Positions 1 through 64,000 of a stretch of DNA of 64,000 nt are shown piece after piece (the stretch's first letter is position 1; every line of letters begins with the position of its first letter). Source of the DNA: Rickettsiales bacterium. Its GTDB lineage: Bacteria; Pseudomonadota; Alphaproteobacteria; Rickettsiales; UBA1997. Under the pieces are notes generated by a model that had not been told where the DNA came from, did no database searches, and worked only from the letters and a program-made list of their open reading frames with translations. The translations under genes were made by a program, and so were the position numbers. Location: the NCBI GenBank assembly GCA_017999675.1, contig JAGNLL010000001.1:196472-260471 (forward strand). The letters are read 5' to 3'.

Positions 1-294
1 CTTCTTTTCACTGGGCAATTTTGGGTAAGTTGTGTAAAAAGCGCGCATTTTGTACAAAACTTTTTCTTCAATTTTTGTGTCTTGCGCCAAGCGCTCAAAA
101 AGTTTTTTGCCGTAAACATTGCCACCAGTTTTTTGCAAAATTGTTTTGCAGTGCTCCTCAATGTCTTTGCCAATTTTCCAACTCATTTCCACCTTTTGAC
201 GGTCGACAGTTTTGACAATATTTTGCTTGGTTTCTTCAATTGTTTTTTGAATTCGCGTGAGAAGTTTTTTGTAATTTTCTGGGGTAATTTGCAT
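1..294 (-). CDS. DUF1016/YhcG-like (PDDEXK nuclease family) protein, N-terminal 98 codons only; 3' end lies outside the window
   Basis: Hand translation of the minus strand from ATG (294-292) stays open to position 1: MQITPENYKKLLTRIQKTIEETKQNIVKTVDRQKVEMSWKIGKDIEEHCKTILQKTGGNVYGKKLFERLAQDTKIEEKVLYKMRAFYTTYPKLPSEKK. The W.IG...E and YG..L...LA......L..MR.FY.TYP spacing resembles the N-terminal domain of YhcG/DUF1016 proteins. It is absent from the ORF track because the stop is off-window. The + strand ORFs 21..215 and 82..306 look like antisense artefacts. Confidence 0.5.
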   Translation of the reverse strand, partial: MQITPENYKKLLTRIQKTIEETKQNIVKTVDRQKVEMSWKIGKDIEEHCKTILQKTGGNVYGKKLFERLAQDTKIEEKVLYKMRAFYTTYPKLPSEKK

Positions 295-330
295 CTGGCT
301 TCGTAGCTTTGTTTTAAAGGGTTGAGAGGC

Positions 331-366
331 AATTTAAAAAGATTTTCGCCTTAAGGCGAAAATCTT
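331..366 (-). terminator. Rho-independent terminator-like hairpin downstream of pepP
   Basis: Perfect 12-bp stem AAGATTTTCGCC / GGCGAAAATCTT (339-350 / 355-366) with loop TTAA. It is followed by a T-rich run on both strands. Confidence 0.5.
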
Positions 367-389
367 CTTTTAGCTAAAAAACTGAATCT

Positions 390-489
390 GCGAATAACCA
401 CCCCAACCCCTCCTTCAAAAGGAGGGGCTTTTCACCGAGCTCGTACTAAAGCCCCTCCTTTTGAAGGAGGGGTTGGGGTGGTTATTCGC
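390..489. repeat. Palindromic repeat family B, copy 1 (100 nt)
   Basis: GCGAATAACCACCCCAACCCCTCCTTCAAAAGGAGGGGC ... GCCCCTCCTTTTGAAGGAGGGGTTGGGGTGGTTATTCGC. The two arms are inverted repeats, and each arm also holds its own small hairpin (CCCCTCC/GGAGGGG). A second copy is at 39855..39983. Confidence 0.9.
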
Positions 490-508
490 AAAAACAAAAC
501 TAAAAGAT

Positions 509-2317
509 TTAGAACTTGTTCTCACAAACATTTTCCAACCAATTTCTCTCTTCCAAACTCAATTTGTTTGAAAGCTTTTCTAAAATTTCAGCGTGGTAGT
601 CTGCAAGCCACTTCCTCTCTGGCCGCGTCAGCATTTTAAAATTAATCAAATTGAGATCTAGCGGTGCGAGGGTCAGCGTTTTAAATTGCAAAAATTTGTC
701 GCCCGCTTTTTCAACCAGCATTAGGTTTTCAATTCTAATTCCGTATTCACCCTCTTTGTAAAACCCGGGTTCGTTCGACAAAATCATTCCCTCAAGCAGC
801 GGCTGGTGCGCGCGTTTGCTAATGCCACACGGGCCTTCGTGCACCGACAAAAAACTGCCCACGCCGTGACCAGTGCCGTGGTCGTAGTCTAGCCCTGCGC
901 GCCACAAATGCTCACGCGCTAAAACGTCAAGCTGCGCGCCCGAAGTGCCGCGCGGAAATTTCGCGCGAGCCAAAGCAATGTGGCCTTTTAAAACGCGGGT
1001 AAAGTTTTCGACCATTTCTGGCGTTGGTTTGCCAATTGCAATTGTGCGCGTGACGTCGGTGGTGCCAAAAAAATCGGCGCTAAAATATTGGCCACCAGAG
1101 TCGATTAGGTAAAGCGAGCCAACCTCCTTAACCGTCGGTTGAGCGGAGTCGAAACCAACGGAAGATTCCTTCTTCAATTTGTTAAAAATCCGCGGCAGGA
1201 ACCTTCCGTTGGTTTCGACTCCGCTCAACCGACGGTTTTGGGGATTGGCGTTGCTGAATTGACGGTTGGTTTTTTCCGTTGCCTTGTAGTGAATTACCGC
1301 GCCGTTGCTGGCGAAGCCCGAGATTGAAGCAAAGCTGGGGTAGAGAAAATTTGGGTTTTCTTGGCGCAACTCCAACAATTTTTCTGCGGCTAAAATTTCG
1401 TCGGTTTCTGGTTTTTGCGAAAGCCAAAACAAAAACTTCGTCAGCGCCAATCCGTCGGCTTCGTGGCTTTTAATTGCGCCAGAAATTTCGGCAGAATTTT
1501 TGCAGGCTTTGGCAAGTTCAATTGGGTCTTTTTTTAAAATTATTTCGGCGTCGTTTTTTTGCAAAAGCTCGAAAAGCCACTGGTTTGTAGTGTTGGGGTC
1601 GATTTGAATTTTCTTTGCGGTACTTAGTCGCGCTGCAAAATCTTTTGGCTCAAAAAAATTAACGCCCGCCAAATCTGGACGCGCGCGGTTTTTTTCAACA
1701 AACAAATCAACCTCACCATTTTTAAACAAAATGGCGTAGGCCAAAAGAAGTGGCGTAAATTCTACGTCGGCAGCGCGAATGTTGAGCAGCCAGCAAGTGT
1801 TTTCTGGTTTGGTAATTACCAAAGCGTCAGCGTCTAAATTTTGCAAAATGTTGCGGCGCTTAGCCTGCGAGTCTTCGCCAACAACAAAAATTTCTGAATT
1901 ACTTGGGTTTGGGCGATTTTGCCAAATGGCGTCAATTGGGTTTTGCTCTAGAAACACGGGTGTTTCGGCCAAAGCGTCAACAAAATTTAAATTAACCAAT
2001 TTTGGATCTAGCGCCAATTTTTTGTCACCCAAATTTTCGTCAAGCCACACCAGAACAGACTTTTGAGCAATGTTGAAAATTTCAAACTCACCCAAATCAA
2101 GCTCATTTTTTGCCTGCAAAATGTAGCGCCCGTCGGTGAAAAAATAAGACTTACCCTGCCCCACAATTACCGAGGCGGCAGATCCAGTGAAACCAGTTAA
2201 ATACTGCAAGCGCTTGTCACTTTCTGGCAAATATTCTGAAAAAAACTCGTCAGAATTTGGCAGAAAAAAGTAGTCAATTTTTTGCTCTTTCAAAAAAAGT
2301 TTTAGCCCTGCTAACAT
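509..2317 (-). CDS. pepP: Xaa-Pro aminopeptidase (M24B, aminopeptidase P family) carrying an in-frame palindromic-element insertion
   Basis: 602-aa ORF with creatinase/prolidase-type N-terminal domains and a pita-bread C-terminal domain. Motifs: LIDSGGQY, DVTRT, HGTGHGVGSFLSVHEGP, SNEPGFY, GIRIEN. Confidence 0.9.
   Translation of the reverse strand: MLAGLKLFLKEQKIDYFFLPNSDEFFSEYLPESDKRLQYLTGFTGSAASVIVGQGKSYFFTDGRYILQAKNELDLGEFEIFNIAQKSVLVWLDENLGDKKLALDPKLVNLNFVDALAETPVFLEQNPIDAIWQNRPNPSNSEIFVVGEDSQAKRRNILQNLDADALVITKPENTCWLLNIRAADVEFTPLLLAYAILFKNGEVDLFVEKNRARPDLAGVNFFEPKDFAARLSTAKKIQIDPNTTNQWLFELLQKNDAEIILKKDPIELAKACKNSAEISGAIKSHEADGLALTKFLFWLSQKPETDEILAAEKLLELRQENPNFLYPSFASISGFASNGAVIHYKATEKTNRQFSNANPQNRRLSGVETNGRFLPRIFNKLKKESSVGFDSAQPTVKEVGSLYLIDSGGQYFSADFFGTTDVTRTIAIGKPTPEMVENFTRVLKGHIALARAKFPRGTSGAQLDVLAREHLWRAGLDYDHGTGHGVGSFLSVHEGPCGISKRAHQPLLEGMILSNEPGFYKEGEYGIRIENLMLVEKAGDKFLQFKTLTLAPLDLNLINFKMLTRPERKWLADYHAEILEKLSNKLSLEERNWLENVCENKF
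1131..1236. repeat. Palindromic repeat family A, copy 1 (106 nt), inside pepP and in frame
   Basis: 34-nt perfect inverted arms ACCGTCGGTTGAGCGGAGTCGAAACCAACGGAAG / CTTCCGTTGGTTTCGACTCCGCTCAACCGACGGT. Other copies are at 6165..6260 and 12999..13097. Confidence 0.9.
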
Positions 2318-2359
2318 GTTTGTACCAAATTAAATTAACCCAAAAACACACCACGAAAA

Positions 2360-2620
2360 ATGCCCGAAATCAGCCGCTTCTTTGGAATTGTGATTTACAT
2401 GTATTTCAACGAACACAATCCGCCTCACTTTCACGTTAAGTACAACGACCACCGAGCTCAAATTGACATTGAAACTCTCGGAATAATTGACGGCTCTTTA
2501 CCGCCAAAAGTATTGGCTTTAGTTGTTGAATGGGCAAGTATTCACCAAAATGAACTTCGTAGAAATTGGTTAGACATTCTTGAAAACGGATCTTACGAAA
2601 AAATTAATCCTTTAGAATAG
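2360..2620 (+). CDS. DUF4160 domain protein
   Basis: 86 aa: MPEISRFFGIVIYMYFNEHNPPHFHVKY... The N-terminus (FxGIxIxMYxxEHxPPHFH) is typical of DUF4160. It is paired with a DUF2442 gene 5 nt downstream. Confidence 0.75.
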   Translation: MPEISRFFGIVIYMYFNEHNPPHFHVKYNDHRAQIDIETLGIIDGSLPPKVLALVVEWASIHQNELRRNWLDILENGSYEKINPLE

Positions 2621-2625
2621 CTCAA

Positions 2626-2883
2626 ATGTATTACGTCACCAAAGCTTCTTACGTCAAAGATTTTCAAATCTTTTTGGCTTTTAACGACCAAAAATCTGGC
2701 GTCGTAGATTTAAGCCAAACCATTAAAAATGACAAAAGAGCCATTTTCAAAGAGCTTACCGATTTAAACTTATTCAAAAATTTTAAGGTTGAAATGGACA
2801 CCGTTGTTTGGAGCAACGGACTTGACCTTGCCCCCGAATACCTTCACGACTTATTTCTCAAACAACAAAAAAATGGCCACTAA
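2626..2883 (+). CDS. DUF2442 domain protein
   Basis: 85 aa. It has the V..A.Y..DF.IFL.F.D...G.VDLS and W.NGLDLAPEYL pattern typical of DUF2442 partners of DUF4160. The 3' end overlaps the radA start by 11 nt. Confidence 0.7.
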   Translation: MYYVTKASYVKDFQIFLAFNDQKSGVVDLSQTIKNDKRAIFKELTDLNLFKNFKVEMDTVVWSNGLDLAPEYLHDLFLKQQKNGH

Positions 2884-4282
2884 AAAAACCGCCTTCTCCT
2901 GCCAATCTTGTGGCGCAATTCATTTTAAATGGTCGGGCAAATGCACCGACTGTGGTGCGTGGAACAGCTTGGTGGAAGAATTTGCCGAAGGCGGCGCGTC
3001 GCATTTTACGCGCATTGCTGACGACAAAAAAAGTAAAAATTCTGACGCCAAAAAAATTGAATTGGTGCAACTAACCGGCGAAGCGCAAAATTTTCCGCGC
3101 ATTCAAACCAACATTAACGAACTTGACCGCGTGCTGGGAGGTGGCCTTGTGCAAGGCTCGGTGGTGCTAATTGGTGGCGACCCGGGAATTGGAAAATCAA
3201 CTTTGCTTTTGCAAACCGCCGAAAGTTTGGCCGCTGGAAAAAACCAAGTAATTTACATTTCGGGCGAAGAATCAATTGACCAAATTCGTCTCAGAGCACA
3301 GCGAATGGGCGTTAAGCAAGATTCAATTCAACTTGCCGCAACTACCAATGTTGCCGAAATAATTAATTCCGTCGACGGCAAAAAGCTGCCAACCGTTGTA
3401 ATCATTGACTCAATCCAAACAATGTTTTTGGAAGATTTGGCGTCTGCTCCCGGCACCGTTTCACAAGTGCGCGCCGCCGCGGGTGAACTGACAATTTTTG
3501 CCAAGAAAAACAACATTACTTTGCTAATTGTTTCGCACGTGACCAAAGACGGCCAAATCGCCGGCCCCAAGGTTTTAGAGCACATGGTGGACACCGTACT
3601 TTACTTTGAGGGCGAGAAAGATTTGCACTTTCGAATTCTGCGCTCGATTAAAAATCGCTTCGGCGCCGCCAACGAAATTGGCGTTTTTGAAATGAATGAA
3701 ATTGGTTTGTCGGAAGTTTCAAACCCCAGCGAACTTTTTTTAACTTCGTACGACCGCGAAACCTCCGGCTCGATTGTTTTTGCCGGTGTTGAAGGCACAC
3801 GCCCAATTTTGGTTGAAATTCAAGCGCTAGTTTCACCAAGCTTTATTCCAACACCAAGACGCGCCGTTGTTGGCTGGGACAGCAACCGCCTCGCAATGGT
3901 AATTGCAGTTTTAAGCAGTCGTTTTGGCCTAAATCTTTTCGACAAAGAAGTTTACCTCAACATTGTTGGCGGCTTAAAAATTGAAGAAACCGCTGCTGAT
4001 TTGGCAGTGGCTTGCGCGTTAATTTCAGCGGCGCGCGACATTGCTTTGCCAGCTTCAACAATTGCAATTGGCGAGGTTGGGTTAAGCGGCGAAGTTAGAA
4101 TGGTGAGTAATTTGGAAGGTCGCCTAAAAGAAGCGGCGAAGCTTGGATTCAAGAATTGCTTGATTCCGAAGGCGAATGAGAAAAACAAAAACTTCGCAAA
4201 TTTGAAAAAAGCGTTGCCTGAATTGGAGTTGCACTTAATTGGTCACATTCGCGATTTGGCGAAGTTTTTTAGGAAGAATTAA
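2873..4282 (+). CDS. radA: DNA repair protein RadA/Sms
   Basis: Zn-finger CQSCGAIHFKWSGKCTDCGAWNS, Walker A GGDPGIGKST, KNRFG motif and a Lon-like C-terminal domain. I prefer ATG 2873 (MATKKTAFSCQSCG) over the track start 2789, which runs through the DUF2442 gene. Confidence 0.93.
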   Translation: MATKKTAFSCQSCGAIHFKWSGKCTDCGAWNSLVEEFAEGGASHFTRIADDKKSKNSDAKKIELVQLTGEAQNFPRIQTNINELDRVLGGGLVQGSVVLIGGDPGIGKSTLLLQTAESLAAGKNQVIYISGEESIDQIRLRAQRMGVKQDSIQLAATTNVAEIINSVDGKKLPTVVIIDSIQTMFLEDLASAPGTVSQVRAAAGELTIFAKKNNITLLIVSHVTKDGQIAGPKVLEHMVDTVLYFEGEKDLHFRILRSIKNRFGAANEIGVFEMNEIGLSEVSNPSELFLTSYDRETSGSIVFAGVEGTRPILVEIQALVSPSFIPTPRRAVVGWDSNRLAMVIAVLSSRFGLNLFDKEVYLNIVGGLKIEETAADLAVACALISAARDIALPASTIAIGEVGLSGEVRMVSNLEGRLKEAAKLGFKNCLIPKANEKNKNFANLKKALPELELHLIGHIRDLAKFFRKN

Positions 4283-4301
4283 AACCGAGTGCGTGATCTG
4301 T

Positions 4302-4422
4302 AACGTGAGCTGGACGGGGTTTGCAACCCCGTCCAAAAGTTCAGTTCCTTTGAGCTAAAGTTTTAATGAACGTGAGGACGGGATTACAAATCCCGTCCTG
4401 CGAAGGTCCTTCAAAGAACTAA
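4302..4422. repeat. Palindromic repeat family C, composite copy (two hairpin units)
   Basis: Unit a is CTGGACGGGGTTTGCAACCCCGTCC(4312-4334)AAAAGTTCAGTTCC. Unit b is ATGAACGTGAGGACGGGATTACAAATCCCGTCC(4376-4398)TGCGAAGGTCC. Related copies are at 4792..4829 and 7510..7645. Confidence 0.85.
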
Positions 4423-4443
4423 CAAATTTAATCAAAACAAAAA

Positions 4444-4785
4444 ATGAAAAACTCACTAAAAACTCTCACCACCCTAGCCTTTATTTTTGCAGCAAACACT
4501 GCCTTCGCCGAAGAAAAAGAATTTCTTGTGCAAATCAAAGACCACAAGTTTGAGCCAGCAACGGTGAAGGTTCCAGCTAACGAAAAATTTAAACTGGTAA
4601 TTGAAAACACCGACAAAACTTTGGAAGAGTTTGAAAGCAACGACTTGAAAAAAGAGAAGTTGGTTGGTGCGGGGAAGAAAATTACAATTGTGGTGAGCCC
4701 GCTAAAATCGGGTGAATACAAGTTTTTTGGCGACTTTCACCAAAAAACTGCGCAAGGAAAAGTGGTGGTGGAATCAGTCCAGTAA
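4444..4785 (+). CDS. Secreted cupredoxin-like domain protein
   Basis: 113 aa with a signal peptide (LAFIFAANTAFA). The beta-rich domain has the F.P..V.VPA......I.N.D....EFES and G.Y.FF..FH pattern seen in EfeO-N/cupredoxin_1-type proteins. Confidence 0.5.
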   Translation: MKNSLKTLTTLAFIFAANTAFAEEKEFLVQIKDHKFEPATVKVPANEKFKLVIENTDKTLEEFESNDLKKEKLVGAGKKITIVVSPLKSGEYKFFGDFHQKTAQGKVVVESVQ

Positions 4786-4791
4786 GAAGCT

Positions 4792-4829
4792 GGACGGGGT
4801 TTGTAACCACGTCCTGCACCCACAGGTCC
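4792..4829. repeat. Palindromic repeat family C, single unit-b-like copy
   Basis: GGACGGGGTTTGTAACCACGTCC (one stem mismatch) followed by TGCACCCACAGGTCC, which parallels TGCGAAGGTCC at 4399-4409. Confidence 0.75.
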
Positions 4830-4836
4830 TACCCCA

Positions 4837-4865
4837 CCGTCATTGCGAGCGAAGCGTGGCAATCC
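4837..4865. repeat. Repeat family D, single arm
   Basis: CCGTCATTGCGAGCGAAGCGTGGCAATCC. The same unit occurs as an inverted pair at 28281..28360. Confidence 0.8.
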
Positions 4866-4877
4866 AGAAAACCCTCC

Positions 4878-6137
4878 CTACAACTCCAAAATAAAACTAA
4901 TCTTCTCCACAACCTCACCAGCAATATTTTCTGAAACCAAAATTGCCTCAGCAGCATTTTTATTTAACACCTGCAGCGCCTTTTCATTTTGAAAAAATTC
5001 CTTCACTTGCGCTGCCAACATTGCGCTTGAATCAACCATTACGCAGGCGTTTTTTGCCTCTAAACTTTCGTAAATCGATTTAAAATTTTTAACATTTCGC
5101 CCAGAAATTACCCCGCATTCAAGCTTAATTGCTTCAAAAGGATTGTGGCCTCCAACCTTTGCTAGTGAACCTCCAATCAAAGCAAAATTGGCGAGGCGGT
5201 AAAAAAGGCCAAGCTCTCCTAAAGTGTCCACCAAATAAATTTGCGTGTCGTTTTCAATTTTTTCGCCGCGGCTGCGCTGTGCAAAATGCATTGAGCCAAA
5301 CAAAGGCTTTACCTCGTCGGCGCGGTTTGGGTGACGCAGTGCTAAAATTGTGAGAAGGTCGGGGAAATCTTTTTTCAAAATTTGGTGTGCTTGCACAATT
5401 GCTTCTTCTTCGCCTTGGTGCGTGCTGGCGGCAAGCCAAAATTTTCTGCCGGCAATTTTTGATTTTAGCGCCACTAATTCGTCGTCGTTAAATTCTAAAC
5501 TTTGCGCCTGCGATTTTAGGTTGCCGAAAAAGAAAACTTCCTTGTCGGTAAGCTTTTGAAAGCGCGTTTTGTCTTCTTCGCTTTGGGCAAAAATGCCCGA
5601 AAAATAATCAAAAATGCGAATGCCAAAATACTTGGCAAATGTCCACTTTGTGGCTGATTTTTCTGACATTCTGGCATTTACCAAAAATGTTGGCACACCC
5701 ATTTCATCCGCTACGCCAACAAGGTTTGGCCAAATTTCTGACTCAACAAAAATGGCAATTTCGGGACGCCAAAATTCGAAAAAGTTTTTTACGCAAAAAT
5801 AGGTGTCGATTGGCAAAAATTGGTGCACCACGCGTCCTTCAAAAGCAGGCAATTTTGCTGCCACAACTGAGGCCGAAGTAATGGTGGTGGTGGTAAATAA
5901 AATTGAGGTGGTCGGGAAGGTTTTAAGCAGCTCGTCCACCAAAATTAGCGCCGAGTTGGTTTCGCCAACACTAACGGCGTGAATCCAAATAATTGACGTT
6001 TTGGGGCGAAATATTGTGGCGTGACCGAAACGCTCTTTGAGACGTTTTTTGTCTTCTTTCTTTTTGTAAACACGCCAGAAGAGGTAGAGTTCGAGGAATG
6101 GGTAAAGTGCAACGGAAAGGATGCGGTAGATTAGCAT
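4878..6137 (-). CDS. waaA: 3-deoxy-D-manno-octulosonic acid (Kdo) transferase
   Basis: 419 aa. N-terminal membrane anchor plus WIHAVSVGE motif and a GT30-type C-terminal half (GGSL...GGHNP.E). Confidence 0.9.
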   Translation of the reverse strand: MLIYRILSVALYPFLELYLFWRVYKKKEDKKRLKERFGHATIFRPKTSIIWIHAVSVGETNSALILVDELLKTFPTTSILFTTTTITSASVVAAKLPAFEGRVVHQFLPIDTYFCVKNFFEFWRPEIAIFVESEIWPNLVGVADEMGVPTFLVNARMSEKSATKWTFAKYFGIRIFDYFSGIFAQSEEDKTRFQKLTDKEVFFFGNLKSQAQSLEFNDDELVALKSKIAGRKFWLAASTHQGEEEAIVQAHQILKKDFPDLLTILALRHPNRADEVKPLFGSMHFAQRSRGEKIENDTQIYLVDTLGELGLFYRLANFALIGGSLAKVGGHNPFEAIKLECGVISGRNVKNFKSIYESLEAKNACVMVDSSAMLAAQVKEFFQNEKALQVLNKNAAEAILVSENIAGEVVEKISFILEL

Positions 6138-6164
6138 TTTTTTAGTTTTTTTAGTTTTGTAGAA

Positions 6165-6260
6165 ACCGTTGGTTGAGCGGAGTCGAAACCACCGGAAGGT
6201 TCTTGCTTCAATCGTGAGGCAGGAACCTTCCGTTGGTTTCGACTCCGCTCAACCGACGGT
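6165..6260. repeat. Palindromic repeat family A, copy 2 (96 nt), intergenic
   Basis: ACCGTTGGTTGAGCGGAGTCGAAACCACCGGAAGGTTC ... GAACCTTCCGTTGGTTTCGACTCCGCTCAACCGACGGT, lying between waaA and the UbiH-family gene. Confidence 0.9.
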
Positions 6261-6285
6261 ATTTTTTTTGCGGTATTTTGAAAAA

Positions 6286-7458
6286 TTAAAACCCACCCGC
6301 GTTTTTAATAAAAAAGTTTTTTAAACGCGGAAGTTTTTCCACCAACCCAAGCCCAAAATCTCTCGCCAAGCCAATCGACAGGCTCTTAGTTTCAAACAGC
6401 GAATTAAGAATGTCAGTTGCCACCAACATTTTTCGCGCGCCCGATTTTGCTTTTTTGTTGTAGGCCAAAATCAAACTTTCAGCAGAAATTTCGAGGCCAC
6501 CAACCAAATTATTTTTCACCAATTCGCACAAAATATTAATGCCGGCAATTGCCAAATTAAAACCCTGACCCGCAATTGGATGCACGCCACAAGCGGCATC
6601 CCCAATTAACAACAATTTCTCGTGGTAAAATTTTTCCGCCTCAATGGCAATTAATGGGTAAGAAAATTTTTCAGAAATCACACGCGCATTTCCTAAAACA
6701 CCCTCCATTTTTTTGTTTAATTGTTGGGCAAAATTTTCTTCGTCCAAACTCAAAATTGCAGGTGCCATCTTGTCTGCAGCAACCCAAACAATTGAAGATT
6801 GGTTAGAATTTTTTAGCGGCAAAATTGCCAGTGGCCCACCTGGAAAAAACTTTTCCCAGGCAACATTTTCGTGAGAGCGCTCGTGCTCAATGTTAAAAAC
6901 AATTGCGGTTTGGTGGTATTTTTTAACTGTGGTGTGAATTTGGTAAATCTCGCGCAGCTTAGAAAAACGGCCGTCGCAGGCGAGAAGAAGTTTTGAATTT
7001 AAAATTCTGCCGTCGTCGAGTTTTACCGCAGCACCATTTTCAAAATTAATCTCCTCGTAAGAATTTGGCACAAACAACGTAATGTTTTTACGCAGCAAAA
7101 TTTGGTCACGCAGCGCGTTGTGAATGTGGTAATTTTCAATGATTTGGCCCAAATCTCCACCAACCTCACGGCCTAGAAAATCAAGGAAGAAAGGCGATTT
7201 GTGGTCGGTAATTTTAATGTCAGAAATGACACCAGCTTCTTTGCTGGTTTCGTCAAAAATTCCAATTTCTTTGAACAGTTTAAGTGAGGCGGCAGAAATT
7301 GCGTAAGCCCGCCCGTCGCGCTTTCTGTCTTGTTTTAGAATGTCTTGTTTCTCAACAATGGCAATTTTTAAGCTCGGCGAAACATTAGCCAGCGCAAGCG
7401 CTGCCGTCATTCCCGCAAAAGATCCGCCAATGATTGTGAAGTCAAAATTTTGTGACAT
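6286..7458 (-). CDS. FAD-dependent monooxygenase, UbiH/UbiF/Coq6 family (ubiquinone ring hydroxylase)
   Basis: 390 aa. Dinucleotide-binding N-terminus FDFTIIGGSFAGMTAALALA, a DGR motif, and GDAACGVHPIAGQGFNLAI. Confidence 0.85.
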   Translation of the reverse strand: MSQNFDFTIIGGSFAGMTAALALANVSPSLKIAIVEKQDILKQDRKRDGRAYAISAASLKLFKEIGIFDETSKEAGVISDIKITDHKSPFFLDFLGREVGGDLGQIIENYHIHNALRDQILLRKNITLFVPNSYEEINFENGAAVKLDDGRILNSKLLLACDGRFSKLREIYQIHTTVKKYHQTAIVFNIEHERSHENVAWEKFFPGGPLAILPLKNSNQSSIVWVAADKMAPAILSLDEENFAQQLNKKMEGVLGNARVISEKFSYPLIAIEAEKFYHEKLLLIGDAACGVHPIAGQGFNLAIAGINILCELVKNNLVGGLEISAESLILAYNKKAKSGARKMLVATDILNSLFETKSLSIGLARDFGLGLVEKLPRLKNFFIKNAGGF

Positions 7459-7509
7459 TTTTTTAGTTTATTTTCAGTTGGTTACAAATTGTAACCGCTT
7501 ACCTAGACT

Positions 7510-7645
7510 TAGCGCTGGACGGGGTTTGTAACCCCGTCCGAAACGTTCAGTTCCAAAATCTTCTAAACCACTTGAGACATGAACGGGTGGACGGGGTTAC
7601 AAACCCCGTCCAGCAGAAGGTTTGTAACCCCGTCCACACGTTCAC
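7510..7645. repeat. Palindromic repeat family C, cluster of three hairpin units
   Basis: GGACGGGGTTTGTAACCCCGTCC (7517-7539) plus GAAACGTTCAGTTCC; then ATGAACGGGTGGACGGGGTTACAAACCCCGTCC (to 7611) plus AGCAGAAGG; then TTTGTAACCCCGTCCACACGTTCA (to 7644). Confidence 0.85.
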
Positions 7646-7651
7646 TAAAAG

Positions 7652-9202
7652 CTAAATCATGTTTTTTGGGTTAACCCATTCCTCAAATTGCGCTTCGGTT
7701 AAAAGGCCTGAAGCCAGTGCTGCCGCTTTTAGAGTGGTACCTTCCTTGTGCGCTTTTTTGGCAATTTTTGCAGCTGAGTCGTAGCCAATGTAGGGGTTAA
7801 GTGCGGTGACAAGCATTAGAGATTGGTCGAGAAGTTGCGTAATACGCTCGCGATTTGCCTCAATTCCGACCAAGCATTGGTCAACAAAACTGTTAATTCC
7901 GTCGTTTAACAAATTGAGCGATTCAATGACGTTGCGAATAATCATTGGGCGAAAAACGTTGAGTTCAAAATGTCCGTTCGAGCCGCCAATCGTTACAGCA
8001 ACGTGGTTTCCCATTACTTGGCAAGCAATCATTGTTAGCGCTTCACACTGCGTTGGGTTAACTTTACCCGGCATTATTGAAGAGCCTGGTTCGTTTTCAG
8101 GTAAGCTGATTTCACCCAAACCCGAACGTGGGCCCGAAGCCAAAAAGCGAATGTCGTTGGCAATTTTCATTACTGAAGTTGCGAGTGAATTTAGTGAGCC
8201 AGAAAAATTCACTAGCTCGTCGTTACAAGCCAAAGCGAAGAATTTATTTTTGTTGGTGTAGAAGCTGTCAGCGTGGTCTAATCCCAGTTTAGCAAGGTTT
8301 GAATCTTTTACCTTCCACACACCATCTGCCAAAGTGGTGCGACCTAAATCTAAATTTAAAACTTTTTGGTGTAGTGCTTTTAGACCAGAAACTTCGGTGA
8401 TTTTTTCAGCAAAATTCACTGCAAATTTTGGGTGACAATTAAGCCCAGTTCCAACTGCAGTGCCGCCTTGAGCCAAATGGACCACGTAAGAAAGCGACTG
8501 AGAAATAAACACTGCCGCTGTTTGAATTTGCACTTTGTAGGCTGAAAATTCTTGGCCCAAAGTCACTGGTGTTGCGTCTTGGGTGTGGGTGCGACCGATT
8601 TTAATAATGTCTAAAAACTCGGCTTCCTTTTTACCTAACTCATTGGCAAAGCGCACCAAAGTTGGTAGCAATTTCTCGTAAGTTGTAAGAACAGCTGCCA
8701 CGTGCATTGCGGTTGGGAAAGTGTCGTTTGAACTTTGTCCCAAATTTACGTGGTCGTTTGGATGCACCGGAGATTTTCCACCTTTTTGTCCAGTCACTTT
8801 TTCATTGGCAACTGAAGCAATTACCTCGTTGGTATTCATGTTGGTTTGAGTACCAGAGCCGGTTTGCCAAACTACGAGAGGAAAATGATTTTCGTAAAAC
8901 CAATCGAATTTGGCGAGGATTGTGTCAACCGCGTCAACAATTTTGTCGGCTAAATCGGGAGAGAATTTTTTGAACTCGTCAGATTTTGGATCAGCTGCCA
9001 TTAAGTCTTTGTTGGTAAGAGCCGCCGCTTTTTTGATTAGCAACATTGCGCGCACAACTTCTTTTGGCATTTTGTGGCCAGGGTTGTCGTTGCAGATTGG
9101 AAAGTTTTGTACAGAGCGCTGTGTTTGCGCGGCGTAGTAGGCGTCAAAAGGCACTTGAATTTCGCCGAAAGAGTCAGATTCAATACGAAAGTTTTTTGTC
9201 AT
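7652..9202 (-). CDS. fumC: Class II fumarate hydratase with lineage-specific insertions
   Basis: 516 aa. Motifs: [41 protein letters not shown], and a C-terminus [29 protein letters not shown] close to E. coli FumC. About 40 extra residues sit between ..ITEVSGLK and NKNKFFAL. Confidence 0.93.
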
Positions 9203-9236
9203 TTTTTTAAGGTTGGTTAAAGGTTAAAAAATTTAA

Positions 9237-9339
9237 TAGGTCCCCGAGCAAAGGCCGCAGGCCGTCGTCGAGGGGCCGGAACACGAGATCTGTCTTCGGG
9301 CCCCTCGACGACGGCCTGCGGCCTTTGCTCGGGGACCTA
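9237..9339. repeat. Palindromic repeat family E, copy 1 (103 nt)
   Basis: TAGGTCCCCGAGCAAAGGCCGCAGGCCGTCGTCGAGGGGCC ... GGCCCCTCGACGACGGCCTGCGGCCTTTGCTCGGGGACCTA. The second copy is at 20923..21024. Confidence 0.9.
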
Positions 9340-9350
9340 TTTAGGACTTC

Positions 9351-10193
9351 TTAAGAAACGCAGATTTTTACAAACTCCTCAACATCCAAGCTGGCCTTGC
9401 CCACAAGCAATCCATCAACCCCGTCAATTGCGAGAATTTCTTGCGAATTTTGTGACGTCACCGAGCCACCGTAAAGCATGAAATATTCTTTGGCGCGCCC
9501 TGCAAACTTTTCGGTGAAAACTTTTTTAAACAAATGTGCCATTTCGGCAATCTGCGTGGTTGTTGGTGTCACACCGGTTCCAATCGACCAAATTGGTTCG
9601 TAGGCAATTACCATTTTTTCAAATTGCGCGCTTGTTGAAATTGAATTCATTAGCTGCTTGTAAACAAATTCTAAATGTTTGCCGGAATCGCGAACTTCTT
9701 TACTTTCGCCCACACAAATAATTGGCGTAATTTTTTGCGCCAAGGCGGCGTCAACTTTTTTAGCTACAATTTCGTTAGTTTCTAAAAATTGCTCACGGCG
9801 CTCGCAGTGGCCTAAAATAACGTATCCACAGCTTACCGCGGCCAACATTTCAGCACTGACGCTTCCGGTAAAAGAGCCCGAATTTTCAAAATGACAATCT
9901 TGCGCACCAAGTTTTATTGGACGCTCTTTTAATAAAATTTCGTTGAGCTCTTCTGGGCTAAATTCTGAAAAATCTCGACCATCTTCTTTCATTAAAAATT
10001 CTAACTTTTCAAAGCCGTCACCCATTAGCTCGCTGTCAATGTAGTCGAGCATTAAGAATGACGGGCACAGCACCATTTCAACATCTTTTAGCTGTTCGTA
10101 TTTTTCAGAGTAATTTTGAAAAAACCCGTCAAGCCAAGCGTCCGTTTCGTCAAAGGCGTGGTTCATTTTCCAGTTTGCTGCGATGATTTTCAT
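9351..10193 (-). CDS. tpiA: Triosephosphate isomerase (with a ~30-aa insertion)
   Basis: 280 aa. Motifs: ANWKMN, ILGHCERR, AYEPIWSIGTG, YGGSV. Confidence 0.9.
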   Translation of the reverse strand: MKIIAANWKMNHAFDETDAWLDGFFQNYSEKYEQLKDVEMVLCPSFLMLDYIDSELMGDGFEKLEFLMKEDGRDFSEFSPEELNEILLKERPIKLGAQDCHFENSGSFTGSVSAEMLAAVSCGYVILGHCERREQFLETNEIVAKKVDAALAQKITPIICVGESKEVRDSGKHLEFVYKQLMNSISTSAQFEKMVIAYEPIWSIGTGVTPTTTQIAEMAHLFKKVFTEKFAGRAKEYFMLYGGSVTSQNSQEILAIDGVDGLLVGKASLDVEEFVKICVS

Positions 10194-10196
10194 TTT

Positions 10197-11285
10197 TTAT
10201 TTTAAATTGATTAATTGATTTAACTCTTCGCCAAACACTTGGCGGCGCCATCCGGTGACAATTTGGTCGAAAGAATTTTTGTCACAAATAATTTTTTTTA
10301 GGTCTGAACTGGTGAGTAAAAACTGCTCTTGAAAATTTTTGGTTTTGGCAATTTTGGCGATTAAATTTTTGCCTTCAGAAAATAAATTTTTCTGTTTTGT
10401 GGTCATTGGTGCTTCGCTTTTTGCAAGAATAATTTCTTCCAGCGCAAAATCTTTTTCGTGCAAAATTTCGCGAATTTCTTCACTCATTTCAGCAGTAAAA
10501 TTTTGCGTAATTTCTTGCCCCAAAGCCATTCTTTCAAGAATTTCGTCACGAATAAAATGCTGGCGCGGAACGTTGATTTTTCTGGCCCAAACCTCACGCC
10601 ACAAAATTAGATTTTTAATTTTAGCAATTTGCGCGTCTGACTTGCCGCGAAAAGAAAAATTTTTACTCAAACTTTCATCCGACTTGAGTAAATTTTTATT
10701 CACGAAATTTTGCATTTCTTCCAAAAACCAATTTAGGCGATTTTTTTGGGTGAGAATTTCGAGAAATTTTTCGTAAATTTCTTCCAAAAAAAACACGTCC
10801 AAAAGCGCGTATTCAATTTGCTTGGCACTAAGCGGACGAATTTGCCAATTGCTGCGCTGCTGCTTTTTGTCGAGCTGTTCGCCAAAAAGCGATTCAACTA
10901 AATTTGAGTAGCCCACATTAAACCCCAGCTCGCAAAAATTTGCCATTACTTGAGTGTCCACCACACCTTGCGGCATTTGGCCTGAAAGCTGATTAAAAAT
11001 TTGCAAATCTTGTGCGCAGGAATGCAAAATTTTGGTGATTTTTGGGTCAGAAATAATTGCCAAAAAATCGCTTAAATCAACGTCGCACAGGCAGTCAATA
11101 ATGAATGACTCTTTGACGCCTTCTAAGTTTTTTACCGCAATTTGAATGATTGAAAGAATTGGGTAGTAAGTGGTTTCGCGAGTAAATTCGGTGTCGAGCG
11201 CAACAATTTTTGCCTGTTTAATTAGGTCAATTGCGCGCTGCAATTTTGCCTGCGAGTTAATGTAAAAGTTTTGAGAATTATGCAC
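10197..11285 (-). CDS. rnd: Ribonuclease D
   Basis: 362 aa. DEDDy 3'-5' exonuclease motifs (ALDTEF, HSCAQDL, YALLDV) followed by an HRDC-like region. Confidence 0.85.
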   Translation of the reverse strand: MHNSQNFYINSQAKLQRAIDLIKQAKIVALDTEFTRETTYYPILSIIQIAVKNLEGVKESFIIDCLCDVDLSDFLAIISDPKITKILHSCAQDLQIFNQLSGQMPQGVVDTQVMANFCELGFNVGYSNLVESLFGEQLDKKQQRSNWQIRPLSAKQIEYALLDVFFLEEIYEKFLEILTQKNRLNWFLEEMQNFVNKNLLKSDESLSKNFSFRGKSDAQIAKIKNLILWREVWARKINVPRQHFIRDEILERMALGQEITQNFTAEMSEEIREILHEKDFALEEIILAKSEAPMTTKQKNLFSEGKNLIAKIAKTKNFQEQFLLTSSDLKKIICDKNSFDQIVTGWRRQVFGEELNQLINLK

Positions 11286-11419
11286 TGAAATTTGACTGTA
11301 AAATTATTTTCACCTCGCATCTAAAATCTAAAACCTGATTTCTTGACATTAGTTAAGTAAAAAATAAATCTTTTCGATGCTTTACAACAAATTTCCAACA
11401 ACTTTATCGAGATAAAAAA

Positions 11420-11950
11420 ATGTTTAAAAAACTACTCACACTTGCAGCCGTTTTTGCCTTAATTTCTTGCTCTAGCAAAGTTAAAACAGATGACTCAGCC
11501 GAAACTACCGAAGTAAAAATTGAAGATAAATCAACCGAACAAAATAACTACCAAGCCATTGCTGACGCTGAAACAGCTGCCGCCATGGACAAAAAAACTC
11601 AAGTTGAAATTCAAGAAATTGAAGTTCAAGACCGCGTTCTTTTTGGCTACGATTCTGCTGAATTAACTGACGCCGCTAAAGAAATTCTTAACACCCAAGT
11701 TGCTTGGTTAAAAAGCGACGCCGCTCTTAACATTACAATCGAAGGCCATTGCGACGAACGCGGAACTCGCGAATACAACATTGCTTTAGGTGAAAAAAGA
11801 GCCAATGCCGCTAAATCTTACCTAACCGCAAACGGTGTTGAAGCCGCAAGAATTAAAGTGGTTTCTTTTGGTAAAGAACGCCCAGCATTTTTTGGCACTA
11901 GCGACGATGTAATGGCTAAAAATAGAAGAGCTGTTGCGGTGGTTAACTAA
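11420..11950 (+). CDS. pal: Peptidoglycan-associated lipoprotein Pal (OmpA-family)
   Basis: 176 aa. Lipobox LISC and an OmpA-like domain (FGYDSAEL...IEGHCDERGTREYNIALGEKRA...SFGKERP). Confidence 0.9.
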   Translation: MFKKLLTLAAVFALISCSSKVKTDDSAETTEVKIEDKSTEQNNYQAIADAETAAAMDKKTQVEIQEIEVQDRVLFGYDSAELTDAAKEILNTQVAWLKSDAALNITIEGHCDERGTREYNIALGEKRANAAKSYLTANGVEAARIKVVSFGKERPAFFGTSDDVMAKNRRAVAVVN

Positions 11951-11969
11951 TTTTAATCTCTAAAAAACA

Positions 11970-12012
11970 AAAAAAGCCGAGCCTTTTTAAATAAAGGCTC
12001 GGCTTTTTTTGT
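11970..12012. terminator. Bidirectional rho-independent terminator between convergent genes
   Basis: AAAAAAAGCCGAGCCTTTTTAAATAAAGGCTCGGCTTTTTTT. The 11-12 bp stem is flanked by an A run and a T run. Confidence 0.8.
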
Positions 12013-12031
12013 TTAGTGCAACTCGTCATTT

Positions 12032-15000
12032 TTAGCGTAACTGAGCAATCCACATTCTCGACACCTTCTCCGCCAAAGAATTTTGCTCACAGCGATTGTG
12101 TAAATGCGCAAAATCAAAGCGATCCATGTTTTGATCTTGGTCGCCGCAAGAATAAAAATATTCCTCCTCACCTTTTTCATTTTGTCTTTTTTGCAAACAT
12201 TGCGAACACACGCCTTTCAACATGCATTGCATTGGAGCGTTGAGGCTGGCGGTTGCAACTGGGGCTTTAGAAATTGATTCGACTAAATTTTCAGCGCGCA
12301 ATTTTGCCACCGCGTGCATCATTTGGTCGTTGCCAATTGTAAAAATGCGGTCGATTTTTTCAGGGTTTTTTGTGAAGTGATTTTTTAAAGCCTCAATCAC
12401 TGAGCCTTCAAAACAGTAGTTTGAGGCTTTCTCAAATTTCAAATTCGGCAATTCTTCTTCAATTGCACAAACCAAAATTTCACAAGAATTTTCCATTCTT
12501 TGTTGCCTAACAATTGACGAATTTTTGCGATATCCCGCAAAAAAAATCACGCGGCAACCGTTTTGTTTGTAAGCCTCAGCCAGTGCAGTTAAAGGCTGAT
12601 TACCGCGCCCTCCCCCAATTAAAACCACAGTTTCATTTTGTGGAATTTCATTTGGCTTGCCACTTGGGCCCATGAAAATGCAGGGTTCGCCCGTTTTAAA
12701 ATTTTGAATCAAACTTGTTGAGCCACCAGTTTCAAGAACAATACCACTAATAATTCCGCGCTCGCAATCAATTGACAAAGCCGTGACGGGAACACCTTCC
12801 ATTGCTAACAATTGGTCGCCAACTTTTGGCGCCAATGCGTGATAATTTTGCAGTCGAAAAATTTGACCAACGTGAGTTTGTTTTGCCAAAAGTGGGGCCT
12901 TGATGAAAACCTCAACCACGTGGTCTGAAAGCCTGTCGATTTTTTCGATTTTGACTAAAAATTCAGAATTTATTTTTTTCAAAAACTCAAAAACCAAAAC
13001 CGTCGGTTGAGCGGAGTCGAAACCACCGGAAGGTTCCTGCTGTGAAAGTTCTGAATCAGGAACCTTCCGTTGGTTTCGACTCCGCTCAACCGACGGTTTT
13101 GGGGGTGACGGTTCTGTTTCTGACGGTTTTTGTGAGGCAAGTAATCTGCTAATCTGTGAATAACCCATCTTCGCACTGGCCATTGCCTTCACCACATTAC
13201 CTTCAAAACTTGGATGCAAATCGCCAAAAAAACTCACCACTTTTTGCGAGTTTTCGTCAATTTTTGTAATCACACTTCCCTGCTCAAGTGCTTTAAAATA
13301 TTTGCCCTCAAGCTTGAAATCTAGCCCATCTTCAAGCACTGGCGCAATGTTTGGAGTGGTGCCTGCCGCAACTAAAAGTGATTTGCAGGCAAAGTTTTTT
13401 CCTTCAGCGCATTTCAAATTTTTAATGTAGCCAAATTGGTCGGTTTCAACTTCGAGTGGCGTAATATTTTCAACAAATTCTACACCTTCTGCGAAAGCTT
13501 TGCTCAGCTCTTGGTGGTTTAATCTGTAAGCTGGAGAGTCTTGAATTTTTTTGCGGTAGAGAATTTTTACGCCACCCCATTTTTTTAATAACTCGCTAGA
13601 GTCACCATTACGTAGCTCTGCGGCGTGATTCAAAAATTCTTCAGCAATAATTTTTTCTTCTGCATTTAACGCCGCCCAAATTTTTTCTTTACCAATTGCC
13701 GCAAATTTTTTTTCAAATTTTCTGATTTGGGTAATGTAATAAGCCTGCGCTTCGCAAGCGGTGTCTGTTGCCGTAAGCCCTCCGCCAATCACCGCAATTG
13801 GCATTCTGATTTGCAAATTGGTGAATAATTCTTCTTTAAAAGCTCCAGTTAATTGTAGCGACATTAAAAAATCTGAAGCCGAACGCACACCTTTAGCAAA
13901 GTTATTTTTCAGATTAATAATATTAGGCCGACCCGCGCCAATACAAAGCGCAACATGGTCGAATCCGTAATTTTCAAAAGCAATTTTGTCGGTAATTGAC
14001 GAGCCAAAACGAATGCCACCAAACATTCTAAAATTTTCTCTGCGCTCTAAAAGTAGGCGAATCACTTTCAAAAAATTCTTGTCGAAACGCACCGTAATGC
14101 CATATTCCGCAACGCCGCCAAAACCATGAACCAAGCGTCTTGAGAGTGGCTCGTAAATTTCGTCTAAAAATTTAATTGGTTTAAATTTTTGGCGATTTCC
14201 AAATTCGTCAATGCCAGAAATTTGCGAATTTAGCGGCTCAATTTTAAGCCCATCAATTGCCACAATCGTGTGACCGTCATTTAACAAATGATGCGCTAGA
14301 GTGTAGCCGGCAGGTCCCAAACCAGCGATTAGAATTTTTTTGCCGGAATTTTCTTTAGGCAAATTTCTCTCCAAATTCAGTGGATTCCAACGCGTTAAAA
14401 GTGAGTAAATTTCAAAGCCAAAAGGCAGCGCCAAAACATCTTTTAGGGTGCGCGTTTCAATTTGTGGAATATCCACCGCGTCTTGTTTTTGGTAAATGCA
14501 CGACTTCATGCAATCGTTGCAAATGCGGTGTCCAGTGCCTGCAATCATTGGGTTGTCAATCACTGCCATTGCAAAAGCGGCGAGCGAAAAACCTTCTGAT
14601 TTTAGCAAATTCATTTCAGAAATTTTTTCATCCAATGGGCAGCCGTGAAGCTCAACTTTAAGTGGATCGATTTTGAATTTTTGAGTTTCTTTGTCGCGAA
14701 TTCCGCTGCGGCAAGAATCTTTTTCCTGCTTGTGACAAAAAATACAGTAATGGGTTTCAGCCAATACCCTGTTGAGCTCGAAGCCTTTGTCGGTTAAGTT
14801 AAAGCCGTCGCGTTTTGATTTTTCAGTGCATGGAGAAATCAAATTTTGGTGGTCGATTTTTTGCGGCAAAATAAAAAGCGCGCCGTTTTTGTGCAAAGCC
14901 CGACCCTTGTCAGAGTAAAGCGCCCAAGTTGTGTAGTTGGTTAAAATTTCTAAATTTTCTTGAGTAGAAATTTTTTCAGCTAGTTGTTTTTCTAGATCGT

Positions 15001-15412
15001 CAACGTCTTCGAAAGTTATTTTTAGATCTTTAAGAACCTTGATCCCATCAGTGCCTGCGACCACATCGCTAAATTTTTTCGAGACATCGCGCTGCACAAA
15101 TTCACGACGAATTTGGTAAATTTTTTGCAGCTCGTCGTGACGTTTTTTTAAGTTAGAATTTTCTTGTTCGATGTTGAAAAGCTCAGCAAGAAATTCTTCA
15201 AGAACCCTTGCTACGTCTATTAGAATTTGCGATTTCTGTACCGCAGTTTTGGTATTAGAATTTTTTAAATCACCAAACTGCGCCGCAATTTCTGGAGATT
15301 TTTCTTCTAAATATTTTTCAAATTTTTGATCTAATTTCACCAAACCTTCACGCGCGTAAAGATCTTCAAAAGTTAGTTCAAACCTAGAGTTAAGAGGATT
15401 TTGTGAGGGCAT
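12032..15412 (-). CDS. Large multidomain Fe-S flavoprotein oxidoreductase (Cys-rich N-terminal region + GltD-like NAD(P)H/FAD domains + PyrK/FNR-like domain with C-terminal 2Fe-2S-type cysteines)
   Basis: 1126 aa. Cys clusters CIFCHKQEKDSC, GCPLDEKISE and CNDCMKSC. Two Rossmann motifs (ILIAGLGPAGYTLA; VIGGGLTATDTA). C-terminal FNR-like barrel and NAD domain (VVLIGGGRGNQP), ending in CMLKGVCSQC...YFYSCGDQD. A family A palindromic element lies in frame at the domain junction. Confidence 0.6.
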   Translation of the reverse strand: MPSQNPLNSRFELTFEDLYAREGLVKLDQKFEKYLEEKSPEIAAQFGDLKNSNTKTAVQKSQILIDVARVLEEFLAELFNIEQENSNLKKRHDELQKIYQIRREFVQRDVSKKFSDVVAGTDGIKVLKDLKITFEDVDDLEKQLAEKISTQENLEILTNYTTWALYSDKGRALHKNGALFILPQKIDHQNLISPCTEKSKRDGFNLTDKGFELNRVLAETHYCIFCHKQEKDSCRSGIRDKETQKFKIDPLKVELHGCPLDEKISEMNLLKSEGFSLAAFAMAVIDNPMIAGTGHRICNDCMKSCIYQKQDAVDIPQIETRTLKDVLALPFGFEIYSLLTRWNPLNLERNLPKENSGKKILIAGLGPAGYTLAHHLLNDGHTIVAIDGLKIEPLNSQISGIDEFGNRQKFKPIKFLDEIYEPLSRRLVHGFGGVAEYGITVRFDKNFLKVIRLLLERRENFRMFGGIRFGSSITDKIAFENYGFDHVALCIGAGRPNIINLKNNFAKGVRSASDFLMSLQLTGAFKEELFTNLQIRMPIAVIGGGLTATDTACEAQAYYITQIRKFEKKFAAIGKEKIWAALNAEEKIIAEEFLNHAAELRNGDSSELLKKWGGVKILYRKKIQDSPAYRLNHQELSKAFAEGVEFVENITPLEVETDQFGYIKNLKCAEGKNFACKSLLVAAGTTPNIAPVLEDGLDFKLEGKYFKALEQGSVITKIDENSQKVVSFFGDLHPSFEGNVVKAMASAKMGYSQISRLLASQKPSETEPSPPKPSVERSRNQRKVPDSELSQQEPSGGFDSAQPTVLVFEFLKKINSEFLVKIEKIDRLSDHVVEVFIKAPLLAKQTHVGQIFRLQNYHALAPKVGDQLLAMEGVPVTALSIDCERGIISGIVLETGGSTSLIQNFKTGEPCIFMGPSGKPNEIPQNETVVLIGGGRGNQPLTALAEAYKQNGCRVIFFAGYRKNSSIVRQQRMENSCEILVCAIEEELPNLKFEKASNYCFEGSVIEALKNHFTKNPEKIDRIFTIGNDQMMHAVAKLRAENLVESISKAPVATASLNAPMQCMLKGVCSQCLQKRQNEKGEEEYFYSCGDQDQNMDRFDFAHLHNRCEQNSLAEKVSRMWIAQLR
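12999..13097. repeat. Palindromic repeat family A, copy 3 (99 nt), inside the oxidoreductase gene and in frame
   Basis: ACCGTCGGTTGAGCGGAGTCGAAACCACCGGAAGGTTCCTGC ... CAGGAACCTTCCGTTGGTTTCGACTCCGCTCAACCGACGGT. Confidence 0.9.
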
Positions 15413-16883
15413 TTTTTACGATTTTCTCTTCGTCAAATTCAAATTTTGTGTCGCCAATAATCTGATATTTCTCGTGGCCTTTACCAGCCAAAATCAGAAT
15501 GTCGCTATCTTCAAGCATGGTCACTGCTTTTTCAATAGCCGTCTTGCGGTCAGCAATTTCAATGGTTTTAGACATTGCGCAAGCCGCCAAAATTTCGCTA
15601 CGAATTGCTTCTGGCTTTTCGCTACGCGGATTGTCGTCGGTGACAATTACCAAATCTGCAAGTTCGCTCGCAATGCCGCCCATTATCGGTCTTTTCTTGG
15701 CGTCGCGATCTCCCCCGCAGCCAAACAACACAACAACTCGCGCCTTGGTAATTTTTTTTGCCAACTGCAAAACATTTTTTAGCGCATCTGGCGAATGCGC
15801 AAAATCAATAAAAATTTGTGCCTTATTTGGCAAAGTGGCAACGCGCTGCATCCTTCCTGCTGCTGGGTGCAACTCGTGAAAGTTTTCGAGTAAATTTGTT
15901 AGCTGCGCTTCATTTAAATTATTTTTTGCCAGCACATTTCCTAGAGCACAAAGCGCGTTGAAAGCTTGAAAATCGCCACTCACCGCTAAATCGAATTGGT
16001 ATTTTTTTTGTGCGAATTCAAAAAAAACTTTTTGGCCAAACTCGGTTGCTTCAATTTTTTCTAAACGCAAATCACGCGCCTTAAAGCCGTATTCGATAAT
16101 TTTGTGATTTTTCTCGAGGCAGGTTTTTTGCAATTTTCCAAACTCAGCAATGTCGCTGTTAAGCACAGCAAAACCGCCATTTTCTAAGGTGTTGGTGAAT
16201 AGAATAGTTTTGCAGCGCAAATACTCTTCCATCGATTTGTGGTAGTCGAGATGGTCTTGCGTGAGGTTGGTAAAGGCGCCCACTGCAATTTTTACACCAG
16301 CCACGCGGCCTTGTTCTAGGCCGATTGAGCTTACTTCTAGGGCAACGTCGTCAACGCCATTTTTTTTAAGAATTTGTAAATTTTTGTAGAGAGAAACGAT
16401 GTCGGGAGTGGTGAGTGACGAGCTTTGTAAATCTTTAATTTCAGCATTTGTAATCACGCCAAGCGTGCCAATTGAGGCAGATTTTTTTCCTAAAAATTGC
16501 AAAATTTGACGAGTAAATTCTGCGCTAGAAGTTTTGCCGTTAGTGCCGGTAATGGCGTAAATATTGGCCGGAAGTGGCGCGTAAAAAACTTTTAAAAACT
16601 CAACCAAAAGCGAAAATGGGTTTGGTGTTTCAATTATTAAAACTTGCGAAGATTGAAATTTTCCACTTTCGCAAACCACCACTTCAGCACCGTTTTTAAT
16701 GGCATCATTAATAAATTCAGAACCGTCTTTGGCTTTGCCTTGTAGGGCGAAAAACACTGAATTTTTTTTAGCTAAACGTGAGTCGAGAGTAATGTCTAAA
16801 ACTTCGATTGAATCAATTGGGAAGCCCGCTTGCAAGATTTTGTGCGGAGTTTTTACCTGAGAAAGAATTTGTGAGAGCTTCAC
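15390..16883 (-). CDS. murE: UDP-N-acetylmuramoyl-L-alanyl-D-glutamate--2,6-diaminopimelate ligase
   Basis: 497 aa. Motifs: TGTNGKTS, the DNPR motif (TDDNPRSE), and Mur ligase middle and C-terminal domains. Confidence 0.92.
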   Translation of the reverse strand: MKLSQILSQVKTPHKILQAGFPIDSIEVLDITLDSRLAKKNSVFFALQGKAKDGSEFINDAIKNGAEVVVCESGKFQSSQVLIIETPNPFSLLVEFLKVFYAPLPANIYAITGTNGKTSSAEFTRQILQFLGKKSASIGTLGVITNAEIKDLQSSSLTTPDIVSLYKNLQILKKNGVDDVALEVSSIGLEQGRVAGVKIAVGAFTNLTQDHLDYHKSMEEYLRCKTILFTNTLENGGFAVLNSDIAEFGKLQKTCLEKNHKIIEYGFKARDLRLEKIEATEFGQKVFFEFAQKKYQFDLAVSGDFQAFNALCALGNVLAKNNLNEAQLTNLLENFHELHPAAGRMQRVATLPNKAQIFIDFAHSPDALKNVLQLAKKITKARVVVLFGCGGDRDAKKRPIMGGIASELADLVIVTDDNPRSEKPEAIRSEILAACAMSKTIEIADRKTAIEKAVTMLEDSDILILAGKGHEKYQIIGDTKFEFDEEKIVKNALTKSS

Positions 16884-17593
16884 GAAATCAACTGATTAAA
16901 TTTTTGCGCCGCTGCTTTAGGATTGGCGTCGCGTGTAATTGGACGTCCCACAACTAAATGAGAAGAACCATTTTCAAGCGCGGTTTTTACATCGGCAACG
17001 CGTTTTTGGTCGTCATTTGCAATGGCTTCTAGCCTAATTCCCGGGCTTACGATTAAAAAATCTTTGCCAAATTTTTGGCGTAAATTTTTTGCCTCTAAAG
17101 CTGAAGCAACAATACCATCTAACCCCGAATTTAGCGCCAACTCGGTTTTTTTAATTACTAAATTTTCTAGAGAAACATTGGGGTCAAAACCCATTTCGTT
17201 TAAATCTTTTTGGTCAAGATTGGTTAAAACCGTCACGCCAATCACCTGCATTTTGCCCTTATTTTCTGCGGCTTGCTGCATGATGCCGCGACTTGCGGTG
17301 TGAATGGTTAGAAGATCAATTTCATACTGCGCCAAGTTTTTTACAGCGCGGCCAACAGTTTCTGAAATGTCGTAAAGTTTGAGGTCGGCAAAGATTTTTT
17401 TGCCACGATTTTTTAGCCATTTTACTAGCTCAAAATAATCGCCGCTCATCATTAGTTCTAAGCCGATTTTGTAGAAGATTGCTTGGTCGCCAATGTCATC
17501 AACAAGCTTTTTTGCCGCAGAAATATCGGCAACATCCAGCGCAATTATTAGTTTTTCTTGGGGGTTCATGTTAGAGTTTTTTTTCTTCGCCAA
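16880..17593 (-). CDS. pyrF: Orotidine 5'-phosphate decarboxylase
   Basis: LIIALDV, KIGLEL, ADLKLYDI and GRPIT motifs. The true start may be ATG 17569 (MNPQEKLIIALDV), which abuts the plsY stop. Confidence 0.9.
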   Translation of the reverse strand: MAKKKNSNMNPQEKLIIALDVADISAAKKLVDDIGDQAIFYKIGLELMMSGDYFELVKWLKNRGKKIFADLKLYDISETVGRAVKNLAQYEIDLLTIHTASRGIMQQAAENKGKMQVIGVTVLTNLDQKDLNEMGFDPNVSLENLVIKKTELALNSGLDGIVASALEAKNLRQKFGKDFLIVSPGIRLEAIANDDQKRVADVKTALENGSSHLVVGRPITRDANPKAAAQKFNQLIS

Positions 17594-18170
17594 TTATTAG
17601 GCGAGCGATATTTTCTTTGTGTCTGACCAAAATTAAAATTGCTAAAAACCAGCAAAAAACAATTTGCGACCTAGGCGCGTCAAAGCTAGATGAAATGACA
17701 ATTGAAGAAAAAACAGCGATGATTGAAGAAACTGAAGAAATGCGAAATAAACAAAATGACATGATCCAAAAACACACCGCCAAAAACCCAACCGAAACAT
17801 CAAGCGCAAATAAAACTGCAATTGCTGTTGCCACACCTTTGCCGCCTTTAAAATTTAGGTAAATTGGGTAAACGTGAGCAAGCACTGCAACTGCTGCAAC
17901 CAGCACTAAAAGCAGGTGCAAATTGTCTGCATCGTAAAAACTAAATCTGGCGATGATGACCATGATGGCGCCTTTGAGGCCATCTAAAATTAGGGTGAAG
18001 AAGCCAAGTTTTTTGCCCAAAACTCTAGCAACATTGGTGGCGCCGATATTTTTTGATCCGTATTCGCGAATATCTTTTTTAGCGAATATTTTAGCTAAAA
18101 CTAAACCAAAAGGAATTGCCGCAATTGCGTAGGTGATGACTAAGAATAGAAATTGAAAAAAGAGGCTCAT
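17571..18170 (-). CDS. plsY: Glycerol-3-phosphate acyltransferase PlsY
   Basis: 199 aa polytopic membrane protein. Motifs: GSKNIGATNV, FKGGKGVAT. Confidence 0.9.
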   Translation of the reverse strand: MSLFFQFLFLVITYAIAAIPFGLVLAKIFAKKDIREYGSKNIGATNVARVLGKKLGFFTLILDGLKGAIMVIIARFSFYDADNLHLLLVLVAAVAVLAHVYPIYLNFKGGKGVATAIAVLFALDVSVGFLAVCFWIMSFCLFRISSVSSIIAVFSSIVISSSFDAPRSQIVFCWFLAILILVRHKENIARLIIGEEKKL

Positions 18171-18176
18171 GAATTT

Positions 18177-18686
18177 TTAGCTAGGATTGTCGTTTCTGTT
18201 TTTACGGAAAGCATCAATCGAAATGACTTTTGCCGACAAATCAACGTTGGAGGCGTTTTTTTCTGCCGATAAATTTTTATTGGCCTGATTTGGATCAGTT
18301 AAATCACCATTTTCTAAATCTTCTAAATCGCTGTAAGTCATGCTAAATTTTAGCGCAAAATTCATTGACGGGTCAGCAAAAGAAGTGATTGCTTTGTAAG
18401 GGATTAAAAGCTTTTCGTATTTGCCGTTAAAGCTTAGAGAAATTTTAAAATTATCCTGCTCAACCGCCAAAGACTTATATTGATGCTGCACGGCGATGGT
18501 CATTTCTTCGCTAAATTTTTCGAGCAGAGATTTTGGAATTGAAACCCCTGGAAAGCGCGTCATGAAAGTGATCATGAAATAATGTTTGCCGGGTAAGCCA
18601 GTTTTTTCGATTTTTTTGAGAGTTTCGTAAATCACCGAACGCATTGAGGTTTCGATGATATCATCATATCCAATTAAGTCTTGCAT
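18177..18686 (-). CDS. sspB: ClpXP adaptor SspB (alphaproteobacterial SspB-alpha type)
   Basis: The core LPGKHYFMITFMTRFPGVSIPKSLLEKFSEEMTIAVQHQY...ISLSFNGKYEKLLIPYKAITSFADPSMNFALKF parallels Caulobacter SspB-alpha (LPGEHHFFITF...MTIVLQHQF...LSFN...IPF.A...F.DP...FAL.F). I prefer ATG 18686 (MQDLIGYDD). The track start 18761 would run through the tmRNA 3' hairpin. Confidence 0.75.
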   Translation of the reverse strand: MQDLIGYDDIIETSMRSVIYETLKKIEKTGLPGKHYFMITFMTRFPGVSIPKSLLEKFSEEMTIAVQHQYKSLAVEQDNFKISLSFNGKYEKLLIPYKAITSFADPSMNFALKFSMTYSDLEDLENGDLTDPNQANKNLSAEKNASNVDLSAKVISIDAFRKNRNDNPS

Positions 18687-18704
18687 GAGGAATTTTGTTA
18701 AATG

Positions 18705-19185
18705 CGAGAAAGTGCCCGAGTTTCTGTTGACAGGCACTCGGGCGGGCCCCGATAAAATCACTTATACTAAGCAGCTAAAGCCACTGGAGCAAATTCGAAG
18801 TTATCATTAGCAAAGTTGTCGTTTGCATTTACTTTTTTGAACGGATGTCGCTTGGCTTTCGCCTCACAACCGGCAGTTTCTCAACCGGGTAAAATCAAAT
18901 CCTTTATCGCATGTCGAAAGCTGTGTCACCCCCAGAAGAAAAATCACTTTTGTTCGGGTAGAAAATTCAAGTATTTTGAGTGATAGCTTTGCTAAATGAA
19001 AAGTTCGAGGAGGGCCGCGTATTCCAATACGCAACCGACGAGAATCTTTTCATTTAGTGAAGCTAGCGCTCAAAAGACGCCGAATTTGGTGGAGGTGCTG
19101 GGTACTGCCCCCAGGTCCATGTACGTTTATTGCGAAGAGAGTTTATCACCATAGTCTTTTAGTCTTGCGACCGAAAGCGTGGCGT
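18705..19185 (-). ncRNA. ssrA: Circularly permuted (two-piece) tmRNA gene: acceptor piece (about 19185 to 19087), intervening hairpin (19086 to 18934), coding piece (18933 to about 18705)
   Basis: Reading the minus strand: ...GGACCUGGGGGCAGUACCCAGCACCUCCACCA ends at 19087 (T-arm-like hairpin, acceptor 3' strand CACCUCC, discriminator A, CCA). The segment from 18933 starts GGGGGUGACACAGCUUUCGACAUGCG, giving the complementary acceptor 5' strand GGGGGUG with a G3:U70 wobble plus the UUUCGACA motif. It is followed by the tag frame GCA AAC GAC AAC UUU GCU AAU GAU AAC UUC GAA UUU GCU CCA GUG GCU UUA GCU GCU UAG (ANDNFANDNFEFAPVALAA, 18826..18767) and a terminal hairpin GCCCGAGU/ACUCGGGC. The 5' and 3' boundaries are approximate. 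Confidence 0.8.
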
Positions 19186-19213
19186 AACCTAAGAACTAAA
19201 AAAATTTTGACAA
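19186..19213 (-). promoter_or_regulatory. Candidate sigma-70-like promoter for ssrA
   Basis: On the minus strand: TTGTCA (19213-19208), a 16-nt spacer, then TAGGTT (19191-19186). The -10 is weak and the call rests on position only. Confidence 0.25.
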
Positions 19214-19309
19214 GTAATGGTTAGGAAAAATCTTTAGAAATTAAAATTTCACTTCCTAGAGTGCGCCGAAATTCTTCGTTTAAAAATCCCCAAAAATCTC
19301 AAGTCAAAA

Positions 19310-20914
19310 ATGTCTGCCATCAACCTATCTTCCTGCGAATCAAATCCTACTAACCGCAAAAAAGTTGTAATACTTGGATCGGGCCCAAACCGCATCGGGC
19401 AAGGCATTGAGTTTGACTACACCTGCGTTCACGCCGCCTTCGCTTTCAAAGCTCATGGCATTGAAGCCATCATGGTTAACTGCAATCCAGAAACAGTTTC
19501 AACTGATTACGACACTTCAGATCGCCTTTATTTTGAACCACTCACCGCTGAAGACACCATCGAACTAATCAAAAAAGAAATGAGCAACGGCGAATTGCTT
19601 GGTGTAAACGTGCAGTTCGGCGGCCAAACACCTCTAAGCCTCGCCAAGTTTTTGCAAGACGAAAATATTCCAATCATCGGCACTTCGCCCGACATGATCG
19701 ACTTGGCTGAAGATCGCGATCGCTTCAAAAAACTTTTGCAAAAACTCGAATTAAACCAACCACAAAACTACATCGCTTACTCAGCAAAACAGGTTTTGGA
19801 TCAAGTAAGTGAAGTTGGTTTTCCGGTTGTAGTTCGCCCATCTTACGTTCTAGGTGGACGCGGCATGGCGATTGTTTACGACGAAGCTTATTTAATGAAA
19901 TATTTGGTTGAATATGCCGATGTTTTTGAAACCGGCCCTCTCCTTCTCGACAAGTTTTTAACTGATGCAATTGAAGTTGACGTTGACGCTTTATGCGACG
20001 GCGAAGAAGTTTTTGTCGCCGGAATTATGCAGCACATCGAAGAAGCCGGCATTCACTCAGGCGACTCAGCCTGTTCACTTCCGCCTTTTTCTTTGTCAGA
20101 AAAAATGATCGAAGAAGTGAAAAAAGCGACGGTGAAAATGGCTTTAGCACTCAACGTAAAAGGCTTAATGAATGTGCAATATGCCATTCAAAATGAAAAA
20201 CTTTTTGTGTTAGAAGTTAACCCGCGCGCCTCACGCACCGTGCCTTTTGTGGCTAAGGCAACCGGCATTCCAATTGCTAAAATTGCCTCGCTAATAATGG
20301 TCGGCAAAAAACTTTCTGAGTTCAAATTGCAGGAAAAAAAGTTAGAATATTTCTCTGTCAAAGAAGTTGTTTTCCCTTTCGCGCGCTTCTCAAACACCGA
20401 CACAATTTTGGGGCCAGAAATGAAATCTACTGGCGAAGTAATGGGCATCGACACCACCTTCCCTCTGGCATTTGCCAAAGCGCAAATGGCTGCTGGCGTT
20501 AAACTTTTAACTGAAGGTTTGGTTTTTGTTTCGGTGAAAGATTCTGACAAAAAACATTTACCCGACCTCGCCCGCAAATTAGTAACAATCGGCTTCAAAA
20601 TTGTTGCAACGCGCGGCACCGCTAAATTCTTAGCTGAAAACGACATTCCGGTGACCATCGTAAATAAAATTACCGAAGACCGCCCACACGTTGTCGACAT
20701 GATCGACCGCAAAGAAATTGCTTTAGTAATTAACACAACCGAAGGCGCGCAAGCAACTAAAGACAGCTTCTCAATTCGCAGAACTTCTTTAATGCGCGGC
20801 GTTAACTACACCACCACAATGTCTGGTGCGAAAGCTTTGGTTGATGCGCTTGAGGCTTACAAAAATCAGGGCTGTAAGTTTGAAGTGAGAGCTTTGCAGG
20901 ATTTGCAGAGTTAA
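19310..20914 (+). CDS. carB: Carbamoyl-phosphate synthase large subunit, C-terminal half only (second ATP-grasp unit + MGS-like allosteric domain)
   Basis: The 534-aa ORF aligns by eye with the second half of E. coli CarB ([100 protein letters not shown]). No N-terminal half is adjacent. Confidence 0.85.
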
Positions 20915-20922
20915 CCATTTTA

Positions 20923-21024
20923 TAGGTCCCCGAGCAAAGGACGAAGTCCGTCGTCGAGGGGCCCGAAGCGAGATCTGTCTTCGGGCCCCTCGACGACGGA
21001 CTTCGTCCTTTGCTCGGGGACCTA
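20923..21024. repeat. Palindromic repeat family E, copy 2 (102 nt)
   Basis: TAGGTCCCCGAGCAAAGGACGAAGTCCGTCGTCGAGGGGCCCGAAG CGAGATCTGT CTTCGGGCCCCTCGACGACGGACTTCGTCCTTTGCTCGGGGACCTA. This is a nearly perfect 46-bp stem. Confidence 0.9.
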
Positions 21025-21040
21025 TTTATATTTATTTTTA

Positions 21041-21310
21041 ATGACATCACCACACACCATATTTTACATCAAGGTCACACCAAATTCCTCGCAAACAAAA
21101 ATCAGCGGAAAATTTCTCGACGAGAAAAATCAAGAATACATCAAAATCAATCTAGCAGCAGTTCCAGAGGATAACAAAGCCAATGAAGAATTAATAAAAT
21201 TTTTGGCAAAAACCTTAAAAATTTCCAAATCAAAAATCGAAATCATCCGCGGCGAAACCTCGCGAATAAAAGTGGTAAAAGTTGAAGGAGACATCGTTAA
21301 CCCTCTTTGA
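21041..21310 (+). CDS. DUF167 (YggU/UPF0235) family protein
   Basis: 89 aa. The pattern V.PNS....I.G.......IKI.L.A.P.DNKAN.ELI.FLAK.L....S.I.I..G.TSR.K is typical of YggU-like proteins. Confidence 0.7.
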   Translation: MTSPHTIFYIKVTPNSSQTKISGKFLDEKNQEYIKINLAAVPEDNKANEELIKFLAKTLKISKSKIEIIRGETSRIKVVKVEGDIVNPL

Positions 21311-21326
21311 AAAAGAGGGTTTTTTT
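21299..21326. terminator. Bidirectional rho-independent terminator (DUF167 gene / xth convergent)
   Basis: AACCCTCTTTGAAAAAGAGGGTTTTTTT: a 7-8 bp stem followed by T7. Confidence 0.7.
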
Positions 21327-22151
21327 CTAAACCTCAATCGTCACACAAACCGGACAATGATCAGAGGCTTTTTCTTGATCCCTTACACCCTTATCTTCAA
21401 TGGCAACCGCAGAAATTTTATCTGAGGCTTGCGACGACGCTAAAAGGTAATCAATCCTCATTCCCTTATTATGCTGCCACGAACCGCCGCGATAATCCCA
21501 CCAGCTAAAAGCTTGACTTTGGCCCGAAAAGGCGCGGTAAGAATCGACCAAACCTAAATTTAAAAGTGAGTGAAATTTTTGACGTTCAAGCGGGTGAAAA
21601 CAAACTGTGCCGTTCAAACTTTTTGCATCAAAAACATCAATATCCGCTGCTGCAACATTGTAGTCGCCGCCGAAAATTTGCATTTCGTCAAAGGCAAGAG
21701 TCTTAGAAAGGTGAGCTTTCAAACGCTCAAAAAATTTCATTTTGTAGACAAATTTTGCGCTATTTTCTAGCGCCTCATTTGGCGCTAAATCACCACCGCC
21801 ATTAGGCACGTAAATTGATGCCACACGAATTGCGGTGCCGCCAAAAGGTAAAACCGCTTCAATGTAGCGCGCTTGTTCATCAACTTCTCCATCCAGTGTT
21901 GGCAAGCCTTTAACCACATCTTCAATTTTAGATTTTGAAAGAATTGCCACACCATTGTAAGTTTTTTGACCCAAAACCGCAGCGTTGTATCCCGCGTCAA
22001 ACAAGGCGCAAAAAGGAAATTCTCCCTCCACACATTTCAACTCCTGCAACAAAACCACATCAGGATTAGAATTTTTCAACCACTCTAAAAGCCGCGGCAG
22101 ACGAGCTTTTACAGAGTTTACGTTGAAGCTAGCGATTTTGATTTTTGGCAT
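21327..22151 (-). CDS. xth: Exodeoxyribonuclease III
   Basis: 274 aa. Motifs: SFNVNS, LQELK, GDYNV, SDHCPV (EEP nuclease family). Confidence 0.9.
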   Translation of the reverse strand: MPKIKIASFNVNSVKARLPRLLEWLKNSNPDVVLLQELKCVEGEFPFCALFDAGYNAAVLGQKTYNGVAILSKSKIEDVVKGLPTLDGEVDEQARYIEAVLPFGGTAIRVASIYVPNGGGDLAPNEALENSAKFVYKMKFFERLKAHLSKTLAFDEMQIFGGDYNVAAADIDVFDAKSLNGTVCFHPLERQKFHSLLNLGLVDSYRAFSGQSQAFSWWDYRGGSWQHNKGMRIDYLLASSQASDKISAVAIEDKGVRDQEKASDHCPVCVTIEV

Positions 22152-22594
22152 TACAGATCTTTCATAAAATGAAACCCGCGAACATGAAAACCCTCGCGGT
22201 AGTAAAGCGAATGCGATTTTTTATTTTCGGTGAATGAGTCTAAAATCACTTTTTCGCAGTTTAGTTTTTTGCCGATTTTTTCGATTTCTTTTAAGAGTTT
22301 TTTGCCAATTCCCAAACCTCTTTTTTCTTCATCAACGATAAAACTTGAAAGCTGAATATAGCGTCCGCAGTAAAGCATCCGTAGCACCCAATAACCCGTC
22401 ACACCAACAATTTTGTCGCCTAAAAAAGCGCCGATCATTTTAAAATCATTCATCGAAATCATTTCAGAAATTTGCGCCTCAAAATTTTCTAAAACGAGAT
22501 TAGCATATCTTTGCTTCACTATTTCGTAGGCCTGCAACATTTCTGCTTTGGTGTTTAATTCTTTAATGACGATTTGATCGGTAATTTTTTCCAT
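22151..22594 (-). CDS. GNAT family N-acetyltransferase
   Basis: 147 aa. Acetyl-CoA binding motif RGLGIGKKLL and a C-terminal YYREGF. Confidence 0.75.
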   Translation of the reverse strand: MEKITDQIVIKELNTKAEMLQAYEIVKQRYANLVLENFEAQISEMISMNDFKMIGAFLGDKIVGVTGYWVLRMLYCGRYIQLSSFIVDEEKRGLGIGKKLLKEIEKIGKKLNCEKVILDSFTENKKSHSLYYREGFHVRGFHFMKDL

Positions 22595-22600
22595 CAGATT

Positions 22601-24013
22601 TTAGGTGTTTTTTAGTTGATCGGCCAAAGCTTGCGCCCAGTAAGTAATGCTTCCAGCACCAGTACAAAACACGATATCGCCAGAAGAAATTTGTGGCTTA
22701 ACCAATGCCGCCAATTCTTTTTCGCTATTTAGTTTAAGCACGTTTTTGTGACCCGATTTTTTAATGCCTGCAACTAAATCATCTTGCGTTGCACCAGCAA
22801 TTGGCGCTTGTCCGGCCGAATAAACATCAGCAACAATCACACAATCTGCTTCGGCAAAAGCGCCGCAAAATTCGTTAAATAAATCGTGAACGCGCGAATA
22901 TTTGTGAGCTTGAAATACACAAATAATTTTATGCTTTCCAGCCAAGTGGCGCGCGGCTTTAAGCGTTGTTGAAATTTCGGTTGGGTGGTGCCCGTAATCG
23001 TCAATTATTGCTACACCTTCATATTCACCAACCTTGGTGAAGCGGCGTCTCACGCCATTAAAAGCATTAAGCGCTTTTTTAATTTGATCGTCGGTAAGTC
23101 CCAAAAAATCAGCAATTGCAACTGCTACTAAAGCGTTGCTGGCATTATGTTCGCCGTAGATTGGCATGTGAATGTCTTTAATTTCACGACCATTTTTAAA
23201 CAGCACGTCAAAACTCAAGCCGCTAACATTCATCACAATGTTTTTCACCATTAAATCGGCCGGTTTTTTTGCCGAATAAGTGACGAGATTTTTCTTGGTA
23301 GATTTTAATTTTTCGTAAATTTTTTCAACTTCTGGGCTGTCTATACAAAGTACACACATTCCATGCTCAGGAATTTGCGCAACATATTGCTCAAAACAGG
23401 CTTTTTGTTTTTCAAAACATCCGGCGTAACCGCTAAATTCTAAATGCTCTGGCTCAATGTTGGTAATGGCGCCAATAAAGCTTGGAAGTGCTACAAAGCT
23501 GGCATCAGACTCGTCAGATTCTGCCACCAAATATTCGCCTTTGCCGATTTTTGAATTGCTTTGAAAATAGTGAATCACCCCACCATTAATAACCGTTGGA
23601 TCAAGCCCGCCAACTTCAAGCATAATTGAAGTAATGCCCGTGGTGCTAGTTTTTCCGTGGGTTCCAGCAATTGTAATGCCTTTATATTCGCGCATGATTA
23701 GCGCCAAAAGATTGGCGCGAGTAATTACCGGAATATTTCTTTTTTGCGCTTCAAGAATTTCAGGATTTTCAGTTTTAATAATTGAAGTTTGCACAATTAG
23801 CGAAACATCGTCAGAAATATTTTTAGCGTCATGCCCCACAAAATAAGTGGCGCCAACAGCTCGCAACTTTGGTGTTAAATAATTTTCTGCCAAATCAGAA
23901 CCTTGAACCGGAACATTTAATTCGCGCAAAACAAACGCCAAAGCGCTCATGCCAATGCCGCCCAGCCCAATAAAATGGACTTTGCTTTGCTGTTTTAGAT
24001 CTTGAAAATTCAT
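22601..24013 (-). CDS. murC: UDP-N-acetylmuramate--L-alanine ligase
   Basis: 470 aa. Motifs: HFIGLGGIGMSALA, GTHGKTSTT, DDYGHHPTE. Confidence 0.92.
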   Translation of the reverse strand: MNFQDLKQQSKVHFIGLGGIGMSALAFVLRELNVPVQGSDLAENYLTPKLRAVGATYFVGHDAKNISDDVSLIVQTSIIKTENPEILEAQKRNIPVITRANLLALIMREYKGITIAGTHGKTSTTGITSIMLEVGGLDPTVINGGVIHYFQSNSKIGKGEYLVAESDESDASFVALPSFIGAITNIEPEHLEFSGYAGCFEKQKACFEQYVAQIPEHGMCVLCIDSPEVEKIYEKLKSTKKNLVTYSAKKPADLMVKNIVMNVSGLSFDVLFKNGREIKDIHMPIYGEHNASNALVAVAIADFLGLTDDQIKKALNAFNGVRRRFTKVGEYEGVAIIDDYGHHPTEISTTLKAARHLAGKHKIICVFQAHKYSRVHDLFNEFCGAFAEADCVIVADVYSAGQAPIAGATQDDLVAGIKKSGHKNVLKLNSEKELAALVKPQISSGDIVFCTGAGSITYWAQALADQLKNT

Positions 24014-24115
24014 GGAAAAGTTGTGTTTTAAAGTGAGGATGCAGCCAAGCTAGATCGGCTTTGGCGCGGAACTTACGAAAGGCATTTTATTTGTAAAATT
24101 AAAATCAGAAAAAAG

Positions 24116-24742
24116 ATGAATAAGCAAAAAATCGACCAAATTTTTGCAATTTGGCAGCAGCAAAATCCTCATCCAAAAACCGAGTTGGTTTTTACAAATC
24201 ACTACACGCTTTTGGTTGCCGTGGTGCTTTCGGCGCAAAGCACTGACGTTGGCGTAAACAAAGCAACGAAAGAGCTTTTTAAAGTTGCCAACACGCCAGA
24301 AAAAATGCTGAAACTGGGTGAAAAAAATCTAAAAAAATACATCAACACCATCGGCCTCTACAACGGCAAAGCAGCCAATATTATCGCGCTTTCAAAGCGA
24401 CTAGTTGAAGATTTTAATTCAGAAGTTCCTGAAAATTTTAACAGCCTAATTTCCCTGCCAGGTGTCGGCCAAAAAACCGCCAATGTCGTGTTAAACTGCG
24501 CCTTCGGCCACCCAACAATCGCCGTCGACACCCACGTTTTTCGCGTAGCAAACCGCCTAGGATTTGTCGACGAAACCACCCCCGAAAAAACCGAAACCGC
24601 CTTAATGAAAGCCATCCCCAAAAAATGGCAAACCCACGCCCATCACTGGATGATTCTGCACGGGCGCTATGTTTGTCAGGCAAGAAAACCGAAATGTGGC
24701 GAGTGTTTGGTTAGAGAATTTTGCAAGTTTTACTCGGTCTAA
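24116..24742 (+). CDS. nth: Endonuclease III
   Basis: 208 aa. HhH-GPD motif LPGVGQKTANVVL, catalytic D (VDTHVFRV), and a C-terminal 4Fe-4S Cys cluster CQARKPKCGECLVREFC. Confidence 0.92.
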   Translation: MNKQKIDQIFAIWQQQNPHPKTELVFTNHYTLLVAVVLSAQSTDVGVNKATKELFKVANTPEKMLKLGEKNLKKYINTIGLYNGKAANIIALSKRLVEDFNSEVPENFNSLISLPGVGQKTANVVLNCAFGHPTIAVDTHVFRVANRLGFVDETTPEKTETALMKAIPKKWQTHAHHWMILHGRYVCQARKPKCGECLVREFCKFYSV

Positions 24743-24744
24743 AG

Positions 24745-24790
24745 CCCCGCCCTCATTTTTACAAACCTCTTCTCCATTTTTTAAAAAACC
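24745..24790 (+). repeat. Left copy of an imperfect ~50-nt direct repeat bracketing the fic cassette
   Basis: CCCCGCCCTCATTTTTACAAACCTCTTCTCCATTTTTTAAAAAACC. The first 16 nt are identical to 27041-27056, and the rest is similar (AAA.CCT.TC...TTTT.TAAAAAA..CC). Confidence 0.5.
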
Positions 24791-24822
24791 AAGATTCCTC
24801 CCTTGCAAACCATAAGGTTATA

Positions 24823-24855
24823 CTTTACAGTTTATGAATCATAAAAACTGTAAGG
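24823..24855 (+). promoter_or_regulatory. Inverted repeat (candidate operator / RBS-occluding hairpin) just upstream of fic
   Basis: TTACAGTTT (24825-24833) and AAACTGTAA (24845-24853) are separated by ATGAATCATAA, which contains the palindrome ATGA-A-TCAT. The element ends 8 nt before the ATG and overlaps the AAGG Shine-Dalgarno. Confidence 0.35.
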
Positions 24856-24862
24856 TAAAAAA

Positions 24863-25846
24863 ATGGATTACAAAAAACTCACCGAAAAAAAGAAAATATT
24901 AGATAAGCACAGGCCTTTTGACGCCGCGCTGGTAAAGAACCTAGAAGAATGGTTTAGAATCGAATTAACCTACACCAGCAACGCCATCGAAGGAAACACT
25001 TTGTCGCGCGCCGAAACCGCTTTGGTTGTTGAAAAAGGTTTAACTATCGGCGGTAAATCAATAACTGAACATCTTGAAGCAACTAATACCGCTCACGCTC
25101 TCGATTTTGTTAAAACACAAATCAAGCGCAAACCAAGTGAGATTAAAGAAAAAGACATCCTAAAAATTCACGAAATTATTTTAAGCAGAATCAATAAAGA
25201 AGATGCCGGCCTTTACCGTCGTGTTCCTGTGCGCATTTCTGGCTCTGGCGTTGTTTTGCCAAATCCAAAAAAAGTCCAAGACCTAATGGATGAATTTTTC
25301 TTGTGGCTAAAAAAAGAAACCAAACTTCACGCCGTAGAATTAGCCGCCGAAGCCCATTATCGTTTAGTCACAATTCACCCTTTCATTGATGGCAATGGCC
25401 GAACCGCGCGCCTGTTGATGAATATGATTTTAATGATGAAAGGTTTTCCACCAGCAATCATCCGCAAAAATGACCGCTTGGCCTATATTAAATCTTTAGA
25501 AAAACCGCAGTTGGTTAATGGCGAAGGCGATTCAAAAAATGATTATTTCAAGCTGATTGCGGCAGCCGTTGATCGTTCGCTAAACATTTATCTCAAAGCA
25601 ATTGAAGGCGAAACCGAAGCGCCGGAGAATGAAAAACTTCTAAAAATTGGCGAGCTTGCCAAAGCAACAAATCAAACCGTTCCAACTATTAGACATTGGA
25701 CAAAAGAGGGTTTGTTGAGAATTGCAGAAGTCACAGAATCTGGCTATCAAATGTATGATGCTGAGATGATTGAGCGGGTAAAAAAAATTCAGGAGATGAA
25801 GGAAAAACGAATGACGCTTGGAGAGATTAAAAAGGATTTGAAATAA
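24863..25846 (+). CDS. Fic (Fido) family protein, class II (internal inhibitory helix), fused to a C-terminal MerR-type HTH
   Basis: 327 aa. Inhibitory motif TSNAIEGN [(S/T)xxxE(G/N)], active-site motif HPFIDGNGRTARLLMN, and a C-terminus IGELAKATNQTVPTIRHWTKEGLL...SGYQMYD like the N-terminal HTH of MerR regulators. Confidence 0.8.
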   Translation: MDYKKLTEKKKILDKHRPFDAALVKNLEEWFRIELTYTSNAIEGNTLSRAETALVVEKGLTIGGKSITEHLEATNTAHALDFVKTQIKRKPSEIKEKDILKIHEIILSRINKEDAGLYRRVPVRISGSGVVLPNPKKVQDLMDEFFLWLKKETKLHAVELAAEAHYRLVTIHPFIDGNGRTARLLMNMILMMKGFPPAIIRKNDRLAYIKSLEKPQLVNGEGDSKNDYFKLIAAAVDRSLNIYLKAIEGETEAPENEKLLKIGELAKATNQTVPTIRHWTKEGLLRIAEVTESGYQMYDAEMIERVKKIQEMKEKRMTLGEIKKDLK

Positions 25847-25919
25847 AAAATTTTAATGTTGGGTGTTGGGATTTGGCGCCTTTACCGTCTCAACCCCACC
25901 CTTTCTTTATTTAGGTTAG

Positions 25920-26861
25920 TTAAGCTGCCATTTTATCTTCGATTCTTACTCCAAGTGATGAAGATTTATCTAATTGGATATTCTTGTTTAAAAATATTGA
26001 TGAATATCGCTCAACAATTCCAGATCTCGCTTGCTCTAACAAGTCTGCAAACTTTACATCTAGATCATCACTTATGCTGTGCAAATTCTCCTTATCTTTA
26101 GAATAGTAGGGAGAATATTCTATGTAACAAAGAAGGGCCATGGCAGCATTATATTCTTTAGGAAGAGTTATTTCTTTGTTATCTATTTGTACTACAGTTG
26201 GATCAGCTGCATATATTTTACTTATGATCTCAATATACTTTTTGATATCCTGTCCTAAGTACGACTTAGGGTCAGTCTCTTGACCAAATCTATCCAATGT
26301 AAGACACATATGTTCTTTTGCCATTTTTGATGGCTCATCACCAAATCTAGCTTTGATAAGCTCCAGATAAATAAAGAACTGAAATGCAAGTATGCCAGAA
26401 TAAATAAGTGAATTTAGATTTTCATTGTCACTCAAATTAGAATTTTCTTCCGCGAAACTTAAAGGCTTAGTCTGATTTATGAAGTCGTATATAGGGAGAT
26501 TTGCAATCGCAAACAAAGTAAGTTTCTTTTTAGGCCAGCCATCTAAAATTAGATCAATAATAAAAGAATCTTTGTTGCCCGTTATTATATATCGAATTGA
26601 CCAACCAACTCCATAGCTAAACGATGCAACTAAAATACCAATTATAGCCGGAACTATACCTTCAGAGAATAAACCCCATACACTAATCATAAGTATAACG
26701 GTACCAATTATCGTAAAAATTGAGTATACGACTGTTGCAAGGCGTTCTTTCATAATTTTTATTAAATGAGAAAAGTGATTACTAAATGGTTTAGCTAATT
26801 CTTTATTTAAATATTGTAAATACTGGCTGCACAAATTCAGGAGAATGCTTCTATTTTGCAA
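25920..26861 (-). CDS. Hypothetical membrane protein, A+T-rich (probable foreign origin)
   Basis: 313-aa ORF (TTG start in the track; the first ATG at 26753 gives MKERLATVVYS...). Two predicted TM helices (VVYSIFTIIGTVILMISVWGLF; IVPAIIGILVASFSYGVGW) precede a ~220-aa soluble domain in which I recognise no motif. Hand counts of two 60-nt lines give 30-33% G+C, against 35-50% in neighbouring genes. ATA and TTA codons are frequent. Confidence 0.55.
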   Translation of the reverse strand: MQNRSILLNLCSQYLQYLNKELAKPFSNHFSHLIKIMKERLATVVYSIFTIIGTVILMISVWGLFSEGIVPAIIGILVASFSYGVGWSIRYIITGNKDSFIIDLILDGWPKKKLTLFAIANLPIYDFINQTKPLSFAEENSNLSDNENLNSLIYSGILAFQFFIYLELIKARFGDEPSKMAKEHMCLTLDRFGQETDPKSYLGQDIKKYIEIISKIYAADPTVVQIDNKEITLPKEYNAAMALLCYIEYSPYYSKDKENLHSISDDLDVKFADLLEQARSGIVERYSSIFLNKNIQLDKSSSLGVRIEDKMAA

Positions 26862-27040
26862 TCACATCATCTTGATTCCAAATGAAAAACTAACAGAGAT
26901 CCTCGATGCTTTGCATCAAGTATGACGACTACTTTAAAATAATGAGAGCTTAAGCACAACACACCCTCTAGCCCAAAAGTTTTTTTTCTGGAAAATTAGC
27001 ATCAGCCAAAAGATAGTCTGCGCCACTTATTTGAAAACCT

Positions 27041-27093
27041 CCCCGCCCTCATTTTTGGAAAGCCTTCCGAAATCTCTTTTCTTAAAAAATACC
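27041..27093 (+). repeat. Right copy of the imperfect direct repeat bracketing the fic cassette
   Basis: CCCCGCCCTCATTTTTGGAAAGCCTTCCGAAATCTCTTTTCTTAAAAAATACC, ending immediately before the metK GTG. Confidence 0.5.
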
Positions 27094-28251
27094 GTGCCAA
27101 AAAATTTTCTATTCACCTCAGAGTCAGTGTCTGAAGGTCATCCCGACAAAGTTTGTGATCAAATTTCTGACGCTTTAGTTGATGCTTACCTTGCTAAAAA
27201 CCCTTATTCGCGACTCGCGATTGAAACTTTTGCTACCACCAACACCGTAATTATCGGTGGCGAAATTCGTGCACCGGAAATTTCTAAAAGCGAAATTGAA
27301 AATATTATTCGCGCTACCGTCAAAGATATTGGCTACGATCAGACCGGTTTTCATTTTGAAAATTTGAAAATTACTAACCTGCTTCACGAGCAATCAGCTG
27401 ACATTGCCATGGGCGTTGATGCTTCTGGCTCTAAAGACGAAGGCGCTGGCGATCAAGGAATTATGTTTGGCTACGCTTGCCGCGAAACCGACGTTTTAAT
27501 GCCTGCCGCCATTTATTACGCGCACCGAATTTTGCACAATATCATGGACGCGGTTAGATCTGGAGAGCTTCCAAAACTTGGGCCCGATGCTAAAAGCCAA
27601 GTGACTTTGTGGTATGAAAACGGCCAGCCTGTGCGCGCTGAAACTGTTTTGGTGTCGATTCAACACCCCGAAGGAACAACGCAGCAACAAGTGCGCGACC
27701 TAATTCGCCCTTACGTTGAAAGCTCGCTACCAAAAGGCTGGATGTGCGCTGAAGATAAATTTTTGGTTAACCCAACTGGCAAATTTGTAATTGGTGGGCC
27801 TGACGGTGACGCTGGACTTACCGGCAGAAAGATCATCGTCGACACTTACGGCGGCGCAGCACCGCATGGTGGTGGTGCTTTTTCTGGAAAAGATCCAACC
27901 AAGGTTGATCGCTCTGCCGCCTACATGGCGCGCTATTTGGCGAAGAATATTGTGGCGGCTGATCTTGCCGCGCGCTGCACAATTCAAATTGCTTACGCCA
28001 TTGGCGTTTCAAAACCTTTAGCGCTTTATGTTGATACGCATAACACTGGCGCAGTTGGAGAAGATTTGGTAAAAAAAATTAACGAGTTGGTTGATTTAAG
28101 CCCGCGTGGAATTCGCACGCATTTGAATTTGAACAAACCAATTTACAAACGCACGGCAACCTACGGCCACTTTGGTCGCACGCCAGATGCTGAAGGTGGA
28201 TTTTCGTGGGAAAAAACTGACTTAGCTGAGAAGTTGAAGAAGTTGGCGTAA
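27094..28251 (+). CDS. metK: S-adenosylmethionine synthase
   Basis: [28 protein letters not shown] and a conserved C-terminus. I prefer GTG 27094 ((M)[11 protein letters not shown], 385 aa) to the track TTG 27031, which reads through the direct repeat. Confidence 0.93.
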
Positions 28252-28280
28252 GTTTTTTACACCGAGTCTTCGTTAGCACT

Positions 28281-28360
28281 GGATTGCCGCGCTGCGCTCG
28301 CAATGACGGCGTGGGAAGGTCACTCCTAGCACCGTCATTGCGAGCGCAGCGTGGCAATCC
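28281..28360. repeat. Repeat family D, inverted pair forming a ~29-bp hairpin
   Basis: GGATTGCCGCGCTGCGCTCGCAATGACGG (28281-28309), a 22-nt loop, then CCGTCATTGCGAGCGCAGCGTGGCAATCC (28332-28360). There is one mismatch. Confidence 0.85.
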
Positions 28361-28388
28361 ATTAACACAATCACACTTTACATTAATC

Positions 28389-28787
28389 ATGCACCTCATC
28401 CTCATCGCAATCGGCGGCGCGCTTGGCTCAGTGACTCGCTACCTGTCATCTGAATTAATTTTACAAATCGTAAAATTTAACAATTCCTCACTCGCAAAAT
28501 TTCCTTGGCCAACTTTTTGCGTAAACGTTCTCGGCTCACTCCTCGCCGGCGCTGCCTACTTCTTCGTCATCAAAAATTTCGACAATTTTGACCCGCGTTT
28601 GAAAAACTTTTTATTTGTCGGATTCCTCGGCGGCTTCACCACCTTCTCCGCTTTCTCGCTTGACTTCTTTCGCCTAGCAACCGCCGGCCAATATTCACAA
28701 GCCTTGCTCTATGCTTTAGCTTCCGTCACAATTTCAATTCTGGCGCTGTTTTTTGGCTTTTATTTATCAAAATTAATTTTCTCTTAA
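28389..28787 (+). CDS. crcB: Fluoride ion channel CrcB/Fluc
   Basis: 132 aa from ATG 28389 (MHLILIAIGGALGSVTRY...), with four TM segments and GFLGGFTTFSAF. The track start 28284 reads through repeat family D. Confidence 0.88.
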   Translation: MHLILIAIGGALGSVTRYLSSELILQIVKFNNSSLAKFPWPTFCVNVLGSLLAGAAYFFVIKNFDNFDPRLKNFLFVGFLGGFTTFSAFSLDFFRLATAGQYSQALLYALASVTISILALFFGFYLSKLIFS

Positions 28788-28788
28788 G

Positions 28789-29694
28789 ATGTCTCTAATC
28801 CAAGTAAATCCTGACTTTGCGGGGCTACGCCTCGACAAGTTTTTGTGCAAAAAATTCGACATTTCTTTTGGGTTGGCGCAAAAAGTAATTCGCGAAAAGA
28901 AAGTTAAAGTAAATGGTGCACGAGTTGATGCAGCCTACAAAACAGAAGATGGCGACCAGATTGAAATTTACACTGATCTGCAAAACCGCACCAAAACCGA
29001 AAAGAAAAAACCAAATATTTCTCCCGAAAAATTAAAAAAATTTGCTTCGTGGATTTTATTTGAAGACGAAAATCTAATCGCCATCAACAAGCCATCTGGC
29101 CTTGCCACTCAAGGCGGCAGCTTAATTGATATTTCGGTTGATGATTTTTTAACTGCCCAAAACATGGCGCCAAATAATCCAGCGGGCCAAAAATTACAGC
29201 TAGTTCACAGGCTCGACAAAGACACCAGTGGCATTTTGCTAATTGCTAAAAATTCAAAATCTGCCGAATTTTTAACCGACGCCTTCCGCAACAAAACCAT
29301 CAAAAAGACTTATCTGGCGCTGGTTGACGGCGAATTCAAAAAAGCTAATGGCGTCATTAACATTCCACTACGCAAACAACTAACCGGCAAAAACGAAAAA
29401 GTGCGCCCCGATTTTACCGACGGCAAAGAAGCGATCACCGAATTTAAAAAACTCAAAGATTTTGGCGACCACGCTTTGCTAGAGCTAAACCCCCTCACCG
29501 GCCGCACCCACCAAATCAGAGTTCACTGCAAAGAATTGGGCCACCCCGTAATCAATGACATCAAATATGGCGGCAAAGATGTGGTGCGCAAAGACATCTG
29601 CAAACGCCTTTGCCTGCACGCGAAAAAAATTGAGATCGCAGATTATTTTGGAAAAAGTTTGAAAATAGAAACCGCTCAACCAGAGTTCATTTAA
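28789..29694 (+). CDS. RluA-family 23S rRNA pseudouridine synthase (RluC/RluD-like)
   Basis: 301 aa. S4-like N-terminus (RLDKFL), catalytic HRLDKDTSGILLIAK, and GRTHQIRVH. Confidence 0.88.
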   Translation: MSLIQVNPDFAGLRLDKFLCKKFDISFGLAQKVIREKKVKVNGARVDAAYKTEDGDQIEIYTDLQNRTKTEKKKPNISPEKLKKFASWILFEDENLIAINKPSGLATQGGSLIDISVDDFLTAQNMAPNNPAGQKLQLVHRLDKDTSGILLIAKNSKSAEFLTDAFRNKTIKKTYLALVDGEFKKANGVINIPLRKQLTGKNEKVRPDFTDGKEAITEFKKLKDFGDHALLELNPLTGRTHQIRVHCKELGHPVINDIKYGGKDVVRKDICKRLCLHAKKIEIADYFGKSLKIETAQPEFI

Positions 29695-29851
29695 GGGGCG
29701 ACATCAACGGCAAAGGGCTCAAAGCATAGGTTTTTTAATTACCCTCGTTCGCTAATTAATGTTGCCCCGATACCTCATTTTCCTTGATCTCAGCAGATCA
29801 GCATTTGCGCTAAAAACCTCATCAACACATCAAACATCGAGAAATTTTGGC

Positions 29852-29893
29852 TTGACTGTTTCCTCAAGATAAAAAATACAATTAGTATACAAT
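29852..29893 (+). promoter_or_regulatory. Candidate promoter with duplicated TACAAT boxes upstream of the TA-like pair
   Basis: TTGACT (29852-29857), a 19-nt spacer, TACAAT (29877-29882), and a second TACAAT at 29888-29893. The spacer is long, so this is weak. The direct repeat could instead be an antitoxin operator. Confidence 0.3.
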
Positions 29894-29921
29894 CAGTTGT
29901 TTCACCACATTTGTTTTGAAT

Positions 29922-30197
29922 ATGAAAAACCCTATTTTTAGCTGGAGTGAGGAGAAAAATAAAATTCTCAAAGAGTCTCGAAACATTTCTTTTGAAAAAA
30001 TCATTACCGCGATTCAGGAAGGTGATTTGTTGGAAATTATTGCAAATCCCAGCAAAAATCACGAAGAGCAAGATTGTTTGGTGGTTGGCATTAAAGACTA
30101 CGCTTACATAGTTCCCTACGTTGAAAATGAAGAAGGGATTTTTTTAAAAACAATTTATCCGAGCAGAAAATATACGAGATTTTTACTTAAAAAATGA
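29922..30197 (+). CDS. BrnT-like (DUF497-related) toxin candidate
   Basis: 91 aa from ATG 29922. FSWSEEKNKILKESRNISFEKIITAI ... IVPYVENEEGIFLKTIYPSRKYT fits the F.WDE.KN......RGISFE / IFLKT.IPSRK pattern of small toxins that pair with CopG-type antitoxins. Confidence 0.5.
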   Translation: MKNPIFSWSEEKNKILKESRNISFEKIITAIQEGDLLEIIANPSKNHEEQDCLVVGIKDYAYIVPYVENEEGIFLKTIYPSRKYTRFLLKK

Positions 30198-30209
30198 CGA
30201 GCCCGATTT

Positions 30210-30500
30210 ATGAAAAACGATAAAAAAATTTACAGCGCAGCCGAGTTAAAATTGTTCAAAAAGATCGAGAGTGGCAAAGGCAAAGCCTTACCAAAAAAAG
30301 ATTTTACCAAAGAAAAAAACAAACTTCAAAAGATGGCCGCCAACACTTTGAAAAGGAAATCGATTAATATTCGAGTAATTGAAAGCGACATCGAAAAGAT
30401 CAAGGCCATAGCGCTAGATGAAGGCATACCTTACCAAACTTTTATTACTTCGATATTGCACAAGGTGGCTACGGGAAAGTTGGCGGGTTATCAAATTTAA
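30210..30500 (+). CDS. BrnA/CopG-family (ribbon-helix-helix) antitoxin candidate
   Basis: 96 aa. The C-terminus KSINIRVIESDIEKIKAIALDEGIPYQTFITSILHKVATGKL matches the I.IR....l..lK..A...GIPYQTLI.SILHKY signature. Confidence 0.6.
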   Translation: MKNDKKIYSAAELKLFKKIESGKGKALPKKDFTKEKNKLQKMAANTLKRKSINIRVIESDIEKIKAIALDEGIPYQTFITSILHKVATGKLAGYQI

Positions 30501-30516
30501 AATCTACAACCGAACT

Positions 30517-31629
30517 TTACACCACCTTACGCGGCAAATTTGCGCTCAATCTTGTTGTGATTTCGTAGTTAAACGACCCTGCCCAATCGCCCCAGTCTTC
30601 GGCACTTACCACATCTTTTTTGTCTTTGCCAATCACGGTTGCAACATCTCCCACATTCACTTTTTTTACGTCTGTCACGTCGATTACAATCATGTTCATT
30701 GTCACGCGACCAAGTTGTGGAGCTTTGATGCCGTTAACTAAAACATGGCCTTTGCCTGAAGAAATGCGCGGAATTCCGTCGAAATATCCAACCGGTAAAA
30801 TGGCAATTTTTGAGTCGCGCTGCAAAGTGAAAGTGCAGCCGTAGGAAATATGGCTGCCTTTTTGTAAATTTTTTAGTTCAACGATTTTGGCCTTCCACGA
30901 CAAGACCTGCTGCAGCTTGGCGGTTTTTTGGTTTCTTTCTGCCACTTCTTTTGACGACCAAAATCCGTAAAGCCCACCACCAATTCTAACCATGTCGAAG
31001 TGGGTTTCAAACTCAGAAATAAATGTTGCCGAAGTAGAGCTGGCGTGGTTTAAGGGTTTAATGCCAATTTCTGCCAAAGCTTTTTTCCAACGCATTAATT
31101 CGGCAATTTGTTTTTTGCTGTAGGTGTTAAAAGCCTTAGAATCAGAGGCGGCAAAGTGGGTGTAGAGAGCTTTTACTTCAATATTTTTGCTTTTAATTAA
31201 TTGCAAAACTTGCGGCATGTCGCTTGCAACAAAACCGTCGCGACCAAAGCCAGTATCTACACAAAGATGAATTACTAATTTTTTCTTGGTCGAAACTTTT
31301 TGCATTTTTTGCAAAATATCGAGGTTAGAAATTGACAGCTCAATGTTGTTTTTAATTGCCAGCTCAACTTGCTCTGGCAGCACTCGCCCCAAGGCCAAAA
31401 TCGGTTTGGTAATTTTGTTTTTTCTCAGTAAAAGCGTGTCTTCAAAATGGTAAGACGCAAAATAATCGACGTGATTTTTAAGTTGACTTACGACCTCTAA
31501 CATGCCGTGGCCGTAAGCGTTAGACTTAACCACCGCAATAAATTTAGTTTTTTTTGACAGCTGTTTTTTAATTTGCGCAACGTTGTTTAGCAGTGCCGAT
31601 TTGCTAATTTCAAGCCAAGTTAAACTCAC
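30517..31629 (-). CDS. alr: Alanine racemase
   Basis: 370 aa. PLP-lysine motif [11 protein letters not shown] and a C-terminal beta domain (YGCTF, VGYFDG). Confidence 0.9.
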
Positions 31630-31949
31630 AAAACCTCGTTAAAAAAACAGTTTTTAGAACCAGTGTGGCAGGCCGCGCCCGTTTGGTTTACGCTAAGCAA
31701 AATGCAGTCAAAATCGCAATCGGCTTTAATTGAAACCACCTCTTGCAAATGCCCTGAGGTGTCGCCTTTTTTCCACAAAGAATTTCTTGAGCGCGAAAAA
31801 TAAGTGGCGAAACCGCTTGATATTGTAAGGCGCAAACTCTCTTCATTCATCCACGCCATCATTAAAACTTCACCAGTTTTTGCGTCTTGCGCAATTGCTG
31901 GAATTAATCCGTTTTGATCGAATTTTAACTTATTGAGAATGTTGGTCAT
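31626..31949 (-). CDS. hisI: Phosphoribosyl-AMP cyclohydrolase
   Basis: 107 aa. Motifs: [43 protein letters not shown]. Confidence 0.88.
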
Positions 31950-31964
31950 GGACTAAAAATAATT

Positions 31965-33140
31965 TCAACTCGGTTTTCTTTCTGAAAATTCCTGCATGTT
32001 AAGTTTTACCACCTCTTCTAATGAGTTGGTTTTAGCATAAACCTCGCGCTGACGAGAGCTGCTATTTCCCTTCTCAATAATTTTTCGCAAGGTTTTGGTA
32101 TAATTTTGATATCCAAGTTTTTCTTCGTAAGGAGCCAGCTTTTCAAGCCATTCTAAAATGTCGCTACTTATTGGCCTAGTTTCACCATCAAGATTAATTA
32201 CCAGCTCGGCATCTAAACCGCGCCTAATAGCACGCCATTTATTTTCGCGCGCAAACCATATTGGAGAGGTTGGAACTCGCTCTAACCAAGCCCCGTTATC
32301 ATTAAACCAATTTGCCAAAAGGTGAATAAAGGCAACAACACCCAAAACTTCATCAAGAGTTGCAAGCCCATCGCAAACGCGAATTTCAAGCGTTCCAAAA
32401 GATGGACTAGGGCGAATATCCCACCACAAATCTTTTAACGAGTTGATTGATTTACATTTTTTGAGAGTCTCACACAACTTTTCAAACTCGCTCCAATTCT
32501 TAACTTGATAAGGGTGGCCAGCTGTTGGCAAAGATTCGTAAGTTGTAGGGCGACATGATGCCAAACCAGTATCGTCACCCTGCCAGAATGGAGAGCTTGC
32601 CGACAAAGCCAACAAGTGCGGAATAAAATTTAAGAAAAAATTATTAAAACGAATTGCGTCGTCGCCACTTTTCATCCCCAAGTGAACATGCATTCCGTAA
32701 ACGGTCATGCGCCTTGTTAACCATTGATTGCGGTCGATAAGTTCGTTGTAGCGCTTTGAGGGCGTAATGACGCAATCTGAATAGCGCGAAGATGGATGGC
32801 ATCCGGTTGTTGCCAAACCTATGTCCATTGAATTGGCAATTTGACTGATTTGCTCAAAAGATTCTGACAAATCTTTTTCAACATCTTGAACGTTGTTGCA
32901 TTTGTCGGTATTGATCTCAACCGTGCTTAAATAAAATTCTTGTTTGATTTTTTTTGTTAATGGCGCCGCTTTTTTTAAAAGCTCTTCAGCCCTTGGAGAA
33001 AGATTTAATGTATCTAGATTGATTAGCTGCAGCTCTACTTCTACGCCCAAAGTTAGAATTCCATTTGAGCAAAAATTTGTCTCTTTACGGTTAGTAAGAT
33101 TTTGTAAAAAACTTAGAGAAGATAATAATTTTTCTTTCAC
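31965..33140 (-). CDS. Carboxylate-amine ligase, glutamate--cysteine ligase family 2 (YbdK-like)
   Basis: 391 aa. Motifs: LGVEVELQL, YGMHVHLG, SASSPFW.G, WWDIRP....GTLEIRVCD. Confidence 0.85.
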   Translation of the reverse strand: MKEKLLSSLSFLQNLTNRKETNFCSNGILTLGVEVELQLINLDTLNLSPRAEELLKKAAPLTKKIKQEFYLSTVEINTDKCNNVQDVEKDLSESFEQISQIANSMDIGLATTGCHPSSRYSDCVITPSKRYNELIDRNQWLTRRMTVYGMHVHLGMKSGDDAIRFNNFFLNFIPHLLALSASSPFWQGDDTGLASCRPTTYESLPTAGHPYQVKNWSEFEKLCETLKKCKSINSLKDLWWDIRPSPSFGTLEIRVCDGLATLDEVLGVVAFIHLLANWFNDNGAWLERVPTSPIWFARENKWRAIRRGLDAELVINLDGETRPISSDILEWLEKLAPYEEKLGYQNYTKTLRKIIEKGNSSSRQREVYAKTNSLEEVVKLNMQEFSERKPS

Positions 33141-33348
33141 CAGAAACCTCCTTATATTTTTTCAAATGTTGGTCGCCTCACAACTTTGTCTTTAATGATT
33201 TTTTTATTTTAACAGGGCTTGCAACTCTTCAACAACCTTAGCCAATAGACAAGAATTAATTCTTTTTGCAGCCTTAAAGGCGGTTGATAATTGCAGCTTC
33301 GCGACTAGAAATTTGGCACTTCCCCTAAAAAAATAAGAACTAATTTTA

Positions 33349-33768
33349 ATGATCACTTGCACTAGACGCATCGAATTTGACGCAGCTCACCGAATTATAA
33401 ATCACGAAAGCAAATGCAAAATGCTGCACGGTCACCGCTACGCTTTGGAGGCTAGTTTTGCGACAAAAAAGTTAGATAAATTAGGCCGAGTGATTGATTT
33501 TGGTGTAGTGCGCGAAGTGCTTGGGGCTTGGATTGACAGCAATTTAGATCACAACACGATTCTGTGTATTAAAGACAAAAAACTGGGCGAGAGCATTGCT
33601 TCGCAAACCGGCCAAAAAATTTACTACATCAAAGAAAACCCAACTGCCGAAAATATCGCACAGCATATTTTTGCTGAAATTTGCCCGAAACTTTTTGCCA
33701 AGAAAAACGTGAAATGCGTTGGCATTAAGCTTTACGAAACCCCTAATTGCTACACCAATGTCGAATAG
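33349..33768 (+). CDS. queD: 6-carboxy-5,6,7,8-tetrahydropterin synthase
   Basis: 139 aa. FDAAHRI......C..LHGH.Y and DHN motifs of the PTPS/QueD family. Confidence 0.85.
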   Translation: MITCTRRIEFDAAHRIINHESKCKMLHGHRYALEASFATKKLDKLGRVIDFGVVREVLGAWIDSNLDHNTILCIKDKKLGESIASQTGQKIYYIKENPTAENIAQHIFAEICPKLFAKKNVKCVGIKLYETPNCYTNVE

Positions 33769-34192
33769 TTTTTCTGCTCAATATCGCATCTATTACGAAG
33801 ACACTGACGCTGGTGGCATCGTTTATTACGCTAATTATTTAAAATTTTTCGAACGCGCCCGCACCGATTTTTTGCGCAGCTTAAATATTGTGCAGTCTGA
33901 ATTGATGGCGAAGGAAAATTTGGTTTTTGTGGTGAGAAAATGCGAGGTTGATTATCTTACTCCCGCAAGGATGGATGACCTTGTTGAGGTTTCGGTGGCA
34001 GTGACAAAAATTAATCCGGCGTCGATTACGATGTTTCAAGAGATGAAAAAATCTGATAAAGTTTTGTCGCGTTTAACTGTGCAAATTGCTTGTGTTTGCG
34101 CAAATGGAATTAGACCAGAGAGAATTCCAAATGAACTTGTACAACTGCTCACGATGGACCCCGTCGTTCGACGGGGTGACACCTCACTTTAG
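33758..34192 (+). CDS. ybgC: YbgC-type acyl-CoA thioesterase (4HBT hotdog)
   Basis: From ATG 33758: MSNSFSAQYRIYYEDTDAGGIVYYANYLKFFERAR. The last ~12 codons (MDPVVRRGDTSL) and the stop are supplied by repeat family F. Confidence 0.85.
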   Translation: MSNSFSAQYRIYYEDTDAGGIVYYANYLKFFERARTDFLRSLNIVQSELMAKENLVFVVRKCEVDYLTPARMDDLVEVSVAVTKINPASITMFQEMKKSDKVLSRLTVQIACVCANGIRPERIPNELVQLLTMDPVVRRGDTSL

Positions 34193-34220
34193 TTTGTCAC
34201 CCCGTCGAACGACGGGGTCC
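34156..34220. repeat. Palindromic repeat family F (65 nt, double hairpin)
   Basis: GGACCCCGTCGTTCGACGGGGTGAC, a 15-nt spacer, then GTCACCCCGTCGAACGACGGGGTCC. Each arm is itself a hairpin (CCCCGTCG/CGACGGGG). Confidence 0.85.
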
Positions 34221-34255
34221 AGACTGACTCGTCACATAAACAAAAATTACAAAAA

Positions 34256-35614
34256 ATGTTCGACACTTTCTCCAGCAAAATCACCAAAATTTTCGACACC
34301 ATTTCGGGCAAAAAATTTGTCTCAGAAGACGACCTTGCCGCAACAATGCGCGAGATCAGAATTGCACTTTTAGAAGCCGATGTTTCGCTGCCAATTGCCA
34401 AAGAATTTATTGAAAAAGTAAAGGCCGAAGCCTTGGGGCAGCAAGTTGTAAAAAGCGTGTCGCCGGGGCAGATGATTGTAAAAATCGTCCACGACGAATT
34501 GGTGAAATTGCTGGGTGGAGAAAAAGCCGAAATTAATTTTAACGTAAAACCTCCTGTCATTATTTTAATGGTGGGCTTGCAGGGTGCCGGTAAAACCACA
34601 ACTTCGGGAAAGTTGGCGCTGCGTTTTAAAAATAAAAATCACAAAAAAACTTTAGTCGCTTCACTCGACACTTACAGACCAGCAGCTGCCGAACAATTAA
34701 AAATTCTCGCCCAAAGAGTTGGTGTTGAATGTGACGAATTTGACGCGGCGCAAAAACCATTATTTCTCGCCAAAAAAGCCAAACAAAAAGCCATTGAAGG
34801 CGGCTTTGAGGTTTTGATTTTAGACACCGCAGGCCGCACACACATCAATGACGAAATGATGCGCGAATTGGTAGAAATTCAAAACGCCGTTGAGCCTACA
34901 GAAATCTTGCTGGTGGTTGATGCCATGATCGGCCAAGACGCAGTGAATGTTGCAAAAAACTTTAACGAAAAACTGCAATTAACCGGCACAATTTTAACAC
35001 GTTTAGACGGCGATTCACGCGGTGGTGCGGCGCTTACAATGAAGGCGGCAACCAACTGCCCGATTAAATTTATTGGCGTTGGTGAAAAGTCTGACGAACT
35101 TGATGAGTTTAACCCACAGCGTATCGCCTCGCGCATTATCGGCATGGGCGACGTGGTGTCTTTGGTAGAAAAAGCACAGGAAGTTTTTGACGCTGGCGAA
35201 ATGGAAAAAGCGGCAAAAAAAATGCAGAAAGGCAAATTTGATTTTGACGATTTGCTAACTCAAATTCGCGGCATGAAGAAGATGGGTGGCCTTGGAAACA
35301 TTCTAAATCTCTTGCCCGGCGCTGGAAAATTAAAAGAACATCTAGGCCAACTTGGCGGCATGGAGAAAGATATAAAGTTGCAAGAAGCGCTGATTTTATC
35401 GATGACAAAGAAGGAAAGGCAAAATCCTGACATCCTCAATTCATCCCGCAAAAACCGCATTGCCAGTGGCGCTGGCAGCACAATTCAAGAGGTGAATCGT
35501 CTGTTAAAAAAATATAAACAAATGCAGAAAATGATGGGGAAGTTTGGCAAAATGGATCCGAAGAAAATGCAGGAGATGATGGATTCAAGCGAGATGAAAA
35601 ATTTTAAACTTTAG
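34256..35614 (+). CDS. ffh: Signal recognition particle protein
   Basis: 452 aa. N domain, G domain (GLQGAGKTTT, DTAGR, TRLDGD) and a Met-rich M domain. Confidence 0.95.
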   Translation: MFDTFSSKITKIFDTISGKKFVSEDDLAATMREIRIALLEADVSLPIAKEFIEKVKAEALGQQVVKSVSPGQMIVKIVHDELVKLLGGEKAEINFNVKPPVIILMVGLQGAGKTTTSGKLALRFKNKNHKKTLVASLDTYRPAAAEQLKILAQRVGVECDEFDAAQKPLFLAKKAKQKAIEGGFEVLILDTAGRTHINDEMMRELVEIQNAVEPTEILLVVDAMIGQDAVNVAKNFNEKLQLTGTILTRLDGDSRGGAALTMKAATNCPIKFIGVGEKSDELDEFNPQRIASRIIGMGDVVSLVEKAQEVFDAGEMEKAAKKMQKGKFDFDDLLTQIRGMKKMGGLGNILNLLPGAGKLKEHLGQLGGMEKDIKLQEALILSMTKKERQNPDILNSSRKNRIASGAGSTIQEVNRLLKKYKQMQKMMGKFGKMDPKKMQEMMDSSEMKNFKL

Positions 35615-35619
35615 CCAAA

Positions 35620-36069
35620 ATGCCATCTCTTACACAAAACAAAACTCTGCCTTACTCTGCCCAACAAATGCAGTCGCTGGTGATGGATATTGAAAAATAT
35701 CCCGAATTTTTACCTTGGTGTAAGCAGGCAAAAATTGTTGAGAGAATTTCGGATGATAATTTACGCGCCGATTTGCTGATTAATTTTAAAAATTTTTTCG
35801 AGAAATATCGATCCGACGTAAAACACGGCCGAGGCCCAAATGGCAGCCATTTTATTGACGTTGTAGCAATTGAAGGACCGTTTAAAAAACTAGTAAATCA
35901 GTGGAAATTTCGCGATTTAGAAGATGGCAACTGCGAAGTAGAATTTTTTATTGAGTTTGAATTTAGCTCAATTTTTTTGACAAAAATGCTGGGGATGATT
36001 TTTGAGAAGGCGACGGAAAAGATGATGGCGGCTTTTGAGGAAAGGGCGCAAGAGATGTTTAAAAAATAA
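35620..36069 (+). CDS. ratA: SRPBCC/START-fold protein, RatA / COQ10-like
   Basis: 149 aa. The V.D...YPEFLPWC pattern and overall length are typical of RatA/Coq10 homologues. Confidence 0.75.
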   Translation: MPSLTQNKTLPYSAQQMQSLVMDIEKYPEFLPWCKQAKIVERISDDNLRADLLINFKNFFEKYRSDVKHGRGPNGSHFIDVVAIEGPFKKLVNQWKFRDLEDGNCEVEFFIEFEFSSIFLTKMLGMIFEKATEKMMAAFEERAQEMFKK

Positions 36070-36085
36070 TTAACAAATACCTAAC

Positions 36086-37048
36086 ATGAAAATCTTCGCA
36101 AACCTAGCAGATTACCTGATTTACAACCTTCTTGGCGTTGATCCACAAACTCACTTGGGCGAGGCTTTACATTTTTTCGTTGAAGATGTTGCTAAGATTT
36201 TTTTTCTGCTGGCGGCAATGTCTTTTGTGGTTTCGTTTTTTCGCTCAAAGCTCAATCCCGAGAAAGTTCGCTCTTACCTTGAAGGCAAGCCAAAATGGCT
36301 GTCATATTTTTTGGCCGTGCTGCTTGGCGCAATAACGCCATTTTGTTCATGCTCGTCAATTCCACTTTTTATTGGCTTTATTGAGGCTGGCATTCCCTTT
36401 GGCGTGACCATGGCGTTTCTCATTACCTCGCCAATGATTAATGAAATTGCGATTGTAATTTTTGCCTCGGCCGTTGGCGCTAAACTGGCTTTTGTTTATG
36501 TTCTAACCGGCATGACCATTGGCTTTTTGGGCGGCTTATTTATGGAAAAAATGGGCTTAGAAAAATATGTCGAAAAATATGTTTACGACATCCGTATGGG
36601 CAAAGGCAAAATCAAAGAAGTGCTGATTTCTAGCTTTAAACAACGCCTCAAATATGCCTTTGATTACACCTTAGAAATTATTCAAAAAGTTTGGATTTAT
36701 ATTTTGGTTGGCATTGGCATTGGTGCGTTTTTGCACGGCTACGTTCCGCAAGAATTTTTCGCAAAATACACTGGCCCTGATAATTTTTTTGCCGTGCCTT
36801 TGGCGGTGTTGATCGGCATTCCGCTTTATTCCAACGCAACTGGCGTAATTCCAATTGCCGAAGCCTTACTTGGCAAAGGCGTGCCAATTGGAACCGTGCT
36901 AGCCATGATGATGAGCGTGGTGGCAATTTCGCTGCCAGAATTGATTATTTTGCGCAAAGTTTTGCAGGTTAGATTGCTGTTTTATTTTACCGGATTTTTG
37001 TTTGTTGCCTTTGTCGCTGTTGGCTATCTCTACAACTTCATTTTCTAA
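36086..37048 (+). CDS. Predicted permease of the ArsP/DUF318 type
   Basis: 320 aa polytopic protein with a CSCSSIPLF motif and an internal repeat. Genes of this family commonly precede a small thioredoxin-like gene. Confidence 0.7.
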   Translation: MKIFANLADYLIYNLLGVDPQTHLGEALHFFVEDVAKIFFLLAAMSFVVSFFRSKLNPEKVRSYLEGKPKWLSYFLAVLLGAITPFCSCSSIPLFIGFIEAGIPFGVTMAFLITSPMINEIAIVIFASAVGAKLAFVYVLTGMTIGFLGGLFMEKMGLEKYVEKYVYDIRMGKGKIKEVLISSFKQRLKYAFDYTLEIIQKVWIYILVGIGIGAFLHGYVPQEFFAKYTGPDNFFAVPLAVLIGIPLYSNATGVIPIAEALLGKGVPIGTVLAMMMSVVAISLPELIILRKVLQVRLLFYFTGFLFVAFVAVGYLYNFIF

Positions 37049-37054
37049 AATTTT

Positions 37055-37291
37055 ATGAAACTAATCAAAGTTTTGGGCTCAGAAAAATGCTCAACTTGCA
37101 CCAAACTAAAAGACAAAATCGCCGCCATGATTGAGGCGCAAAAACTTGACGCCAGCGTCGAAAAAATAACCGACATTGCCCAAGTTATGACCTATGGAGT
37201 GATGTCGTCTCCGGCCGTGGTTATTGACGAAGAGGTTGTTTGTTTTGGAAGAGTTCCCTCCGACGAAGAATTAGAAAATTGGCTAAATTAA
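37055..37291 (+). CDS. Thioredoxin-fold protein (redox-active disulfide protein 2 type)
   Basis: 78 aa. IKVLGSEKCSTCTKL (CxxC) and the C-terminus SSPAVVIDEEVV.FGRVPS.EEL..WL. Confidence 0.7.
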   Translation: MKLIKVLGSEKCSTCTKLKDKIAAMIEAQKLDASVEKITDIAQVMTYGVMSSPAVVIDEEVVCFGRVPSDEELENWLN

Positions 37292-37304
37292 CTCACGAAA
37301 AAAA

Positions 37305-38308
37305 ATGGGAATTTTTGAAAAATATCTAAGCCTTTGGGTTGCCTTATCAATTGCCGCAGGCGTTGTTCTGGGCAGGTTTTTTCCTTCATTTTTTGAAGTT
37401 TTAAGTCAGCTAGAATATGCCAATGTAAATTTTGTAATCGCTGTTTTGGTTTGGGTGATGATTTATCCGATGATGGTGGGAATTGATTTTTCAAACATCC
37501 GCGAGGTGACCAAAAAACCCAAAGCTTTTGGCATAAGTTTTGTGGTCACTTGGCTGGTGATGCCTTTTAGCATGGCCGCTTTGGGGGCGCTGTTTTTGCA
37601 ATATGTTTTTAGAGATTTTGTTCCCGCACTTGACGCCAAAGAATATCTCGCCGGCCTCATTTTGCTTGGTGGCGCACCCTGCACTGCGATGGTTTTTGTG
37701 TGGAGCAAATTGGTTAAAGGAAACGCCAATTACACTCTGGTTCAAGTTTCGCTAAACGACGTGATTATGATTTTTGCTTGCGCGCCCATCGTGGCTTTTT
37801 TGCTTGGCGTGGCAAAAATTGAAGTGCCGTGGAACGCGCTAATTTTGTCGGTGCTGCTTTATGTTTTGATCCCAATGTTTGGCGGATATTTCACTCGCAA
37901 AAAATTATCACCAAAAAAACTCGAATCTTTTTTAAAACACCTCAAGCCTTACTCGGTGTGCGGTTTGCTTGCGACAGTAATTTTGTTATTTGGATTTCAG
38001 GCCAATATTTTGCTCAAAAATCCTGCACCAATTTTGATGGTTGCCACGCCAATAATCTTGCAAAGTTTTTTGATGTTTGGGCTAGCTTATTTTTGTATGT
38101 ATAAAGCCAAAATCCCCCACAACATCGCCGCTCCCGCCGCAATGATTAGCTCTTCTAATTTTTTGAATTGGCGGTTGCGGTGGCAATTGGTCTATTTGGC
38201 CTAAATTCAGGTGCGGCTTTTGCAACTGCGGTTGGCTTGCTGGTTGAAGTTCCGGTGATGCTTTTGCTGGTTAATATTGCCAATAAAACTGCCAAAAAAT
38301 TTAAATAA
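37305..38308 (+). pseudogene. acr3: Arsenite efflux carrier Acr3, interrupted by a -1 frameshift in a T6 run (38159-38164)
   Basis: The first frame (37305..38204) gives an Acr3-like sequence up to ...[12 protein letters not shown], then a nonsense tail. Shifting frame after the T run gives (F)[47 protein letters not shown], ending at the stop 38306-38308. This matches the conserved Acr3 C-terminus (SNNFELAIAVA..FG.NSGAA.A.V.G.LVEVPVM). Confidence 0.8.
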
Positions 38309-38324
38309 AAAAAGGAAGTTTTAG

Positions 38325-39803
38325 GTGTTATTAAAATTAAAAAATGAGTGGTTTGGCAATATTCGTGGCGATTTATTGTCGGGCATGGTGGTGGCACTCG
38401 CACTGATTCCCGAAGCAATTGCCTTTTCAATTATTGCTGGCGTTGATCCAAAAATTGGTCTTTACGCTTCATTTTCAATTGCAGTGGTAATTGCTTTTGT
38501 TGGTGGGCGCCCCGGCATGATTTCGGCGGCAACTGGTGCCATGGCTTTGTTGATGGTGACATTGGTTAAAGATCACGGTTTGCAATATCTTTTAGCAGCA
38601 ACAATTTTGACTGGAATTTTGCAAATTTTTGCCGGCTTTTTGCGTCTTGGTTCACTGCTACGTTTTGTTTCTAAATCGGTCATGACTGGCTTTGTCAACG
38701 CTTTGGCCATTTTAATTTTTATGGCGCAATTGCCCGAATTTCACGGCGCCACTTGGCAAATGTATGCTTTTGTGGCGGCTGGTTTGGCGATTATTTATCT
38801 TTTTCCCTACGTCACAAAATCGGTGCCCTCACCTTTGGTTGCAATTGTGGCACTAACCGCTTTTGCAATTTTTGCAGGAATTGATTTACGTACCGTTGGC
38901 GACTTGGGGCAGCTTCCCGACACTTTGCCGATGTTTTTGTTTCCCGATATTGCACTTAATTTTGAAACTCTGGCAATAATTTTTCCTTATTCGGCAGGGC
39001 TTGCCGCTGTTGGCTTGCTAGAATCGCTAATGACCGCATCAATTGTTGATGATTTAACCGACACACCAAGCGCAAAAAACCGCGAATGTGTTGGGCAAGG
39101 AATTGCTAATATTATCACCGGATTTTTTGGCGGCATGGCTGGATGCGCCATGATTGGGCAATCTGTAATCAATGTTAAATCTGGTGGTCGCGGCCGTTTA
39201 TCAACTTTTTTTGCCGGCTCATTTTTGCTGTTTTTAATTTTGGTTTTAGGCGACTGGGTAAGACAAATTCCAATGGCCGCACTAGTTGCGGTGATGATTA
39301 TGGTTTCGATTGGAACCTTTAGCTGGAGCTCGATTAAAAACCTTAAAACCCATCCAACAACTTCTAGCCTAGTGATGATTGCAACGGTGGTTGTGGTTGT
39401 TTTTACTCACAATTTGGCACTTGGTGTTTTTATTGGCGTGCTGATGAGCTCCCTGTTTTTTGCCAAAAAAGTTTCGCGTTTGTTGTTTTTAAAATCGCAA
39501 TTGTCTGACGATAAAAAGTGCCGCACTTACAAAATTTATGGGCAAATCTTTTTTGCTTCCGCCGAGAAATTTATAGCCGAATTCGATTTTAGAGAAGTTG
39601 TAGAGAAGGTTGAAATTGATTTGACTGACGCCCATTTCTGGGACTTATCTGGCGTGGGTGCTTTGGATAAAGTGGTGTTAAAATTTCGCAAAGAAGGGCG
39701 CCAAGTAGAGTTAATTGGGCTAAATGAAGCCAGTGCAACAATTGTAGAAAAGTTTGGCGTTTGTGACGATCCAAAAACGGTTGAGATTATGCTGAAGCAT
39801 TAG
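38325..39803 (+). CDS. SulP family anion transporter with C-terminal STAS domain
   Basis: 492 aa, GTG start preceded by AAGGAAG. Motifs: [24 protein letters not shown], and a STAS-like tail ([13 protein letters not shown]...DLSGVGALD). Confidence 0.88.
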
Positions 39804-39854
39804 AGAGCCTGAGATGGGCGGGGAGATGTTTGTGAAAAACTAAAATGGTGCTTT

Positions 39855-39983
39855 GCGAATAACCACCCCAAACCCTCCTTCAAAAGGAGGGGCTTACCAC
39901 CGAGATTGCTTTTAGCTATTCACTTTCAAGAAAATCGTAAGAAAGCCCCTCCTTTTGAAGGAGGGGTTGGGGTGGTTATTCGC
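39855..39983. repeat. Palindromic repeat family B, copy 2 (129 nt)
   Basis: The arms match 390..489 (one A/C difference in the left arm), with a longer, unrelated loop. It lies between convergent genes. Confidence 0.9.
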
Positions 39984-39999
39984 GAACTCGTACTTCCAC

Positions 40000-41964
40000 C
40001 TAAATCTTCATCGGCAAAATCACCATGTTCAAGCCCTTCACGTGCAACCTTCTTTGCATAATGTAAGGCACGTGGTTGTAGAGAATTTGCGTTAGGATAT
40101 TTTCATTATCGAAAATAAATTTTGTGCCAAAGAACACCGCGTTTGGATAATCTTTTGCCACGCGGTCTGTTAGTTGCGTTAGCTTTTCAACAATGTCAGT
40201 GCTGTAGCCCACGTAAGACTTGGCAAAGCGGCCATTAGCGTTGCAGTAGTTGCGATATTTGTGCAACGTATGTTTGGTTTTTTTGCGCATTTCGCGCCAT
40301 TTTCTTTCTTCGCGAAAAGTGTTTGAATCAACCTCGCCCACCGTGACAAAAATAAAATTTTTAAAAATTCCGGGAAAAAGTTTTTTTATTTCAAGTAAGC
40401 AATTCATGCCACTACCAAAAGTTTGATCAACAATGATTGCTGCAGTTGGCGCTGATTTGTCGGAGCCAATCATTACATCTGGACTTGGCGCAATGTCGTC
40501 ATAGCTGTAAAACTGCATTTCTTTTTGCATCAAACGCATTTTGAGCTGACGATATTTTGATTTTACCCACAAGCCAATCGACACAAACACCGAGGTGATC
40601 AAAATTGTCACCCAACCACCTTCATAAAATTTTTCAAAAACTGTCACGACCAAAATGCCAAAGCATAAAACAAAGCCAATAGCGGCGACGGTTAATTTTC
40701 TTTTCCAATCAGGTTTTCTTCTGCGGTTGCGCAACCAATAAATTACAAGACCCAGAAGCGACAAAGAGAAAGTGATGAATACGTTAATTGAATAAAGCAC
40801 CACCAACATGTGCACCGATCCACCAGTGATTAGCAAGGTTGCAATCGCTGCAATTGCCATGAAGAGAATGCCGTTTTTTACCACCAATCTGCTTGAAAGT
40901 GAGCTGAAAGATTTTGGCATCCACTCATCACTCGCCATGTTTGCCACCACATTTGGGCCGGCTAAAAATCCAGAATTTGCCGCAACAATTAAAAGACCCG
41001 CTTCAAGCATTAGCGTAATTGGCACAATAAAATTGCCCCACTCAATGCCGCCGTAAACCCACGTTTCTGTAATGATGTAGAAGGTTGTGGCGTTTAAAGT
41101 TTGCCCCTCAACTTTATTCACACCCCAAAGCAAGTAGAGCAAAATTATGCCCGCCGCCATGAAGGCAAGAGACATGGCAACTAAAAACATTGTCAGCTTT
41201 GCCGTGCGCACTCGCGGCTCAGAAAGTGTATTTACGTTGTTAGACACCGCTTCCAAACCGGTGTAGGTTCCACCCCCCATTGAGAAGGCTTTTAAGAAAA
41301 TTGAAAAAACAAAAATCCAACCAAAGGCGTCACTCATTTCTTTGGTTTCGGCAACAGCTTGCGGCACTAGTTTGGCTAGCCCGTAGTGGTGCGCCACGAT
41401 TCCATAAATTAGCAAAGTGAAGTGCGTAATGATGAAGCCGATAAAAATTGGGAATAAAAATTTGATCGATTCTTTCATGCCGCGCAAATTGAGCATTGCC
41501 AAAAATGCCACTAGAACTATCGCCAAAACCAATTTGGCGCCGTGATACTCTGTGGGCAAAAAACTAAAAATTGCGTCAATGCCCGCCGCAATTGAAATAG
41601 AAATTGTCAGCACGTAATCGATGATTAAAGCCGAGCCCGAAACAAGACCAGCATGCCTTCCAAGTAGTCGCGTCGCAACGCGGTAGCCACCACCACCATT
41701 TGGAAAAATTTCAATTACTTGCGTGTAGGCGTAAGAAATAATGAAAACGGTAAGCGCGGTGGCAATTGCCAAATAAATTGCCAATGAGGCGTGCGAGCCA
41801 AGTGCTAAAAATGCTTCTTCCGGACCGTAGCAAGAAGACGAAATTCCATCAGCACCAAGACCAACCCAAGCAAGAAAAGCCACGAGCGAAATGCTTTCGC
41901 GAGTTTTTTTGTCAAAGACGTCGTGAGGATTTCCGAAGAAAAAATTTCTTAATTTTACGAGCAT
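40000..41964 (-). CDS. APC-superfamily permease with a ~200-aa C-terminal cytoplasmic domain
   Basis: 654 aa. About 12 TM segments with amino-acid-permease-like N-terminal motifs (GADGISSSCYGPEE, GGGGYRV), then a soluble tail. Confidence 0.7.
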   Translation of the reverse strand: MLVKLRNFFFGNPHDVFDKKTRESISLVAFLAWVGLGADGISSSCYGPEEAFLALGSHASLAIYLAIATALTVFIISYAYTQVIEIFPNGGGGYRVATRLLGRHAGLVSGSALIIDYVLTISISIAAGIDAIFSFLPTEYHGAKLVLAIVLVAFLAMLNLRGMKESIKFLFPIFIGFIITHFTLLIYGIVAHHYGLAKLVPQAVAETKEMSDAFGWIFVFSIFLKAFSMGGGTYTGLEAVSNNVNTLSEPRVRTAKLTMFLVAMSLAFMAAGIILLYLLWGVNKVEGQTLNATTFYIITETWVYGGIEWGNFIVPITLMLEAGLLIVAANSGFLAGPNVVANMASDEWMPKSFSSLSSRLVVKNGILFMAIAAIATLLITGGSVHMLVVLYSINVFITFSLSLLGLVIYWLRNRRRKPDWKRKLTVAAIGFVLCFGILVVTVFEKFYEGGWVTILITSVFVSIGLWVKSKYRQLKMRLMQKEMQFYSYDDIAPSPDVMIGSDKSAPTAAIIVDQTFGSGMNCLLEIKKLFPGIFKNFIFVTVGEVDSNTFREERKWREMRKKTKHTLHKYRNYCNANGRFAKSYVGYSTDIVEKLTQLTDRVAKDYPNAVFFGTKFIFDNENILTQILYNHVPYIMQRRLHVKGLNMVILPMKI

Positions 41965-42590
41965 AAATTTTGTTTTTTAGGTTTTGCCTTTTTCATAAAT
42001 TCTTCAATCAGCTCTGACGATTTTTCGCCGCGAGTTTTTTCAATTCCTGAAGAAATATCGATCATGTTTGCGCCCGTGATTTTCAAGGCCTCTTCTACAT
42101 TTTCCACATTCAAACCGCCAGACAAAAACCAGTCTTTTTTGCAGTTAAAATTTTGTAAAATTTTCCAATCAAACGCCTCGCCACTTCCGGCAACTTTGCC
42201 GTCGAACAAAAATAGATCGGCGTAATTTTCAAAATCTTTGACCCTAGTCAAGTCGCTCGCACTCTCAATTTTAAACGCCTTGATAATTTTTATTTTTGGA
42301 AATTTTTCTCTCGCTTTTTTCAAAAATTCACAAGTTTCAGATCCGTGAAATTGAAAAAAATCTGGCGCAAAATCAGCAGCAATTTCTTCTAGATATTTAA
42401 AATCAGCATCCACCACCACAGCTACTCTAGCAATGCTTTGTGGCACTGCCAAAGAAATTTCTTTTGCTTTTTGTGGCGTAATAAAACGCGGAGATTTTTC
42501 GTAAAAAATAAAACCAAGAAAATCGCATTTTTGCGCCACAGCACTTTCAAGCGAAGACTTTGTAGTAAAACCGCAAAGCTTAACTTTCAT
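41955..42590 (-). CDS. trpF: N-(5'-phosphoribosyl)anthranilate isomerase
   Basis: From ATG 42590: MKVKLCGFTTKSSLESAVAQKCDFLGFIFYEKSPRFI...FQFHGSE...GGLNVENV. The track start 42701 overlaps ybaB and is unlikely. Confidence 0.85.
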   Translation of the reverse strand: MKVKLCGFTTKSSLESAVAQKCDFLGFIFYEKSPRFITPQKAKEISLAVPQSIARVAVVVDADFKYLEEIAADFAPDFFQFHGSETCEFLKKAREKFPKIKIIKAFKIESASDLTRVKDFENYADLFLFDGKVAGSGEAFDWKILQNFNCKKDWFLSGGLNVENVEEALKITGANMIDISSGIEKTRGEKSSELIEEFMKKAKPKKQNLCS

Positions 42591-42597
42591 ATTTTTA

Positions 42598-42912
42598 CTA
42601 AAGTTTGAATCCCGCTGGAAGCTGCATGCCGTTTGTTGCTGCCTTGACTGAATTATTTGAGCTGTCGTCAGATTTTTTCTTAGCGTCATTAAATGCCGCA
42701 ATGATTAGATCTTCTAAAATTTCTTTTTCGTCTTTTTCAATTAGTGACGGATCAATTGAAATTTTTTGCGCAATGCCAGCCCCTGTCACCACTACCTTCA
42801 CAACCCCACCACCAGAGGTTCCTTCGTAAGAAGAATTAGCCAATTCTTCTTGAACTTTTTGCATTTTTTTTTGCATTTCTTGCGCTTGGCGCATGAGTAA
42901 TTTGATGTCCAT
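42598..42912 (-). CDS. ybaB: Nucleoid-associated protein YbaB/EbfC
   Basis: 104 aa. MRQAQEMQKKMQKVQEEL, GGGVVKV..TG, and a C-terminus LPAGFKL. Confidence 0.88.
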   Translation of the reverse strand: MDIKLLMRQAQEMQKKMQKVQEELANSSYEGTSGGGVVKVVVTGAGIAQKISIDPSLIEKDEKEILEDLIIAAFNDAKKKSDDSSNNSVKAATNGMQLPAGFKL

Positions 42913-42924
42913 TTTTTAAAAAAT

Positions 42925-44073
42925 TTAGTTAAGTAATTGAGAAAATTTGTAGCGCATAATTTGGTTTATTCTTTTGAAGTAGCCACCCTTCTCAATTTCT
43001 TCTTGAGCGAAAAGTGGGTATTCAAAATTTTTGTATCCCGCCACTTCAACGTGCAAAGTTGCAACCTGCGAACCCTTGGCAATTGGGGTATAAAGCGGGG
43101 TTTTGTATTTTATTTTTACTCTCACCAAATCGAGCGATTTTTCGCGCGGCAAGTTAAAAGCAACCTGCTCTTTTGTTGCCACGGCAACTTTTGATTTTTC
43201 GCCAAGCCAAGTTTTTAAATGGGCCACGGTTTGATTTTTTTCAAAGATCACAATTTTTTTGTAATTTTCAAAACCGTAATTCATTAAGGCCGAAATGGCT
43301 GTGGCTCTGAGTCGCGGGGTTTTTGATTTATTTACCACCGCCACCAAAGTGCGGTGATCGTGCTTAACAATGTTAGTGACGCCGTAGCCGCCTTGATTGG
43401 TAAAACCAGTTTTGCCACCAATCACGCCGTCATATTTTTCAACGATTAGCGGGTTGTGATTATATTGCTTAATGCGGCGGTAGCTAAATTCAGAAATGCC
43501 AAAATAAGGCAAATATTGCGGCAGGTTTTGGTAGATGCTGGCACCCAGCGTGGCAAGATCGCGCACGCTCATGTAATGCTGCGGGTCGTAAAGACCGTGG
43601 GGATTTTGAAAGTGGCTGTTTTTCAAACCAATTTCTTGTGCTTTGGCGTTCATCAGGTCGACGAAATTTTCAATGCCATTGCCGGTGCTTTCAGCCAAAG
43701 CAATTGCGGCGTCGTTGCCAGAAATTGCTAAAAGACCTTTTACCAATTCGTCAATACTAACCACATCGCCGTAGTTTAAAAACATGCTTGAGCCCGATTT
43801 GCGCCAAGCGTCTTTTCCGATTAAGCATTGATTGTGTAAGCTAATTCGACCTTTTTTTACTTGGTCAAAAACCACGTAAGCCGTCATCATTTTAGTCATT
43901 GAAGAAGGCGGAATACGCACGTCAGCATTTTTTGCCAGCAACACTTCCTTGGTGTCAGCATCCATTAAAAAATAAAACTGCGCGTCTTGTAAAGCTTGGT
44001 CCAGCTCAGCGGCGCTTAGCTGCGAGGTGCATCCCAGAAGCAAGATGCAAAGAATTTTGTAAAAAATTTTCAT
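42925..44073 (-). CDS. D-alanyl-D-alanine carboxypeptidase (PBP5/6 type, peptidase S11)
   Basis: 382 aa with a signal peptide. Motifs: SMTKMMT (SxxK), SGND (SxN), KTGFT (KTG). Confidence 0.88.
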   Translation of the reverse strand: MKIFYKILCILLLGCTSQLSAAELDQALQDAQFYFLMDADTKEVLLAKNADVRIPPSSMTKMMTAYVVFDQVKKGRISLHNQCLIGKDAWRKSGSSMFLNYGDVVSIDELVKGLLAISGNDAAIALAESTGNGIENFVDLMNAKAQEIGLKNSHFQNPHGLYDPQHYMSVRDLATLGASIYQNLPQYLPYFGISEFSYRRIKQYNHNPLIVEKYDGVIGGKTGFTNQGGYGVTNIVKHDHRTLVAVVNKSKTPRLRATAISALMNYGFENYKKIVIFEKNQTVAHLKTWLGEKSKVAVATKEQVAFNLPREKSLDLVRVKIKYKTPLYTPIAKGSQVATLHVEVAGYKNFEYPLFAQEEIEKGGYFKRINQIMRYKFSQLLN

Positions 44074-44118
44074 TAAATTTCGTGCTCGATCAATTTTGAT
44101 TTGTGGAGAAATATTGGC

Positions 44119-44805
44119 TTATTTTTTCTTCTTAGAATCGACTTTTTCGGCATCTAGCGAAGCCATTGTCATTTCACTTTCTCCAAATGTTTTTTGCATT
44201 TGCTGCTTGCGCCTTAAGGCCTTTCTCTCAGCAATTAAAATTTCACTATTTGCAATATCTTGCGCGGTTTTTTGCGCGTTAATTTGATCAACTGCTTTTT
44301 GCATTGAGTCGTTTCCAGCCAGCAAATACTCCTTGTCAGACAGTTTAGTTTTAACTCCGTAAACATCTTCTGGCGGAATTTCAATGCGGTCAAACTCTGC
44401 GCCGGCTCTACGAAAAGCGGGGTACAAACCAAGATTGTAGGTAATTTCAAACATGTCCGGTGGCACGCTATTAGAAGGGTTTGAGCCTCTTGTTTGCTCG
44501 TAGCTTTCACCATTTGGTAGGTAGGTTTCTGGGGCTTTGTCGTTAAATTTATTAACGTCAACGTAAGCGTAATAATCGCGATTTTGCGCGTTAATTTCGT
44601 AGGGAGACGGCGATTGCATTACGGTCACTTTGCTGGAAATGGAGTCAGAAGTTCTGTCAGAATTTATTCGCGAAACATCTTCTTTAAATTTTTTTTCAAA
44701 ATCAGCATTCACGCTTGGCAGCGTTTTTGAAAAGCACGAAGTCAGAAGACCACAAAGCACAAGCGTCAGTAAAAATTTTAATGAAAAATTTTGCCAAAAT
44801 TGCAT
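44119..44805 (-). CDS. Hypothetical lipoprotein
   Basis: 228 aa with signal peptide and lipobox (LLTSC). I recognise no domain. Confidence 0.5.
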   Translation of the reverse strand: MQFWQNFSLKFLLTLVLCGLLTSCFSKTLPSVNADFEKKFKEDVSRINSDRTSDSISSKVTVMQSPSPYEINAQNRDYYAYVDVNKFNDKAPETYLPNGESYEQTRGSNPSNSVPPDMFEITYNLGLYPAFRRAGAEFDRIEIPPEDVYGVKTKLSDKEYLLAGNDSMQKAVDQINAQKTAQDIANSEILIAERKALRRKQQMQKTFGESEMTMASLDAEKVDSKKKK

Positions 44806-44809
44806 TGGT

Positions 44810-45460
44810 TTATTTGCTTCTCATTAAAACTGCGTCGCTACCTGATGCTTTGATTTTTTTCATTAGTGCCAAAGCTTTTGGTTTGCTTTTAAATGGCCCA
44901 AGAATCACGCGGTAGATTGGCTTTTCACCTTCAACAGTTTCGACTCTGCCTTTGTGAAATTTTTCCATTTTGGCCAAAGTTTTTGTGGCATTTTCAGAGT
45001 TTTCAAACGAACCCACTTGCACGAAAAGTCCTTTTTCTGCGGCAGTTTTAGCAAGTTTTTTTGTTGGTTTTACTTCAGGTTTTGCGTCTTCTTCTGGGCT
45101 AGAAAGATCGTATTCAACTGTTTCGTCTTGTTTTCCTGCGCCAACCACCGGCTCTTGTTGTGCTGGTTTTTGAGGAGCAACTGGAGTGGCAAGCACACCG
45201 TAATCTGGCGCCATTTGTGGGGCAGAATTTTGTGCGGTTTCTTGCGGAAGGTTATTTTCAAACATCGCTGGCTGCTCTTTTAGCACACCTTGCGAAGACA
45301 TTGCCTGTTTGTTTAATTCGGGAATTTTGGTGACAACTGAGTGTGAGTTGCCGTCTAAATCAACAATTCTAATTCTTGGCTGCTGTTCATTTTTTGCTGC
45401 ACAAGAAGCAAAGATTAAACTCAAAAAAAGAATAAAACTTTTACCAAGAAATTGTTTCAT
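44810..45460 (-). CDS. SPOR domain lipoprotein
   Basis: 216 aa. Lipobox IFASC, a low-complexity P/Q linker, and a C-terminal SPOR-like domain (LFVQVGSF.N..NA......K.....YRVILGPF). Confidence 0.7.
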   Translation of the reverse strand: MKQFLGKSFILFLSLIFASCAAKNEQQPRIRIVDLDGNSHSVVTKIPELNKQAMSSQGVLKEQPAMFENNLPQETAQNSAPQMAPDYGVLATPVAPQKPAQQEPVVGAGKQDETVEYDLSSPEEDAKPEVKPTKKLAKTAAEKGLFVQVGSFENSENATKTLAKMEKFHKGRVETVEGEKPIYRVILGPFKSKPKALALMKKIKASGSDAVLMRSK

Positions 45461-45559
45461 TTTTGCTGAAATTTTGTTGAAGCTCTAGGGTTGGCCTTGC
45501 GAGCCGCGAACCTATTTTGACACTTACAAAAGACAACAAATAAATGGGGGAAATTTTAA

Positions 45560-45721
45560 TTATTTTTTGCTCTGATTTTCATCCACATCGTCAAACAAAA
45601 TTCTGTTTGCGGCACCTTGTAAATCTTCGTATTGTTTGCTTTTCAAACTCCACAAAAAGCAGCCTAAACCTAACAGCCCCAAGGCTAAAGTGATTGGAAT
45701 TAGAAAAATTAAAACTGTCAT
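45560..45721 (-). CDS. ccoS: cbb3-type cytochrome oxidase maturation protein CcoS/FixS (not in ORF track, 53 aa)
   Basis: Hand translation gives MTVLIFLIPITLALGLLGLGCFLWSLKSKQYEDLQGAANRILFDDVDENQSKK. It has a single TM segment followed by the conserved QYDDLEG-x-RILxDD-like motif. ATGA start/stop overlap with ccoI. Confidence 0.8.
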   Translation of the reverse strand: MTVLIFLIPITLALGLLGLGCFLWSLKSKQYEDLQGAANRILFDDVDENQSKK

Positions 45722-48078
45722 TTTTTTGAATTGATGCGAAGTGAATTAAATAAAACCAGCAGCGACGAAGACGACATTGCAATTGCCGCAATTAACGGCA
45801 CCACGTGTCCAGCCATTGCGTAAGGCACGGCAAATAAATTGTAGATCAGCGCAATTAAAAGATTTTGTTTCATTAACGAAATCGCTTTGGCCGAAGAATT
45901 TATTAGCTCAATTATTGGCATTAATTTTTCGCCGCAAATTACCACGTCGGCAATGTTTTGCGAAATGTCAGAGGCTTTTGAAAATGAAATTGAAACATGC
46001 GACAAAGCCAAAGCTGGTGCGTCGTTAAGCCCATCTCCCACCATTACAAATTTTTTATTTTCGGCTTTTAATTTTTCTAAAAATTGCACTTTTGAAACTG
46101 GTGTTTGTTCAAAATAAAATTCTGAAATTTGCAATTTTTGCGCAACATTTTCGACCGGATTTTGCGCGTCACCCGAAAGCAAAATTATTTTTTTGCCCAT
46201 TTTTTTAAGCGCCTCAATTGTGGTTTTGGCGTCACTTTTGAGAGCGTCTTCAAACAAAAATACCAACTCATCCTCACCAAATTTTGCAAAGCAGGTGAGC
46301 AAATTTTGGTCAAATTCAAAATTATTTTTTACTTGGCAAAAACTTTTTCTGCCCAGTTTTAAAACTTTATTTTCAAAATTAGCTTCAAGCCCCAGCCCTT
46401 GATTTTCTTGCACTTGCAGCGTTTCTAACTCGCCTTCAAAACTTGCAGAAATTGCTTTTGAAATTGGGTGACGACTTTTTGAGGCGAGAGATGCGGCGAG
46501 TTTTAGGTAAGAATTTTTTTGAGAATCTGTGAGTGAAATTTTTTTGTTTTCTTGCAGCAAAAACATCTCAACCAAACGCGGCGAACCAATTGTTAAACTT
46601 CCCGTTTTGTCAAAAACCACCACGTCAATTTCGCGCAATTTTTCTAGCGCTTCGCCCGACTTCAGCAAAATTCCTTTGCGAATAAAATTTGAAATCACAA
46701 TGGTTTGCACAATCGGCACAGCCAATGCCAGAGCACACGGACAGGTAATAATTAAAACCGCCGTTGCGTTCATTAACGCATTTTCCCAGCCTGATTTCAG
46801 CCAAAAAATAAAAGTGCCAAGCGCCAAAAGATGCACCGCTGGCGTGTAAAATTTCGACAAATAATCGCTAATTCTAATGTAGTGATTTTTTTTATTTTCG
46901 GCTTCTTCGCTCAAACGAATAATTTCTGAAAGCAGGCTGTTATTTGCCGCTTTGGTGATTTTTATTTTTAGAGGTGCTGCCAAATTAATTGTGCCGGCAA
47001 AAACCTCACTGCCTTTCGAAGCCTTCTTGGGCAAGGTTTCGCCACTAATTAATGCCGTGTCAATTTCGCTTTCTCCTTCAAGCACCACGCCGTCGGCAGC
47101 AATTTTTTCACCAACCGCCACAACTAAAATCATTCCTTCTTGCAACTGCTTAATTGGCAAAATTTTAATTTTTGAATCTTCTTCCACTCGCCCAAAACTG
47201 GCCGAAAGCAGCGTAAATTCTGAGGCAATTGCAAAGGCTTTTTTGCGCGCTTTTAAGTCGAGGTAGCGACCAATTAACAAAAAGAAAATCAGCATTACTG
47301 CCGAGTCAAAATAAACGTGCGCCGCCCCTCTAAAAGTTTCTAGAAGGCTGACCGCGCAGGCTAAAAAAATGGCAATTGAAATTGCCAGATCCATGTTGGG
47401 AAAGCCCTGTTTTGTTGAGCGCCAAGCCGATGCAAAAAATGGCCGCGCCGAAAAAATAATGACGGGAAGCGAAATTAGTGACGAAAAAAAATGCAGCAAA
47501 TTGCGACTTTCTTTGCCCATTTCAGAAGCATCAGCAAACCACAGCGAGTAAGACATTAACATTACGTTGCCCACACCAAAGCCAGCAACAGCCAAAGCGC
47601 GCAAGATTGAGTCAGAATATTTTTTGTCAGCGCTGTTTAAAATTTCGGCGTCAAATGGCAAAAGTTTGTAGCCGATTTCGTGAATTAAATGAACCAAGTC
47701 ATTGCCCGTTTTTGCGTCACCATTCCAGCGCAAAAACAAAGTTTTTTTCGACAGATTAATGCGCGCCGCAACAACTGATTCTTGTTTTTTTAAAATGCTT
47801 TCAATCAACCAAACGCACGCCGCGCAGTGCAAACCTTGCACAATTAGCGACACCGAATTTGAACCGTCTTTTTCGTGAGAAATAAATTCTGCTACGTCAA
47901 TTTCTTCTTCAATTTCTGGCTTAATTTTGCGCACCGACAAATCGATTTGGCGCAGCTTGTAGTAGTTTTCGAAGCCAAATTTATTTACAATTTTGTAGGC
48001 GGTAGAGCAGCCCAAACAGCAAAAATCTTCTGCCTGATTTTGAGTGTTTTCGCCGCAATGTAAGCAGGGTTTTACCAT
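45718..48078 (-). CDS. ccoI: Copper-translocating P1B-type ATPase CcoI/FixI
   Basis: 786 aa. N-terminal CLHCG...FCCLGC, HMA domain GLHCAACV, CPCALALA, DKTGSLT, GDGLNDAP. Confidence 0.9.
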   Translation of the reverse strand: MVKPCLHCGENTQNQAEDFCCLGCSTAYKIVNKFGFENYYKLRQIDLSVRKIKPEIEEEIDVAEFISHEKDGSNSVSLIVQGLHCAACVWLIESILKKQESVVAARINLSKKTLFLRWNGDAKTGNDLVHLIHEIGYKLLPFDAEILNSADKKYSDSILRALAVAGFGVGNVMLMSYSLWFADASEMGKESRNLLHFFSSLISLPVIIFSARPFFASAWRSTKQGFPNMDLAISIAIFLACAVSLLETFRGAAHVYFDSAVMLIFFLLIGRYLDLKARKKAFAIASEFTLLSASFGRVEEDSKIKILPIKQLQEGMILVVAVGEKIAADGVVLEGESEIDTALISGETLPKKASKGSEVFAGTINLAAPLKIKITKAANNSLLSEIIRLSEEAENKKNHYIRISDYLSKFYTPAVHLLALGTFIFWLKSGWENALMNATAVLIITCPCALALAVPIVQTIVISNFIRKGILLKSGEALEKLREIDVVVFDKTGSLTIGSPRLVEMFLLQENKKISLTDSQKNSYLKLAASLASKSRHPISKAISASFEGELETLQVQENQGLGLEANFENKVLKLGRKSFCQVKNNFEFDQNLLTCFAKFGEDELVFLFEDALKSDAKTTIEALKKMGKKIILLSGDAQNPVENVAQKLQISEFYFEQTPVSKVQFLEKLKAENKKFVMVGDGLNDAPALALSHVSISFSKASDISQNIADVVICGEKLMPIIELINSSAKAISLMKQNLLIALIYNLFAVPYAMAGHVVPLIAAIAMSSSSLLVLFNSLRINSKK

Positions 48079-48551
48079 TGAATTAGGTGGCGCTCAACTT
48101 TTGAAAATCTGGTTTGATCCTTGGCAACAATCAGCATTGAAAAGTCCCACTGGCCTTGCAGCGGAAACTCAACTGCGGTTTTGTACACGCCGTCGTTAAA
48201 ACTTATTTGGCGCGAAAAATCCATTCCCTCTTGGGCGGGGCGCTTGAACTCAATAAAAATTTGTGCGTCAGGAATGGTGCGAAATTTGCTGTCTTTTAGT
48301 GAAACCCAAACGCTGCCTTTGTTGGCGTGAGAATGGTTAAATTTAGCTTCAACTCTCCAGCCCAATTTTTTTTGTTGCTCTTCTTGCTTTAGCGTGTCGT
48401 TGTAGTTGAGACCTTTTTTGTAAGAATCAGTAGTCACAAGGCCGCTCCACGTTTTTTTAGCAATGTAAATGTAGCCAAAATTTACCAAAAAAATCACGGC
48501 AAAAAAGGCCACAAAAATGTAGGGAATTTTCGATTTTTTCTCAGTTGTCAT
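48072..48551 (-). CDS. ccoH: FixH/CcoH family protein
   Basis: A single TM segment (IPYIFVAFFAVIFLVNFGYIYIA), then SYKKGLNYN...KLGWRVEA, typical of FixH. I prefer ATG 48551 (MTTEKK). The track start 48608 overlaps rnpA by 49 nt. Confidence 0.75.
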   Translation of the reverse strand: MTTEKKSKIPYIFVAFFAVIFLVNFGYIYIAKKTWSGLVTTDSYKKGLNYNDTLKQEEQQKKLGWRVEAKFNHSHANKGSVWVSLKDSKFRTIPDAQIFIEFKRPAQEGMDFSRQISFNDGVYKTAVEFPLQGQWDFSMLIVAKDQTRFSKVERHLIQW

Positions 48552-48559
48552 TTTTTCAA

Positions 48560-48958
48560 TTATTTTTTGTTTTGAGGGGTTGAAGGCCCGTGAATTCTTT
48601 TTAGACAAAATTTCAAATCACTAGAAATTTTCTCAAAATCTTCCTCAGCAATTTCGCGGCGCGCGATTAAAACGTAGTCGTAGTGATTCTTAGCGTAAAG
48701 CTCAGCGATCTTGGCAAAAAGAGCGCGCAGCCTTCTTTTGGCGCGATTACGAGTGACGGCATTGCCAACAGTTTTGCTTACGGTGTAACCGACGCGACAA
48801 AAATCTTGGGCGTTTTTATTTTCTGCTAAATTTTGGAAGTAGTTTTGAGGAGTTGGGTGTGTGAGAAGAAGAATGGTCTTGGAGTGAAATTTTTGACCTT
48901 TTTTACTGATGTTTTGGAATTCTGCGGATCTGGTGATTTGGAGTATTTTAAGAGGCAT
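48560..48958 (-). CDS. rnpA: Ribonuclease P protein component
   Basis: 132 aa, basic. RVGYTVSKTVGNAVTRNRAKRRLR (RNR motif). It sits directly downstream of rpmH. Confidence 0.88.
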   Translation of the reverse strand: MPLKILQITRSAEFQNISKKGQKFHSKTILLLTHPTPQNYFQNLAENKNAQDFCRVGYTVSKTVGNAVTRNRAKRRLRALFAKIAELYAKNHYDYVLIARREIAEEDFEKISSDLKFCLKRIHGPSTPQNKK

Positions 48959-49003
48959 CTAAAGAGAAGAAGTAAGCCGACTTTTTAGCCGGCCTTACAA
49001 AAT

Positions 49004-49138
49004 TTAAACTGTCAAACTAGCACGACCTTTCAAACGACGACGAGCTAAAACTTTACGTCCACCAGCTGTTGCCATTCTTGATCTGAAGCCGTGTCTTCTT
49101 TTGCGCACAATCTTACTTGGCTGCCAAGTTCTTTTCAT
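49004..49138 (-). CDS. rpmH: 50S ribosomal protein L34 (not in ORF track, 44 aa)
   Basis: Hand translation gives [44 protein letters not shown], the canonical L34 sequence. Confidence 0.95.
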
Positions 49139-49250
49139 AAATTACCTTTGAGTGTTTTGAGATTTTTGTTGTTCGACCATCTAAAGAGGCGGGGCAAGGT
49201 AGGCAGCGATCTTTTAATTGCAAGCAACTATTTGCCTAAAAATTGGGACA

Positions 49251-49287
49251 AAAAAAGTGAATTTTGAGCCCCGGGGCTCAAAATTCA
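49251..49287 (-). terminator. Rho-independent terminator after panD
   Basis: Perfect 30-nt palindrome TGAATTTTGAGCCCC|GGGGCTCAAAATTCA (49258-49287), followed on the minus strand by CTTTTTTT. Confidence 0.8.
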
Positions 49288-49342
49288 AAGAAATGCATTT
49301 TAACCAGCAATTCCAAGGCTTCAAAGCCCATTAAAATTAGCC

Positions 49343-49690
49343 CTAAATTTGACGATTTTTGTCATTTACCAGAACCACTTTTGGCACAAAATTTTTCGCT
49401 TCTTCTGCGTCCATTGAAGCGTAAGAAATAATAATCACCGGGTCACCCACATGCACCAAACGCGCTGCGGCGCCGTTTACTTGAATTGCGCCCGATCCCG
49501 CTTCGGCCGGAATTACGTAAGTCGTAAAACGCTCGCCGTTATTCACATTGAGCACGTCGACTTTTTCGTGTACTAAAATGCCCGAAGCCGCAAGCAGATT
49601 GGTGTCAATCGAGATCGAGCCTTCGTAATTAAGGTCAGCACAAGTGACAGTGGCGCGGTGAATTTTGGCTTTAAAGAGAGTTAATTGCAT
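49343..49690 (-). CDS. panD: Aspartate 1-decarboxylase
   Basis: 115 aa: [29 protein letters not shown], with the self-processing G-S site. Confidence 0.92.
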
Positions 49691-51576
49691 TTTTTCAGAT
49701 TTTTTAAATGTTGAACAACCTCAGGATTGACAAGGGTTGAAATGTCGCCGAGGTCTTCTTCACCCGCAACAATTTTTTTCAAAATACGCCGCATTATTTT
49801 GCCCGATCTGGTTTTTGGCAGGTCTGACACGAAATAGATTTTTTCGGGACGCGCAATTGCGCCGATTTCTTTTTGAATGTTGGCGAGAATTTCTTGTTCG
49901 AGATTTTCGTCCGCCGCAGCTTTCAAAATCACAAAAACGTAAACCCCCTCGCCTTTTACCTCGTGCGGCAAGCCAATCGCCGCTGATTCTGAAACTTTTG
50001 AATGCAGGTTAACGGCATTTTCAATTTCTGCCGTGCCTAGACGGTGACCCGAAACTTTAATCACGTCGTCAGTTCGACCAATGATTCTGTAAAGCCCGTC
50101 TTCGTCACAAAAGGCGCCGTCTCCGGCTAAGTAGTAGCCGGGGAATTGTTGGTAGTAGGTTTTCAAAAACTTCTCAGGGTCTCCCCAAACGCCAAGAGCC
50201 ATGCTGGGCCAAGGTTGAGAGAAACAAAGATTTCCAATTTTATTTTTTTCTAAAATTTTATTTCCCGCGTCATCCAGCAAAATCGGCACAATTCCAGGCA
50301 AAGGCAAACCGGCGTGAGATGGCTTGCTTTCTGTGACTCCAGCCATTGACGAAATTAAAATTCCACCCGTTTCAGTTTGCCACCAAGTGTCAACAATTGG
50401 GCATTTTTTCTTGCCGACTTTTTCGTTGTACCAGTGCCAAGCCTCTTCGTTTATTGGCTCGCCAACGCTGCCCAAAGTTTTTAGCGACGACAAATCGTGC
50501 CCTTCAACAAACTCGTCGCCCTTTTGCATTAGCGCTCTGATTGCGGTTGGCGCGGTGTAAAAAATATTTACTTTGTGTTTGTCGATTACCTGCCAAAAGC
50601 GCGCTGGAGTTGGGTGGGTGGGGATTCCTTCAAACATTAAAATCGTCGCGCCGTTTAGAAGCGGGCCGTAAACCAAATAGCTGTGACCGGTGATCCAGCC
50701 AATGTCGGCGCTGCAAAAATGGATGTCGCCTTGCTGGTAGTTAAAAACATTTTGAAAAGAATAACCGGCGTAAACCATGTAGCCGCCTAGGCTGTGAACG
50801 ATTCCTTTGGGGTTTCCAGTTGAGCCTGAAGTGTACAAAATAAAAAGAGGATCTTGCGAGTTCAGTGCCGGCGCTTGATTTGTGGCTGAATATTTTGCCA
50901 CCTCTTCTTGCCAAATAAGCGGCTTTAAATTGCCGTAGGAAGGAGTTTTTGAAGAGCGCGAGTAAAGTATTACATCCGTCACCAAATCGCACTCTAAAAG
51001 CGCCTCTTTGGCAATTTCAAAAAGGGCAATTTCTTTGTCGCCGCGAAAAAGCAAATCTGACGTAATTAAAATTTTGGCACCGCAATCTTTGATTCTGCCC
51101 GCCAAAGATTTAGCTGAAAAACCGGCAAACACCACCGAATGAATCGCGCCAATTCTAGCACAAGCAAGCATTGCCACCACACTTTGCGGAATCATTGGCA
51201 TGTAGATGCAAACTCTGTCGCCCACCTTCACACCGCGCGCCAGTAGCAAATTGGCGAATTGGCAAACTTGTTGGTGAAGCTCTTTGTAGGTTATTTTTTG
51301 GCTTTTTTCTTGCGGGTCGTTTGATTCCCAAATGATTGCGGTTTTGTCGCCAGACTGCTCTAAGTGGCGGTCAAGACAATTGTAAGAAATGTTGGTTTTG
51401 CCGTTTTTAAACCACTCGATTTGGCCTTTTTCTAAATTGCAATTTTCAACTTCGCTGAATTTTTCAAACCAAGTGAAGTTGTTGGCAATTTCGCCCCAGA
51501 ATTTTTTTGGATTGGCGATTGAGGCTTGGTATTGTTGGTTGTATTCGGATTTTGATTGGATGTGAAATTTAGACAT
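49681..51576 (-). CDS. acs: Acetyl-CoA synthetase
   Basis: [27 protein letters not shown], and the C-terminus [11 protein letters not shown]. Probable start ATG 51576 (MSKFHIQSK). Confidence 0.93.
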
Positions 51577-52861
51577 TTCGCAAAAACTTTTTCGCCAGCT
51601 CAAATAAATCAACCATTGCGTCGCGAATTTTGGCGTCGAAGCCGAGATTTTTTTTGGCCCAATCCTTTACCCAAGGACGTGCCAAATCCCAAATATTTAA
51701 ATTTGGATCAAGCATTAGCCCAACTCCCTCAACGAGAAGAATGGTTTTTTGCAGCAACAGCAATTCAGGTCGCGCGTCCATTTTGTATTCGCGCGTCATT
51801 GTGATTAGGTTGGCTAGAAGCTTGGCAACCGAGATGTCTTTAACATTGGCGCCCACAATTGTTTCGCCAATTTTGCGACAAGACAAAGCGAGACGGTCAA
51901 CTTTGGTGTCGGAGGGAACCAGCCCTGCGTCAATGTGCAGCTGGGCCACGCGCTGGTAATCTTTATTTAAAAAACCGATTAAAATTTCGGCAACGGCAAG
52001 GCGCGTTTTTTTGTCGATTTGACCGACAATGCCAAAATCAACCACGCCAATGTCGCCGTTTTTGAGCAAAAATAAATTGCCTTGGTGCATGTCGGCGTGG
52101 AAAAATCCGTTGGCGTAAACTTGGTTGAAGTAGCTAATGACAAGGTTTTGCGCGATTTGTTTTTTGTCGAAAGGGGCGGCTAAAATTTGGGCTTTGTTAG
52201 AAAATGGAATGCCGTCGAGCCATTCGAGCACGAGAATTTTTGCAGTAGAAAATTTCCAGAAAATTTGTGGAACGTAGAAACCTTTGACGTCTTTTAAATC
52301 TTCTTTGAGGCGCGAGGCGTTGGCGGCTTCTTGTAGCAGGTCGAGTTCGCTTTTTGAAACTTCGGTGAGCACATTGGCAATGTCGGAAAATCCCTTGGCT
52401 AAATGCTTGGAAAAAAGCGGCAAAATTTTGATTAGCAGTTTGAGAGTAGAAATGTCGCGCGCCATTATTTGGGCAATTTGCGGGCGCAAGATTTTTACGG
52501 CAACGCTTGTGCCGTCTTGCAGCGTAGCCTTGTGAACTTGGGCAATTGAAGCCGAGGCAACTGGCGTGAAATTAAATTGCGAAAATATTTTGGTAAAATT
52601 TTCGCCGAATTCTTGGGTTAAAATTTGCTGAACTTTTTTGTGAGAAAATGGTGAGAGATTGTCTTGAAATTTGGCTAAAACTGCGGCCAAAGACTCGCCG
52701 ATTAGGTCTGGCCTAACTGCTAATATTTGGCCCAATTTAACAAATGAGGGTCCGGCGGACTTTAGAAAAAGAAAAACGGCGCAATTTTTATTTAAAAAAT
52801 ACAGCGGCAAAAAAAACAGGGCGAGCGCAGAAAGTCGAAAAAAATTTAAGATTGAAATCAC
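51569..52861 (-). CDS. ubiB: UbiB/ABC1-family atypical kinase (ubiquinone biosynthesis), short form
   Basis: 430 aa. Motifs: GPSFVKLGQILAVRPDL, SASIAQVHKA, FFHADMHQGNLF, VDFGIVG. It ends before the region where E. coli UbiB has its C-terminal TM helices. Confidence 0.85.
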   Translation of the reverse strand: MISILNFFRLSALALFFLPLYFLNKNCAVFLFLKSAGPSFVKLGQILAVRPDLIGESLAAVLAKFQDNLSPFSHKKVQQILTQEFGENFTKIFSQFNFTPVASASIAQVHKATLQDGTSVAVKILRPQIAQIMARDISTLKLLIKILPLFSKHLAKGFSDIANVLTEVSKSELDLLQEAANASRLKEDLKDVKGFYVPQIFWKFSTAKILVLEWLDGIPFSNKAQILAAPFDKKQIAQNLVISYFNQVYANGFFHADMHQGNLFLLKNGDIGVVDFGIVGQIDKKTRLAVAEILIGFLNKDYQRVAQLHIDAGLVPSDTKVDRLALSCRKIGETIVGANVKDISVAKLLANLITMTREYKMDARPELLLLQKTILLVEGVGLMLDPNLNIWDLARPWVKDWAKKNLGFDAKIRDAMVDLFELAKKFLRNV

Positions 52862-52870
52862 GATTTTGGA

Positions 52871-53221
52871 CTACTTTTTAAGAGGGGCGTCAAGCGGCGC
52901 GTGAGTTGGAACAAGAGATCCAGCAGCTTCGCCTTGGTGAACGTCAACTTTGATTTTAGCAAGATCAACCTCAACACCAGCCCAACCAAAAAGTTTCGAT
53001 AAAAGCTGCGAAATGATGTCGATGATGTTGCCAGTCACTTCTTGAATGCGAGAAATAACCAATTTAAAGGCGCTAGCAGCCTCTGGAGATAAATTTAAGA
53101 TCACCACCGCCTCATCCACCGTAATGATGTTTAAAGCCAGCATTACGACCAAAATTGAAAAAGCTGTTGAAGCAAAAACAAGGATTGTGCGAAGGGTGAT
53201 GAAAGAGAGGAGGCTGTTCAT
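52871..53221 (-). CDS. Hypothetical small membrane protein
   Basis: 116 aa with one N-terminal TM (ILVFASTAFSILVVMLAL). No recognisable motif. Confidence 0.4.
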   Translation of the reverse strand: MNSLLSFITLRTILVFASTAFSILVVMLALNIITVDEAVVILNLSPEAASAFKLVISRIQEVTGNIIDIISQLLSKLFGWAGVEVDLAKIKVDVHQGEAAGSLVPTHAPLDAPLKK

Positions 53222-53392
53222 GCTTGATGGAAGTTTTGTTAAAAATGATTTTGTTTTCTTAAGTTTGGCTTAGCGAATATCAAGAAGATTGTGATGCTTG
53301 ATTTGTAAATCAAAATTTGTGAGCAAATTTTTTCTCAAATTTCTGCGCATTTAGAATGTAGAAATTTTAGGAATTCATTTTGCACAAGATTA

Positions 53393-53821
53393 TTATTCTT
53401 TGACACATCGCCCAAAATAGGTGCGTGGTGCTACTGGCTTAGAATTGTAATTCTGCTCAATTAAATGAGCAAAAGTCATGTCGTAAATTTTTTCTTGGCG
53501 CGAAGTAATACTAAAAAGCGGCGACCCTTTTTTGCTTAAACAATAATTTCTTTGCTCAAGAAGGCTTGCTAGAAGATCGGCCTCAGCCTCAGTCATTTTT
53601 GGGTTTTTTTTATCTTTTGGAGAGCCTGAATTTAATTTTGTAAATTCTTCACTTACCGAAAAAGAAAAAGTATCTTTACCGACATTGCTGTGAAGTGTGA
53701 CTCTCCCGTAGCGCGAATAATTTTGTGAGCAAGAAACTACAAACAGAAAAAAAGGCAGAAGTAAAAAACTTCTGCCTTTTTTTTGACTAAACTTTTGAAC
53801 GCTTTGACTAAGATTTTGCAT
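53393..53821 (-). CDS. Hypothetical lipoprotein
   Basis: From ATG 53821: MQNLSQSVQKFSQKKGRSFLLLPFFLFVVSCSQ (lipobox VVSC). No recognisable domain. The start is uncertain (track start 53857). Confidence 0.4.
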   Translation of the reverse strand: MQNLSQSVQKFSQKKGRSFLLLPFFLFVVSCSQNYSRYGRVTLHSNVGKDTFSFSVSEEFTKLNSGSPKDKKNPKMTEAEADLLASLLEQRNYCLSKKGSPLFSITSRQEKIYDMTFAHLIEQNYNSKPVAPRTYFGRCVKE

Positions 53822-54233
53822 CTGCAACAGATTTTTCTGCAACAACAGCTTGATCAAAGAAATCTAACTTCTCTTTAATTCTAGAAGCCTTTCCAGTAAG
53901 GTTGCGCAAATAGTAAAGTTTTGCACGACGAACCACACCATGCTTCAAAACGTCAACTCCAGCAAGTAGTGGAGAATAAAGCGGGAATTTTCTTTCAACA
54001 CCAACTCCGCTGCTGATTTTTCTAACGGTAAATGTTGCGGCGTAATTTGATTCGTCTTTTGTTCTAGCTAGTACAACACCATTAAAAGCCTGAATACGAG
54101 TGTTTGAACCTTCTGTAATTTTGTATTTAACACTAACGGTGTCACCAACTTTGAATTTGGTTAGCTCAAAGCCACGTGATTCTTTTATTTTTTTGACTTG
54201 CTCTTGAGCAAAATCTGAAAGGATTTTTTTCAT
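53808..54233 (-). CDS. rplS: 50S ribosomal protein L19
   Basis: 141 aa. F.VGDTV.V.Y.I.EG...R.Q.F.GVV....K......FTVRKIS.GVGVER.FPL.SP. Confidence 0.92.
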   Translation of the reverse strand: MKKILSDFAQEQVKKIKESRGFELTKFKVGDTVSVKYKITEGSNTRIQAFNGVVLARTKDESNYAATFTVRKISSGVGVERKFPLYSPLLAGVDVLKHGVVRRAKLYYLRNLTGKASRIKEKLDFFDQAVVAEKSVADAKS

Positions 54234-54261
54234 AATTTATCTTAAATTTTTATCGTCACTT

Positions 54262-54290
54262 GAAAGCAAAAAGCTCAGAACTACTGAGCT
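54262..54290 (-). terminator. Hairpin overlapping the rplQ stop codon (terminator/attenuator)
   Basis: On the minus strand: AGCUCAG-UAGUU-CUGAGCU followed by UUUUGCUUU. The 7-bp stem is modest. Confidence 0.45.
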
Positions 54291-54703
54291 TTTTTTGCTA
54301 ATTTTTCTTTTTTAGAAGTTTCTGCTTGAGCCTCTTCTTCAACAATAACCCTGTCAACAAGCTCAATAACGGCCATTGGGGCTTTATCACCAGTTCTAAA
54401 GCCAAACTTCATTATTCTGGTGTATCCACCATTTCTTTTGGCAACCAATGGCCCAATCTCTTTGAACAATCTGTCGGTAATTTCTTGATCACCTAAAATT
54501 GAAATAGCTAAGCGACGATTTGCTAGAGAATCTGTTTTCGCTAAAGTAATCACTTTCTCAATATAAGGTCTTAACTCCTTTGCTTTAGGCAAAGTTGTTT
54601 TGATTAATTCATGCTTAAGAAAAGCTAGCGACAAGTTGCGCATTAAAGCTTTTCTGTGAGCGCTATTTCTATTAAGCTTTCTACCTTTGATTCCATGTTT
54701 CAT
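54281..54703 (-). CDS. rplQ: 50S ribosomal protein L17
   Basis: [24 protein letters not shown]...GGYTRI. Confidence 0.95.
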
Positions 54704-54704
54704 T

Positions 54705-55733
54705 TTAGAACTCTTTATTTTTTAGTTTGAGTAATTCGTCCATATTTTTTGGCGGCCAGTTAATTAGCTTCATTCCAAAACCTAATCCCATTACCTTAAG
54801 ATTTTCTTTTAACTCATTGAGAGATTTTCTTCCAAAGTTAGCTGTTTTGAGCATTTCAGCTTCACTCTTAGAAACTAAATCACCTACGTAGATAATATTT
54901 TCATTTTTTAAGCAATTATATGAGCGAACCGAAAGTTCTAACTCATCAATTGTTCTCAAAAGATTTTTGTTAAACTCAGGCTCAGAATCACTCTCTTTAT
55001 AAACAGGCATATCAATTTTATTAGCATCAAAATTGATGAAGACTTGTAGCTGATCTTGTAAAATTTTAGCAGCTACTGCAAGGGCATCTCTTGGAGATAT
55101 CGTGCCATTAGTGTCTATTTCCATGATCAACTTATCAAAATCTGTTATCTGACCAACACGAGCATTCTCAACTTTATATGCCACTTTCTTTATAGGGCTA
55201 AACATTGCATCAACCATAATCGTTCCAACTGGTCTGTCATGTTTCTTACCACTCTCAGCAACAACGTATCCCTTACCACACTCAATATTGATCTGCATGT
55301 CAATTTTTGAGCCTTTGTTCAGGGTGCATATCACTAGGTCCTTATTCAAAATTTCTACTCCCGCAGGAACCTCAATTGATCCAGCATATACTGGACCAGC
55401 TTTACTAGAGGATAATCTTAATATTGAAGAAGACGAATCGCCTTTAGTAACAGCCAAAGACTTGAGATTCATTATAATATCTAAAACATCTTCTTTGACA
55501 CCATCAATTGCACTATATTCGTGAGTGATGCCCTCAATTTTAACAGAAGTAACCGCAAAGCCATTGATCGATGATAACAAAACTCTTCTCAGAGAGTTAC
55601 CAAGAGTATTACCAAAACCTCTTGCGAAAGGCTCCATAACAATTACTGATCTGGTCATGCTATCAGAACCGTCTTTAACTACAACAGAACTAGGTTTTGC
55701 AAGTGAGTGCCAGCTTTCTTTTAAAATTGCCAT
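54705..55733 (-). CDS. rpoA: DNA-directed RNA polymerase subunit alpha
   Basis: 342 aa. NTD ([20 protein letters not shown]) and CTD ([13 protein letters not shown]...IIYVGDL). Confidence 0.96.
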
Positions 55734-55778
55734 AATTGAAAAAATCCTGATTTAAAAATTTAGAAATAATTTAAGAAA

Positions 55779-56192
55779 TTAAACGCGACGTCTCTTGGCT
55801 GGACGGCATCCATTATGTGGATGATAAGTGATATCTTTAATCAAAGTAACATTAATACCAGCCGCTTGAATAGCGCGAAGAGAGGCCTCTCTGCCAACTC
55901 CAGGACCTCTAATTTCGACTAATACATTTTGCAATCCATACTCTTTTGCAGAGTTTATGACGTGCTGAGTTGCAACCTGAGCGGCATAAGGAGTTGCTTT
56001 TCTTGAACCCTTAAAGCCATGCTTACCAGCTGAAGACCAACACACAATATTACCGTTTTGATCTGAAACGGAAACAATTGTATTATTAAAGCTAGCAAAA
56101 ACATGGACTACTCCATTGATAATACTTTTTTTCTTTTTACTAGTTTTTGAGGTTATCTTTTTTTCGCCCGATTGAGATTTAGTTTCTGTCAT
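55779..56192 (-). CDS. rpsK: 30S ribosomal protein S11
   Basis: HVFASFNNTIVSVSD...GFKGSRK.TPYAAQ...D.T..PHNGCRP.KRRRV. Confidence 0.96.
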   Translation of the reverse strand: MTETKSQSGEKKITSKTSKKKKSIINGVVHVFASFNNTIVSVSDQNGNIVCWSSAGKHGFKGSRKATPYAAQVATQHVINSAKEYGLQNVLVEIRGPGVGREASLRAIQAAGINVTLIKDITYHPHNGCRPAKRRRV

Positions 56193-56202
56193 ATGATTTT
56201 AA

Positions 56203-56583
56203 TTATTTAACTGCTTTTTTCTTTCCAGCAATTGCAACGCCTTTGCCTTTACGAGTTCTTGCATTGGTGTGAGTTCTTTGTCCTCTTACAGGAAGCTTCT
56301 TCACATGCCTAACGCCACGATAACAACCAATATCAGCCAACCTTTTAATATCAGCTGCAACTTTTCTTCTTAGATCACCTTCAAGAACAGAGCGCTCTTT
56401 TTCTAGAAGAGCTCTAACTTGAGCAACTTTTTCTTCGCTGACTTGATGAGTTCTAAGCTGAAGATCAATTTTTAATTTTTGACAAATTTTTTGTGCGGTA
56501 TTACTACCAATTCCGTATATGTAAGTTAAAGAAATCACAAAACGCTTTTCTTTTGGAATGTTTACACCAGCGATTCTAGCCAA
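56203..56583 (-). CDS. rpsM: 30S ribosomal protein S13
   Basis: [10 protein letters not shown]...YIYGIG...CYRG.RH...[15 protein letters not shown]. Confidence 0.96.
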
Positions 56584-56611
56584 GCTAAGTACCCTCTTTT
56601 TTTATTAATAT

Positions 56612-57271
56612 TTATTTTTGGAAAACTTTATAAGTTACTTCAACCAACGCCTCAAAAACGAGGGGCGGGCTTTCTACAGCCCTGATTGAAAGAAGCAAGT
56701 TATTCTTTTTGTAGTAATCGATCAGTGGAAATGTCGATTCATGATAAACCTTAAGACGATTATTTATAGTTTCTTCGGAATCGTCTTTTCTGTTTTCAAA
56801 GTCGATTGATCCGCACTTATCACAAACACCATCTTTTTTTGGCAACTTGAAGTAACGGTTATAAATTTCCCCACAACCTTTACAAGAAAATCTGCCTAAA
56901 ATTCTTTTTACTAAAACGTCTTCAGAAACATCAAAATTAAAAACAATATCGATTTTCTTACCAATGTTACGAAGCATCTCGTCGAGCTTAACCGCTTGTG
57001 CTATATTTCTTGGAAAGCCATCAAGGATAAATCCTTTGCCGCAAGATTCTTCAGCAACTTGTTTTTTTATGATGTCGATCACCACTTCATCTGGAACTAA
57101 TTTTCCGGAATCCATGTAAGACTTTGCAAGTTTTCCGATATCACTTTGCTGCAATACTTCTTTGCGCAAAACTTCACCGGTTGAAACTGCAGTGATTTCT
57201 AATTTCTTGGCAAGCATTACAGCTTGGGTGCCCTTTCCAGATCCAGGAGCACCTAGGAAAATAATATTCAT
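56612..57271 (-). CDS. adk: Adenylate kinase (Zn-lid type)
   Basis: MNIIFLGAPGSGKGTQA, and a lid CKGCGEIY...CDKCG. Confidence 0.94.
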   Translation of the reverse strand: MNIIFLGAPGSGKGTQAVMLAKKLEITAVSTGEVLRKEVLQQSDIGKLAKSYMDSGKLVPDEVVIDIIKKQVAEESCGKGFILDGFPRNIAQAVKLDEMLRNIGKKIDIVFNFDVSEDVLVKRILGRFSCKGCGEIYNRYFKLPKKDGVCDKCGSIDFENRKDDSEETINNRLKVYHESTFPLIDYYKKNNLLLSIRAVESPPLVFEALVEVTYKVFQK

Positions 57272-58551
57272 CCTCTCACCCTTACTCTTCTTTTTTTAGT
57301 AGCAGATCCGTATTTGCTAGAAAACAAGTGAGATTGGATTTGGTTTATTAAATCCATAACCACGTTGACCATAATTAAAATTCCAGTTCCACCAATATGA
57401 AGTGGGATTGAATATTTTGTGACCAAAATTTCTGGCACAGAGCAGACAAATATTAAGTAAATTGCACCGAGTAAAGTTAGACGCGAAACGATTTTATCAA
57501 GATGCGCTGAAGTTGATGCACCGGGTCTAACACCCAGAATAAAGCAGTTACTTTTCTTCAAATTATTTGCGACATCTTCGGTGTTAAAAATAATCGAAGA
57601 GTAAAAGTAAGAGAAAAACAAAATGAGCAGTGAGAATAATATCAGGTAAATACTACCACCCCTTTGCAAAGCGAAGAATATAGACGAGCTTCCATCCGTT
57701 CCGATAAACTGAGCGATGGCAGCTGGAAACATTAAAATTGAACTTGCAAAAATTGGAGGTATGACACCAGAGATATTGATCTTCAAAGGCAAAAATGATG
57801 AGTCGCTCGCACCAGATGATTTCATCATTGCACCATTTGGATATTGGATTTTAATACGCTTGTGAGTTTTTTCAACAAAGCAAACCAGCATTAAAAATGC
57901 AGCAAAAACTACAAAGAATAGTAAAAGTATAAACCAAGAATAAACACCAGTTCTAGCTAGATCAAAAACTTGTATAATGGTCGATGGCAACGATGAAACG
58001 ATACCAACAAAGATTATGAGAGAAATGCCGTTACCAATACCAGAAGAAGTAATTTTTTCACCAAACCACATCAAAATTACTGTACCTCCAACTAAGCTAA
58101 TACAAGTCGTCCACATAAAAATGTTCGACTCTGAAATGAAGGCGTTGTGATCAGAATTAGAAAGCGCGTAATAAACTCCAATCGATTGGAAGAAGGCCAG
58201 AACGATAGTCAAATAGCGAGTATATTGGTTAATTTTAGCGCGGCCATATTCACCCTCCTTCTTCAAATTCTCTAAGCCTTTGTACATTGAAGTCAAAAGC
58301 TGCATGATGATTGAAGAAGTGATGTATGGCATAATGTTTAAAGCAAAGATACTCATTCTTTCTAAGGCTCCCCCAGAAAAAAGATTAATCATGCCAAACA
58401 CGTTAGCACCCTCACCGGCAAAGAACTTTTTTAATACTTCGATATTGATACCAGGAATTGGTACGAAGGTACCAAATCTATAAACGAGTAAAATGAATAT
58501 CGTAAATAGGATTCTTTTTTTTAGCTCTGAATTTGCGGCTAATGAGGACAT
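57268..58551 (-). CDS. secY: Preprotein translocase subunit SecY
   Basis: 427 aa with 10 TM segments. Motifs: FALNIMPYITSSIIMQLL, GGTGILI. Confidence 0.95.
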   Translation of the reverse strand: MSSLAANSELKKRILFTIFILLVYRFGTFVPIPGINIEVLKKFFAGEGANVFGMINLFSGGALERMSIFALNIMPYITSSIIMQLLTSMYKGLENLKKEGEYGRAKINQYTRYLTIVLAFFQSIGVYYALSNSDHNAFISESNIFMWTTCISLVGGTVILMWFGEKITSSGIGNGISLIIFVGIVSSLPSTIIQVFDLARTGVYSWFILLLFFVVFAAFLMLVCFVEKTHKRIKIQYPNGAMMKSSGASDSSFLPLKINISGVIPPIFASSILMFPAAIAQFIGTDGSSSIFFALQRGGSIYLILFSLLILFFSYFYSSIIFNTEDVANNLKKSNCFILGVRPGASTSAHLDKIVSRLTLLGAIYLIFVCSVPEILVTKYSIPLHIGGTGILIMVNVVMDLINQIQSHLFSSKYGSATKKRRVRVRG

Positions 58552-58991
58552 TACAGAGAGAAGGCTTTAGCTTTTTCTGAATAGGAATCAACAGCAACTT
58601 TAAACTTAGCAGCAGCTAATGCAGCATCTTTGCTCATGATCAATTTTACTGCAGAGTTTTTATCTTTGATCAATCCAGCTATTTCCAAATGTTCTTTGGT
58701 GATTGTTGCAGCAGAGTTTAGTTTTTTGCTTTCTACAAATTTTGAAATATCGCGAATATTCACTACTTCGATTTCTTTGCGCAAAACATTAACAAAGCCT
58801 CTTTTAGGAAGGCGCATGTAAATTGGAGTTTGACCACCTTCAAAACCTTTTACAGAATGGTGACCAGTTCTAGCCTTTTGACCTTTTACACCGCGACCAG
58901 AAGTTTTACCTTTACCAGATCCGATACCACGACCGACTCTGATGCGAGAATTTCTTTTAATTTTTGGTAGACCTTGAAGAGAAAGAGACAT
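58551..58991 (-). CDS. rplO: 50S ribosomal protein L15
   Basis: [24 protein letters not shown]....FEGGQTP...RLPKRGF. Confidence 0.95.
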
Positions 58992-58996
58992 GACTT

Positions 58997-59197
58997 TTAA
59001 GCTAATGAAATTTTTACAATATGTTCGATTTTTTTGATCATACCCAAGATTGATTGATCGCAGTTTAGACTAGAAGAACTACCGATTCCTCTAAGGCCAA
59101 GACCAATTAGGTTACCCTTTTGTCTATCATTAAGTTTTGACCCACCTTTAACTTGGGTGATAACGATTTTTTTATTTAAAAAAGTTTTGTTTGGCAT
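58997..59197 (-). CDS. rpmD: 50S ribosomal protein L30
   Basis: 66 aa. I.ITQVKG......Q...L.GLGLR.IG, positioned between rpsE and rplO. Confidence 0.9.
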
Positions 59198-59776
59198 CTA
59201 TTCAGCTCCCTCTTTTTTTTCTTTTTCTACTTCATGATTAAGCGCCAAATTTCTTCTTTTGACGATTTCAGAAATTTCTTTCGATCTTCTTTCAGCAACT
59301 ATTTTAGGAGAAACTAAGCCTTTAAGTGCGGCGAATGTAGCTCCCACCATGTTGTATGGGTTTGAAGTTCCAACTGATTTAGCAACGATATCGTGAATTC
59401 CTGCACATTCAAAAATAGCACGCATTGGACCACCAGCAATAACTCCAGTACCTGCTGGAGCTGCTCTCAAATAAACTTTAGCTGAGCAAAATCTGGCAAA
59501 AATATCGTGATGAATTGTACGACCTTCTTTCAAAGAAATTTTTGTCATGGCCTTTTTCGCTGCTTCGAAGGCTTTATTTTTAGCATCAGAAACTTCTGTT
59601 GCGTTTCCCTTACCAAAACCAACTCGGCCATTTTTATCGCCAACAACTACCAAAGCTGCAAATGACATGTTTTTGCCACCTTTTACGGTTTTAGAAACGC
59701 GATTAATTGAAATCAATTTTTCTACGATTTCTGAATTTGCACCTTCTTTTTGATGACCTTTTACCTGTTTTGACAT
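59198..59776 (-). CDS. rpsE: 30S ribosomal protein S5
   Basis: [27 protein letters not shown]...EV, AAPAGTG.IAGG. Confidence 0.96.
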
Positions 59777-59793
59777 TTTAAATTTTAAATTAG

Positions 59794-60138
59794 TTAGAAC
59801 TGCAATCCAGCTTCACGACAAGACTCCGCGATGGTCTTAACGCGACCACTATATGCATAAGCACCTTTATCGAAAACAACTTGGCTAATGCCATTTTTCA
59901 AGCAGATTTTAGCAAATTCTTTGCCAACTACTTTAGCTTTTTCAATACCGCTAATTTTTTTATCTTCTGTAAAATTAAGAGTTGAGTAAGCAGCCAAAAT
60001 TTTACCATCAACACTTACTAGCTGAGCATAAATATTTTGATTAGATCTTGAAACAACGATTCTAGGTCTTTCAGATTTATTATTCTGAATGATGGCATTT
60101 CTGACTCTGAACTTTCTTCTTTGATAGCTTGTAATCAT
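59794..60138 (-). CDS. rplR: 50S ribosomal protein L18
   Basis: 114 aa. RPRIVV.RSN..IYAQL, FD.G.Y.Y.GRV...A...RE.GL.F. Confidence 0.94.
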
Positions 60139-60139
60139 G

Positions 60140-60676
60140 TTATTTTTTCTTACCCTCTTTTCTTAGAATTTTCTTACCAAAAACCTTCACGCCTTTACCT
60201 TTGTAAGGCTCAGGCTTTCTGAAAGAAATAATTTCTGCAGCAACTTGACCAACTAGAATATTATCGTCACCAGAGATAATGATTAAATTTGGCTTCTCAA
60301 AAACAGCAGTGATTCCTTTTGGAAGAGCATAAAAAATTTCATGACTATATCCCAAAGTCAGAATCAAAACTGATTTATCGACAGATGCTTTGTACCCTAC
60401 CCCGTTAATTTCTAGAGTGGTTTTGAAACCAGTCTGTAGTCCCAAAACAATATTTTTAATATTGCTTCTATCCATACCCACAAACATTGAAATGTCAGGG
60501 ATTGTTTTGTCGATGGCGGCAAGTTTAATTTGCTTATCAAGCACCTCTACACCAACACCAGGACTAACTTTATATGTTTTTTTAACCTTTCCAGAATCAA
60601 GAGTGATAACGTCTTTATCAACTGTAACCTTGATATTATCCGGGATAGCAACAGGTAATTTTCCTACGCGAGACAT
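60140..60676 (-). CDS. rplF: 50S ribosomal protein L6
   Basis: MSRVGKLPVAIPDNIKVTV...GVGYKA...PEPYKGKG. Confidence 0.95.
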   Translation of the reverse strand: MSRVGKLPVAIPDNIKVTVDKDVITLDSGKVKKTYKVSPGVGVEVLDKQIKLAAIDKTIPDISMFVGMDRSNIKNIVLGLQTGFKTTLEINGVGYKASVDKSVLILTLGYSHEIFYALPKGITAVFEKPNLIIISGDDNILVGQVAAEIISFRKPEPYKGKGVKVFGKKILRKEGKKK

Positions 60677-60685
60677 TTGTTTTAA

Positions 60686-61081
60686 CTAAAATATTTTAAA
60701 GAGAACTTCACCACCAAGTTTTTTTGTTCTGGCTTCATAATCGATCATAACACCTTGAGAAGTTGAAATGACGATCATTCCTAATCCATTTTTCACCAAA
60801 GGAATTTTTGTCGCATGACAATAAACTCTTTTTCCTGGCTTAGATATAACCTGAATTTCGTTAACTACTGGATTTGAGAAATGATATTTCAAATGAATGT
60901 CGAATTTTTCAAAATTGCCGTCTTTAACTCTACTGTAGTTAAGGATGTAACCCTCATCTTTTAGGATGCGCAGAATATCTTCTCTTAATTGAGAAACTGG
61001 GCAAGAAATGCTTGATTTTTTGACCATGTAGCCGTTTTTAATTCTAGCTACTAGATCTGATACCGAATGATTAAAAGACAT
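60686..61081 (-). CDS. rpsH: 30S ribosomal protein S8
   Basis: D..ARIKNG........PVS.L...IL.ILKDEGYI...ISKPG.RVY...GG.EVL. Confidence 0.95.
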   Translation of the reverse strand: MSFNHSVSDLVARIKNGYMVKKSSISCPVSQLREDILRILKDEGYILNYSRVKDGNFEKFDIHLKYHFSNPVVNEIQVISKPGKRVYCHATKIPLVKNGLGMIVISTSQGVMIDYEARTKKLGGEVLFKIF

Positions 61082-61087
61082 TTATTA

Positions 61088-61393
61088 CTACCAACTTGAT
61101 TTAATTAAACCTGGAATTTGCCCCCAAGACGCCAATTCTCTAACCGCAATACGAGATAAGCCAAATTTTCTAAGATTACCTCTAGGTCTTCCACTTAAAG
61201 CACATCTGTTTCTGTGTCTGATGCGCGCACCATCACGAGACATTTCCGAAAGCTTAATTTGAGCCATTAATCTTTCTTCGAATGGCAATGACTGATCTTT
61301 TGCAGTTGCAATAGCTTTTTGTCTTTTTGCTTTATGCAATTGTGACAACTCTTTTCTATTGTTGTTTTTGATAATTGACGATTTTTTTGCCAT
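61088..61393 (-). CDS. rpsN: 30S ribosomal protein S14 (long form)
   Basis: 101 aa. MAKKSSI.KNN.R, RNRC..SGRPRG..RKFGLSRI..RE.A..G.IPG..KSSW. Confidence 0.95.
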   Translation of the reverse strand: MAKKSSIIKNNNRKELSQLHKAKRQKAIATAKDQSLPFEERLMAQIKLSEMSRDGARIRHRNRCALSGRPRGNLRKFGLSRIAVRELASWGQIPGLIKSSW

Positions 61394-61394
61394 A

Positions 61395-61931
61395 TTACTT
61401 GATTGGGAAATTAAGTTTTTTTAACAGGTACAGAGCCTCTTCTTTACTTTGAGCAGTAGTCACAACGGTAATATTCATACCAAAAACTTTTGGAACGTTG
61501 TCTAGATCAACTTCAAGGAATATATTATGTTCTTTTACACCGAAAGAATAGTGATGGCTTTGGTTAAAACCCTTAGAAGACAAACCTCTAAAATCTCTGA
61601 TTCTCGGAAGAGCAATATTGGTCAACCTGTCCAAAAACTCATACATTTTTTTACCTCTAAGAGTCACTCTGCAACCAATTGGTAGGTCTTTTCTTAGTTT
61701 AAAAGTAGAGATCGCTTTACGAGATTTGGTCAAAACTGCTTTTTGACCAGCAATATTTGAAACTTGAGTAGCCAAGTAAGCTAAGAATTTATTGTCGCTA
61801 TCCGCCGCTTTAATACCAACGTTAAGACTAATCATTTTTAATCTTGGTATCGCCATGTCATTTTTGTAGGAGAATTTTCCCTTCAAATCTGCAATCGAGT
61901 CTTTGTAAAGTTTTTCAGTTATAGTTTGCAT
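61395..61931 (-). CDS. rplE: 50S ribosomal protein L5
   Basis: 178 aa. PRL..I.LN.G, LRG..MYEFLDRL....LPRIRDFRG. Confidence 0.95.
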   Translation of the reverse strand: MQTITEKLYKDSIADLKGKFSYKNDMAIPRLKMISLNVGIKAADSDNKFLAYLATQVSNIAGQKAVLTKSRKAISTFKLRKDLPIGCRVTLRGKKMYEFLDRLTNIALPRIRDFRGLSSKGFNQSHHYSFGVKEHNIFLEVDLDNVPKVFGMNITVVTTAQSKEEALYLLKKLNFPIK

Positions 61932-61934
61932 TGT

Positions 61935-62252
61935 TTATACAATTTTTTTTCCAGATTTTTTTGAAACACGACTTTTTCTGGTAAAAATCTTTCCCTCACC
62001 AGATTCAGTCACAAATTTAATTTTTACTGCCTTACCTTCTTCAACATGAGAAATGTTTGAAATATGAATCGGCTTCTCAACTTTAACAATTTGTCCAGGA
62101 GCTGCTGATGTTGGTTTTTTATGAACAGTTGCAACGTTCACCCCCTCTACAGTTACTTTTGTCGTAGACAAAGAAATAATCTTTCCAATCTTACCTTTGC
62201 TAGATCCAGAAATGACGATAACTTGGTCGTTTTTCTTAAATTTTTGTGCCAT
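61935..62252 (-). CDS. rplX: 50S ribosomal protein L24
   Basis: KKNDQVIVISGSSKGKIGKI (KOW motif). Confidence 0.94.
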   Translation of the reverse strand: MAQKFKKNDQVIVISGSSKGKIGKIISLSTTKVTVEGVNVATVHKKPTSAAPGQIVKVEKPIHISNISHVEEGKAVKIKFVTESGEGKIFTRKSRVSKKSGKKIV

Positions 62253-62255
62253 TTT

Positions 62256-62624
62256 CTACAAAACCTCCGAGGCTAATGATGCGATTTTTAAAAAATTTTG
62301 CTGCCTTACTTCGCGTGCCACCGGACCAAAAACACGAGTTGCGAGCGGCTCTCCATCTTTATCGACAAGAACCACGGCATTGTCATCAAACTTAACAAAA
62401 CTACCATCCGCTCTAACAATTTTGCTTTTTGTGCGAACGATCACACCTTTCGCCACTTGCCCTTTTTTTACTTTTGAACCTGGAATAACGCTAGTGATTG
62501 ACAAAACAATAATAGTGCCAATTCCAGTAATCATGTGGTCAGAACCACCCAAAACTTTAATACATCTAGCAGACTTGGCACCTGAGTTATCAGCCACGAC
62601 TAGATTTGTTTGCATTTGAATCAT
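62256..62624 (-). CDS. rplN: 50S ribosomal protein L14
   Basis: [16 protein letters not shown]...CIKVLGGS... Confidence 0.96.
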
Positions 62625-62639
62625 TATTAAATCCCTAAA

Positions 62640-62855
62640 TTAATTAACCTTAAGAGCCCATCTCTTAGTCTTGGACAGGGGTCTTGAGCCGACAATTTCA
62701 ACCTCATCACCAACAGTCACTTTTTTACCTTGCGAGTCCACTAAGTATTTTTTGTGAACAGTAATGTATTTACCGTAACGAGGGTGTTTTTTAGATGTAG
62801 CTGAGAGAGCCTTAAAAGTCTTCTCATCAATGATGTTTAAAACCGTAACTTTCAT
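62640..62855 (-). CDS. rpsQ: 30S ribosomal protein S17
   Basis: 71 aa. HP.YGKY....KKY.V.D......GD.V.I...RPLSKTKRW. Confidence 0.94.
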   Translation of the reverse strand: MKVTVLNIIDEKTFKALSATSKKHPRYGKYITVHKKYLVDSQGKKVTVGDEVEIVGSRPLSKTKRWALKVN

Positions 62856-63037
62856 TATTTGGCAGCAGTCTTTTTGTTATTAAGTGTAGTAAAAAGTCGT
62901 GCGACTTCCTTTTTTTTATTTTTATAATCTTTTACAATAACCTCTTCTCCTGATGATGCTTTCATTCTCATCATCAAAAGCTCTTTTTTAAGAGCAGCTA
63001 TATTTGACAAAGCTATTTTTTTATCTTCTTTTTTCAT
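62855..63037 (-). CDS. rpmC: 50S ribosomal protein L29
   Basis: 60 aa, positioned between rplP and rpsQ. L..EL..MRMK and VARL.T pattern. Confidence 0.88.
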   Translation of the reverse strand: MKKEDKKIALSNIAALKKELLMMRMKASSGEEVIVKDYKNKKKEVARLFTTLNNKKTAAK

Positions 63038-63040
63038 GGC

Positions 63041-63454
63041 CTAGTTCTGATTAACGATTTTAGTTTTAAATGGCAGCTTTGCAGCAGCTTTTTGTAAAGA
63101 AACTAGAGCAGACACTTCATCAATTCCATCAATTTCAAAAATGATGCGACCTGGTTTGATTTTAGCGATATAGTATTCAACGTTACCTTTACCACTTCCC
63201 ATTCTTACCTCTGCAGGCTTCTGAGTCACTGGAGTGTGAGGAAAAACCATAATCCATAGTTTTCCGGCACGCTTCATATAACGAGTAATAACTTTTCTCG
63301 CAGATTCAATCTGTTTAGAAGTTAATTTGCCTGGCTCAAGAGCCTTTAGGCCACAAGATCCGAATTTAAGGCTATTGCCATTAGCAGCGGTTCCAAGAAT
63401 TTTTTTCCCGCCTTTCTGCGCCTTTCTATATTTTGTCTTTGCTGGAACTAGCAT
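63041..63454 (-). CDS. rplP: 50S ribosomal protein L16
   Basis: MLVPAKTKYRKAQKG...RMGSGKG..E.Y.A...PGRI.FE. Confidence 0.96.
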   Translation of the reverse strand: MLVPAKTKYRKAQKGGKKILGTAANGNSLKFGSCGLKALEPGKLTSKQIESARKVITRYMKRAGKLWIMVFPHTPVTQKPAEVRMGSGKGNVEYYIAKIKPGRIIFEIDGIDEVSALVSLQKAAAKLPFKTKIVNQN

Positions 63455-63463
63455 TTTTAAACT

Positions 63464-64000
63464 TTAGTTATTTGCTGTTTTTGACTTCTTCTCAATGAAG
63501 CCTTTATAAATCCACACCTTCACGCCAATTACGCCGTAAGTCGTGTAAGCATTTGCAATAGCATAATCGACATTACAACGCAGAGTGTGCAGAGGAACAG
63601 ATCCTTCTTTATACCATTCAGTTCTTGCGATTTCAGCTCCACCCAATCTTCCAGAGCAGCTTACTTTAATTCCAAGAGCGCCACTTTTCATGGCTGACTG
63701 CATAGATTTTTTCATTACTTTTTTGAAAGCAGCACGTCCTTCTAATTGCTTTGCAATGCTTTGAGCAACTAATGAAGAATTTGTGTCAGGCTTGTCAATC
63801 TCAACAATCTTTACATCAACTTTACAAGCGGCAATTTTTTCAACAGCTTGGTTGATTTTTTCAATATCCAAACCTTTTTTTCCGATAAGAACTCCGGGTT
63901 TAGAAGTTTTAATAATTAGATGAATTTTATCAGAAGGCCTTTCAATAACGACGCTTCCAATACCGCAATGAGAGTAGTTCTTTTTGATAAAGCTTCTGAT
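63464..64000 (-). CDS. rpsC: 30S ribosomal protein S3, C-terminal part (5' end outside window)
   Basis: GIKVSCSGRLGGAEIARTEWYKEGSVPLHTLR..DYA...A.T.YG..GVKVWIY. The frame stays open to the window edge. Confidence 0.93.
   Translation of the reverse strand: MRSFIKKNYSHCGIGSVVIERPSDKIHLIIKTSKPGVLIGKKGLDIEKINQAVEKIAACKVDVKIVEIDKPDTNSSLVAQSIAKQLEGRAAFKKVMKKSMQSAMKSGALGIKVSCSGRLGGAEIARTEWYKEGSVPLHTLRCNVDYAIANAYTTYGVIGVKVWIYKGFIEKKSKTANN

What the first reader, a model, noticed from the sequence alone, without database searches (positions are those of the whole stretch)
1131..1236. G+C-rich palindromic element (family A) inserted in frame inside the aminopeptidase P gene
Seen: a 106-nt element with 34-nt perfect inverted arms (ACCGTCGGTTGAGCGGAGTCGAAACCAACGGAAG / CTTCCGTTGGTTTCGACTCCGCTCAACCGACGGT). 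The 602-codon ORF reads straight through it. This adds roughly NPQNRRLSGVETNGRFLPRIFNKLKKESSVGFDSAQPTVKEVG between the conserved blocks GAVIHYKA and LYLIDSGGQY. Those blocks are only a short loop apart in characterised M24B enzymes such as E. coli PepP (ILHYTEN..LVLIDAGCEY). Established: Rickettsia palindromic elements (RPEs) are selfish palindromes that persist inside ORFs without breaking the frame. Inference: this is an RPE-like element from a sequence family I do not recognise, and the host enzyme probably tolerates it as a surface loop.
Basis: partly seen in the sequence, partly recalled or inferred. Interest (0 to 1): 0.7.

Follow-up and report, generated by a model that had tools for sequence, protein, structure and literature searches.

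The report
Selfish palindrome inside aminopeptidase P gene
A roughly 130-base hairpin-forming repeat has inserted in frame into a working aminopeptidase P gene of an uncultured alphaproteobacterium, adding a floppy 43-residue surface loop, as the palindromic elements of Rickettsia do, but it belongs to a different repeat family in a different lineage.

Summary
Window 1131-1236 is a 106-nt palindrome with perfect 34-nt arms, and the 602-codon aminopeptidase P ORF (509-2317, minus strand) reads through it.

- **Insert size:** the gene carries 43 extra codons. The closest orthologues (about 80% core identity, same gene neighbourhood) have only the six-residue loop KKISGN at that point.
- **Gene still intact:** all five metal ligands are conserved. 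An AlphaFold model is confident everywhere except residues 359-395.
- **A dispersed family:** there are three copies in the window. A second one sits in frame in a 1126-aa oxidoreductase. I found 33 copies in freshwater metagenomes and two Rickettsiales-labelled MAGs, most of them intergenic.
- **Anatomy:** two inverted stem-loop units of about 35 nt share a conserved loop (TTGAGCGGAGTCGAA), with compensatory stem changes and no target-site duplication.
- **No match to known families:** nothing in Rfam, NCBIfam, plasmids or phages. No transposase was found in the sequence held.
- **Hot spot:** the same loop carries palindromic inserts from at least five families in about 30 of 120 orthologues.

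Verdict: this is a real RPE-like (also REPIN-like) selfish palindrome, a new family outside Rickettsia. It is a new member of a known kind. How it moves remains inferred.

The parts
1131..1236 (.). Core palindrome of family A copy 1: perfect 34-nt arms (1131-1164 and 1203-1236) around a 38-nt centre.
   Evidence: DNA fold z = -14.
1118..1246 (-). Net insertion in the aminopeptidase P gene under delimitation 1: codons N358-G400, 129 nt, equal to the extended imperfect palindrome.
   Evidence: Empty site in P0003 and P0004: ACC AAC AAA AAA ATT GCC GGC AAT TCG. PDB 3ctz has no counterpart for query 356-399. pLDDT is below 50 at residues 359-395.
1130..1264 (-). Alternative delimitation 2: codons R352-V396, made of a 30-nt 5' tail plus the 106-nt palindrome. 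K397-G400 (KEVG) would then be the remnant of the ancestral KKISGN.
   Evidence: Copy 3 shares the tail. P0011 and P0014 have the element directly after KTN, followed by DKVQG or GEGEG.
1132..1161 (.). Left stem-loop unit: stem CCGTCGG (1132-1138) with CCAACGG (1155-1161), loop TTGAGCGGAGTCGAAA carrying a GANTC site (GAGTC).
   Evidence: Covariation of the unit stems across 26 copies.
1206..1235 (.). Right stem-loop unit, the inverted copy of the left unit: stem CCGTTGG (1206-1212) with CCGACGG (1229-1235).
1237..1267 (-). Tail on the 5' (N-terminal) side of the element, with AACCGTCA-like motifs at a 15-nt period.
   Evidence: Shared with copy 3 and partly with copy 2.
509..2317 (-). Host gene: three-domain Xaa-Pro aminopeptidase (M24B), 602 aa, with metal ligands D406, D421, H484, E516 and E530 intact.
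   Evidence: Pfam, PDB, invariant columns, Foldseek TM-score 0.85 to 4s2r.
6165..6260 (.). Family A copy 2, intergenic between the kdtA-like and FAD-monooxygenase genes.
12994..13128 (-). Family A copy 3 with its tail, in frame in the interdomain linker of the 1126-aa GltD-like/flavin-reductase fusion ORF 12032..15412. It adds about 44 codons.

Best explanation
The element is one copy of a dispersed, non-autonomous palindromic repeat, here called family A. It is built from two inverted stem-loop units of about 35 nt with a conserved loop, around a variable centre. In this genome it also has a 30-nt tail.

Shown: the copy entered the aminopeptidase P gene after this lineage split from its closest sampled relatives. 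It landed in the turn of a beta-hairpin just upstream of the first metal-binding Asp. Its length is a multiple of three, and two of the three reading frames of the first arm and all three of the second arm are stop-free. The gene therefore stayed open and now encodes 43 extra residues as a disordered surface loop.

Inferred: the insert is a neutral or slightly harmful passenger, not a functional module. Selection only filters which insertions survive, namely in-frame, stop-free ones in permissive loops and linkers. That filter explains why the same loop is hit again and again in related species.

Inferred, with lower confidence (about 0.3): the element moves through a single-stranded hairpin intermediate handled by an enzyme encoded elsewhere in the genome, in the manner of REP/REPIN elements and their RAYT transposase or IS200/IS605-type transposition. 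The grounds are the conserved loop, the covarying stems and the absence of target-site duplications.
For: - **Real repeat family:** 3 copies in the window and 33 in 23 sequence sources. Most copies are intergenic; three sit in long ORFs: aminopeptidase P, the oxidoreductase fusion and a CobT-like protein.
- **Insert absent from the nearest orthologues:** P0002, P0003 and P0004 have 75-80% core identity and the same radA-DUF2442-DUF4160-pepP neighbourhood.
- **Separate insertion:** in a neighbour-joining tree the window protein nests among insert-free sequences, apart from the other family A carriers.
- **Recent insertion:** arms are perfect here but decayed in P0007. The right arms of all three window copies are identical.
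- **Host gene intact:** metal ligands are invariant. Model pLDDT averages 86.9 with only residues 359-395 below 50, and the fold matches solved aminopeptidase P structures.
- **Passenger behaviour:** within the clade that shares one insertion, the core is 95-97% identical but the insert only 53-81%.
- **Hairpin maintained:** 16 pairs change on both sides, reached by 0 of 500 shuffles. The unit stems covary as well. Hybrid and tandem copies keep the unit stems while breaking the long hairpin.
- **No target-site duplication** at any boundary offset.
- **Same loop hit by other families:** inserts there in other orthologues are also DNA palindromes.
Against: - No mobilising enzyme was found. No window ORF has a transposase domain, and there is no RayT homologue in the 283 kb held.
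- I have no filled/empty pair from closely related strains, so the insertion junction is ambiguous by about 15 nt and two delimitations fit.
- Expression of the insert at RNA or protein level is untested. A perfect stem of about 50 bp in the mRNA could be a target for RNase III (my inference).
- The perfect arms could reflect correction between copies rather than youth.
- The neighbour-joining tree has no support values.
Confidence: 0.8

Rival explanations
1. The family A inserts in aminopeptidase P of the window and of P0007, P0011 and P0014 (and the A-like one in P0006) descend from one ancient insertion. That insertion was later excised precisely in the many intervening lineages.
For: All these inserts sit in the same loop, in the same orientation. 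The span between KTN and (S/T)LY is 49 residues in both P0001 and P0007. Single-strand transposons of the IS200/IS605 type can excise precisely (established knowledge).
Against: The window protein groups with insert-free P0002, P0003 and P0004, which have an intact KKI(S/A)GN. Inside the P0007/P0014 clade the insert diverges about ten times faster than the core. At that rate an insertion as old as the 70% core identity between clades should be unrecognisable, yet the window copy has perfect arms. Other families hit the same loop independently.
Confidence: 0.1
2. The insert has been co-opted. Either the mRNA hairpin regulates translation or stability of the aminopeptidase P message, or the extra loop has a role in the protein, for example in oligomerisation or substrate gating.
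For: The element lies five residues upstream of metal ligand D406. The hairpin is extremely stable. The loop is occupied in about a quarter of the orthologues.
Against: Occupants of the loop come from unrelated families and vary in length from 12 to 153 aa. The insert peptide evolves far faster than the host. The model gives no structure for it. Identical elements sit in intergenic DNA and in an unrelated linker.
Confidence: 0.07
3. The palindrome inside the gene is an assembly or binning artefact, such as a chimeric join at a repeat.
For: The window comes from a metagenome-type assembly, and repeats are classic sites of misassembly.
Against: The insert is in frame, stop-free and flanked on both sides by colinear gene sequence. 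The identical 602-aa product is on record from 2 contigs. Independent assemblies of other species show the same kind of insert at the same loop.
Confidence: 0.02
4. The segment is an ordinary lineage-specific loop of this aminopeptidase P clade that merely happens to be palindromic.
For: Bacterial XPNPEP1-type enzymes vary in length, from 542 to 743 aa.
Against: The same sequence occurs twice more in the window and in unrelated genes and spacers of other genomes. The closest orthologues lack it.
Confidence: 0.01

Closest known systems
Rickettsia palindromic elements (RPE-1 to RPE-10; Ogata et al. 2000 and 2002, as summarised in PMC10969869)
   Same: Dispersed palindromic repeats of 100-150 bp, found both between genes and in frame inside unrelated housekeeping genes. 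They add a peptide of about 40-50 residues without breaking the ORF, the position is compatible with the protein fold, and no transposase or target duplication is known. An RNA gene is also hit here (tmRNA).
   Different: The sequence family is different: no NCBIfam hit at E <= 10, though without a positive control. The host is not a recognisable Rickettsia: 41% G+C, with its best relatives being MAGs labelled Rickettsiales, Pelagibacterales or Proteobacteria. Here the element resolves into two stem-loop units with a conserved loop.
REP / REPIN elements mobilised by RAYT (a Y1 HUH transposase)
   Same: The unit is a short imperfect hairpin. Units pair up in inverted orientation to form a long hairpin of about 100 nt. 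Clusters of alternating units occur (L007), as in BIMEs. There is no target duplication, and most copies lie just downstream of stop codons.
   Different: No RAYT was found in the sequence held. There is no GTAG-type 5' motif. Copies occur inside ORFs, which REPs by definition avoid. Here it is the loop that is conserved, rather than the stem foot.
Bacterial MITEs that fuse in frame with host ORFs (intragenic ERIC, QMITE1 of Coxiella, Correia elements; PMC10969869, PMC5896051)
   Same: Small non-autonomous repeats with inverted ends that can extend or interrupt ORFs in frame.
   Different: Classical MITEs have terminal inverted repeats, target-site duplications and a recognisable parent insertion sequence. 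None of these was found here.
Coding palindromes in mitochondrial genes of Nematomorpha (PMC6649704)
   Same: Long perfect inverted repeats embedded in protein-coding sequence, with both arms translated.
   Different: Those are in an organelle and are gene-internal, not a dispersed family shared with intergenic DNA.

Membership tests
Rickettsia palindromic elements (RPE) | Dispersed repeat of about 100-150 bp able to form a long hairpin. | tested here: met
   106-nt core (129-135 nt with flanks). 3 copies in the window, 33 in all. Fold z of -14 to -16.
Rickettsia palindromic elements (RPE) | In-frame insertion in protein-coding genes that orthologues lack, with the ORF kept open. | tested here: met
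   Aminopeptidase P +43 codons, oxidoreductase +44 codons, and a CobT-like ORF in L005.
Rickettsia palindromic elements (RPE) | The insert lies at a position compatible with the host fold (surface loop). | tested here: met
   pLDDT is below 50 only at residues 359-395, between confident strands, and the core matches 4s2r/3ctz. Solvent exposure itself was not computed.
Rickettsia palindromic elements (RPE) | Sequence homology to a named RPE family (the RPE domain models NCBI uses for annotation). | tested here: inconclusive
   No NCBIfam family at E <= 10 for ten element-derived peptides. I could not confirm with a positive control that the RPE models are in this release, and the RPE consensus paper (PMC186582) is not held.
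Rickettsia palindromic elements (RPE) | Host is a member of the genus Rickettsia. | tested here: not met
   41% G+C. No Rickettsia species is named among the best 120 homologues of either host protein. One carrier MAG is titled 'Rickettsia typhi', but its loci have 36-38% G+C.
REP/REPIN-RAYT system | The unit is a short imperfect palindrome, and two units in inverted orientation form the mobile doublet. | tested here: met
   The unit stems covary. Hybrid doublets and the L007 array keep the unit stems.
REP/REPIN-RAYT system | A cognate RAYT gene in the same genome, usually flanked by its REPs. | tested here: inconclusive
   No phmmer hit to E. coli RayT in 1151 ORFs from 283 kb and no Y1_Tnp domain in the window ORFs. 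The rest of the genome is not available.
REP/REPIN-RAYT system | Extragenic location. | tested here: not met
   At least 3 copies lie inside long ORFs, and related copies lie in P0007, P0011 and P0014.
Classical MITE | Target-site duplication flanking the element. | tested here: not met
   At most 5 of 26 copies have matching flanks, and only for 2-mers, at any boundary offset.
Classical MITE | A parent insertion sequence with the same terminal repeats. | tested here: inconclusive
   No transposase in the window. No match in plasmids or phages. The whole genome was not searched.
Any Rfam RNA family | A score at or above the family's gathering threshold. | tested here: not met
   Only sub-threshold, generic miRNA-hairpin matches.

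The most novel reading that the evidence does not exclude
The repeated colonisation of one six-residue loop of aminopeptidase P is not only survivorship. Roughly 15 separate clades are affected, by at least five unrelated palindrome families, and family A alone appears at three places in the tree. The novel reading is that these stem-loop elements share an insertion mechanism that targets a DNA feature of that site. Candidates are the A-tract followed by a small palindrome in the empty site (AAAAAAATTGCCGGCAATT), or microhomology between the host AAAACC and the element end AAAACCGTC. That would make this uncultured alphaproteobacterial radiation a natural system in which the long-unknown mobility mechanism of RPE-type elements could be worked out.
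Probability: 0.2. Interest if true: 0.75.

Novelty: new member of a known kind. Interest (0 to 1): 0.55.

Why it matters
Coding palindromes were described as a peculiarity of the genus Rickettsia, and how they move has never been settled. This window shows the same behaviour, with different repeat families, in a broad set of uncultured alphaproteobacteria. These are mostly freshwater metagenome bins, with about 41% G+C in this window.

In that set, two housekeeping proteins alone show dozens of independent in-frame insertions. They are concentrated in one beta-hairpin turn and one interdomain linker. This amounts to a natural map of where proteins tolerate insertions of 40 to 150 residues. It also provides many filled and empty sites from which target preference and the mobilising enzyme could be inferred.

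For annotation, it warns that length variation and apparent 'novel domains' in these MAG proteins are often repeat-derived.

Tried and rejected
- **Database-wide census by peptide.** A two-sequence profile against 1.84 billion representatives returned 5 hits: small ORFs, ORFs laid over repeat arrays, and two low-complexity false positives. Clustering at 50% identity hides insert-bearing members, so these numbers say nothing about abundance.
- **Source of the window.** The exact protein is not on record for a contig look-up, and DNA for the closest orthologue P0002 was unavailable.
- **RPE consensus sequences.** The Genome Research 2002 paper is not held, and the R. felis plasmid accession I tried is absent from the plasmid collection. 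I therefore had no positive control for the NCBIfam RPE models.
- **Rfam.** Only generic hairpin matches far below threshold.
- **Plasmids and phages.** No similarity.
- **Transposase search.** None in about 50 window ORFs, and no RayT homologue in the loci held.
- **Other long proteins in the window.** The extra segments in fumarase and triosephosphate isomerase are not palindromic, so I do not count them as elements.
- **CcrM/GANTC idea.** Each unit loop carries GAGTC, but the other palindrome families in the window lack GANTC, and I could not read the Caulobacter CIR paper. I kept this only as a note.
- **Reading-frame bias.** Four of about five independent in-ORF copies use the GFDSAQP frame of the second arm. 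That is too few to be significant.
Full report
**1.

Window 1131-1164 reads ACCGTCGGTTGAGCGGAGTCGAAACCAACGGAAG. Window 1203-1236 is its exact reverse complement, with 38 nt between the arms. The repeat finder extends the complementarity to 1118-1249, giving 53-nt arms at 91%.

None is expected in 100 dinucleotide-preserving shuffles. As single-stranded DNA the 132-nt stretch folds at -58.4 kcal/mol, against -18.4 +/- 2.9 for shuffles (z = -14).

ORF 509..2317 on the minus strand has 602 codons and reads straight through, giving ...GAVIHYKATEKTNRQFSNANPQNRRLSGVETNGRFLPRIFNKLKKESSVGFDSAQPTVKEVGSLYLIDSGGQY.... The element has 52% G+C, against 45% for the gene and 41% for the window, so 'G+C-rich' is only relative.

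**2. The host gene and the size of the insert**

Pfam finds Creatinase_N, Creatinase_N_2, Peptidase_M24 and Peptidase_M24_C. The best solved relatives are human XPNPEP1 (3ctz), C. elegans APP-1 and Plasmodium APP.

- In the alignment to 3ctz, query residue 355 pairs with chain residue 407 and query 400 with chain 409. About 44 residues have no counterpart.
- Among the 120 best homologues, 89 have the short loop KTNKKISGN-SLYLIDSGGQY.
- The closest homologues lack the insert: P0002, P0003 and P0004, at 80, 78 and 75% identity in the 80-sequence alignment. They lie in the same radA-DUF2442-DUF4160-pepP neighbourhood.
- At DNA level the empty site is ACC AAC AAA AAA ATT GCC GGC AAT TCG in P0003. 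The window has 43 more codons there.

Two delimitations fit the data:

- **N358-G400 (1118-1246).** This coincides with the extended imperfect palindrome.
- **R352-V396 (1130-1264).** This is a 30-nt tail plus the 106-nt palindrome, with KEVG as the remnant of KKISGN. It is favoured by the tail shared with copy 3, and by P0011 and P0014, where the element follows KTN directly.

**3. The gene still looks functional**

D406, D421, H484, E516 and E530 are invariant in 80 orthologues, including the window protein. By the 3ctz alignment and my knowledge of XPNPEP1, they correspond to human D415, D426, H489, E523 and E537.

An AlphaFold2 model built on that alignment has mean pLDDT 86.9 and pTM 0.87. 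The only stretch below 50 is residues 359-395. It has no secondary structure and lies between the GAVIHY region and strand 401-407. The model superposes on solved aminopeptidase P structures, with TM-score 0.85 to 4s2r and 0.79 to 3ctz. I could not compute solvent exposure, so 'surface loop' rests on the position of this hairpin turn and on the low confidence.

**4. It is a dispersed family**

The window holds three copies:

- 1118-1249, inside the aminopeptidase P gene;
- 6165-6260, intergenic;
- 12994-13102, inside ORF 12032..15412.

The right arms of all three are identical over 35 nt. Copy 3 is in frame in a 1126-aa fusion protein with a Pyr_redox_2 domain; source annotations of its homologues call it a glutamate-synthase-beta-like / flavin reductase fusion. 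It sits in the interdomain linker. Close orthologues have about 9 variable residues there, while the window has 53, a net gain of about 44 codons.

A two-arm pattern found 5 loci in two MAGs of the species-representative genome set, titled 'Rickettsiales bacterium NGIII-112018-84' and 'Rickettsia typhi MsE-30apr19-74'. The loci from the second MAG have 36-38% G+C, which is high for R. typhi as I recall it, so I suspect the title is wrong. The same pattern found 17 metagenome loci.

A relaxed search of everything held gives 33 copies. Most are intergenic. Only three sit in long ORFs: the two in the window and a CobT-like VWA protein in L005. A fourth, in L010, lies just upstream of the likely lpxD start. 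The window's own genome was not among the hits.

**5. Anatomy**

Aligned copies share the 15-16-nt core TTGAGCGGAGTCGAA(A) in each arm. This is partly by ascertainment, because the search pattern required it. The heptamers on either side of the core vary.

- **Long hairpin.** The outer and inner heptamers of the two arms change together: CCGTCGG/CCGACGG, CCGCCGG/CCGGCGG, CCGGTGG/CCACCGG and CCGCTGG/CCAGCGG. For the long hairpin, 91% of cells pair and 16 pairs change on both sides. None of 500 shuffles reaches this, and versions with the partner slid by 1-3 columns pair in only 27-46% of cells.
- **Unit hairpin.** Within one arm, the outer heptamer also pairs with the inner one, with T-A, C-G and G-C at the central position. 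Each arm is therefore itself a stem-loop, with a 7-9-bp stem and a conserved loop.
- **Which is the basic unit.** Hybrid copies (L013_1181, L016_1292, L017_1349) combine arms of different subtype. They keep the unit stems while the long hairpin loses pairs. In L007, four doublets stand in tandem at a 100-nt period. Their unit stems (GGTCATT/AATGACC and GTTCGTT/AACGAAC) are unlike those elsewhere, but the loop is the same. Conversely, L003, L004 and L012 keep the long hairpin but not the unit stems. Both pairings matter, and the basic building block is a stem-loop unit used in inverted pairs.
- **Centre and ends.** The centre is hypervariable in sequence and length. No target-site duplication exists at any boundary offset from 0 to 11 nt: at most 5 of 26 copies agree, and only for 2-mers.
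- **Tail.** In this genome, copies 1 and 3 share a 30-nt tail on the side that is 5' in the host gene. It carries AACCGTCA-like motifs every 15 nt. Copy 2 has one such repeat. I cannot explain the tail. Sub-terminal protein-binding repeats or a footprint of the insertion process are both possible.

**6. Reading frames**

The first arm is open in two of three frames (NRRLSGVETNGR and PSVERSRNQRK; the third has TGA). The second arm is open in all three (VGFDSAQPTV, LVSTPLNRR, WFRLRSTDG). Because the element is a palindrome, the same holds on the other strand. An insertion therefore has a high chance of leaving an ORF open if its length is a multiple of three.

**7. History**

In a neighbour-joining tree of the 567 core columns, the window protein sits with insert-free P0002, P0003 and P0004. 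The other family A carriers (P0007, P0011, P0014) form their own tight clade beside insert-free P0008, P0009 and P0034. P0006, with an A-like insert, pairs with insert-free P0010. The tree has no support values.

Within the P0007/P0011/P0014 clade, the core is 95-97% identical but the 36-residue insert only 53-81%. The DNA arms of P0007 have decayed. The insert thus drifts roughly ten times faster than its host, as expected for an unconstrained passenger.

An insertion as old as the split between that clade and the window lineage (70% core identity) could hardly retain perfect 34-nt arms. I therefore read the window copy as a separate and recent insertion. Correction between copies is the alternative explanation for the perfect arms.

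**8. A hot spot**

The same loop, within about six residues, carries inserts of 12 to 153 residues in about 31 of 120 orthologues. Five families can be told apart by peptide motif:

| Family | Peptide motif | Counterpart in the window |
|---|---|---|
| A | RRLSGVETNGR...GFDSAQP | This finding |
| H | GPRHEDGVT...VTPHLLRGP | Palindrome at 34155-34221 |
| D | WTGFVTPS...WTGLQTPS | Same peptides as the palindrome at 7514-7644 |
| B-like | EKGG...PPSFSKR | Compare 389-490 |
| V | HPALVAGP, with tandem expansions | None seen |

On the tree these inserts fall in roughly 15 separate clades. Where I could fetch DNA, the inserts are palindromes:

- P0007, fold z = -9.9;
- P0112, z = -5.6, with a hairpin unit at each end;
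- P0020, z = -4.8;
- P0048, an 18-bp stem;
- the empty sites, by contrast, give z of -0.4 and -1.7.

A second, weaker hot spot lies at core column 120, in 11 orthologues. In the oxidoreductase, the interdomain linker is hit in 21 of 120 orthologues.

Survivorship in permissive sites explains this most simply. A DNA-level target preference cannot be excluded. The empty site has an A-run followed by a small palindrome, AAAAAAATTGCCGGCAATT in P0003. The host AAAACC also resembles the element end AAAACCGTC.

**9. How it most likely works**

Shown: the element is a repeat family with maintained hairpins. It has inserted in frame into at least three different genes and is absent from the nearest orthologues. 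The host gene is intact, and the insert is fast-evolving and unstructured.

Inferred: it is selfish DNA, and its persistence in genes is decided by a filter. That filter passes insertions whose length is a multiple of three, whose frame is stop-free and whose site is tolerant. A conserved single-stranded loop on covarying stems, inverted doublets, BIME-like clusters and the lack of target duplications together point to recognition of a folded single strand by an enzyme acting in trans. REP/REPIN elements with RAYT, and IS200/IS605 elements, work this way.

That enzyme was not found. No window ORF from 82 to 53221 has a transposase domain. E. coli RayT, recovered, has no homologue among 1151 ORFs from the 283 kb held. 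This is a weak negative, because most of each genome is unseen.

**10. Comparison with what is known**

In behaviour this is an RPE: a palindromic repeat of 100-150 bp that inserts in frame into unrelated housekeeping genes at fold-compatible positions (PMC10969869, summarising Ogata et al. 2000 and 2002). I do not file it as a member of the named RPE families:

- peptides from this and five other window palindromes hit no NCBIfam model at E <= 10 (no positive control);
- the host is not a recognisable Rickettsia;
- there is no match above the gathering threshold in Rfam, and no match in PLSDB plasmids or GenBank phages.

In architecture it resembles a REPIN. It fails the 'extragenic' criterion, lacks a GTAG motif, and the RAYT test is inconclusive. 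It is not a classical MITE, because it has no target duplication and no parent insertion sequence was seen. Full-text searches found RPE papers, Coxiella QMITEs and nematomorph mitochondrial coding palindromes. Nothing describes such elements in non-Rickettsia MAG lineages.

**11. Verdict**

The element is a new sequence family of a known kind. The interesting additions are the second in-frame copy, the two-unit build with a conserved loop, and above all the repeated colonisation of the same loop by several families across a wide uncultured clade.

Interest is 0.55: noteworthy for people who work on mobile elements and protein evolution, but not a new category. The most novel reading not excluded is site-targeted insertion (probability about 0.2).

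Noticed in passing
window 389-490 and 39852-39986 (B); 9235-9341 and 20922-21025 (C); 7514-7644 (D); 28280-28361; 34155-34221 (H): At least five further families of long palindromes occur in the window, about one strong palindrome per 6 kb. Each lies within about 50 nt downstream of a stop codon. In all of them each arm is itself a small hairpin. Peptides of D, H and B recur as in-frame inserts in aminopeptidase P and oxidoreductase orthologues of other MAGs.
   Followed up: partly
window 18711-19227 (minus strand), inverted repeat at 18971-19078: The two-piece alphaproteobacterial tmRNA gene carries an insertion of about 125 nt just after the acceptor-piece CCA, at model positions 141/142, which I take to be the intervening segment of a two-piece tmRNA. 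The insert is an imperfect palindrome with 53-nt arms, 74% complementary.
   Followed up: partly
aminopeptidase P orthologues P0001-P0120, loop equivalent to window residues 352-400; also core column 120: The loop is an insertion hot spot: about 31 of 120 orthologues carry 12-153 extra residues from at least five palindrome families, in roughly 15 clades. Some are nested or tandemly expanded (P0019 124 aa, P0067 153 aa). A second hot spot, at core column 120, has 11 carriers.
   Followed up: partly
window 12032-15412 orthologues (P0121-P0240), linker near residue 769: The interdomain linker of the 1126-aa oxidoreductase fusion is another hot spot, with 21 of 120 orthologues carrying inserts. 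Close relatives carry an H-type palindrome (IVTPSNDGV) where the window has family A.
   Followed up: partly
window 1237-1267, 13101-13128, 6261-6280: The window's family A copies share a tail on one side, with AACCGTCA/TGACGGTT-like motifs spaced 15 nt apart. It is absent from copies in other genomes. Its origin is unexplained.
   Followed up: partly
L007 474-876 (Ga0209573_1000219): A tandem array of four divergent family A doublets at a 100-nt period. The unit stems differ from all other copies but the loop is the same. The arrangement resembles BIME clusters of REPs.
   Followed up: partly
window 1147-1151, 1216-1220 and the equivalent positions in copies 2 and 3: Each unit loop contains a GANTC site (GAGTC/GACTC), the CcrM methylation motif of Alphaproteobacteria. 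GANTC is under-represented in the window overall, at 143 observed against 232 expected from base composition. No methyltransferase gene was seen in the window.
   Followed up: no
window 7652-9202 (residues 275-313) and 9351-10193 (residues 53-92): Fumarase C has about 39 residues, and triosephosphate isomerase about 35-40, that have no counterpart in solved homologues. Their DNA does not fold better than shuffles. They may be old, decayed insertions or ordinary lineage-specific loops.
   Followed up: partly
window 33719-34192 and 28284-28787: The thioesterase ORF runs 15 residues past its Pfam domain into palindrome H. The CrcB ORF as listed starts inside the palindrome at 28280-28361, and the true start is probably the Met of MHLILIAIGG.
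   Followed up: no
L001 and L005 (CAMCME01, titled 'MAG: Rickettsia typhi isolate MsE-30apr19-74'): The loci from this MAG have 36-38% G+C and carry family A elements. I recall the R. typhi genome as about 29% G+C, so the organism name in the record is probably wrong.
   Followed up: no
window 2360-2883, 24863-25846, 29916-30500: A DUF4160/DUF2442 gene pair lies between pepP and radA and is conserved in some relatives. The window also has a Fic-MerR fusion protein and a BrnT/CopG-like toxin-antitoxin pair.
   Followed up: no

Follow-up and report, generated by a model that had tools for sequence, protein, structure and literature searches.

A probably mobile, REPIN-like family of palindromic repeats with nested mini-hairpin alleles in a Rickettsiales-like alphaproteobacterium

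Two palindromes found in a 64-kb stretch of DNA (hereinafter the window, that is, the whole stretch that was analysed), denoted here W1 and W2 and assigned to a repeat family designated E, probably belong to a non-autonomous mobile repeat of a freshwater and wastewater Rickettsiales-like alphaproteobacterium that consists of REP-like hairpin units joined in inverted pairs, in the manner of REPINs and BIMEs. The building block of this family is the arm, not the 100-nt palindrome. The differences between W1 and W2 that the original prediction described as three compensatory double substitutions, one partner in each arm, are two pre-existing alleles of a variable block and do not represent three independent compensatory events.

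The observation from which the analysis started was fully borne out: both near-perfect palindromes are present (Table 1), and the three differences in the left arm are mirrored exactly in the right arm. The segments TAGGTCCCCGAGCAAAGG...TCGTCGAGGGGCC and their complement are common to the two copies. Four occurrences of the terminal 18-mer were counted in the window (on both strands, in W1 and W2) compared to 0.02 expected, and the inner 14-mer GTCGTCGAGGGGCC is likewise present four times, against an expectation of 0.10. Three positions distinguish the left block of W1 (CCGCAGGCCG) from that of W2 (ACGAAGTCCG), and the right block shows the exact complements (CGGCCTGCGG in W1 and CGGACTTCGT in W2). 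The left outer segment of W1, TAGGTCCCCGAGCAAA, is invariant or nearly so in 20 aligned elements, and the termini and arms of the family E elements are represented by TAGGTCCCC. Each of the two copies folds as a hairpin of approximately 41-46 bp, with a folding energy of about -105 kcal/mol as RNA and about -65 kcal/mol as DNA and a folding z of about -15 to -17; in W2, the inverted repeat consists of 52-nt arms with 0 nt between them that are 96% complementary. Three further differences between W1 and W2 map to the apical stem (G/C at 9278, C/G at 9282 and A/gap at 9283); these are uncompensated and leave two mismatches in the W1 stem. The original prediction had overlooked these uncompensated apical differences as well as the fact that the variable block is itself a local palindrome.

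The location of both copies between co-directional genes (tpiA and fumC in the case of W1, the C-terminal half of carB and a DUF167 gene in the case of W2) was confirmed by Pfam searches. W1 lies 11 nt past the tpiA stop codon and 34 nt ahead of the fumC start, and W2 lies 8 nt past the stop codon of the carB half and 16 nt ahead of the DUF167 start; judging from these positions, co-transcription of the elements with their neighbours is plausible. The two copies have the same orientation on the plus strand and are located in regions with opposite directions of transcription. Another palindrome family of the window is found in frame inside genes (1118-1249 and 12994-13102). A 35-aa insertion in the FumC protein of the window was considered as a candidate palindromic insert and rejected, as it is not palindromic.

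Table 1. Features of the two family E elements and their neighbouring genes (window coordinates)
Feature	Coordinates	Strand	Description
W1	9237-9339 (103 nt)	.	full family E palindromic doublet, tpiA/fumC spacer
W1 left outer segment TAGGTCCCCGAGCAAA	9237..9252	+	pairs with 9324-9339
W1 left mini-hairpin GGCC-GCA-GGCC	9253..9263	+	4-bp stem, GNA triloop; contains the variable block of the original prediction
W1 left inner segment GTCGTCGAGGGGCC	9264..9277	+	
W1 apical region GGAACACGAGATCTGTCTTCG	9278..9298	.	centre AGATCT; site of the three uncompensated W1/W2 differences
W1 right inner segment, complement of GTCGTCGAGGGGCC	9299..9312	-	
W1 right mini-hairpin, plus strand GGCC-TGC-GGCC	9313..9323	-	same allele as in the left arm
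W1 right outer segment TTTGCTCGGGGACCTA	9324..9339	-	
W2	20923-21024 (102 nt)	.	full family E palindromic doublet, carB C-terminal half/DUF167 spacer
W2 left mini-hairpin GGAC-GAA-GTCC	20939..20949	+	allele also in L003, L005 and L030
W2 apical region CGAAGCGAGATCTGTCTTCG	20964..20983	.	palindrome continuous through the centre AGA/TCT
W2 right mini-hairpin, plus strand GGAC-TTC-GTCC	20998..21008	-	same allele as in the left arm
fumC	7652..9202	-	downstream neighbour of W1; Pfam Lyase_1 and FumaraseC_C
tpiA	9351..10193	-	upstream neighbour of W1; Pfam TIM, 5e-77
carB C-terminal half	19310..20914	+	upstream of W2; Pfam CPSase_L_D1, CPSase_L_D2 and MGS
DUF167 (YggU) gene	21041..21310	+	downstream of W2; Pfam DUF167, 8e-26

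When one extra base on its left is included, the variable block reads GGCC-GCA-GGCC in W1 and GGAC-GAA-GTCC in W2, in both cases a stem of 4 bp capped by a three-base loop. Of the three block differences, C to A and G to T pair with each other in this stem, inside one arm, and the third is the middle base of the G-N-A loop. The three differences appear mirrored because each copy contains the same block allele in both arms. Both alleles are represented in other genomes, namely, the W2 allele GGACGAAGTCC in the elements of loci L003, L005 and L030, and the W1 allele GGCCGCAGGCC in the solo arm of locus L040, so neither of them arose in W1 or W2.

The arms for comparison were collected from related metagenomic genomes, and only two copies belong to the window genome, so that most of the statistics given here characterize related populations rather than the window genome itself. 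Parsing the arms as GGTCCCCGAGCAAA, block and GTCGTCGAGGGG yielded 76 non-redundant arms with 17 block types. Self-complementary blocks capable of forming a mini-hairpin were identified in 74 of these 76 arms, and GNA loops are present in 88% (GTA in 27 arms, GCA in 26 and GAA in 14, with a few GTAA or TTTA loops). The mini-hairpin stems are 2-5 bp long, with a closing pair that is almost always C:G. The most common stem is GC (51 arms), followed by GGCC (8) and GGAC/GTCC (5), and GCGC, GGC/GCC and GACC/GGTC stems are found as well, together with two stems that include a G-T wobble. The blocks represent discrete alleles, including GC-GNA-GC, GGCC-GNA-GGCC, GGAC-GAA-GTCC, GACC-GTA-GGTC and GCGC-GTA-GCGC, among others. 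Contigs of the metagenome runs that contain the window genome harbour additional variants, such as GCAC-GCA-GTGC in run X4. In each of the runs X1-X4, the changes of the two members of a stem pair, 9254 G>C and 9262 C>G, are found on equal numbers of contigs.

To identify the pairing that is conserved, three alternatives were counted on the alignment A1, which includes 20 full elements. Pairing of the left block with the right block holds in 78.1% of the cells and is missing at the informative columns in 7 of the 20 elements. For the mini-hairpins within each arm, the paired fraction of the cells is 99.1%, with 19 double-sided changes; their covariation is 0.241 compared to 0.051 in shuffles and collapses once the partners are slid. 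The long outer and inner stems formed between the arms are paired in 96.6% of the cells. No compensated change was detected in these long stems among the 20 elements; all 19 variant cells break or weaken the pairing, which largely refutes the covariation across the long hairpin that the original prediction had proposed. The broader claim, that the hairpin is under selection, survives in one part: structure-preserving variation is real but resides within the arms, whereas the pairing of the long hairpin varies without compensation. For the long helix, selection for pairing between the arms is not detectable.

The two arms of an element often carry different blocks. Among the 18 strict doublets, 11 are heterotypic (the left block differs from the right one); in the heterotypic doublets of L004, L012, L014, L037 and L054, the two blocks differ in length, and in L038, L042 and L046, the arms of one doublet differ by a single loop base. 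The heterotypic element of L003 folds as a four-way junction that consists of the outer stem, the left mini-hairpin, the inner stem and the right mini-hairpin. Conversely, the 7 homotypic doublets exceed the expectation of 3.1 (P of about 0.01). Such an excess would be expected if the arms were copied in place, through intramolecular template switching or through mismatch repair that acts on a fold-back or cruciform structure, in which case the compensation would be mutational and not selective. Compatible with such copying are the homotypic state of both W1 and W2 for rare alleles and the palindromic structure of W2 right through its centre, as a DNA-level inverted duplication predicts. We nevertheless regard in-place copying as a doubtful explanation, given that both alleles pre-exist in other genomes, that most doublets are heterotypic and the single-base loop differences persist, and that the three apical differences between W1 and W2 remain uncorrected; moreover, the homotypic excess itself may reflect young age or population structure. 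Under the mobile repeat interpretation favoured here, new doublets would be born symmetric, and their arms would subsequently mutate and diverge or be exchanged. Symmetric birth would explain both the perfectly homotypic state of the young W2 and the excess of homotypic doublets.

The organization of the family E sequences points to the arm as the unit. The arm is 37-41 nt long, with the structure (TA)GGTCCCC-GAGC-AAA-[mini-hairpin]-GTC-GTCGA-GGGG, and a doublet consists of two inverted arms around a short apical hairpin. The census includes 18-20 doublets and approximately 10 sharply bounded solo arms with the limits (T)YA/GGTCCCC...GAGGGG/, where the slashes denote the boundaries (L007, L009, L019, L024, L028, L032, L033 and L040). 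Other arrangements include tail-to-tail arms in L019, an apical hairpin that is present although the second arm is absent (L011, L023, L034, L036 and L051), and an E-type arm joined to an arm of a different type (L037 and L048). In a 66-nt sister family (L019, L046 and L054), the arms have the form GGTCCCCGAGC-GGA-GTCGAGGGGCC, so that a GGA loop replaces the nested hairpin. Double changes in the CCCC and GGGG segments of the same arm were detected in L009 (AT/AT) and L037 (GT/AC), where the pairing within the arm is maintained and the pairing with the opposite arm is broken. Altogether, for the closing CCCC/GGGG stem, 2 arms contribute 4 double-compensated cells and three arms contribute 3 broken cells. 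Solo arms have a folding z of about -0.1 to -1.75, and nearest-neighbour energies indicate that the closing stem within the arm is weak; the evidence for this stem is therefore suggestive only. The arms of three other palindrome families of the window form strong internal hairpins (z from -2.1 to -6.0). Taken together, the solo arms, the chimeric doublets and the internal hairpins of the other families indicate a common architecture, namely, hairpin units in inverted pairs.

A scan of species-representative genomes identified family E in three Alphaproteobacteria/Rickettsiales MAGs, and one scan of metagenomes identified it on 48 contigs, with the assembly of many of these contigs terminating at the repeat; no family E matches were found in the plasmid and phage collections. 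In run X1, the contig depth is 230-570 over the element and 7-11 on the flanks, an excess that implies tens of copies per genome (a figure derived from depth, not counted); the window contains 2 copies, both intergenic. The window encodes a permuted alphaproteobacterial tmRNA and has a G+C content of about 41%. It is syntenic with the contig of L004, from a MAG labelled Rickettsiales bacterium, at 75-87% nucleotide identity, and is 100% identical over 10.6 kb to a contig of an NCBI metagenome assembly; four wastewater metagenome runs contain the window genome. Hundreds of proteins from freshwater and wastewater assemblies are related to CarB and TpiA, with 60-96% identity, and this abundance indicates a widespread, uncultured lineage.

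Between the orthologous elements of L003 and L005, the flanks are 94-95% identical, and the elements show 0 differences in approximately 90 arm positions and 4 differences in the apical loop. Between W1 and its counterpart in L004, the flanks are 77-85% identical, and most of the differences between the elements map to the blocks and the loop. Hence, the sequence of the arms is maintained, which could result from selection for mobility or else from turnover or conversion from the family pool. The L003 and L005 elements were initially taken for orthologues of W1 because of the similarity of the upstream spacers; this assignment was rejected, as the neighbouring gene is different, with a product that starts with MTIEIKVPALGES (lipoyl-domain-like), and these two elements are orthologous only to each other.

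The presence of family E elements at a given site varies among close relatives. In L058 and L059 (93% and 91% amino acid identity in the CarB half, respectively), the carB stop codon overlaps the DUF167 start codon (TAATG) and there is no element in between; L057, with 96% amino acid identity in the CarB half, also lacks W2. Given that relatives at 91-96% identity lack the element, W2 was inserted recently, splitting a pair of genes that were translationally coupled, and such an origin does not fit easily with a conserved role in regulation. The spacer that harbours W1 contains a heterotypic family E element in L004 (GGCC-GTAA-GGCC and GC-GAA-GC), is empty and 25 nt long in L061, and contains a different palindrome family in L062 and L063. 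Within the 8-kb stretch syntenic with L004, four of the five window palindromes are absent from L004, and no family E arms were found in approximately 135 kb of sequence from relatives. The overall palindrome load ranges from 0 (L059 and L061) to 6 (L062) per locus of 12-22 kb. The family of W1 and W2 belongs to a system of palindromic repeats that comprises multiple families and is active in a Rickettsiales-like lineage.

Nearly every arm is preceded by A at its 5' side, with TA at approximately 70% and CA at approximately 17% of the ends. TTA...TAA flanks are common, and some elements have unlike ends (L010 and L013). Deletion of the DNA between two TTAA sequences restores the empty site in both cases, that is, the W1 spacer as it appears in L061, and the TAATG overlap in the case of W2. 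These two reconstructions are ambiguous, being made in AT-rich, diverged spacers; they are compatible with a TTAA or a TA target and tentatively suggest TTAA with AT-rich tails of 8-13 nt. There is no consistent conserved flanking motif or extended inverted flank among the loci, and a 25-nt inverted flank in L053 was rejected as an assembler fold-back artefact. The preference for A and TA, the TTA...TAA flanks and the restored empty sites are also what a classical MITE would show if it were mobilized by a TA-duplicating DDE transposase (of the IS630/Tc1-mariner type), with the palindrome corresponding to long terminal inverted repeats. Such a scenario appears unlikely because of the ends with CA instead of TA and the elements with unequal ends, and TA, being itself palindromic, may belong to the repeat; furthermore, the sharp-ended solo arms and the chimeric doublets fit unit-wise assembly better than transposition from one terminal repeat to the other. 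A parent insertion sequence with TAGGTCC...GGACCTA termini was not found in the window or in any of the loci L003-L063, where only short elements are bounded by these termini. A REP-like mobile repeat, the interpretation preferred here, would insert into TA or TTAA in short AT-rich spacers just past stop codons.

The most common blocks, GCGTAGC, GCGCAGC and GCGAAGC, correspond exactly in sequence to the d(GCGNAGC) motif, and the longer alleles retain the C:G closing pair and the G...A ends of the loop. The d(GCGNAGC) and d(GCGNNAGC) mini-hairpins were studied by Hirao and co-workers (reviewed in PMC13037366). As DNA, these mini-hairpins are extraordinarily stable, whereas their RNA versions are much weaker, and motifs of the GCGNAGC type are found in the single-strand origins of phages and plasmids and in the promoters of phage N4 (PMC13037366). 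The d(GCGNAGC) blocks, the palindromic centre of W2 and the shared orientation of the two copies indirectly favour a structure that might act as single-stranded DNA. In that case, the family E elements would move as folded single-stranded DNA, with the help of a HUH/RAYT-type or IS200/IS605-type enzyme that recognises hairpins and might be encoded elsewhere in the genome. Among the 27 ORFs of the window scanned with Pfam, none contains a Y1/HUH domain, and a phmmer search of 919 ORF fragments, taken from the window and from every locus, with E. coli RayT as the query produced no match.

A further, quite improbable reading of the same sequence features is that the GNA mini-hairpins are the functional heart of the elements. 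Under this scenario, the elements would adopt four-way-junction structures in single-stranded DNA, the mini-hairpins would serve as SSB-resistant recognition or priming signals, and their alleles would be swapped, cassette-like, from one arm to another. The enzyme involved would be a HUH nuclease, a primase-like activity or a structure-specific recombinase. If this were the case, the family would represent a REPIN-like system without RAYT in a reduced, Rickettsiales-type genome.

Searches for RNA evidence were negative. None of the RNA runs holds the locus, and three RNA runs from the same study yielded 0.00 shared words over 8-9 million letters. Neither W1 nor W2 was called in a terminator scan, and neither is followed by a U-tract (the tails are CTATTTAT... 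and TATTAAATTT...). In an Rfam search of the window at the gathering threshold, only tmRNA passes, and the e-value mode applied to the element returned only sub-threshold look-alikes of eukaryotic miRNA hairpins. That the long hairpin is a functional RNA (a terminator or attenuator, a stabiliser of mRNA 3'-ends or an RNase III site), with selection on inter-arm pairing giving rise to compensatory substitutions, is very unlikely: although both copies are located 8-11 nt past a stop codon between co-directional genes, the RNA fold is extremely stable and the arms are better conserved than the flanks, the long stems lack compensated changes, the blocks of the heterotypic majority of doublets are non-complementary, there is no U-tract, terminator call or Rfam family at threshold, W2 is a recent insertion between genes that overlap in relatives, relatives either have an empty W1 site or harbour a member of another family there, the two copies share the plus-strand orientation under opposite transcription, and GNA triloops are a DNA-stability motif. 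For a mobile repeat, the RNA hairpin formed upon co-transcription would be a by-product.

The known systems closest to family E are REP/BIME and REPIN (Bertels & Rainey, 2011; PMC3116915). As in REP and REPIN, the family E unit is a short imperfect palindrome, occurs mostly as inverted doublets around a spacer that form a long hairpin, with singlets found as well, and is present in tens of extragenic copies (for family E, the per-genome figure derived from depth). In BIMEs, Y and Z units combine in mosaics, and different family E unit types are similarly combined in mosaics. Changes across the hairpin that look compensatory are another common feature of family E and REPINs, for which such changes have been reported to be common (PMC3116915). 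In contrast to REP, where the tetranucleotide GTAG is a hallmark of the 5' end of the unit, GTAG is not conserved in family E: the arm starts with (TA)GGTCCCC, and GTAG is found only inside the GCGTAGC allele, whereas other alleles contain GCAG or GAAG instead. Family E further differs from REP and REPIN in that no RAYT gene was found in the window ORFs or the loci searched, that the unit contains a nested, GNA-capped mini-hairpin with swappable alleles, and that the host is a small-genome, Rickettsiales-like alphaproteobacterium.

Two other groups of repeats resemble family E in more general respects. Rickettsia palindromic elements (RPE), reportedly described by Ogata and co-workers in 2000, are palindromic repeats of 100-150 nt that comprise several families with a patchy distribution among relatives and reside in genomes of the Rickettsiales type. 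Going by this description, family E is similar to RPE in the size of the palindromic repeats, the existence of several families, the Rickettsiales-type host and the patchy presence, and the in-frame location inside genes is shared by another family of the window; unlike the RPE that insert in frame into genes, W1 and W2 are intergenic, and the host is not Rickettsia. The Correia/NEMIS elements of Neisseria and the RUP elements of S. pneumoniae are MITEs that have defined terminal inverted repeats, duplicate TA and have been linked to an IS family. Family E shares with these elements the length of about 100 nt, the inverted-repeat ends with TA at both ends, the location between genes that are co-transcribed (in family E, plausibly so) and the long RNA hairpin fold, but differs from them in that the family E arms behave as independent hairpin units.

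Thus, what looked like textbook covariation between two palindromes is modular hairpin alleles in symmetric doublets. The confirmed observation has an ordinary explanation, selfish DNA, and it is the mini-hairpin module that is the feature worth following up; we know of no description of the GCGNAGC mini-hairpin as a module of a genomic repeat family. One recent insertion, W2, split two translationally coupled genes in a widespread, uncultured lineage of freshwater and wastewater bacteria. In this lineage, a genomic repeat has as its conserved core a motif previously described from single-strand origins, which provides a starting point for testing if repeats of this kind function as single-stranded DNA.

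The short spacer between tpiA and fumC is a repeated landing site, because in the window it holds a copy of family E, the palindromic repeat of about 100 nt, whereas in two relatives (L062, 10865-10963, and L063) the same spacer is filled by a palindrome of a different family, GACCCCGTCATTCGACGGGGTGACA..., which is also found elsewhere in the window (see the Table). The flank on one side of the family E element reads (TTTA)GGACTTCTT at this site, GGACTTTTTTT in L003 and TGACTTTTTT in L005, and this likeness persists despite the locus being unrelated to the other two. Judging from these sequences, a short asymmetric tail may belong to the mobile unit of family E. Both family E insertions of the window, in the tpiA-fumC spacer and between the carB C-terminal half and the DUF167 gene, are bracketed by TTAA, 0-13 nt away. 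In another locus carrying family E arms (L053, 862-1002), the 25 nt preceding the element recur 3' of it as their exact reverse complement. The assembler almost certainly folded back on itself at the palindrome and so created this inverted flank; contigs with such an artefact are unsuitable for flank analysis.

Features of the window, with coordinates and strand where assigned
Feature	Position	Strand	Remark
AACCGTCGGTTGAGCGGAGTCGAAACCACCGGAAGGTTCC-arm palindrome	1118-1249
AACCGTCGGTTGAGCGGAGTCGAAACCACCGGAAGGTTCC-arm palindrome	6165-6260		missing in L004
AACCGTCGGTTGAGCGGAGTCGAAACCACCGGAAGGTTCC-arm palindrome	12994-13102
Non-E palindrome	4309-4402		missing in L004
Non-E palindrome	4789-4867		missing in L004
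Non-E palindrome	7514-7615		missing in L004
GACCCCGTCATTCGACGGGGTGACA palindrome	34153-34223
M24 peptidase gene	509-2317
RP005_N/Pyr_redox_2 gene	12032-15412		1126 aa
fumC in-frame insertion	8273-8377	minus	35 aa
Motif 5' of fumC	9203-9236
Family E flank	9340-9350
tmRNA	18676-19227	minus	permuted, alpha-type; tag peptide ANDNFANDNFEFAPVALAA
SspB-like ORF	18177-18761
Imperfect inverted repeat	18971-19078		53 nt
CACCGTCATTGCGAGCG(A/C)AGCGTGGCAATCCA repeat	4835-4866
CACCGTCATTGCGAGCG(A/C)AGCGTGGCAATCCA repeat	28279-28361		inverted pair
CrcB-like ORF	28284-28787
Toxin-antitoxin-like pair 1	2360-2620 and adjacent gene		putative
Toxin-antitoxin-like pair 2	29916-30500		putative

A motif, TTAACCTTTAACCAAC(C)TTAAAAAAATG, recurs directly 5' of start codons, at fumC in the window and in L003, L004, L061 and L062, before unrelated and orthologous genes alike, and takes the place of a Shine-Dalgarno sequence. 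It may act as a leader or promoter specific to the lineage.

Several other features were observed in the window. The tmRNA gene adjoins, and by its coordinates overlaps, the end of the SspB-like ORF and contains the imperfect inverted repeat. The second site of the CACCGTCATTGCGAGCG(A/C)AGCGTGGCAATCCA repeat overlaps the start of the CrcB-like ORF. The two putative toxin-antitoxin-like pairs are small. In the first, a DUF4160 gene stands beside one labelled DUF2442 in L064; the second is BrnT-like/CopG-like, with scores under the Pfam cut-offs.

Four palindromic elements outside family E are missing in the 8-kb syntenic stretch of L004, a contig of a Rickettsiales MAG, which has short AT-rich spacers in their places. 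Within fumC itself, the window protein (516 aa) carries an insertion that is not found in the orthologues of L061 and L062 (481 aa). The insertion DNA forms no present palindrome (z -0.2); it contains TTTAGGTCGCACCAC, which is similar to the element termini, and might represent a decayed insertion.

The AACCGTCGGTTGAGCGGAGTCGAAACCACCGGAAGGTTCC-arm palindromes, of about 110 nt, form a family distinct from E. The core of their arms, GAGC-GGA-GTCGA, is also that of E's 66-nt sister family, in which a GGA loop replaces the nested mini-hairpin; the closing stem, however, is GGTT/AACC in the AACCGTCGGTTGAGCGGAGTCGAAACCACCGGAAGGTTCC arms instead of CCCC/GGGG. Two of the three window copies lie in frame within ORFs: one in the gene for the M24 peptidase, whose Pfam domain is lengthened by about 45 aa, and the other in the RP005_N/Pyr_redox_2 gene, whose orthologues encode 1073-1128 aa. 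Such in-frame residence resembles the behaviour of the Rickettsia palindromic elements.

Follow-up and report, generated by a model that had tools for sequence, protein, structure and literature searches.

A composite insert between nth and metK, with a 16-nt direct repeat that probably records a microhomology joint

The window analysed here, by which we mean the whole stretch of 64,000 nucleotides, comes from a wastewater alphaproteobacterium whose nth-metK interval contains a lineage-specific insert of ~2.2 kb (24727-26983), with murC, nth, metK, crcB and rluC as neighbours (Table 1). Only two genes lie between the two copies of a 16-mer, CCCCGCCCTCATTTTT, that bracket most of the insert; they are convergent, and encode a Fic-MerR fusion and a protein that we call X. 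A reading made from the sequence alone had described this gene content, and the lack of an integrase, correctly: there is no recombinase gene within or beside the insert. It had also placed the left copy of the repeat just past the nth stop codon (24740-24742), and the two are indeed adjacent, at a gap of 2 nt by coordinates (24742 to 24745) rather than the 3 nt it gave. The final ~5 codons of nth are unlike those of its relatives, the genes 3' of nth vary widely in the clade, and the GTG start of metK at 27094 aligns with the ATG of relatives.

Table 1. Features in and around the nth-metK interval, in window positions.
Feature	Position	Strand	Basis and remarks
nth (endonuclease III)	24116..24742	+	Pfam HhH-GPD, EndIII_4Fe-2S
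16-mer CCCCGCCCTCATTTTT, left copy	24745..24760	+	at the joint of nth and the fic cassette
fic-cassette block	24757..25818	+	~85% DNA identity to cassettes in other contexts (blastn vs L080, L084, L085)
Putative MerR-type fic promoter	24803..24833	+	-35 TTGCAA 24803-24808, 19-nt spacer, -10 CAGTTT 24828-24833
Palindrome/hairpin, 16-nt arms	24818..24860	+	covers fic -10 and ribosome-binding site; inverted-repeat search
Fic-MerR, 327 aa	24863..25846	+	Pfam, PDB sequence search, motif scan, PADLOC
Hairpin between convergent fic and X, terminator-like	25860..25898	none	-17.4 kcal/mol, z-score only -0.7; weak
Gene X, 277 aa	25920..26753	-	ATG 26753; two N-terminal transmembrane helices, helical soluble domain
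X upstream DNA, 59 nt, travelling with X	26754..26812	-	homology to L004
Palindromic repeat element, fragment	26887..26928	none	88% identity to L021 inverted-repeat arm (10704-10744)
B1 (TTTTCTGGAAAATTAG) and spacer	26984..27040	+	native, outside the insert; alignment with relatives
16-mer, right (original) copy	27041..27056	+	pyrimidine-rich tract of the conserved metK leader
Hairpin/palindrome TTTTGGAAAGCCTTCCGAAA	27053..27072	+	found in every metK leader recovered
metK (S-adenosylmethionine synthetase)	27094..28251	+	Pfam; GTG start

Fic-MerR joins a class II, FICD-like Fic domain (Pfam Fic, 91.8 bits; cut-off 24) to a C-terminal MerR HTH at residues 260-325 (MerR_1 match at residues 261-324, 61.5 bits). 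The catalytic motif HxFx(D/E)GNGRxxR is matched by HPFIDGNGRTAR at residues 172-183, SNAIEG at residues 39-44, N-terminal to the core, fits the inhibitory motif (S/T)xxxE(G/N), and the best solved relative in a PDB sequence search is FICD (E 1.5e-39, over residues 19-246). In these two motifs the protein appears akin to the class II Fic AMP-transferases (FICD/HYPE), and as in SoFic, with its C-terminal HTH, the Fic core is followed by a domain that binds DNA; unlike either, however, it ends in a MerR-type HTH alone, with no effector-binding domain. MerR regulators are built from an N-terminal HTH, a dimerisation helix and a C-terminal effector-binding domain, whereas the HTH here stands alone at the C-terminus with no effector domain after it. 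In FicTA (class I) systems a separate small antitoxin gene bears the inhibitory motif. We found no FicTA-type antitoxin ORF at this locus, where the 120 nt upstream of fic are non-coding and the motif lies inside Fic itself. Weak matches of Fic-MerR to IS607 and to 'transposase' (E 0.003 and 0.0016) are confined to the MerR HTH.

The fic cassette also appears to bring its own control region. The putative promoter in Table 1 was read from the sequence and is absent from the output of the consensus promoter scan; it is kept, together with palindromes, in all fic cassettes, with TAGTTT as the -10 in relatives. MerR target promoters have an over-long spacer of 19-20 bp that contains a palindrome. 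The palindrome at the fic promoter (fold z-score -2.9), of which two arm positions are altered on both sides in L082 as judged by eye, is probably an operator for the HTH of Fic-MerR itself, and since fic would then have both a MerR-style promoter of its own and a palindromic operator, it is probably autoregulated. Enzymatic activity of Fic-MerR, like this autoregulation, is something that we infer. The cassette is truncated here, as homology elsewhere reaches ~385 nt farther upstream, and in the window that homology starts at 24757/24758, within the T-run of the 16-mer.

Fic-MerR proteins form a very large, strongly conserved family that is widespread in the clade. The protein matches the PADLOC HMMs for PDC-S04 (E 1.3e-30), a candidate defence gene, and SoFic (E 1.7e-27), and the neighbours of fic in relatives include HEPN/nucleotidyltransferase, Zeta toxin, KilA-N and other Fic genes; in its HMM matches and in these neighbours it resembles the genes of those two models. 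Unlike fast-turnover defence genes, however, fic has a dS near that of housekeeping genes (0.88-1.09) and is under very strong purifying selection (dN 0.04-0.07, dN/dS ~0.05), a profile closer to that of a resident regulator or enzyme. In the literature searched we found no characterised Fic-MerR fusion and nothing specific for PDC-S04. A family that combines a FICD-like Fic domain with a MerR HTH, and has what looks like a MerR-style promoter of its own, may deserve attention.

Gene X had been picked out for its lower G+C, and this is borne out: X stands at 0.333 (GC3 0.27), fic at 0.40 and the window at 0.406. Its nearest homologue, in L004, is 90.6% identical across 25920-26812, with no identity beyond, and the dS between the two genes is 0.25. 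By composition and divergence, then, X reads as a recently acquired, low-G+C orphan. It has no match in Pfam, NCBIfam, PADLOC or PHROG, and only 19 relatives among 1.84 billion representative proteins; Foldseek found nothing similar to its AF2 model (pLDDT 76) in PDB or BFVD, the distant relatives have no informative Pfam domain, except for one with Sel1 repeats, and there is no Fic-type inhibitory motif in X. This small family of orphan, membrane-anchored proteins without a recognisable fold may also deserve attention.

The sequence-only reading had suggested that the two genes might form a functional pair, and had proposed their co-occurrence elsewhere as a check. The outcome goes against a pair: Fic-MerR is found without X in at least six other contexts and X without Fic-MerR in at least four, the two genes differ in age, and one relative has fic at this very place but lacks X. 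In this relative, which is ~92% identical and which we call X5-X8 after the runs that contain it, nth and fic are contiguous with the same left cassette boundary. Thus, fic and X are independent of each other.

The 16-mer repeat itself is exact. Its two copies, on the + strand and identical at 16/16 positions, are the sole matches in the window even when two mismatches are allowed, in agreement with the recurrence first reported. It had been cautioned that a 16-mer match in 64 kb might be coincidental, and half of the repeat, TCATTTT, is already present at the cassette boundary of the X5-X8 relative. Shuffled sequences, however, average 0.09 matches at up to two mismatches, with two matches reached in only 1/100, and CCCCGCCC, which stands exactly beside TCATTTT, is a rare word at 41% G+C; a chance match is thus highly improbable. 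At the left copy, the CCCCGCCC part is lineage-specific and TCATTTT(T) is the part shared with the X5-X8 boundary. The claim of a longer, imperfect repeat of ~50 nt, by contrast, did not hold up. Without gaps the repeat reaches just 21 nt at 90% identity, and when the 40 nt that follow each copy are aligned, the result is no better than for 4% of shuffles; the left-hand 40 nt, compared with the fic upstream region in four other loci, beat 2000/2000 shuffles. The left continuation past the 16-mer is therefore fic's own upstream region, and because it matches fic upstream regions and not the right copy, the ~50-nt resemblance is A/T-rich chance.

The right copy belongs to a conserved metK leader, whose tract and hairpin are kept in at least 12 relatives. 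The tract differs between metK leaders (CCCCGCTGTTTTTTT, CCCACCCCTCTTTTTT and others); the hairpin, being invariant, offers no covariation. B1 and the spacer are ancestral and contiguous with the tract, and are what is left of the 3' end of a gene like those for outer-membrane proteins (OMP-like), which precedes metK in more distant relatives: the same DNA in L103, L115 and L118 encodes ...FQKYSGKLALIDSHYTTVRIGYLHSF*. Rfam, searched across the whole window at the gathering score and over both repeat regions at a lax E, returned no riboswitch or RNA family, and for SAM-II, SAM-V and SAM/SAH riboswitches in particular there was no match over 26850-27200 at the gathering score or at E up to 10. 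The only hit, in which 32 nt (26856-26887) partially matched the first PAGEV hairpin, scored 21 bits where the gathering score is 61, and was treated as chance. An invariant hairpin before metK in a freshwater and wastewater alphaproteobacterial clade, corresponding to no Rfam family, may deserve attention in its own right.

The conservation of this leader brings up the possibility that the 16-mer has a function in cis, for instance within a promoter, as leader RNA or as a site where a protein binds, and that the left copy is kept, still at 16/16, so that fic, or termination after nth, shares the control of metK. A regulatory role had indeed been named as the alternative to att-like scars, and in one part it fits, the right copy belonging to a conserved metK leader; the left copy, on the other hand, lies outside the conserved promoter region of fic, which begins ~60 nt before the ATG and well downstream of the 16-mer. 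The tract precedes no other fic cassette, the left copy is without the invariant hairpin, and the tract varies among the metK leaders themselves. Nor does the 16-mer stand upstream of many unrelated genes, an outcome that the sequence-only reading had named as refuting its own proposal: among all fetched loci, at up to one mismatch, it is confined to the left junction and the leaders of metK. The 'related motif' reported before rpmH has only CCCCGCC in common with it, a word that occurs five times in the 128 kb of both window strands, two of them being the 16-mer copies. Together with the empty Rfam searches and a consensus promoter and terminator scan that found nothing at either copy, this makes a shared cis element unlikely. 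RNA folds of both copies are no better than shuffles.

Comparison with related genomes gave a positive answer to the question of an empty site. In at least seven of them (among these L012, L014, L015, L018/L094, L129 and L155) nth and metK are direct neighbours and the tract is present once; one of these empty sites came from the context of P0146. The stretch 24727-26983 is an insertion in the nth-metK interval, since these relatives have the two genes adjacent with one tract copy. The positions of the junctions and the geometry of the flanks can be read directly from the alignments: DNA homology to L014 and L015 stops at 24726, and that to L015 restarts at 26984, and it follows that the whole leader (B1, spacer, tract and hairpin) adjoins the right copy. 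The order in the empty sites is nth, B1, spacer, tract, hairpin, metK, with the ~60 nt of B1 and spacer separating nth from the tract. These bases are found in the window only beside the right copy, which sits 57 nt within the native leader, the edge of the insert being 26983.

It is this geometry that bears most directly on the original proposal, namely that fic and a membrane partner form a two-gene module integrated site-specifically, with the 16-mer (or ~50-mer) repeats as attL and attR. Such a module would resemble known integrase islands in that foreign-looking genes, here fic and X, lie between direct repeats that are exact over 16 nt, and in that single-copy empty sites exist; moreover, the homologue of X in L004 also adjoins a Fic-domain gene, albeit of a different subfamily. 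Crossover at a core site, however, would leave B1 and spacer beside the left copy, and they are beside the right, with the empty sites retaining both between nth and the tract rather than a lone core. The left copy is thus unlike the product of a core-site crossover, and the att-like scars first proposed are on this evidence not scars of that kind. The insert further differs from integrase islands in having no recombinase in or beside it and no tRNA target, and in a cargo that is not one unit: fic and X differ in G+C and dS, they occur apart in all other contexts, and the X5-X8 relative has fic with neither X nor an intact repeat. The repeat itself ends by 16-21 nt, and a 16-nt core would have its right copy 57 nt inside native DNA. 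The contigs of four wastewater runs contain no product of excision or deletion with the repeats as its joint, although rare variants escape contigs and excision may thus still occur. An integrated module is very unlikely, and an IS or transposon fares no better, there being no inverted repeats at the boundaries, no transposase, and a repeat that lies off the right end. The left 16-mer is neither the core of an att site nor the boundary of a mobile unit. The same flanks weigh on the converse scenario, in which fic and X are ancestral here and the relatives lost both. Direct repeats can mediate deletion, but recombination between these copies would have removed B1 and spacer as well, and every empty site retains both; in addition, the nearest relatives and the more distant ones (L012, L018) alike are empty, and X is recent and foreign in composition. 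Ancestral presence followed by loss is accordingly an exceedingly remote prospect.

Overall, we favour, with some reserve, a composite insert at a rearrangement-prone spot, made of two accessory genes that are unrelated and were acquired in separate events, with the left 16-mer as a microhomology joint. The general course of events can be proposed as follows. A 5'-truncated copy of the clade-wide fic cassette, encoding a predicted self-inhibited, FICD-like AMP-transferase with a MerR-type HTH, would have been inserted in one event, and X, the low-G+C orphan encoding a membrane-anchored helical protein, would have been gained in another. The right 16-mer would be the original, and the left one a patch of 8-16 nt copied from the native tract of the metK leader, placed exactly at the joint of nth and the fic cassette and linked with the cassette by way of the microhomology TCATTTT, which was presumably already present at the cassette boundary. 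Because the patch lies at this joint and uses a pre-existing TCATTTT, the left 16-mer is likely to be the footprint of illegitimate recombination, by microhomology or template switching. The route might have been a tandem duplication followed by deletion, or templated filler. Any such route takes two breakpoints, of which one must fall precisely on the left edge of CCCCGCCC; this counts against the proposal, as do nth tails too variable to polarise the events and a perfect left copy (16/16) that could point to function or gene conversion.

The X5-X8 relative offers a view of a possible intermediate. Its right-hand tract is intact, but of the left 16-mer only TCATTTT is present. Its junction, assembled from the loose ends of contigs with no full record, reads ...CTAAGTCA|TTTTACAAAC, whereas the window reads CCCCGCCCTCA|TTTTTACAAAC. 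The 36 nt of filler at this junction were compared with the fic upstream region, with the metK leader and with the junction in the window; no match was significant, and permissive alignments are ambiguous. The junction includes CACTCGCC...TCATTTT, which could be a decayed left copy, and in that case the duplication would be older than assumed.

Among known systems, the locus is comparable to genomic islets at intergenic hot spots that are formed by illegitimate, microhomology-mediated recombination and have short duplications or filler at their junctions. It shares with them a lineage-specific insert without a recombinase, a joint within a 7-nt microhomology, what appears to be a short templated copy of nearby sequence, palindromic repeat elements in the vicinity, and variable genes after nth; it differs from them in that the patch would have been copied from 2.3 kb away and is still perfect. 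Nonetheless, ordinary genome plasticity is the best reading of this locus. A more unusual reading can be drawn from the left neighbours of the tract, which are of at least three kinds (OMP-like gene; nth; fic/X), from the variable DNA after nth and from the perfect left copy. The spot before the tract, together with the 3' end of nth, might be a gene-capture site that uses recombination activity encoded elsewhere, with CCCCGCCC-TCATTTT for recognition or crossover, or else the tract and hairpin might be a new metK cis-element partly co-opted by fic. We consider this reading very improbable; if gene capture were true, single genes such as fic and X could be inserted without a recombinase of their own. 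In this context, the locus also carries a caution, in that foreign-looking genes bracketed by repeats, together with empty sites in relatives, can mimic an att-bounded island, and it took the geometry of the flanks and a close intermediate genome to expose what is probably a patchwork of separate, microhomology-joined events. As a last observation, the contigs of run X1 contain a 'goes back' joint at the palindromic fragment (26887..26928).

Overall, we believe the interval between nth and metK is an ordinary but instructive case of patchwork accretion at a hot spot, one in which the direct repeat is real and readings of it as att scars, or of the bracketed genes as a functional pair, are not supported. 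The insertion itself is real. The sequence-only reading had proposed looking in relatives for an empty site with a single repeat copy, and such sites exist: nth is followed by metK, crcB and rluC without intervening genes in four comparison loci (L012, L014, L015, L018) and likewise in three more (L094, L129, L155), with spacers from about 70 to 275 nt long. Compared with L015 or L014, the window loses DNA homology after 24726 and regains it at 26984, which makes 24727-26983 the window-specific segment. Scanning species-representative genomes with Nth gave about 24 freshwater MAGs (77-88% Nth identity) that have the gene order xth, acetyltransferase, murC, nth in common, followed by any of several different genes, and the region downstream of nth is hypervariable across the clade. 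Contigs identical to the window come from wastewater metagenomes.

The repeat, CCCCGCCCTCATTTTT, lies at 24745-24760 and 27041-27056. As first reported, it recurs exactly, and these are its sole matches in the window even at two mismatches, where shuffles give a mean of 0.09. The left copy begins 2 nt past the nth stop (nth ends at 24742), and metK starts with GTG at 27094, where relatives have their ATG. Its description as an imperfect repeat of about 50 nt has to be cut back: ungapped extension reaches 21 nt at 90%, the 40 nt beyond each copy align with one another no better than 4% of shuffles, and the left-hand 40 nt align with the fic-upstream region of four other loci better than 2000 of 2000 shuffles. 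Thus, the repeat is a 16-nt exact match followed by A/T-rich chance resemblance. As to the caveats that the 16-mer might be a chance match or a regulatory motif, at one mismatch, among the loci compared by then, it is confined to metK leaders and the left junction, and so is neither a dispersed regulatory motif nor chance. Only two genes lie between the copies, as noted from the start (table).

Features between nth and metK (window positions)
Feature	Position	Strand	Description
Fic-MerR	24863-25846	+	327 aa
X	25920-26753	-	277 aa from first ATG; two N-terminal hydrophobic helices; convergent with fic
Palindromic repeat element	26887-26928		fragment
B1	26984-26999		TTTTCTGGAAAWTTAG; leader block 1, conserved in relatives
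Pyrimidine-rich tract, then hairpin TTTTGGAAAGCCTTCCGAAA	27041-27072		leader block 2, about 40 nt past B1
Hairpin TTTTGGAAAGCCTTCCGAAA	27053-27072		about 20-35 nt before metK start

The right copy belongs to the metK leader, in which all empty-site relatives have two conserved blocks. For the tract of the second block, the window and L015 have CCCCGCCCTCATTTTT, L014 has CCCCGACCTCATTTTT, and L012 and L018 have CCCCGCTGTTTTTTT; the tract varies even more in further leaders (L103, L104/L145, L115, L118) recovered by searching metagenome contigs for exact matches to the hairpin. The hairpin is present and invariant in every recovered leader, so that covariation cannot be assessed, and neither an Rfam family nor a promoter-like or terminator-like site matches it. 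In L103, L115 and L118, metK is preceded by a gene for an OMP-like protein with a signal peptide and the C-terminal end ...FQKY(S/A)GKLAL(I/L)DSxYTTVRIGYLxxF*. B1 is the DNA coding for its QKYSGKL, which identifies B1 and the spacer of the window as a relic of that gene's 3' end, ancestral and contiguous with tract, hairpin and metK.

This geometry decides against the proposal that the copies are att-like scars of an insertion into the metK leader. Crossover at a core site would have left B1 and the spacer on the nth side, beside the left copy; in the window they adjoin the right copy only, the left copy following the nth stop after 2 nt, and the att-scar reading is not supported. Nor was any recombinase or tRNA found at the locus (the absence of an integrase had been noted correctly), or any inverted repeat at the insert boundaries. 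Loss of the genes in relatives by recombination between the copies is likewise excluded, because it would have deleted B1 and the spacer, yet every empty site retains both.

A relative with about 92% identity to the window, present in four 2025 runs (X5-X8), shows an intermediate arrangement, with murC, nth and fic contiguous on a single contig of 6264 nt in X5 and 6203 nt in X8. Its homology to the window stops at 24723, is replaced by 55 nt, TGAGTTTGAGAAACAATAAAACTCTTACCGTAAGCACTCGCCACTAGCTAAGTCA, in which nth has another tail and stop codon, and resumes at 24757 (TTTTACAAAC...), so that the left boundary of the truncated fic cassette is identical in both. Depth is zero over all of gene X (25909-26940), the 3' end of fic runs into other sequence after 25874, a sequence resembling a palindromic repeat element precedes B1, and the right-hand tract shows no differences from the window. 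From this arrangement, either fic was at the site before X arrived, or this relative lost X. Because it lacks CCCCGCCC and has TCATTTT at the cassette boundary, CCCCGCCC is the lineage-specific part of the left copy, and the rest is microhomology common to cassette boundary and leader tract. The 36 nt after the relative's nth stop show no significant resemblance to any of the sequences compared (window junction, metK leader, fic upstream region); CACTCGCC...TCATTTT within them could be a decayed left copy.

The Fic-MerR protein has 7912 relatives at E below 1e-30, the best 120 all at least 83% identical. Their genes follow KilA-N and unknown genes in L080, precede DUF1993 and a HEPN/nucleotidyltransferase pair in L081 and L086-L088, separate yidC from dnaK on the P0048 contig, follow ispG in L085, and in L082/L083 come directly after a tRNA gene, with the cassette starting about 25 nt past it; none lies beside X. 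The window gene differs from these copies by dS 0.88-1.09, within the housekeeping range in the same or comparable genomes (0.7-1.8), and by dN 0.04-0.07; the high protein identity thus comes from strong purifying selection on an old clade resident, not from recent transfer. With the canonical catalytic motif HPFIDGNGRTAR and the inhibitory motif SNAIEG towards its N-terminus, the protein belongs to class II; the best solved relative is human FICD (E 1.5e-39), the last 68 residues form a MerR-type HTH without an effector domain, and the protein matches the PADLOC candidate PDC-S04 and SoFic models. In all cassettes a stretch of about 60 nt in front of the ATG is conserved, with TTG(A/C)AA, a 19-nt spacer and (T/C)AGTTT, and a palindrome with 16-nt arms (fold z-score -2.9; two arm positions altered on both sides in L082) covers the putative -10 and the ribosome-binding site. 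The likeliest function is that of a self-inhibited AMP-transferase or de-AMPylase repressing its own MerR-type promoter.

In other genomes, cassette homology extends about 385 nt further upstream than in the 5'-truncated window copy; this region is conserved and apparently non-coding in L080/L081/L084-L088, with no Rfam match. The truncation point differs by context, and in L082/L083 (1-190) homology begins only at the promoter (CTTGAAAACC). L080 carries a second copy of the region (8359-8708), with a deletion between two ATAAGGT repeats and then just the first 5 fic codons, and so is what remains of a second fic copy since lost. A contig of run X3 (1188 nt; window 24663-25714) represents a co-occurring strain variant with the same left junction, save 2 differences, that diverges after 25714; P0009, a 328-aa Fic protein 97% identical to that of the window, may come from this variant, which would hint at recombination within fic.

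Gene X has a different character. Its G+C is indeed lower (0.333, GC3 0.27; fic has 0.40, the window 0.406), and it has 7 relatives among 5.8 billion clustered proteins and 19 among 1.84 billion representatives. In L004 the neighbours are an unrelated Fic-domain gene and a gene of the Ymh family, in L006-L009 the flanks are a radical-SAM gene on one side and an unknown gene on the other, and L005 and L010 show yet other, different contexts. The L006-L009 homologue is split by a frameshift (177 aa, the rest in another frame), which fits a decaying copy of a dispensable accessory gene. The nearest copy, in L004, is 90.6% identical in DNA over exactly X and 59 nt upstream (window 25920-26812; dS 0.25), and X is a recent, compositionally foreign arrival. 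Its product (AF2 model, pLDDT 76; no fold or family match found) is probably a membrane protein of bitopic or hairpin topology whose soluble domain is helical. The suggestion that fic and X form a functional pair thus finds no support: their contexts elsewhere are separate, those of X all differ, and nothing indicates that X works with fic.

The following history seems most likely. The ancestor would have carried nth, the OMP-gene relic, tract, hairpin and metK, and a 5'-truncated fic cassette would then have entered the interval from nth to B1. Later, in the lineage of the window, leader tract and cassette boundary probably recombined at TCATTTT, which put CCCCGCCC before fic, either by an unequal exchange whose tandem duplication was trimmed afterwards or by a template switch that left an 8-16-nt templated patch. 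X would have arrived separately with its 59-nt upstream stretch.

Other features lie nearby. Just after metK (28280-28361; also 4838-4851 and, as the fragment in the table, 26887-26928) is a perfect palindromic element with 30-nt arms (…CCGTCATTGCGAGCGCAGCGTGGCAATCCA), whose depth of 100-700 in metagenome contigs, vs about 13 in the flanks, and many loop variants mark it as a high-copy REP/MITE-like element; similar elements lie 3' of nth in L016, L024 and L155. After rluC come two small genes with a G+C of only about 0.33 (29916-30500), one BrnT-toxin-like (93 aa, E 2e-5) and one CopG-antitoxin-like (96 aa, E 3e-5), both below Pfam's cut-offs; they are probably another accessory toxin-antitoxin insertion. 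The gap between xth and the acetyltransferase gene, which abut at 22151 in the window, holds inserts of 1-2 kb in L012, L015, L017, L022, L023, L029 and L155 (the last including a DNA methylase gene) and is a second variable spot at 2.5 kb from the first. At 18676-19227 lies a tmRNA of the two-piece (permuted) alphaproteobacterial type, whose tag peptide is ANDNFANDNFEFAPVALAA.
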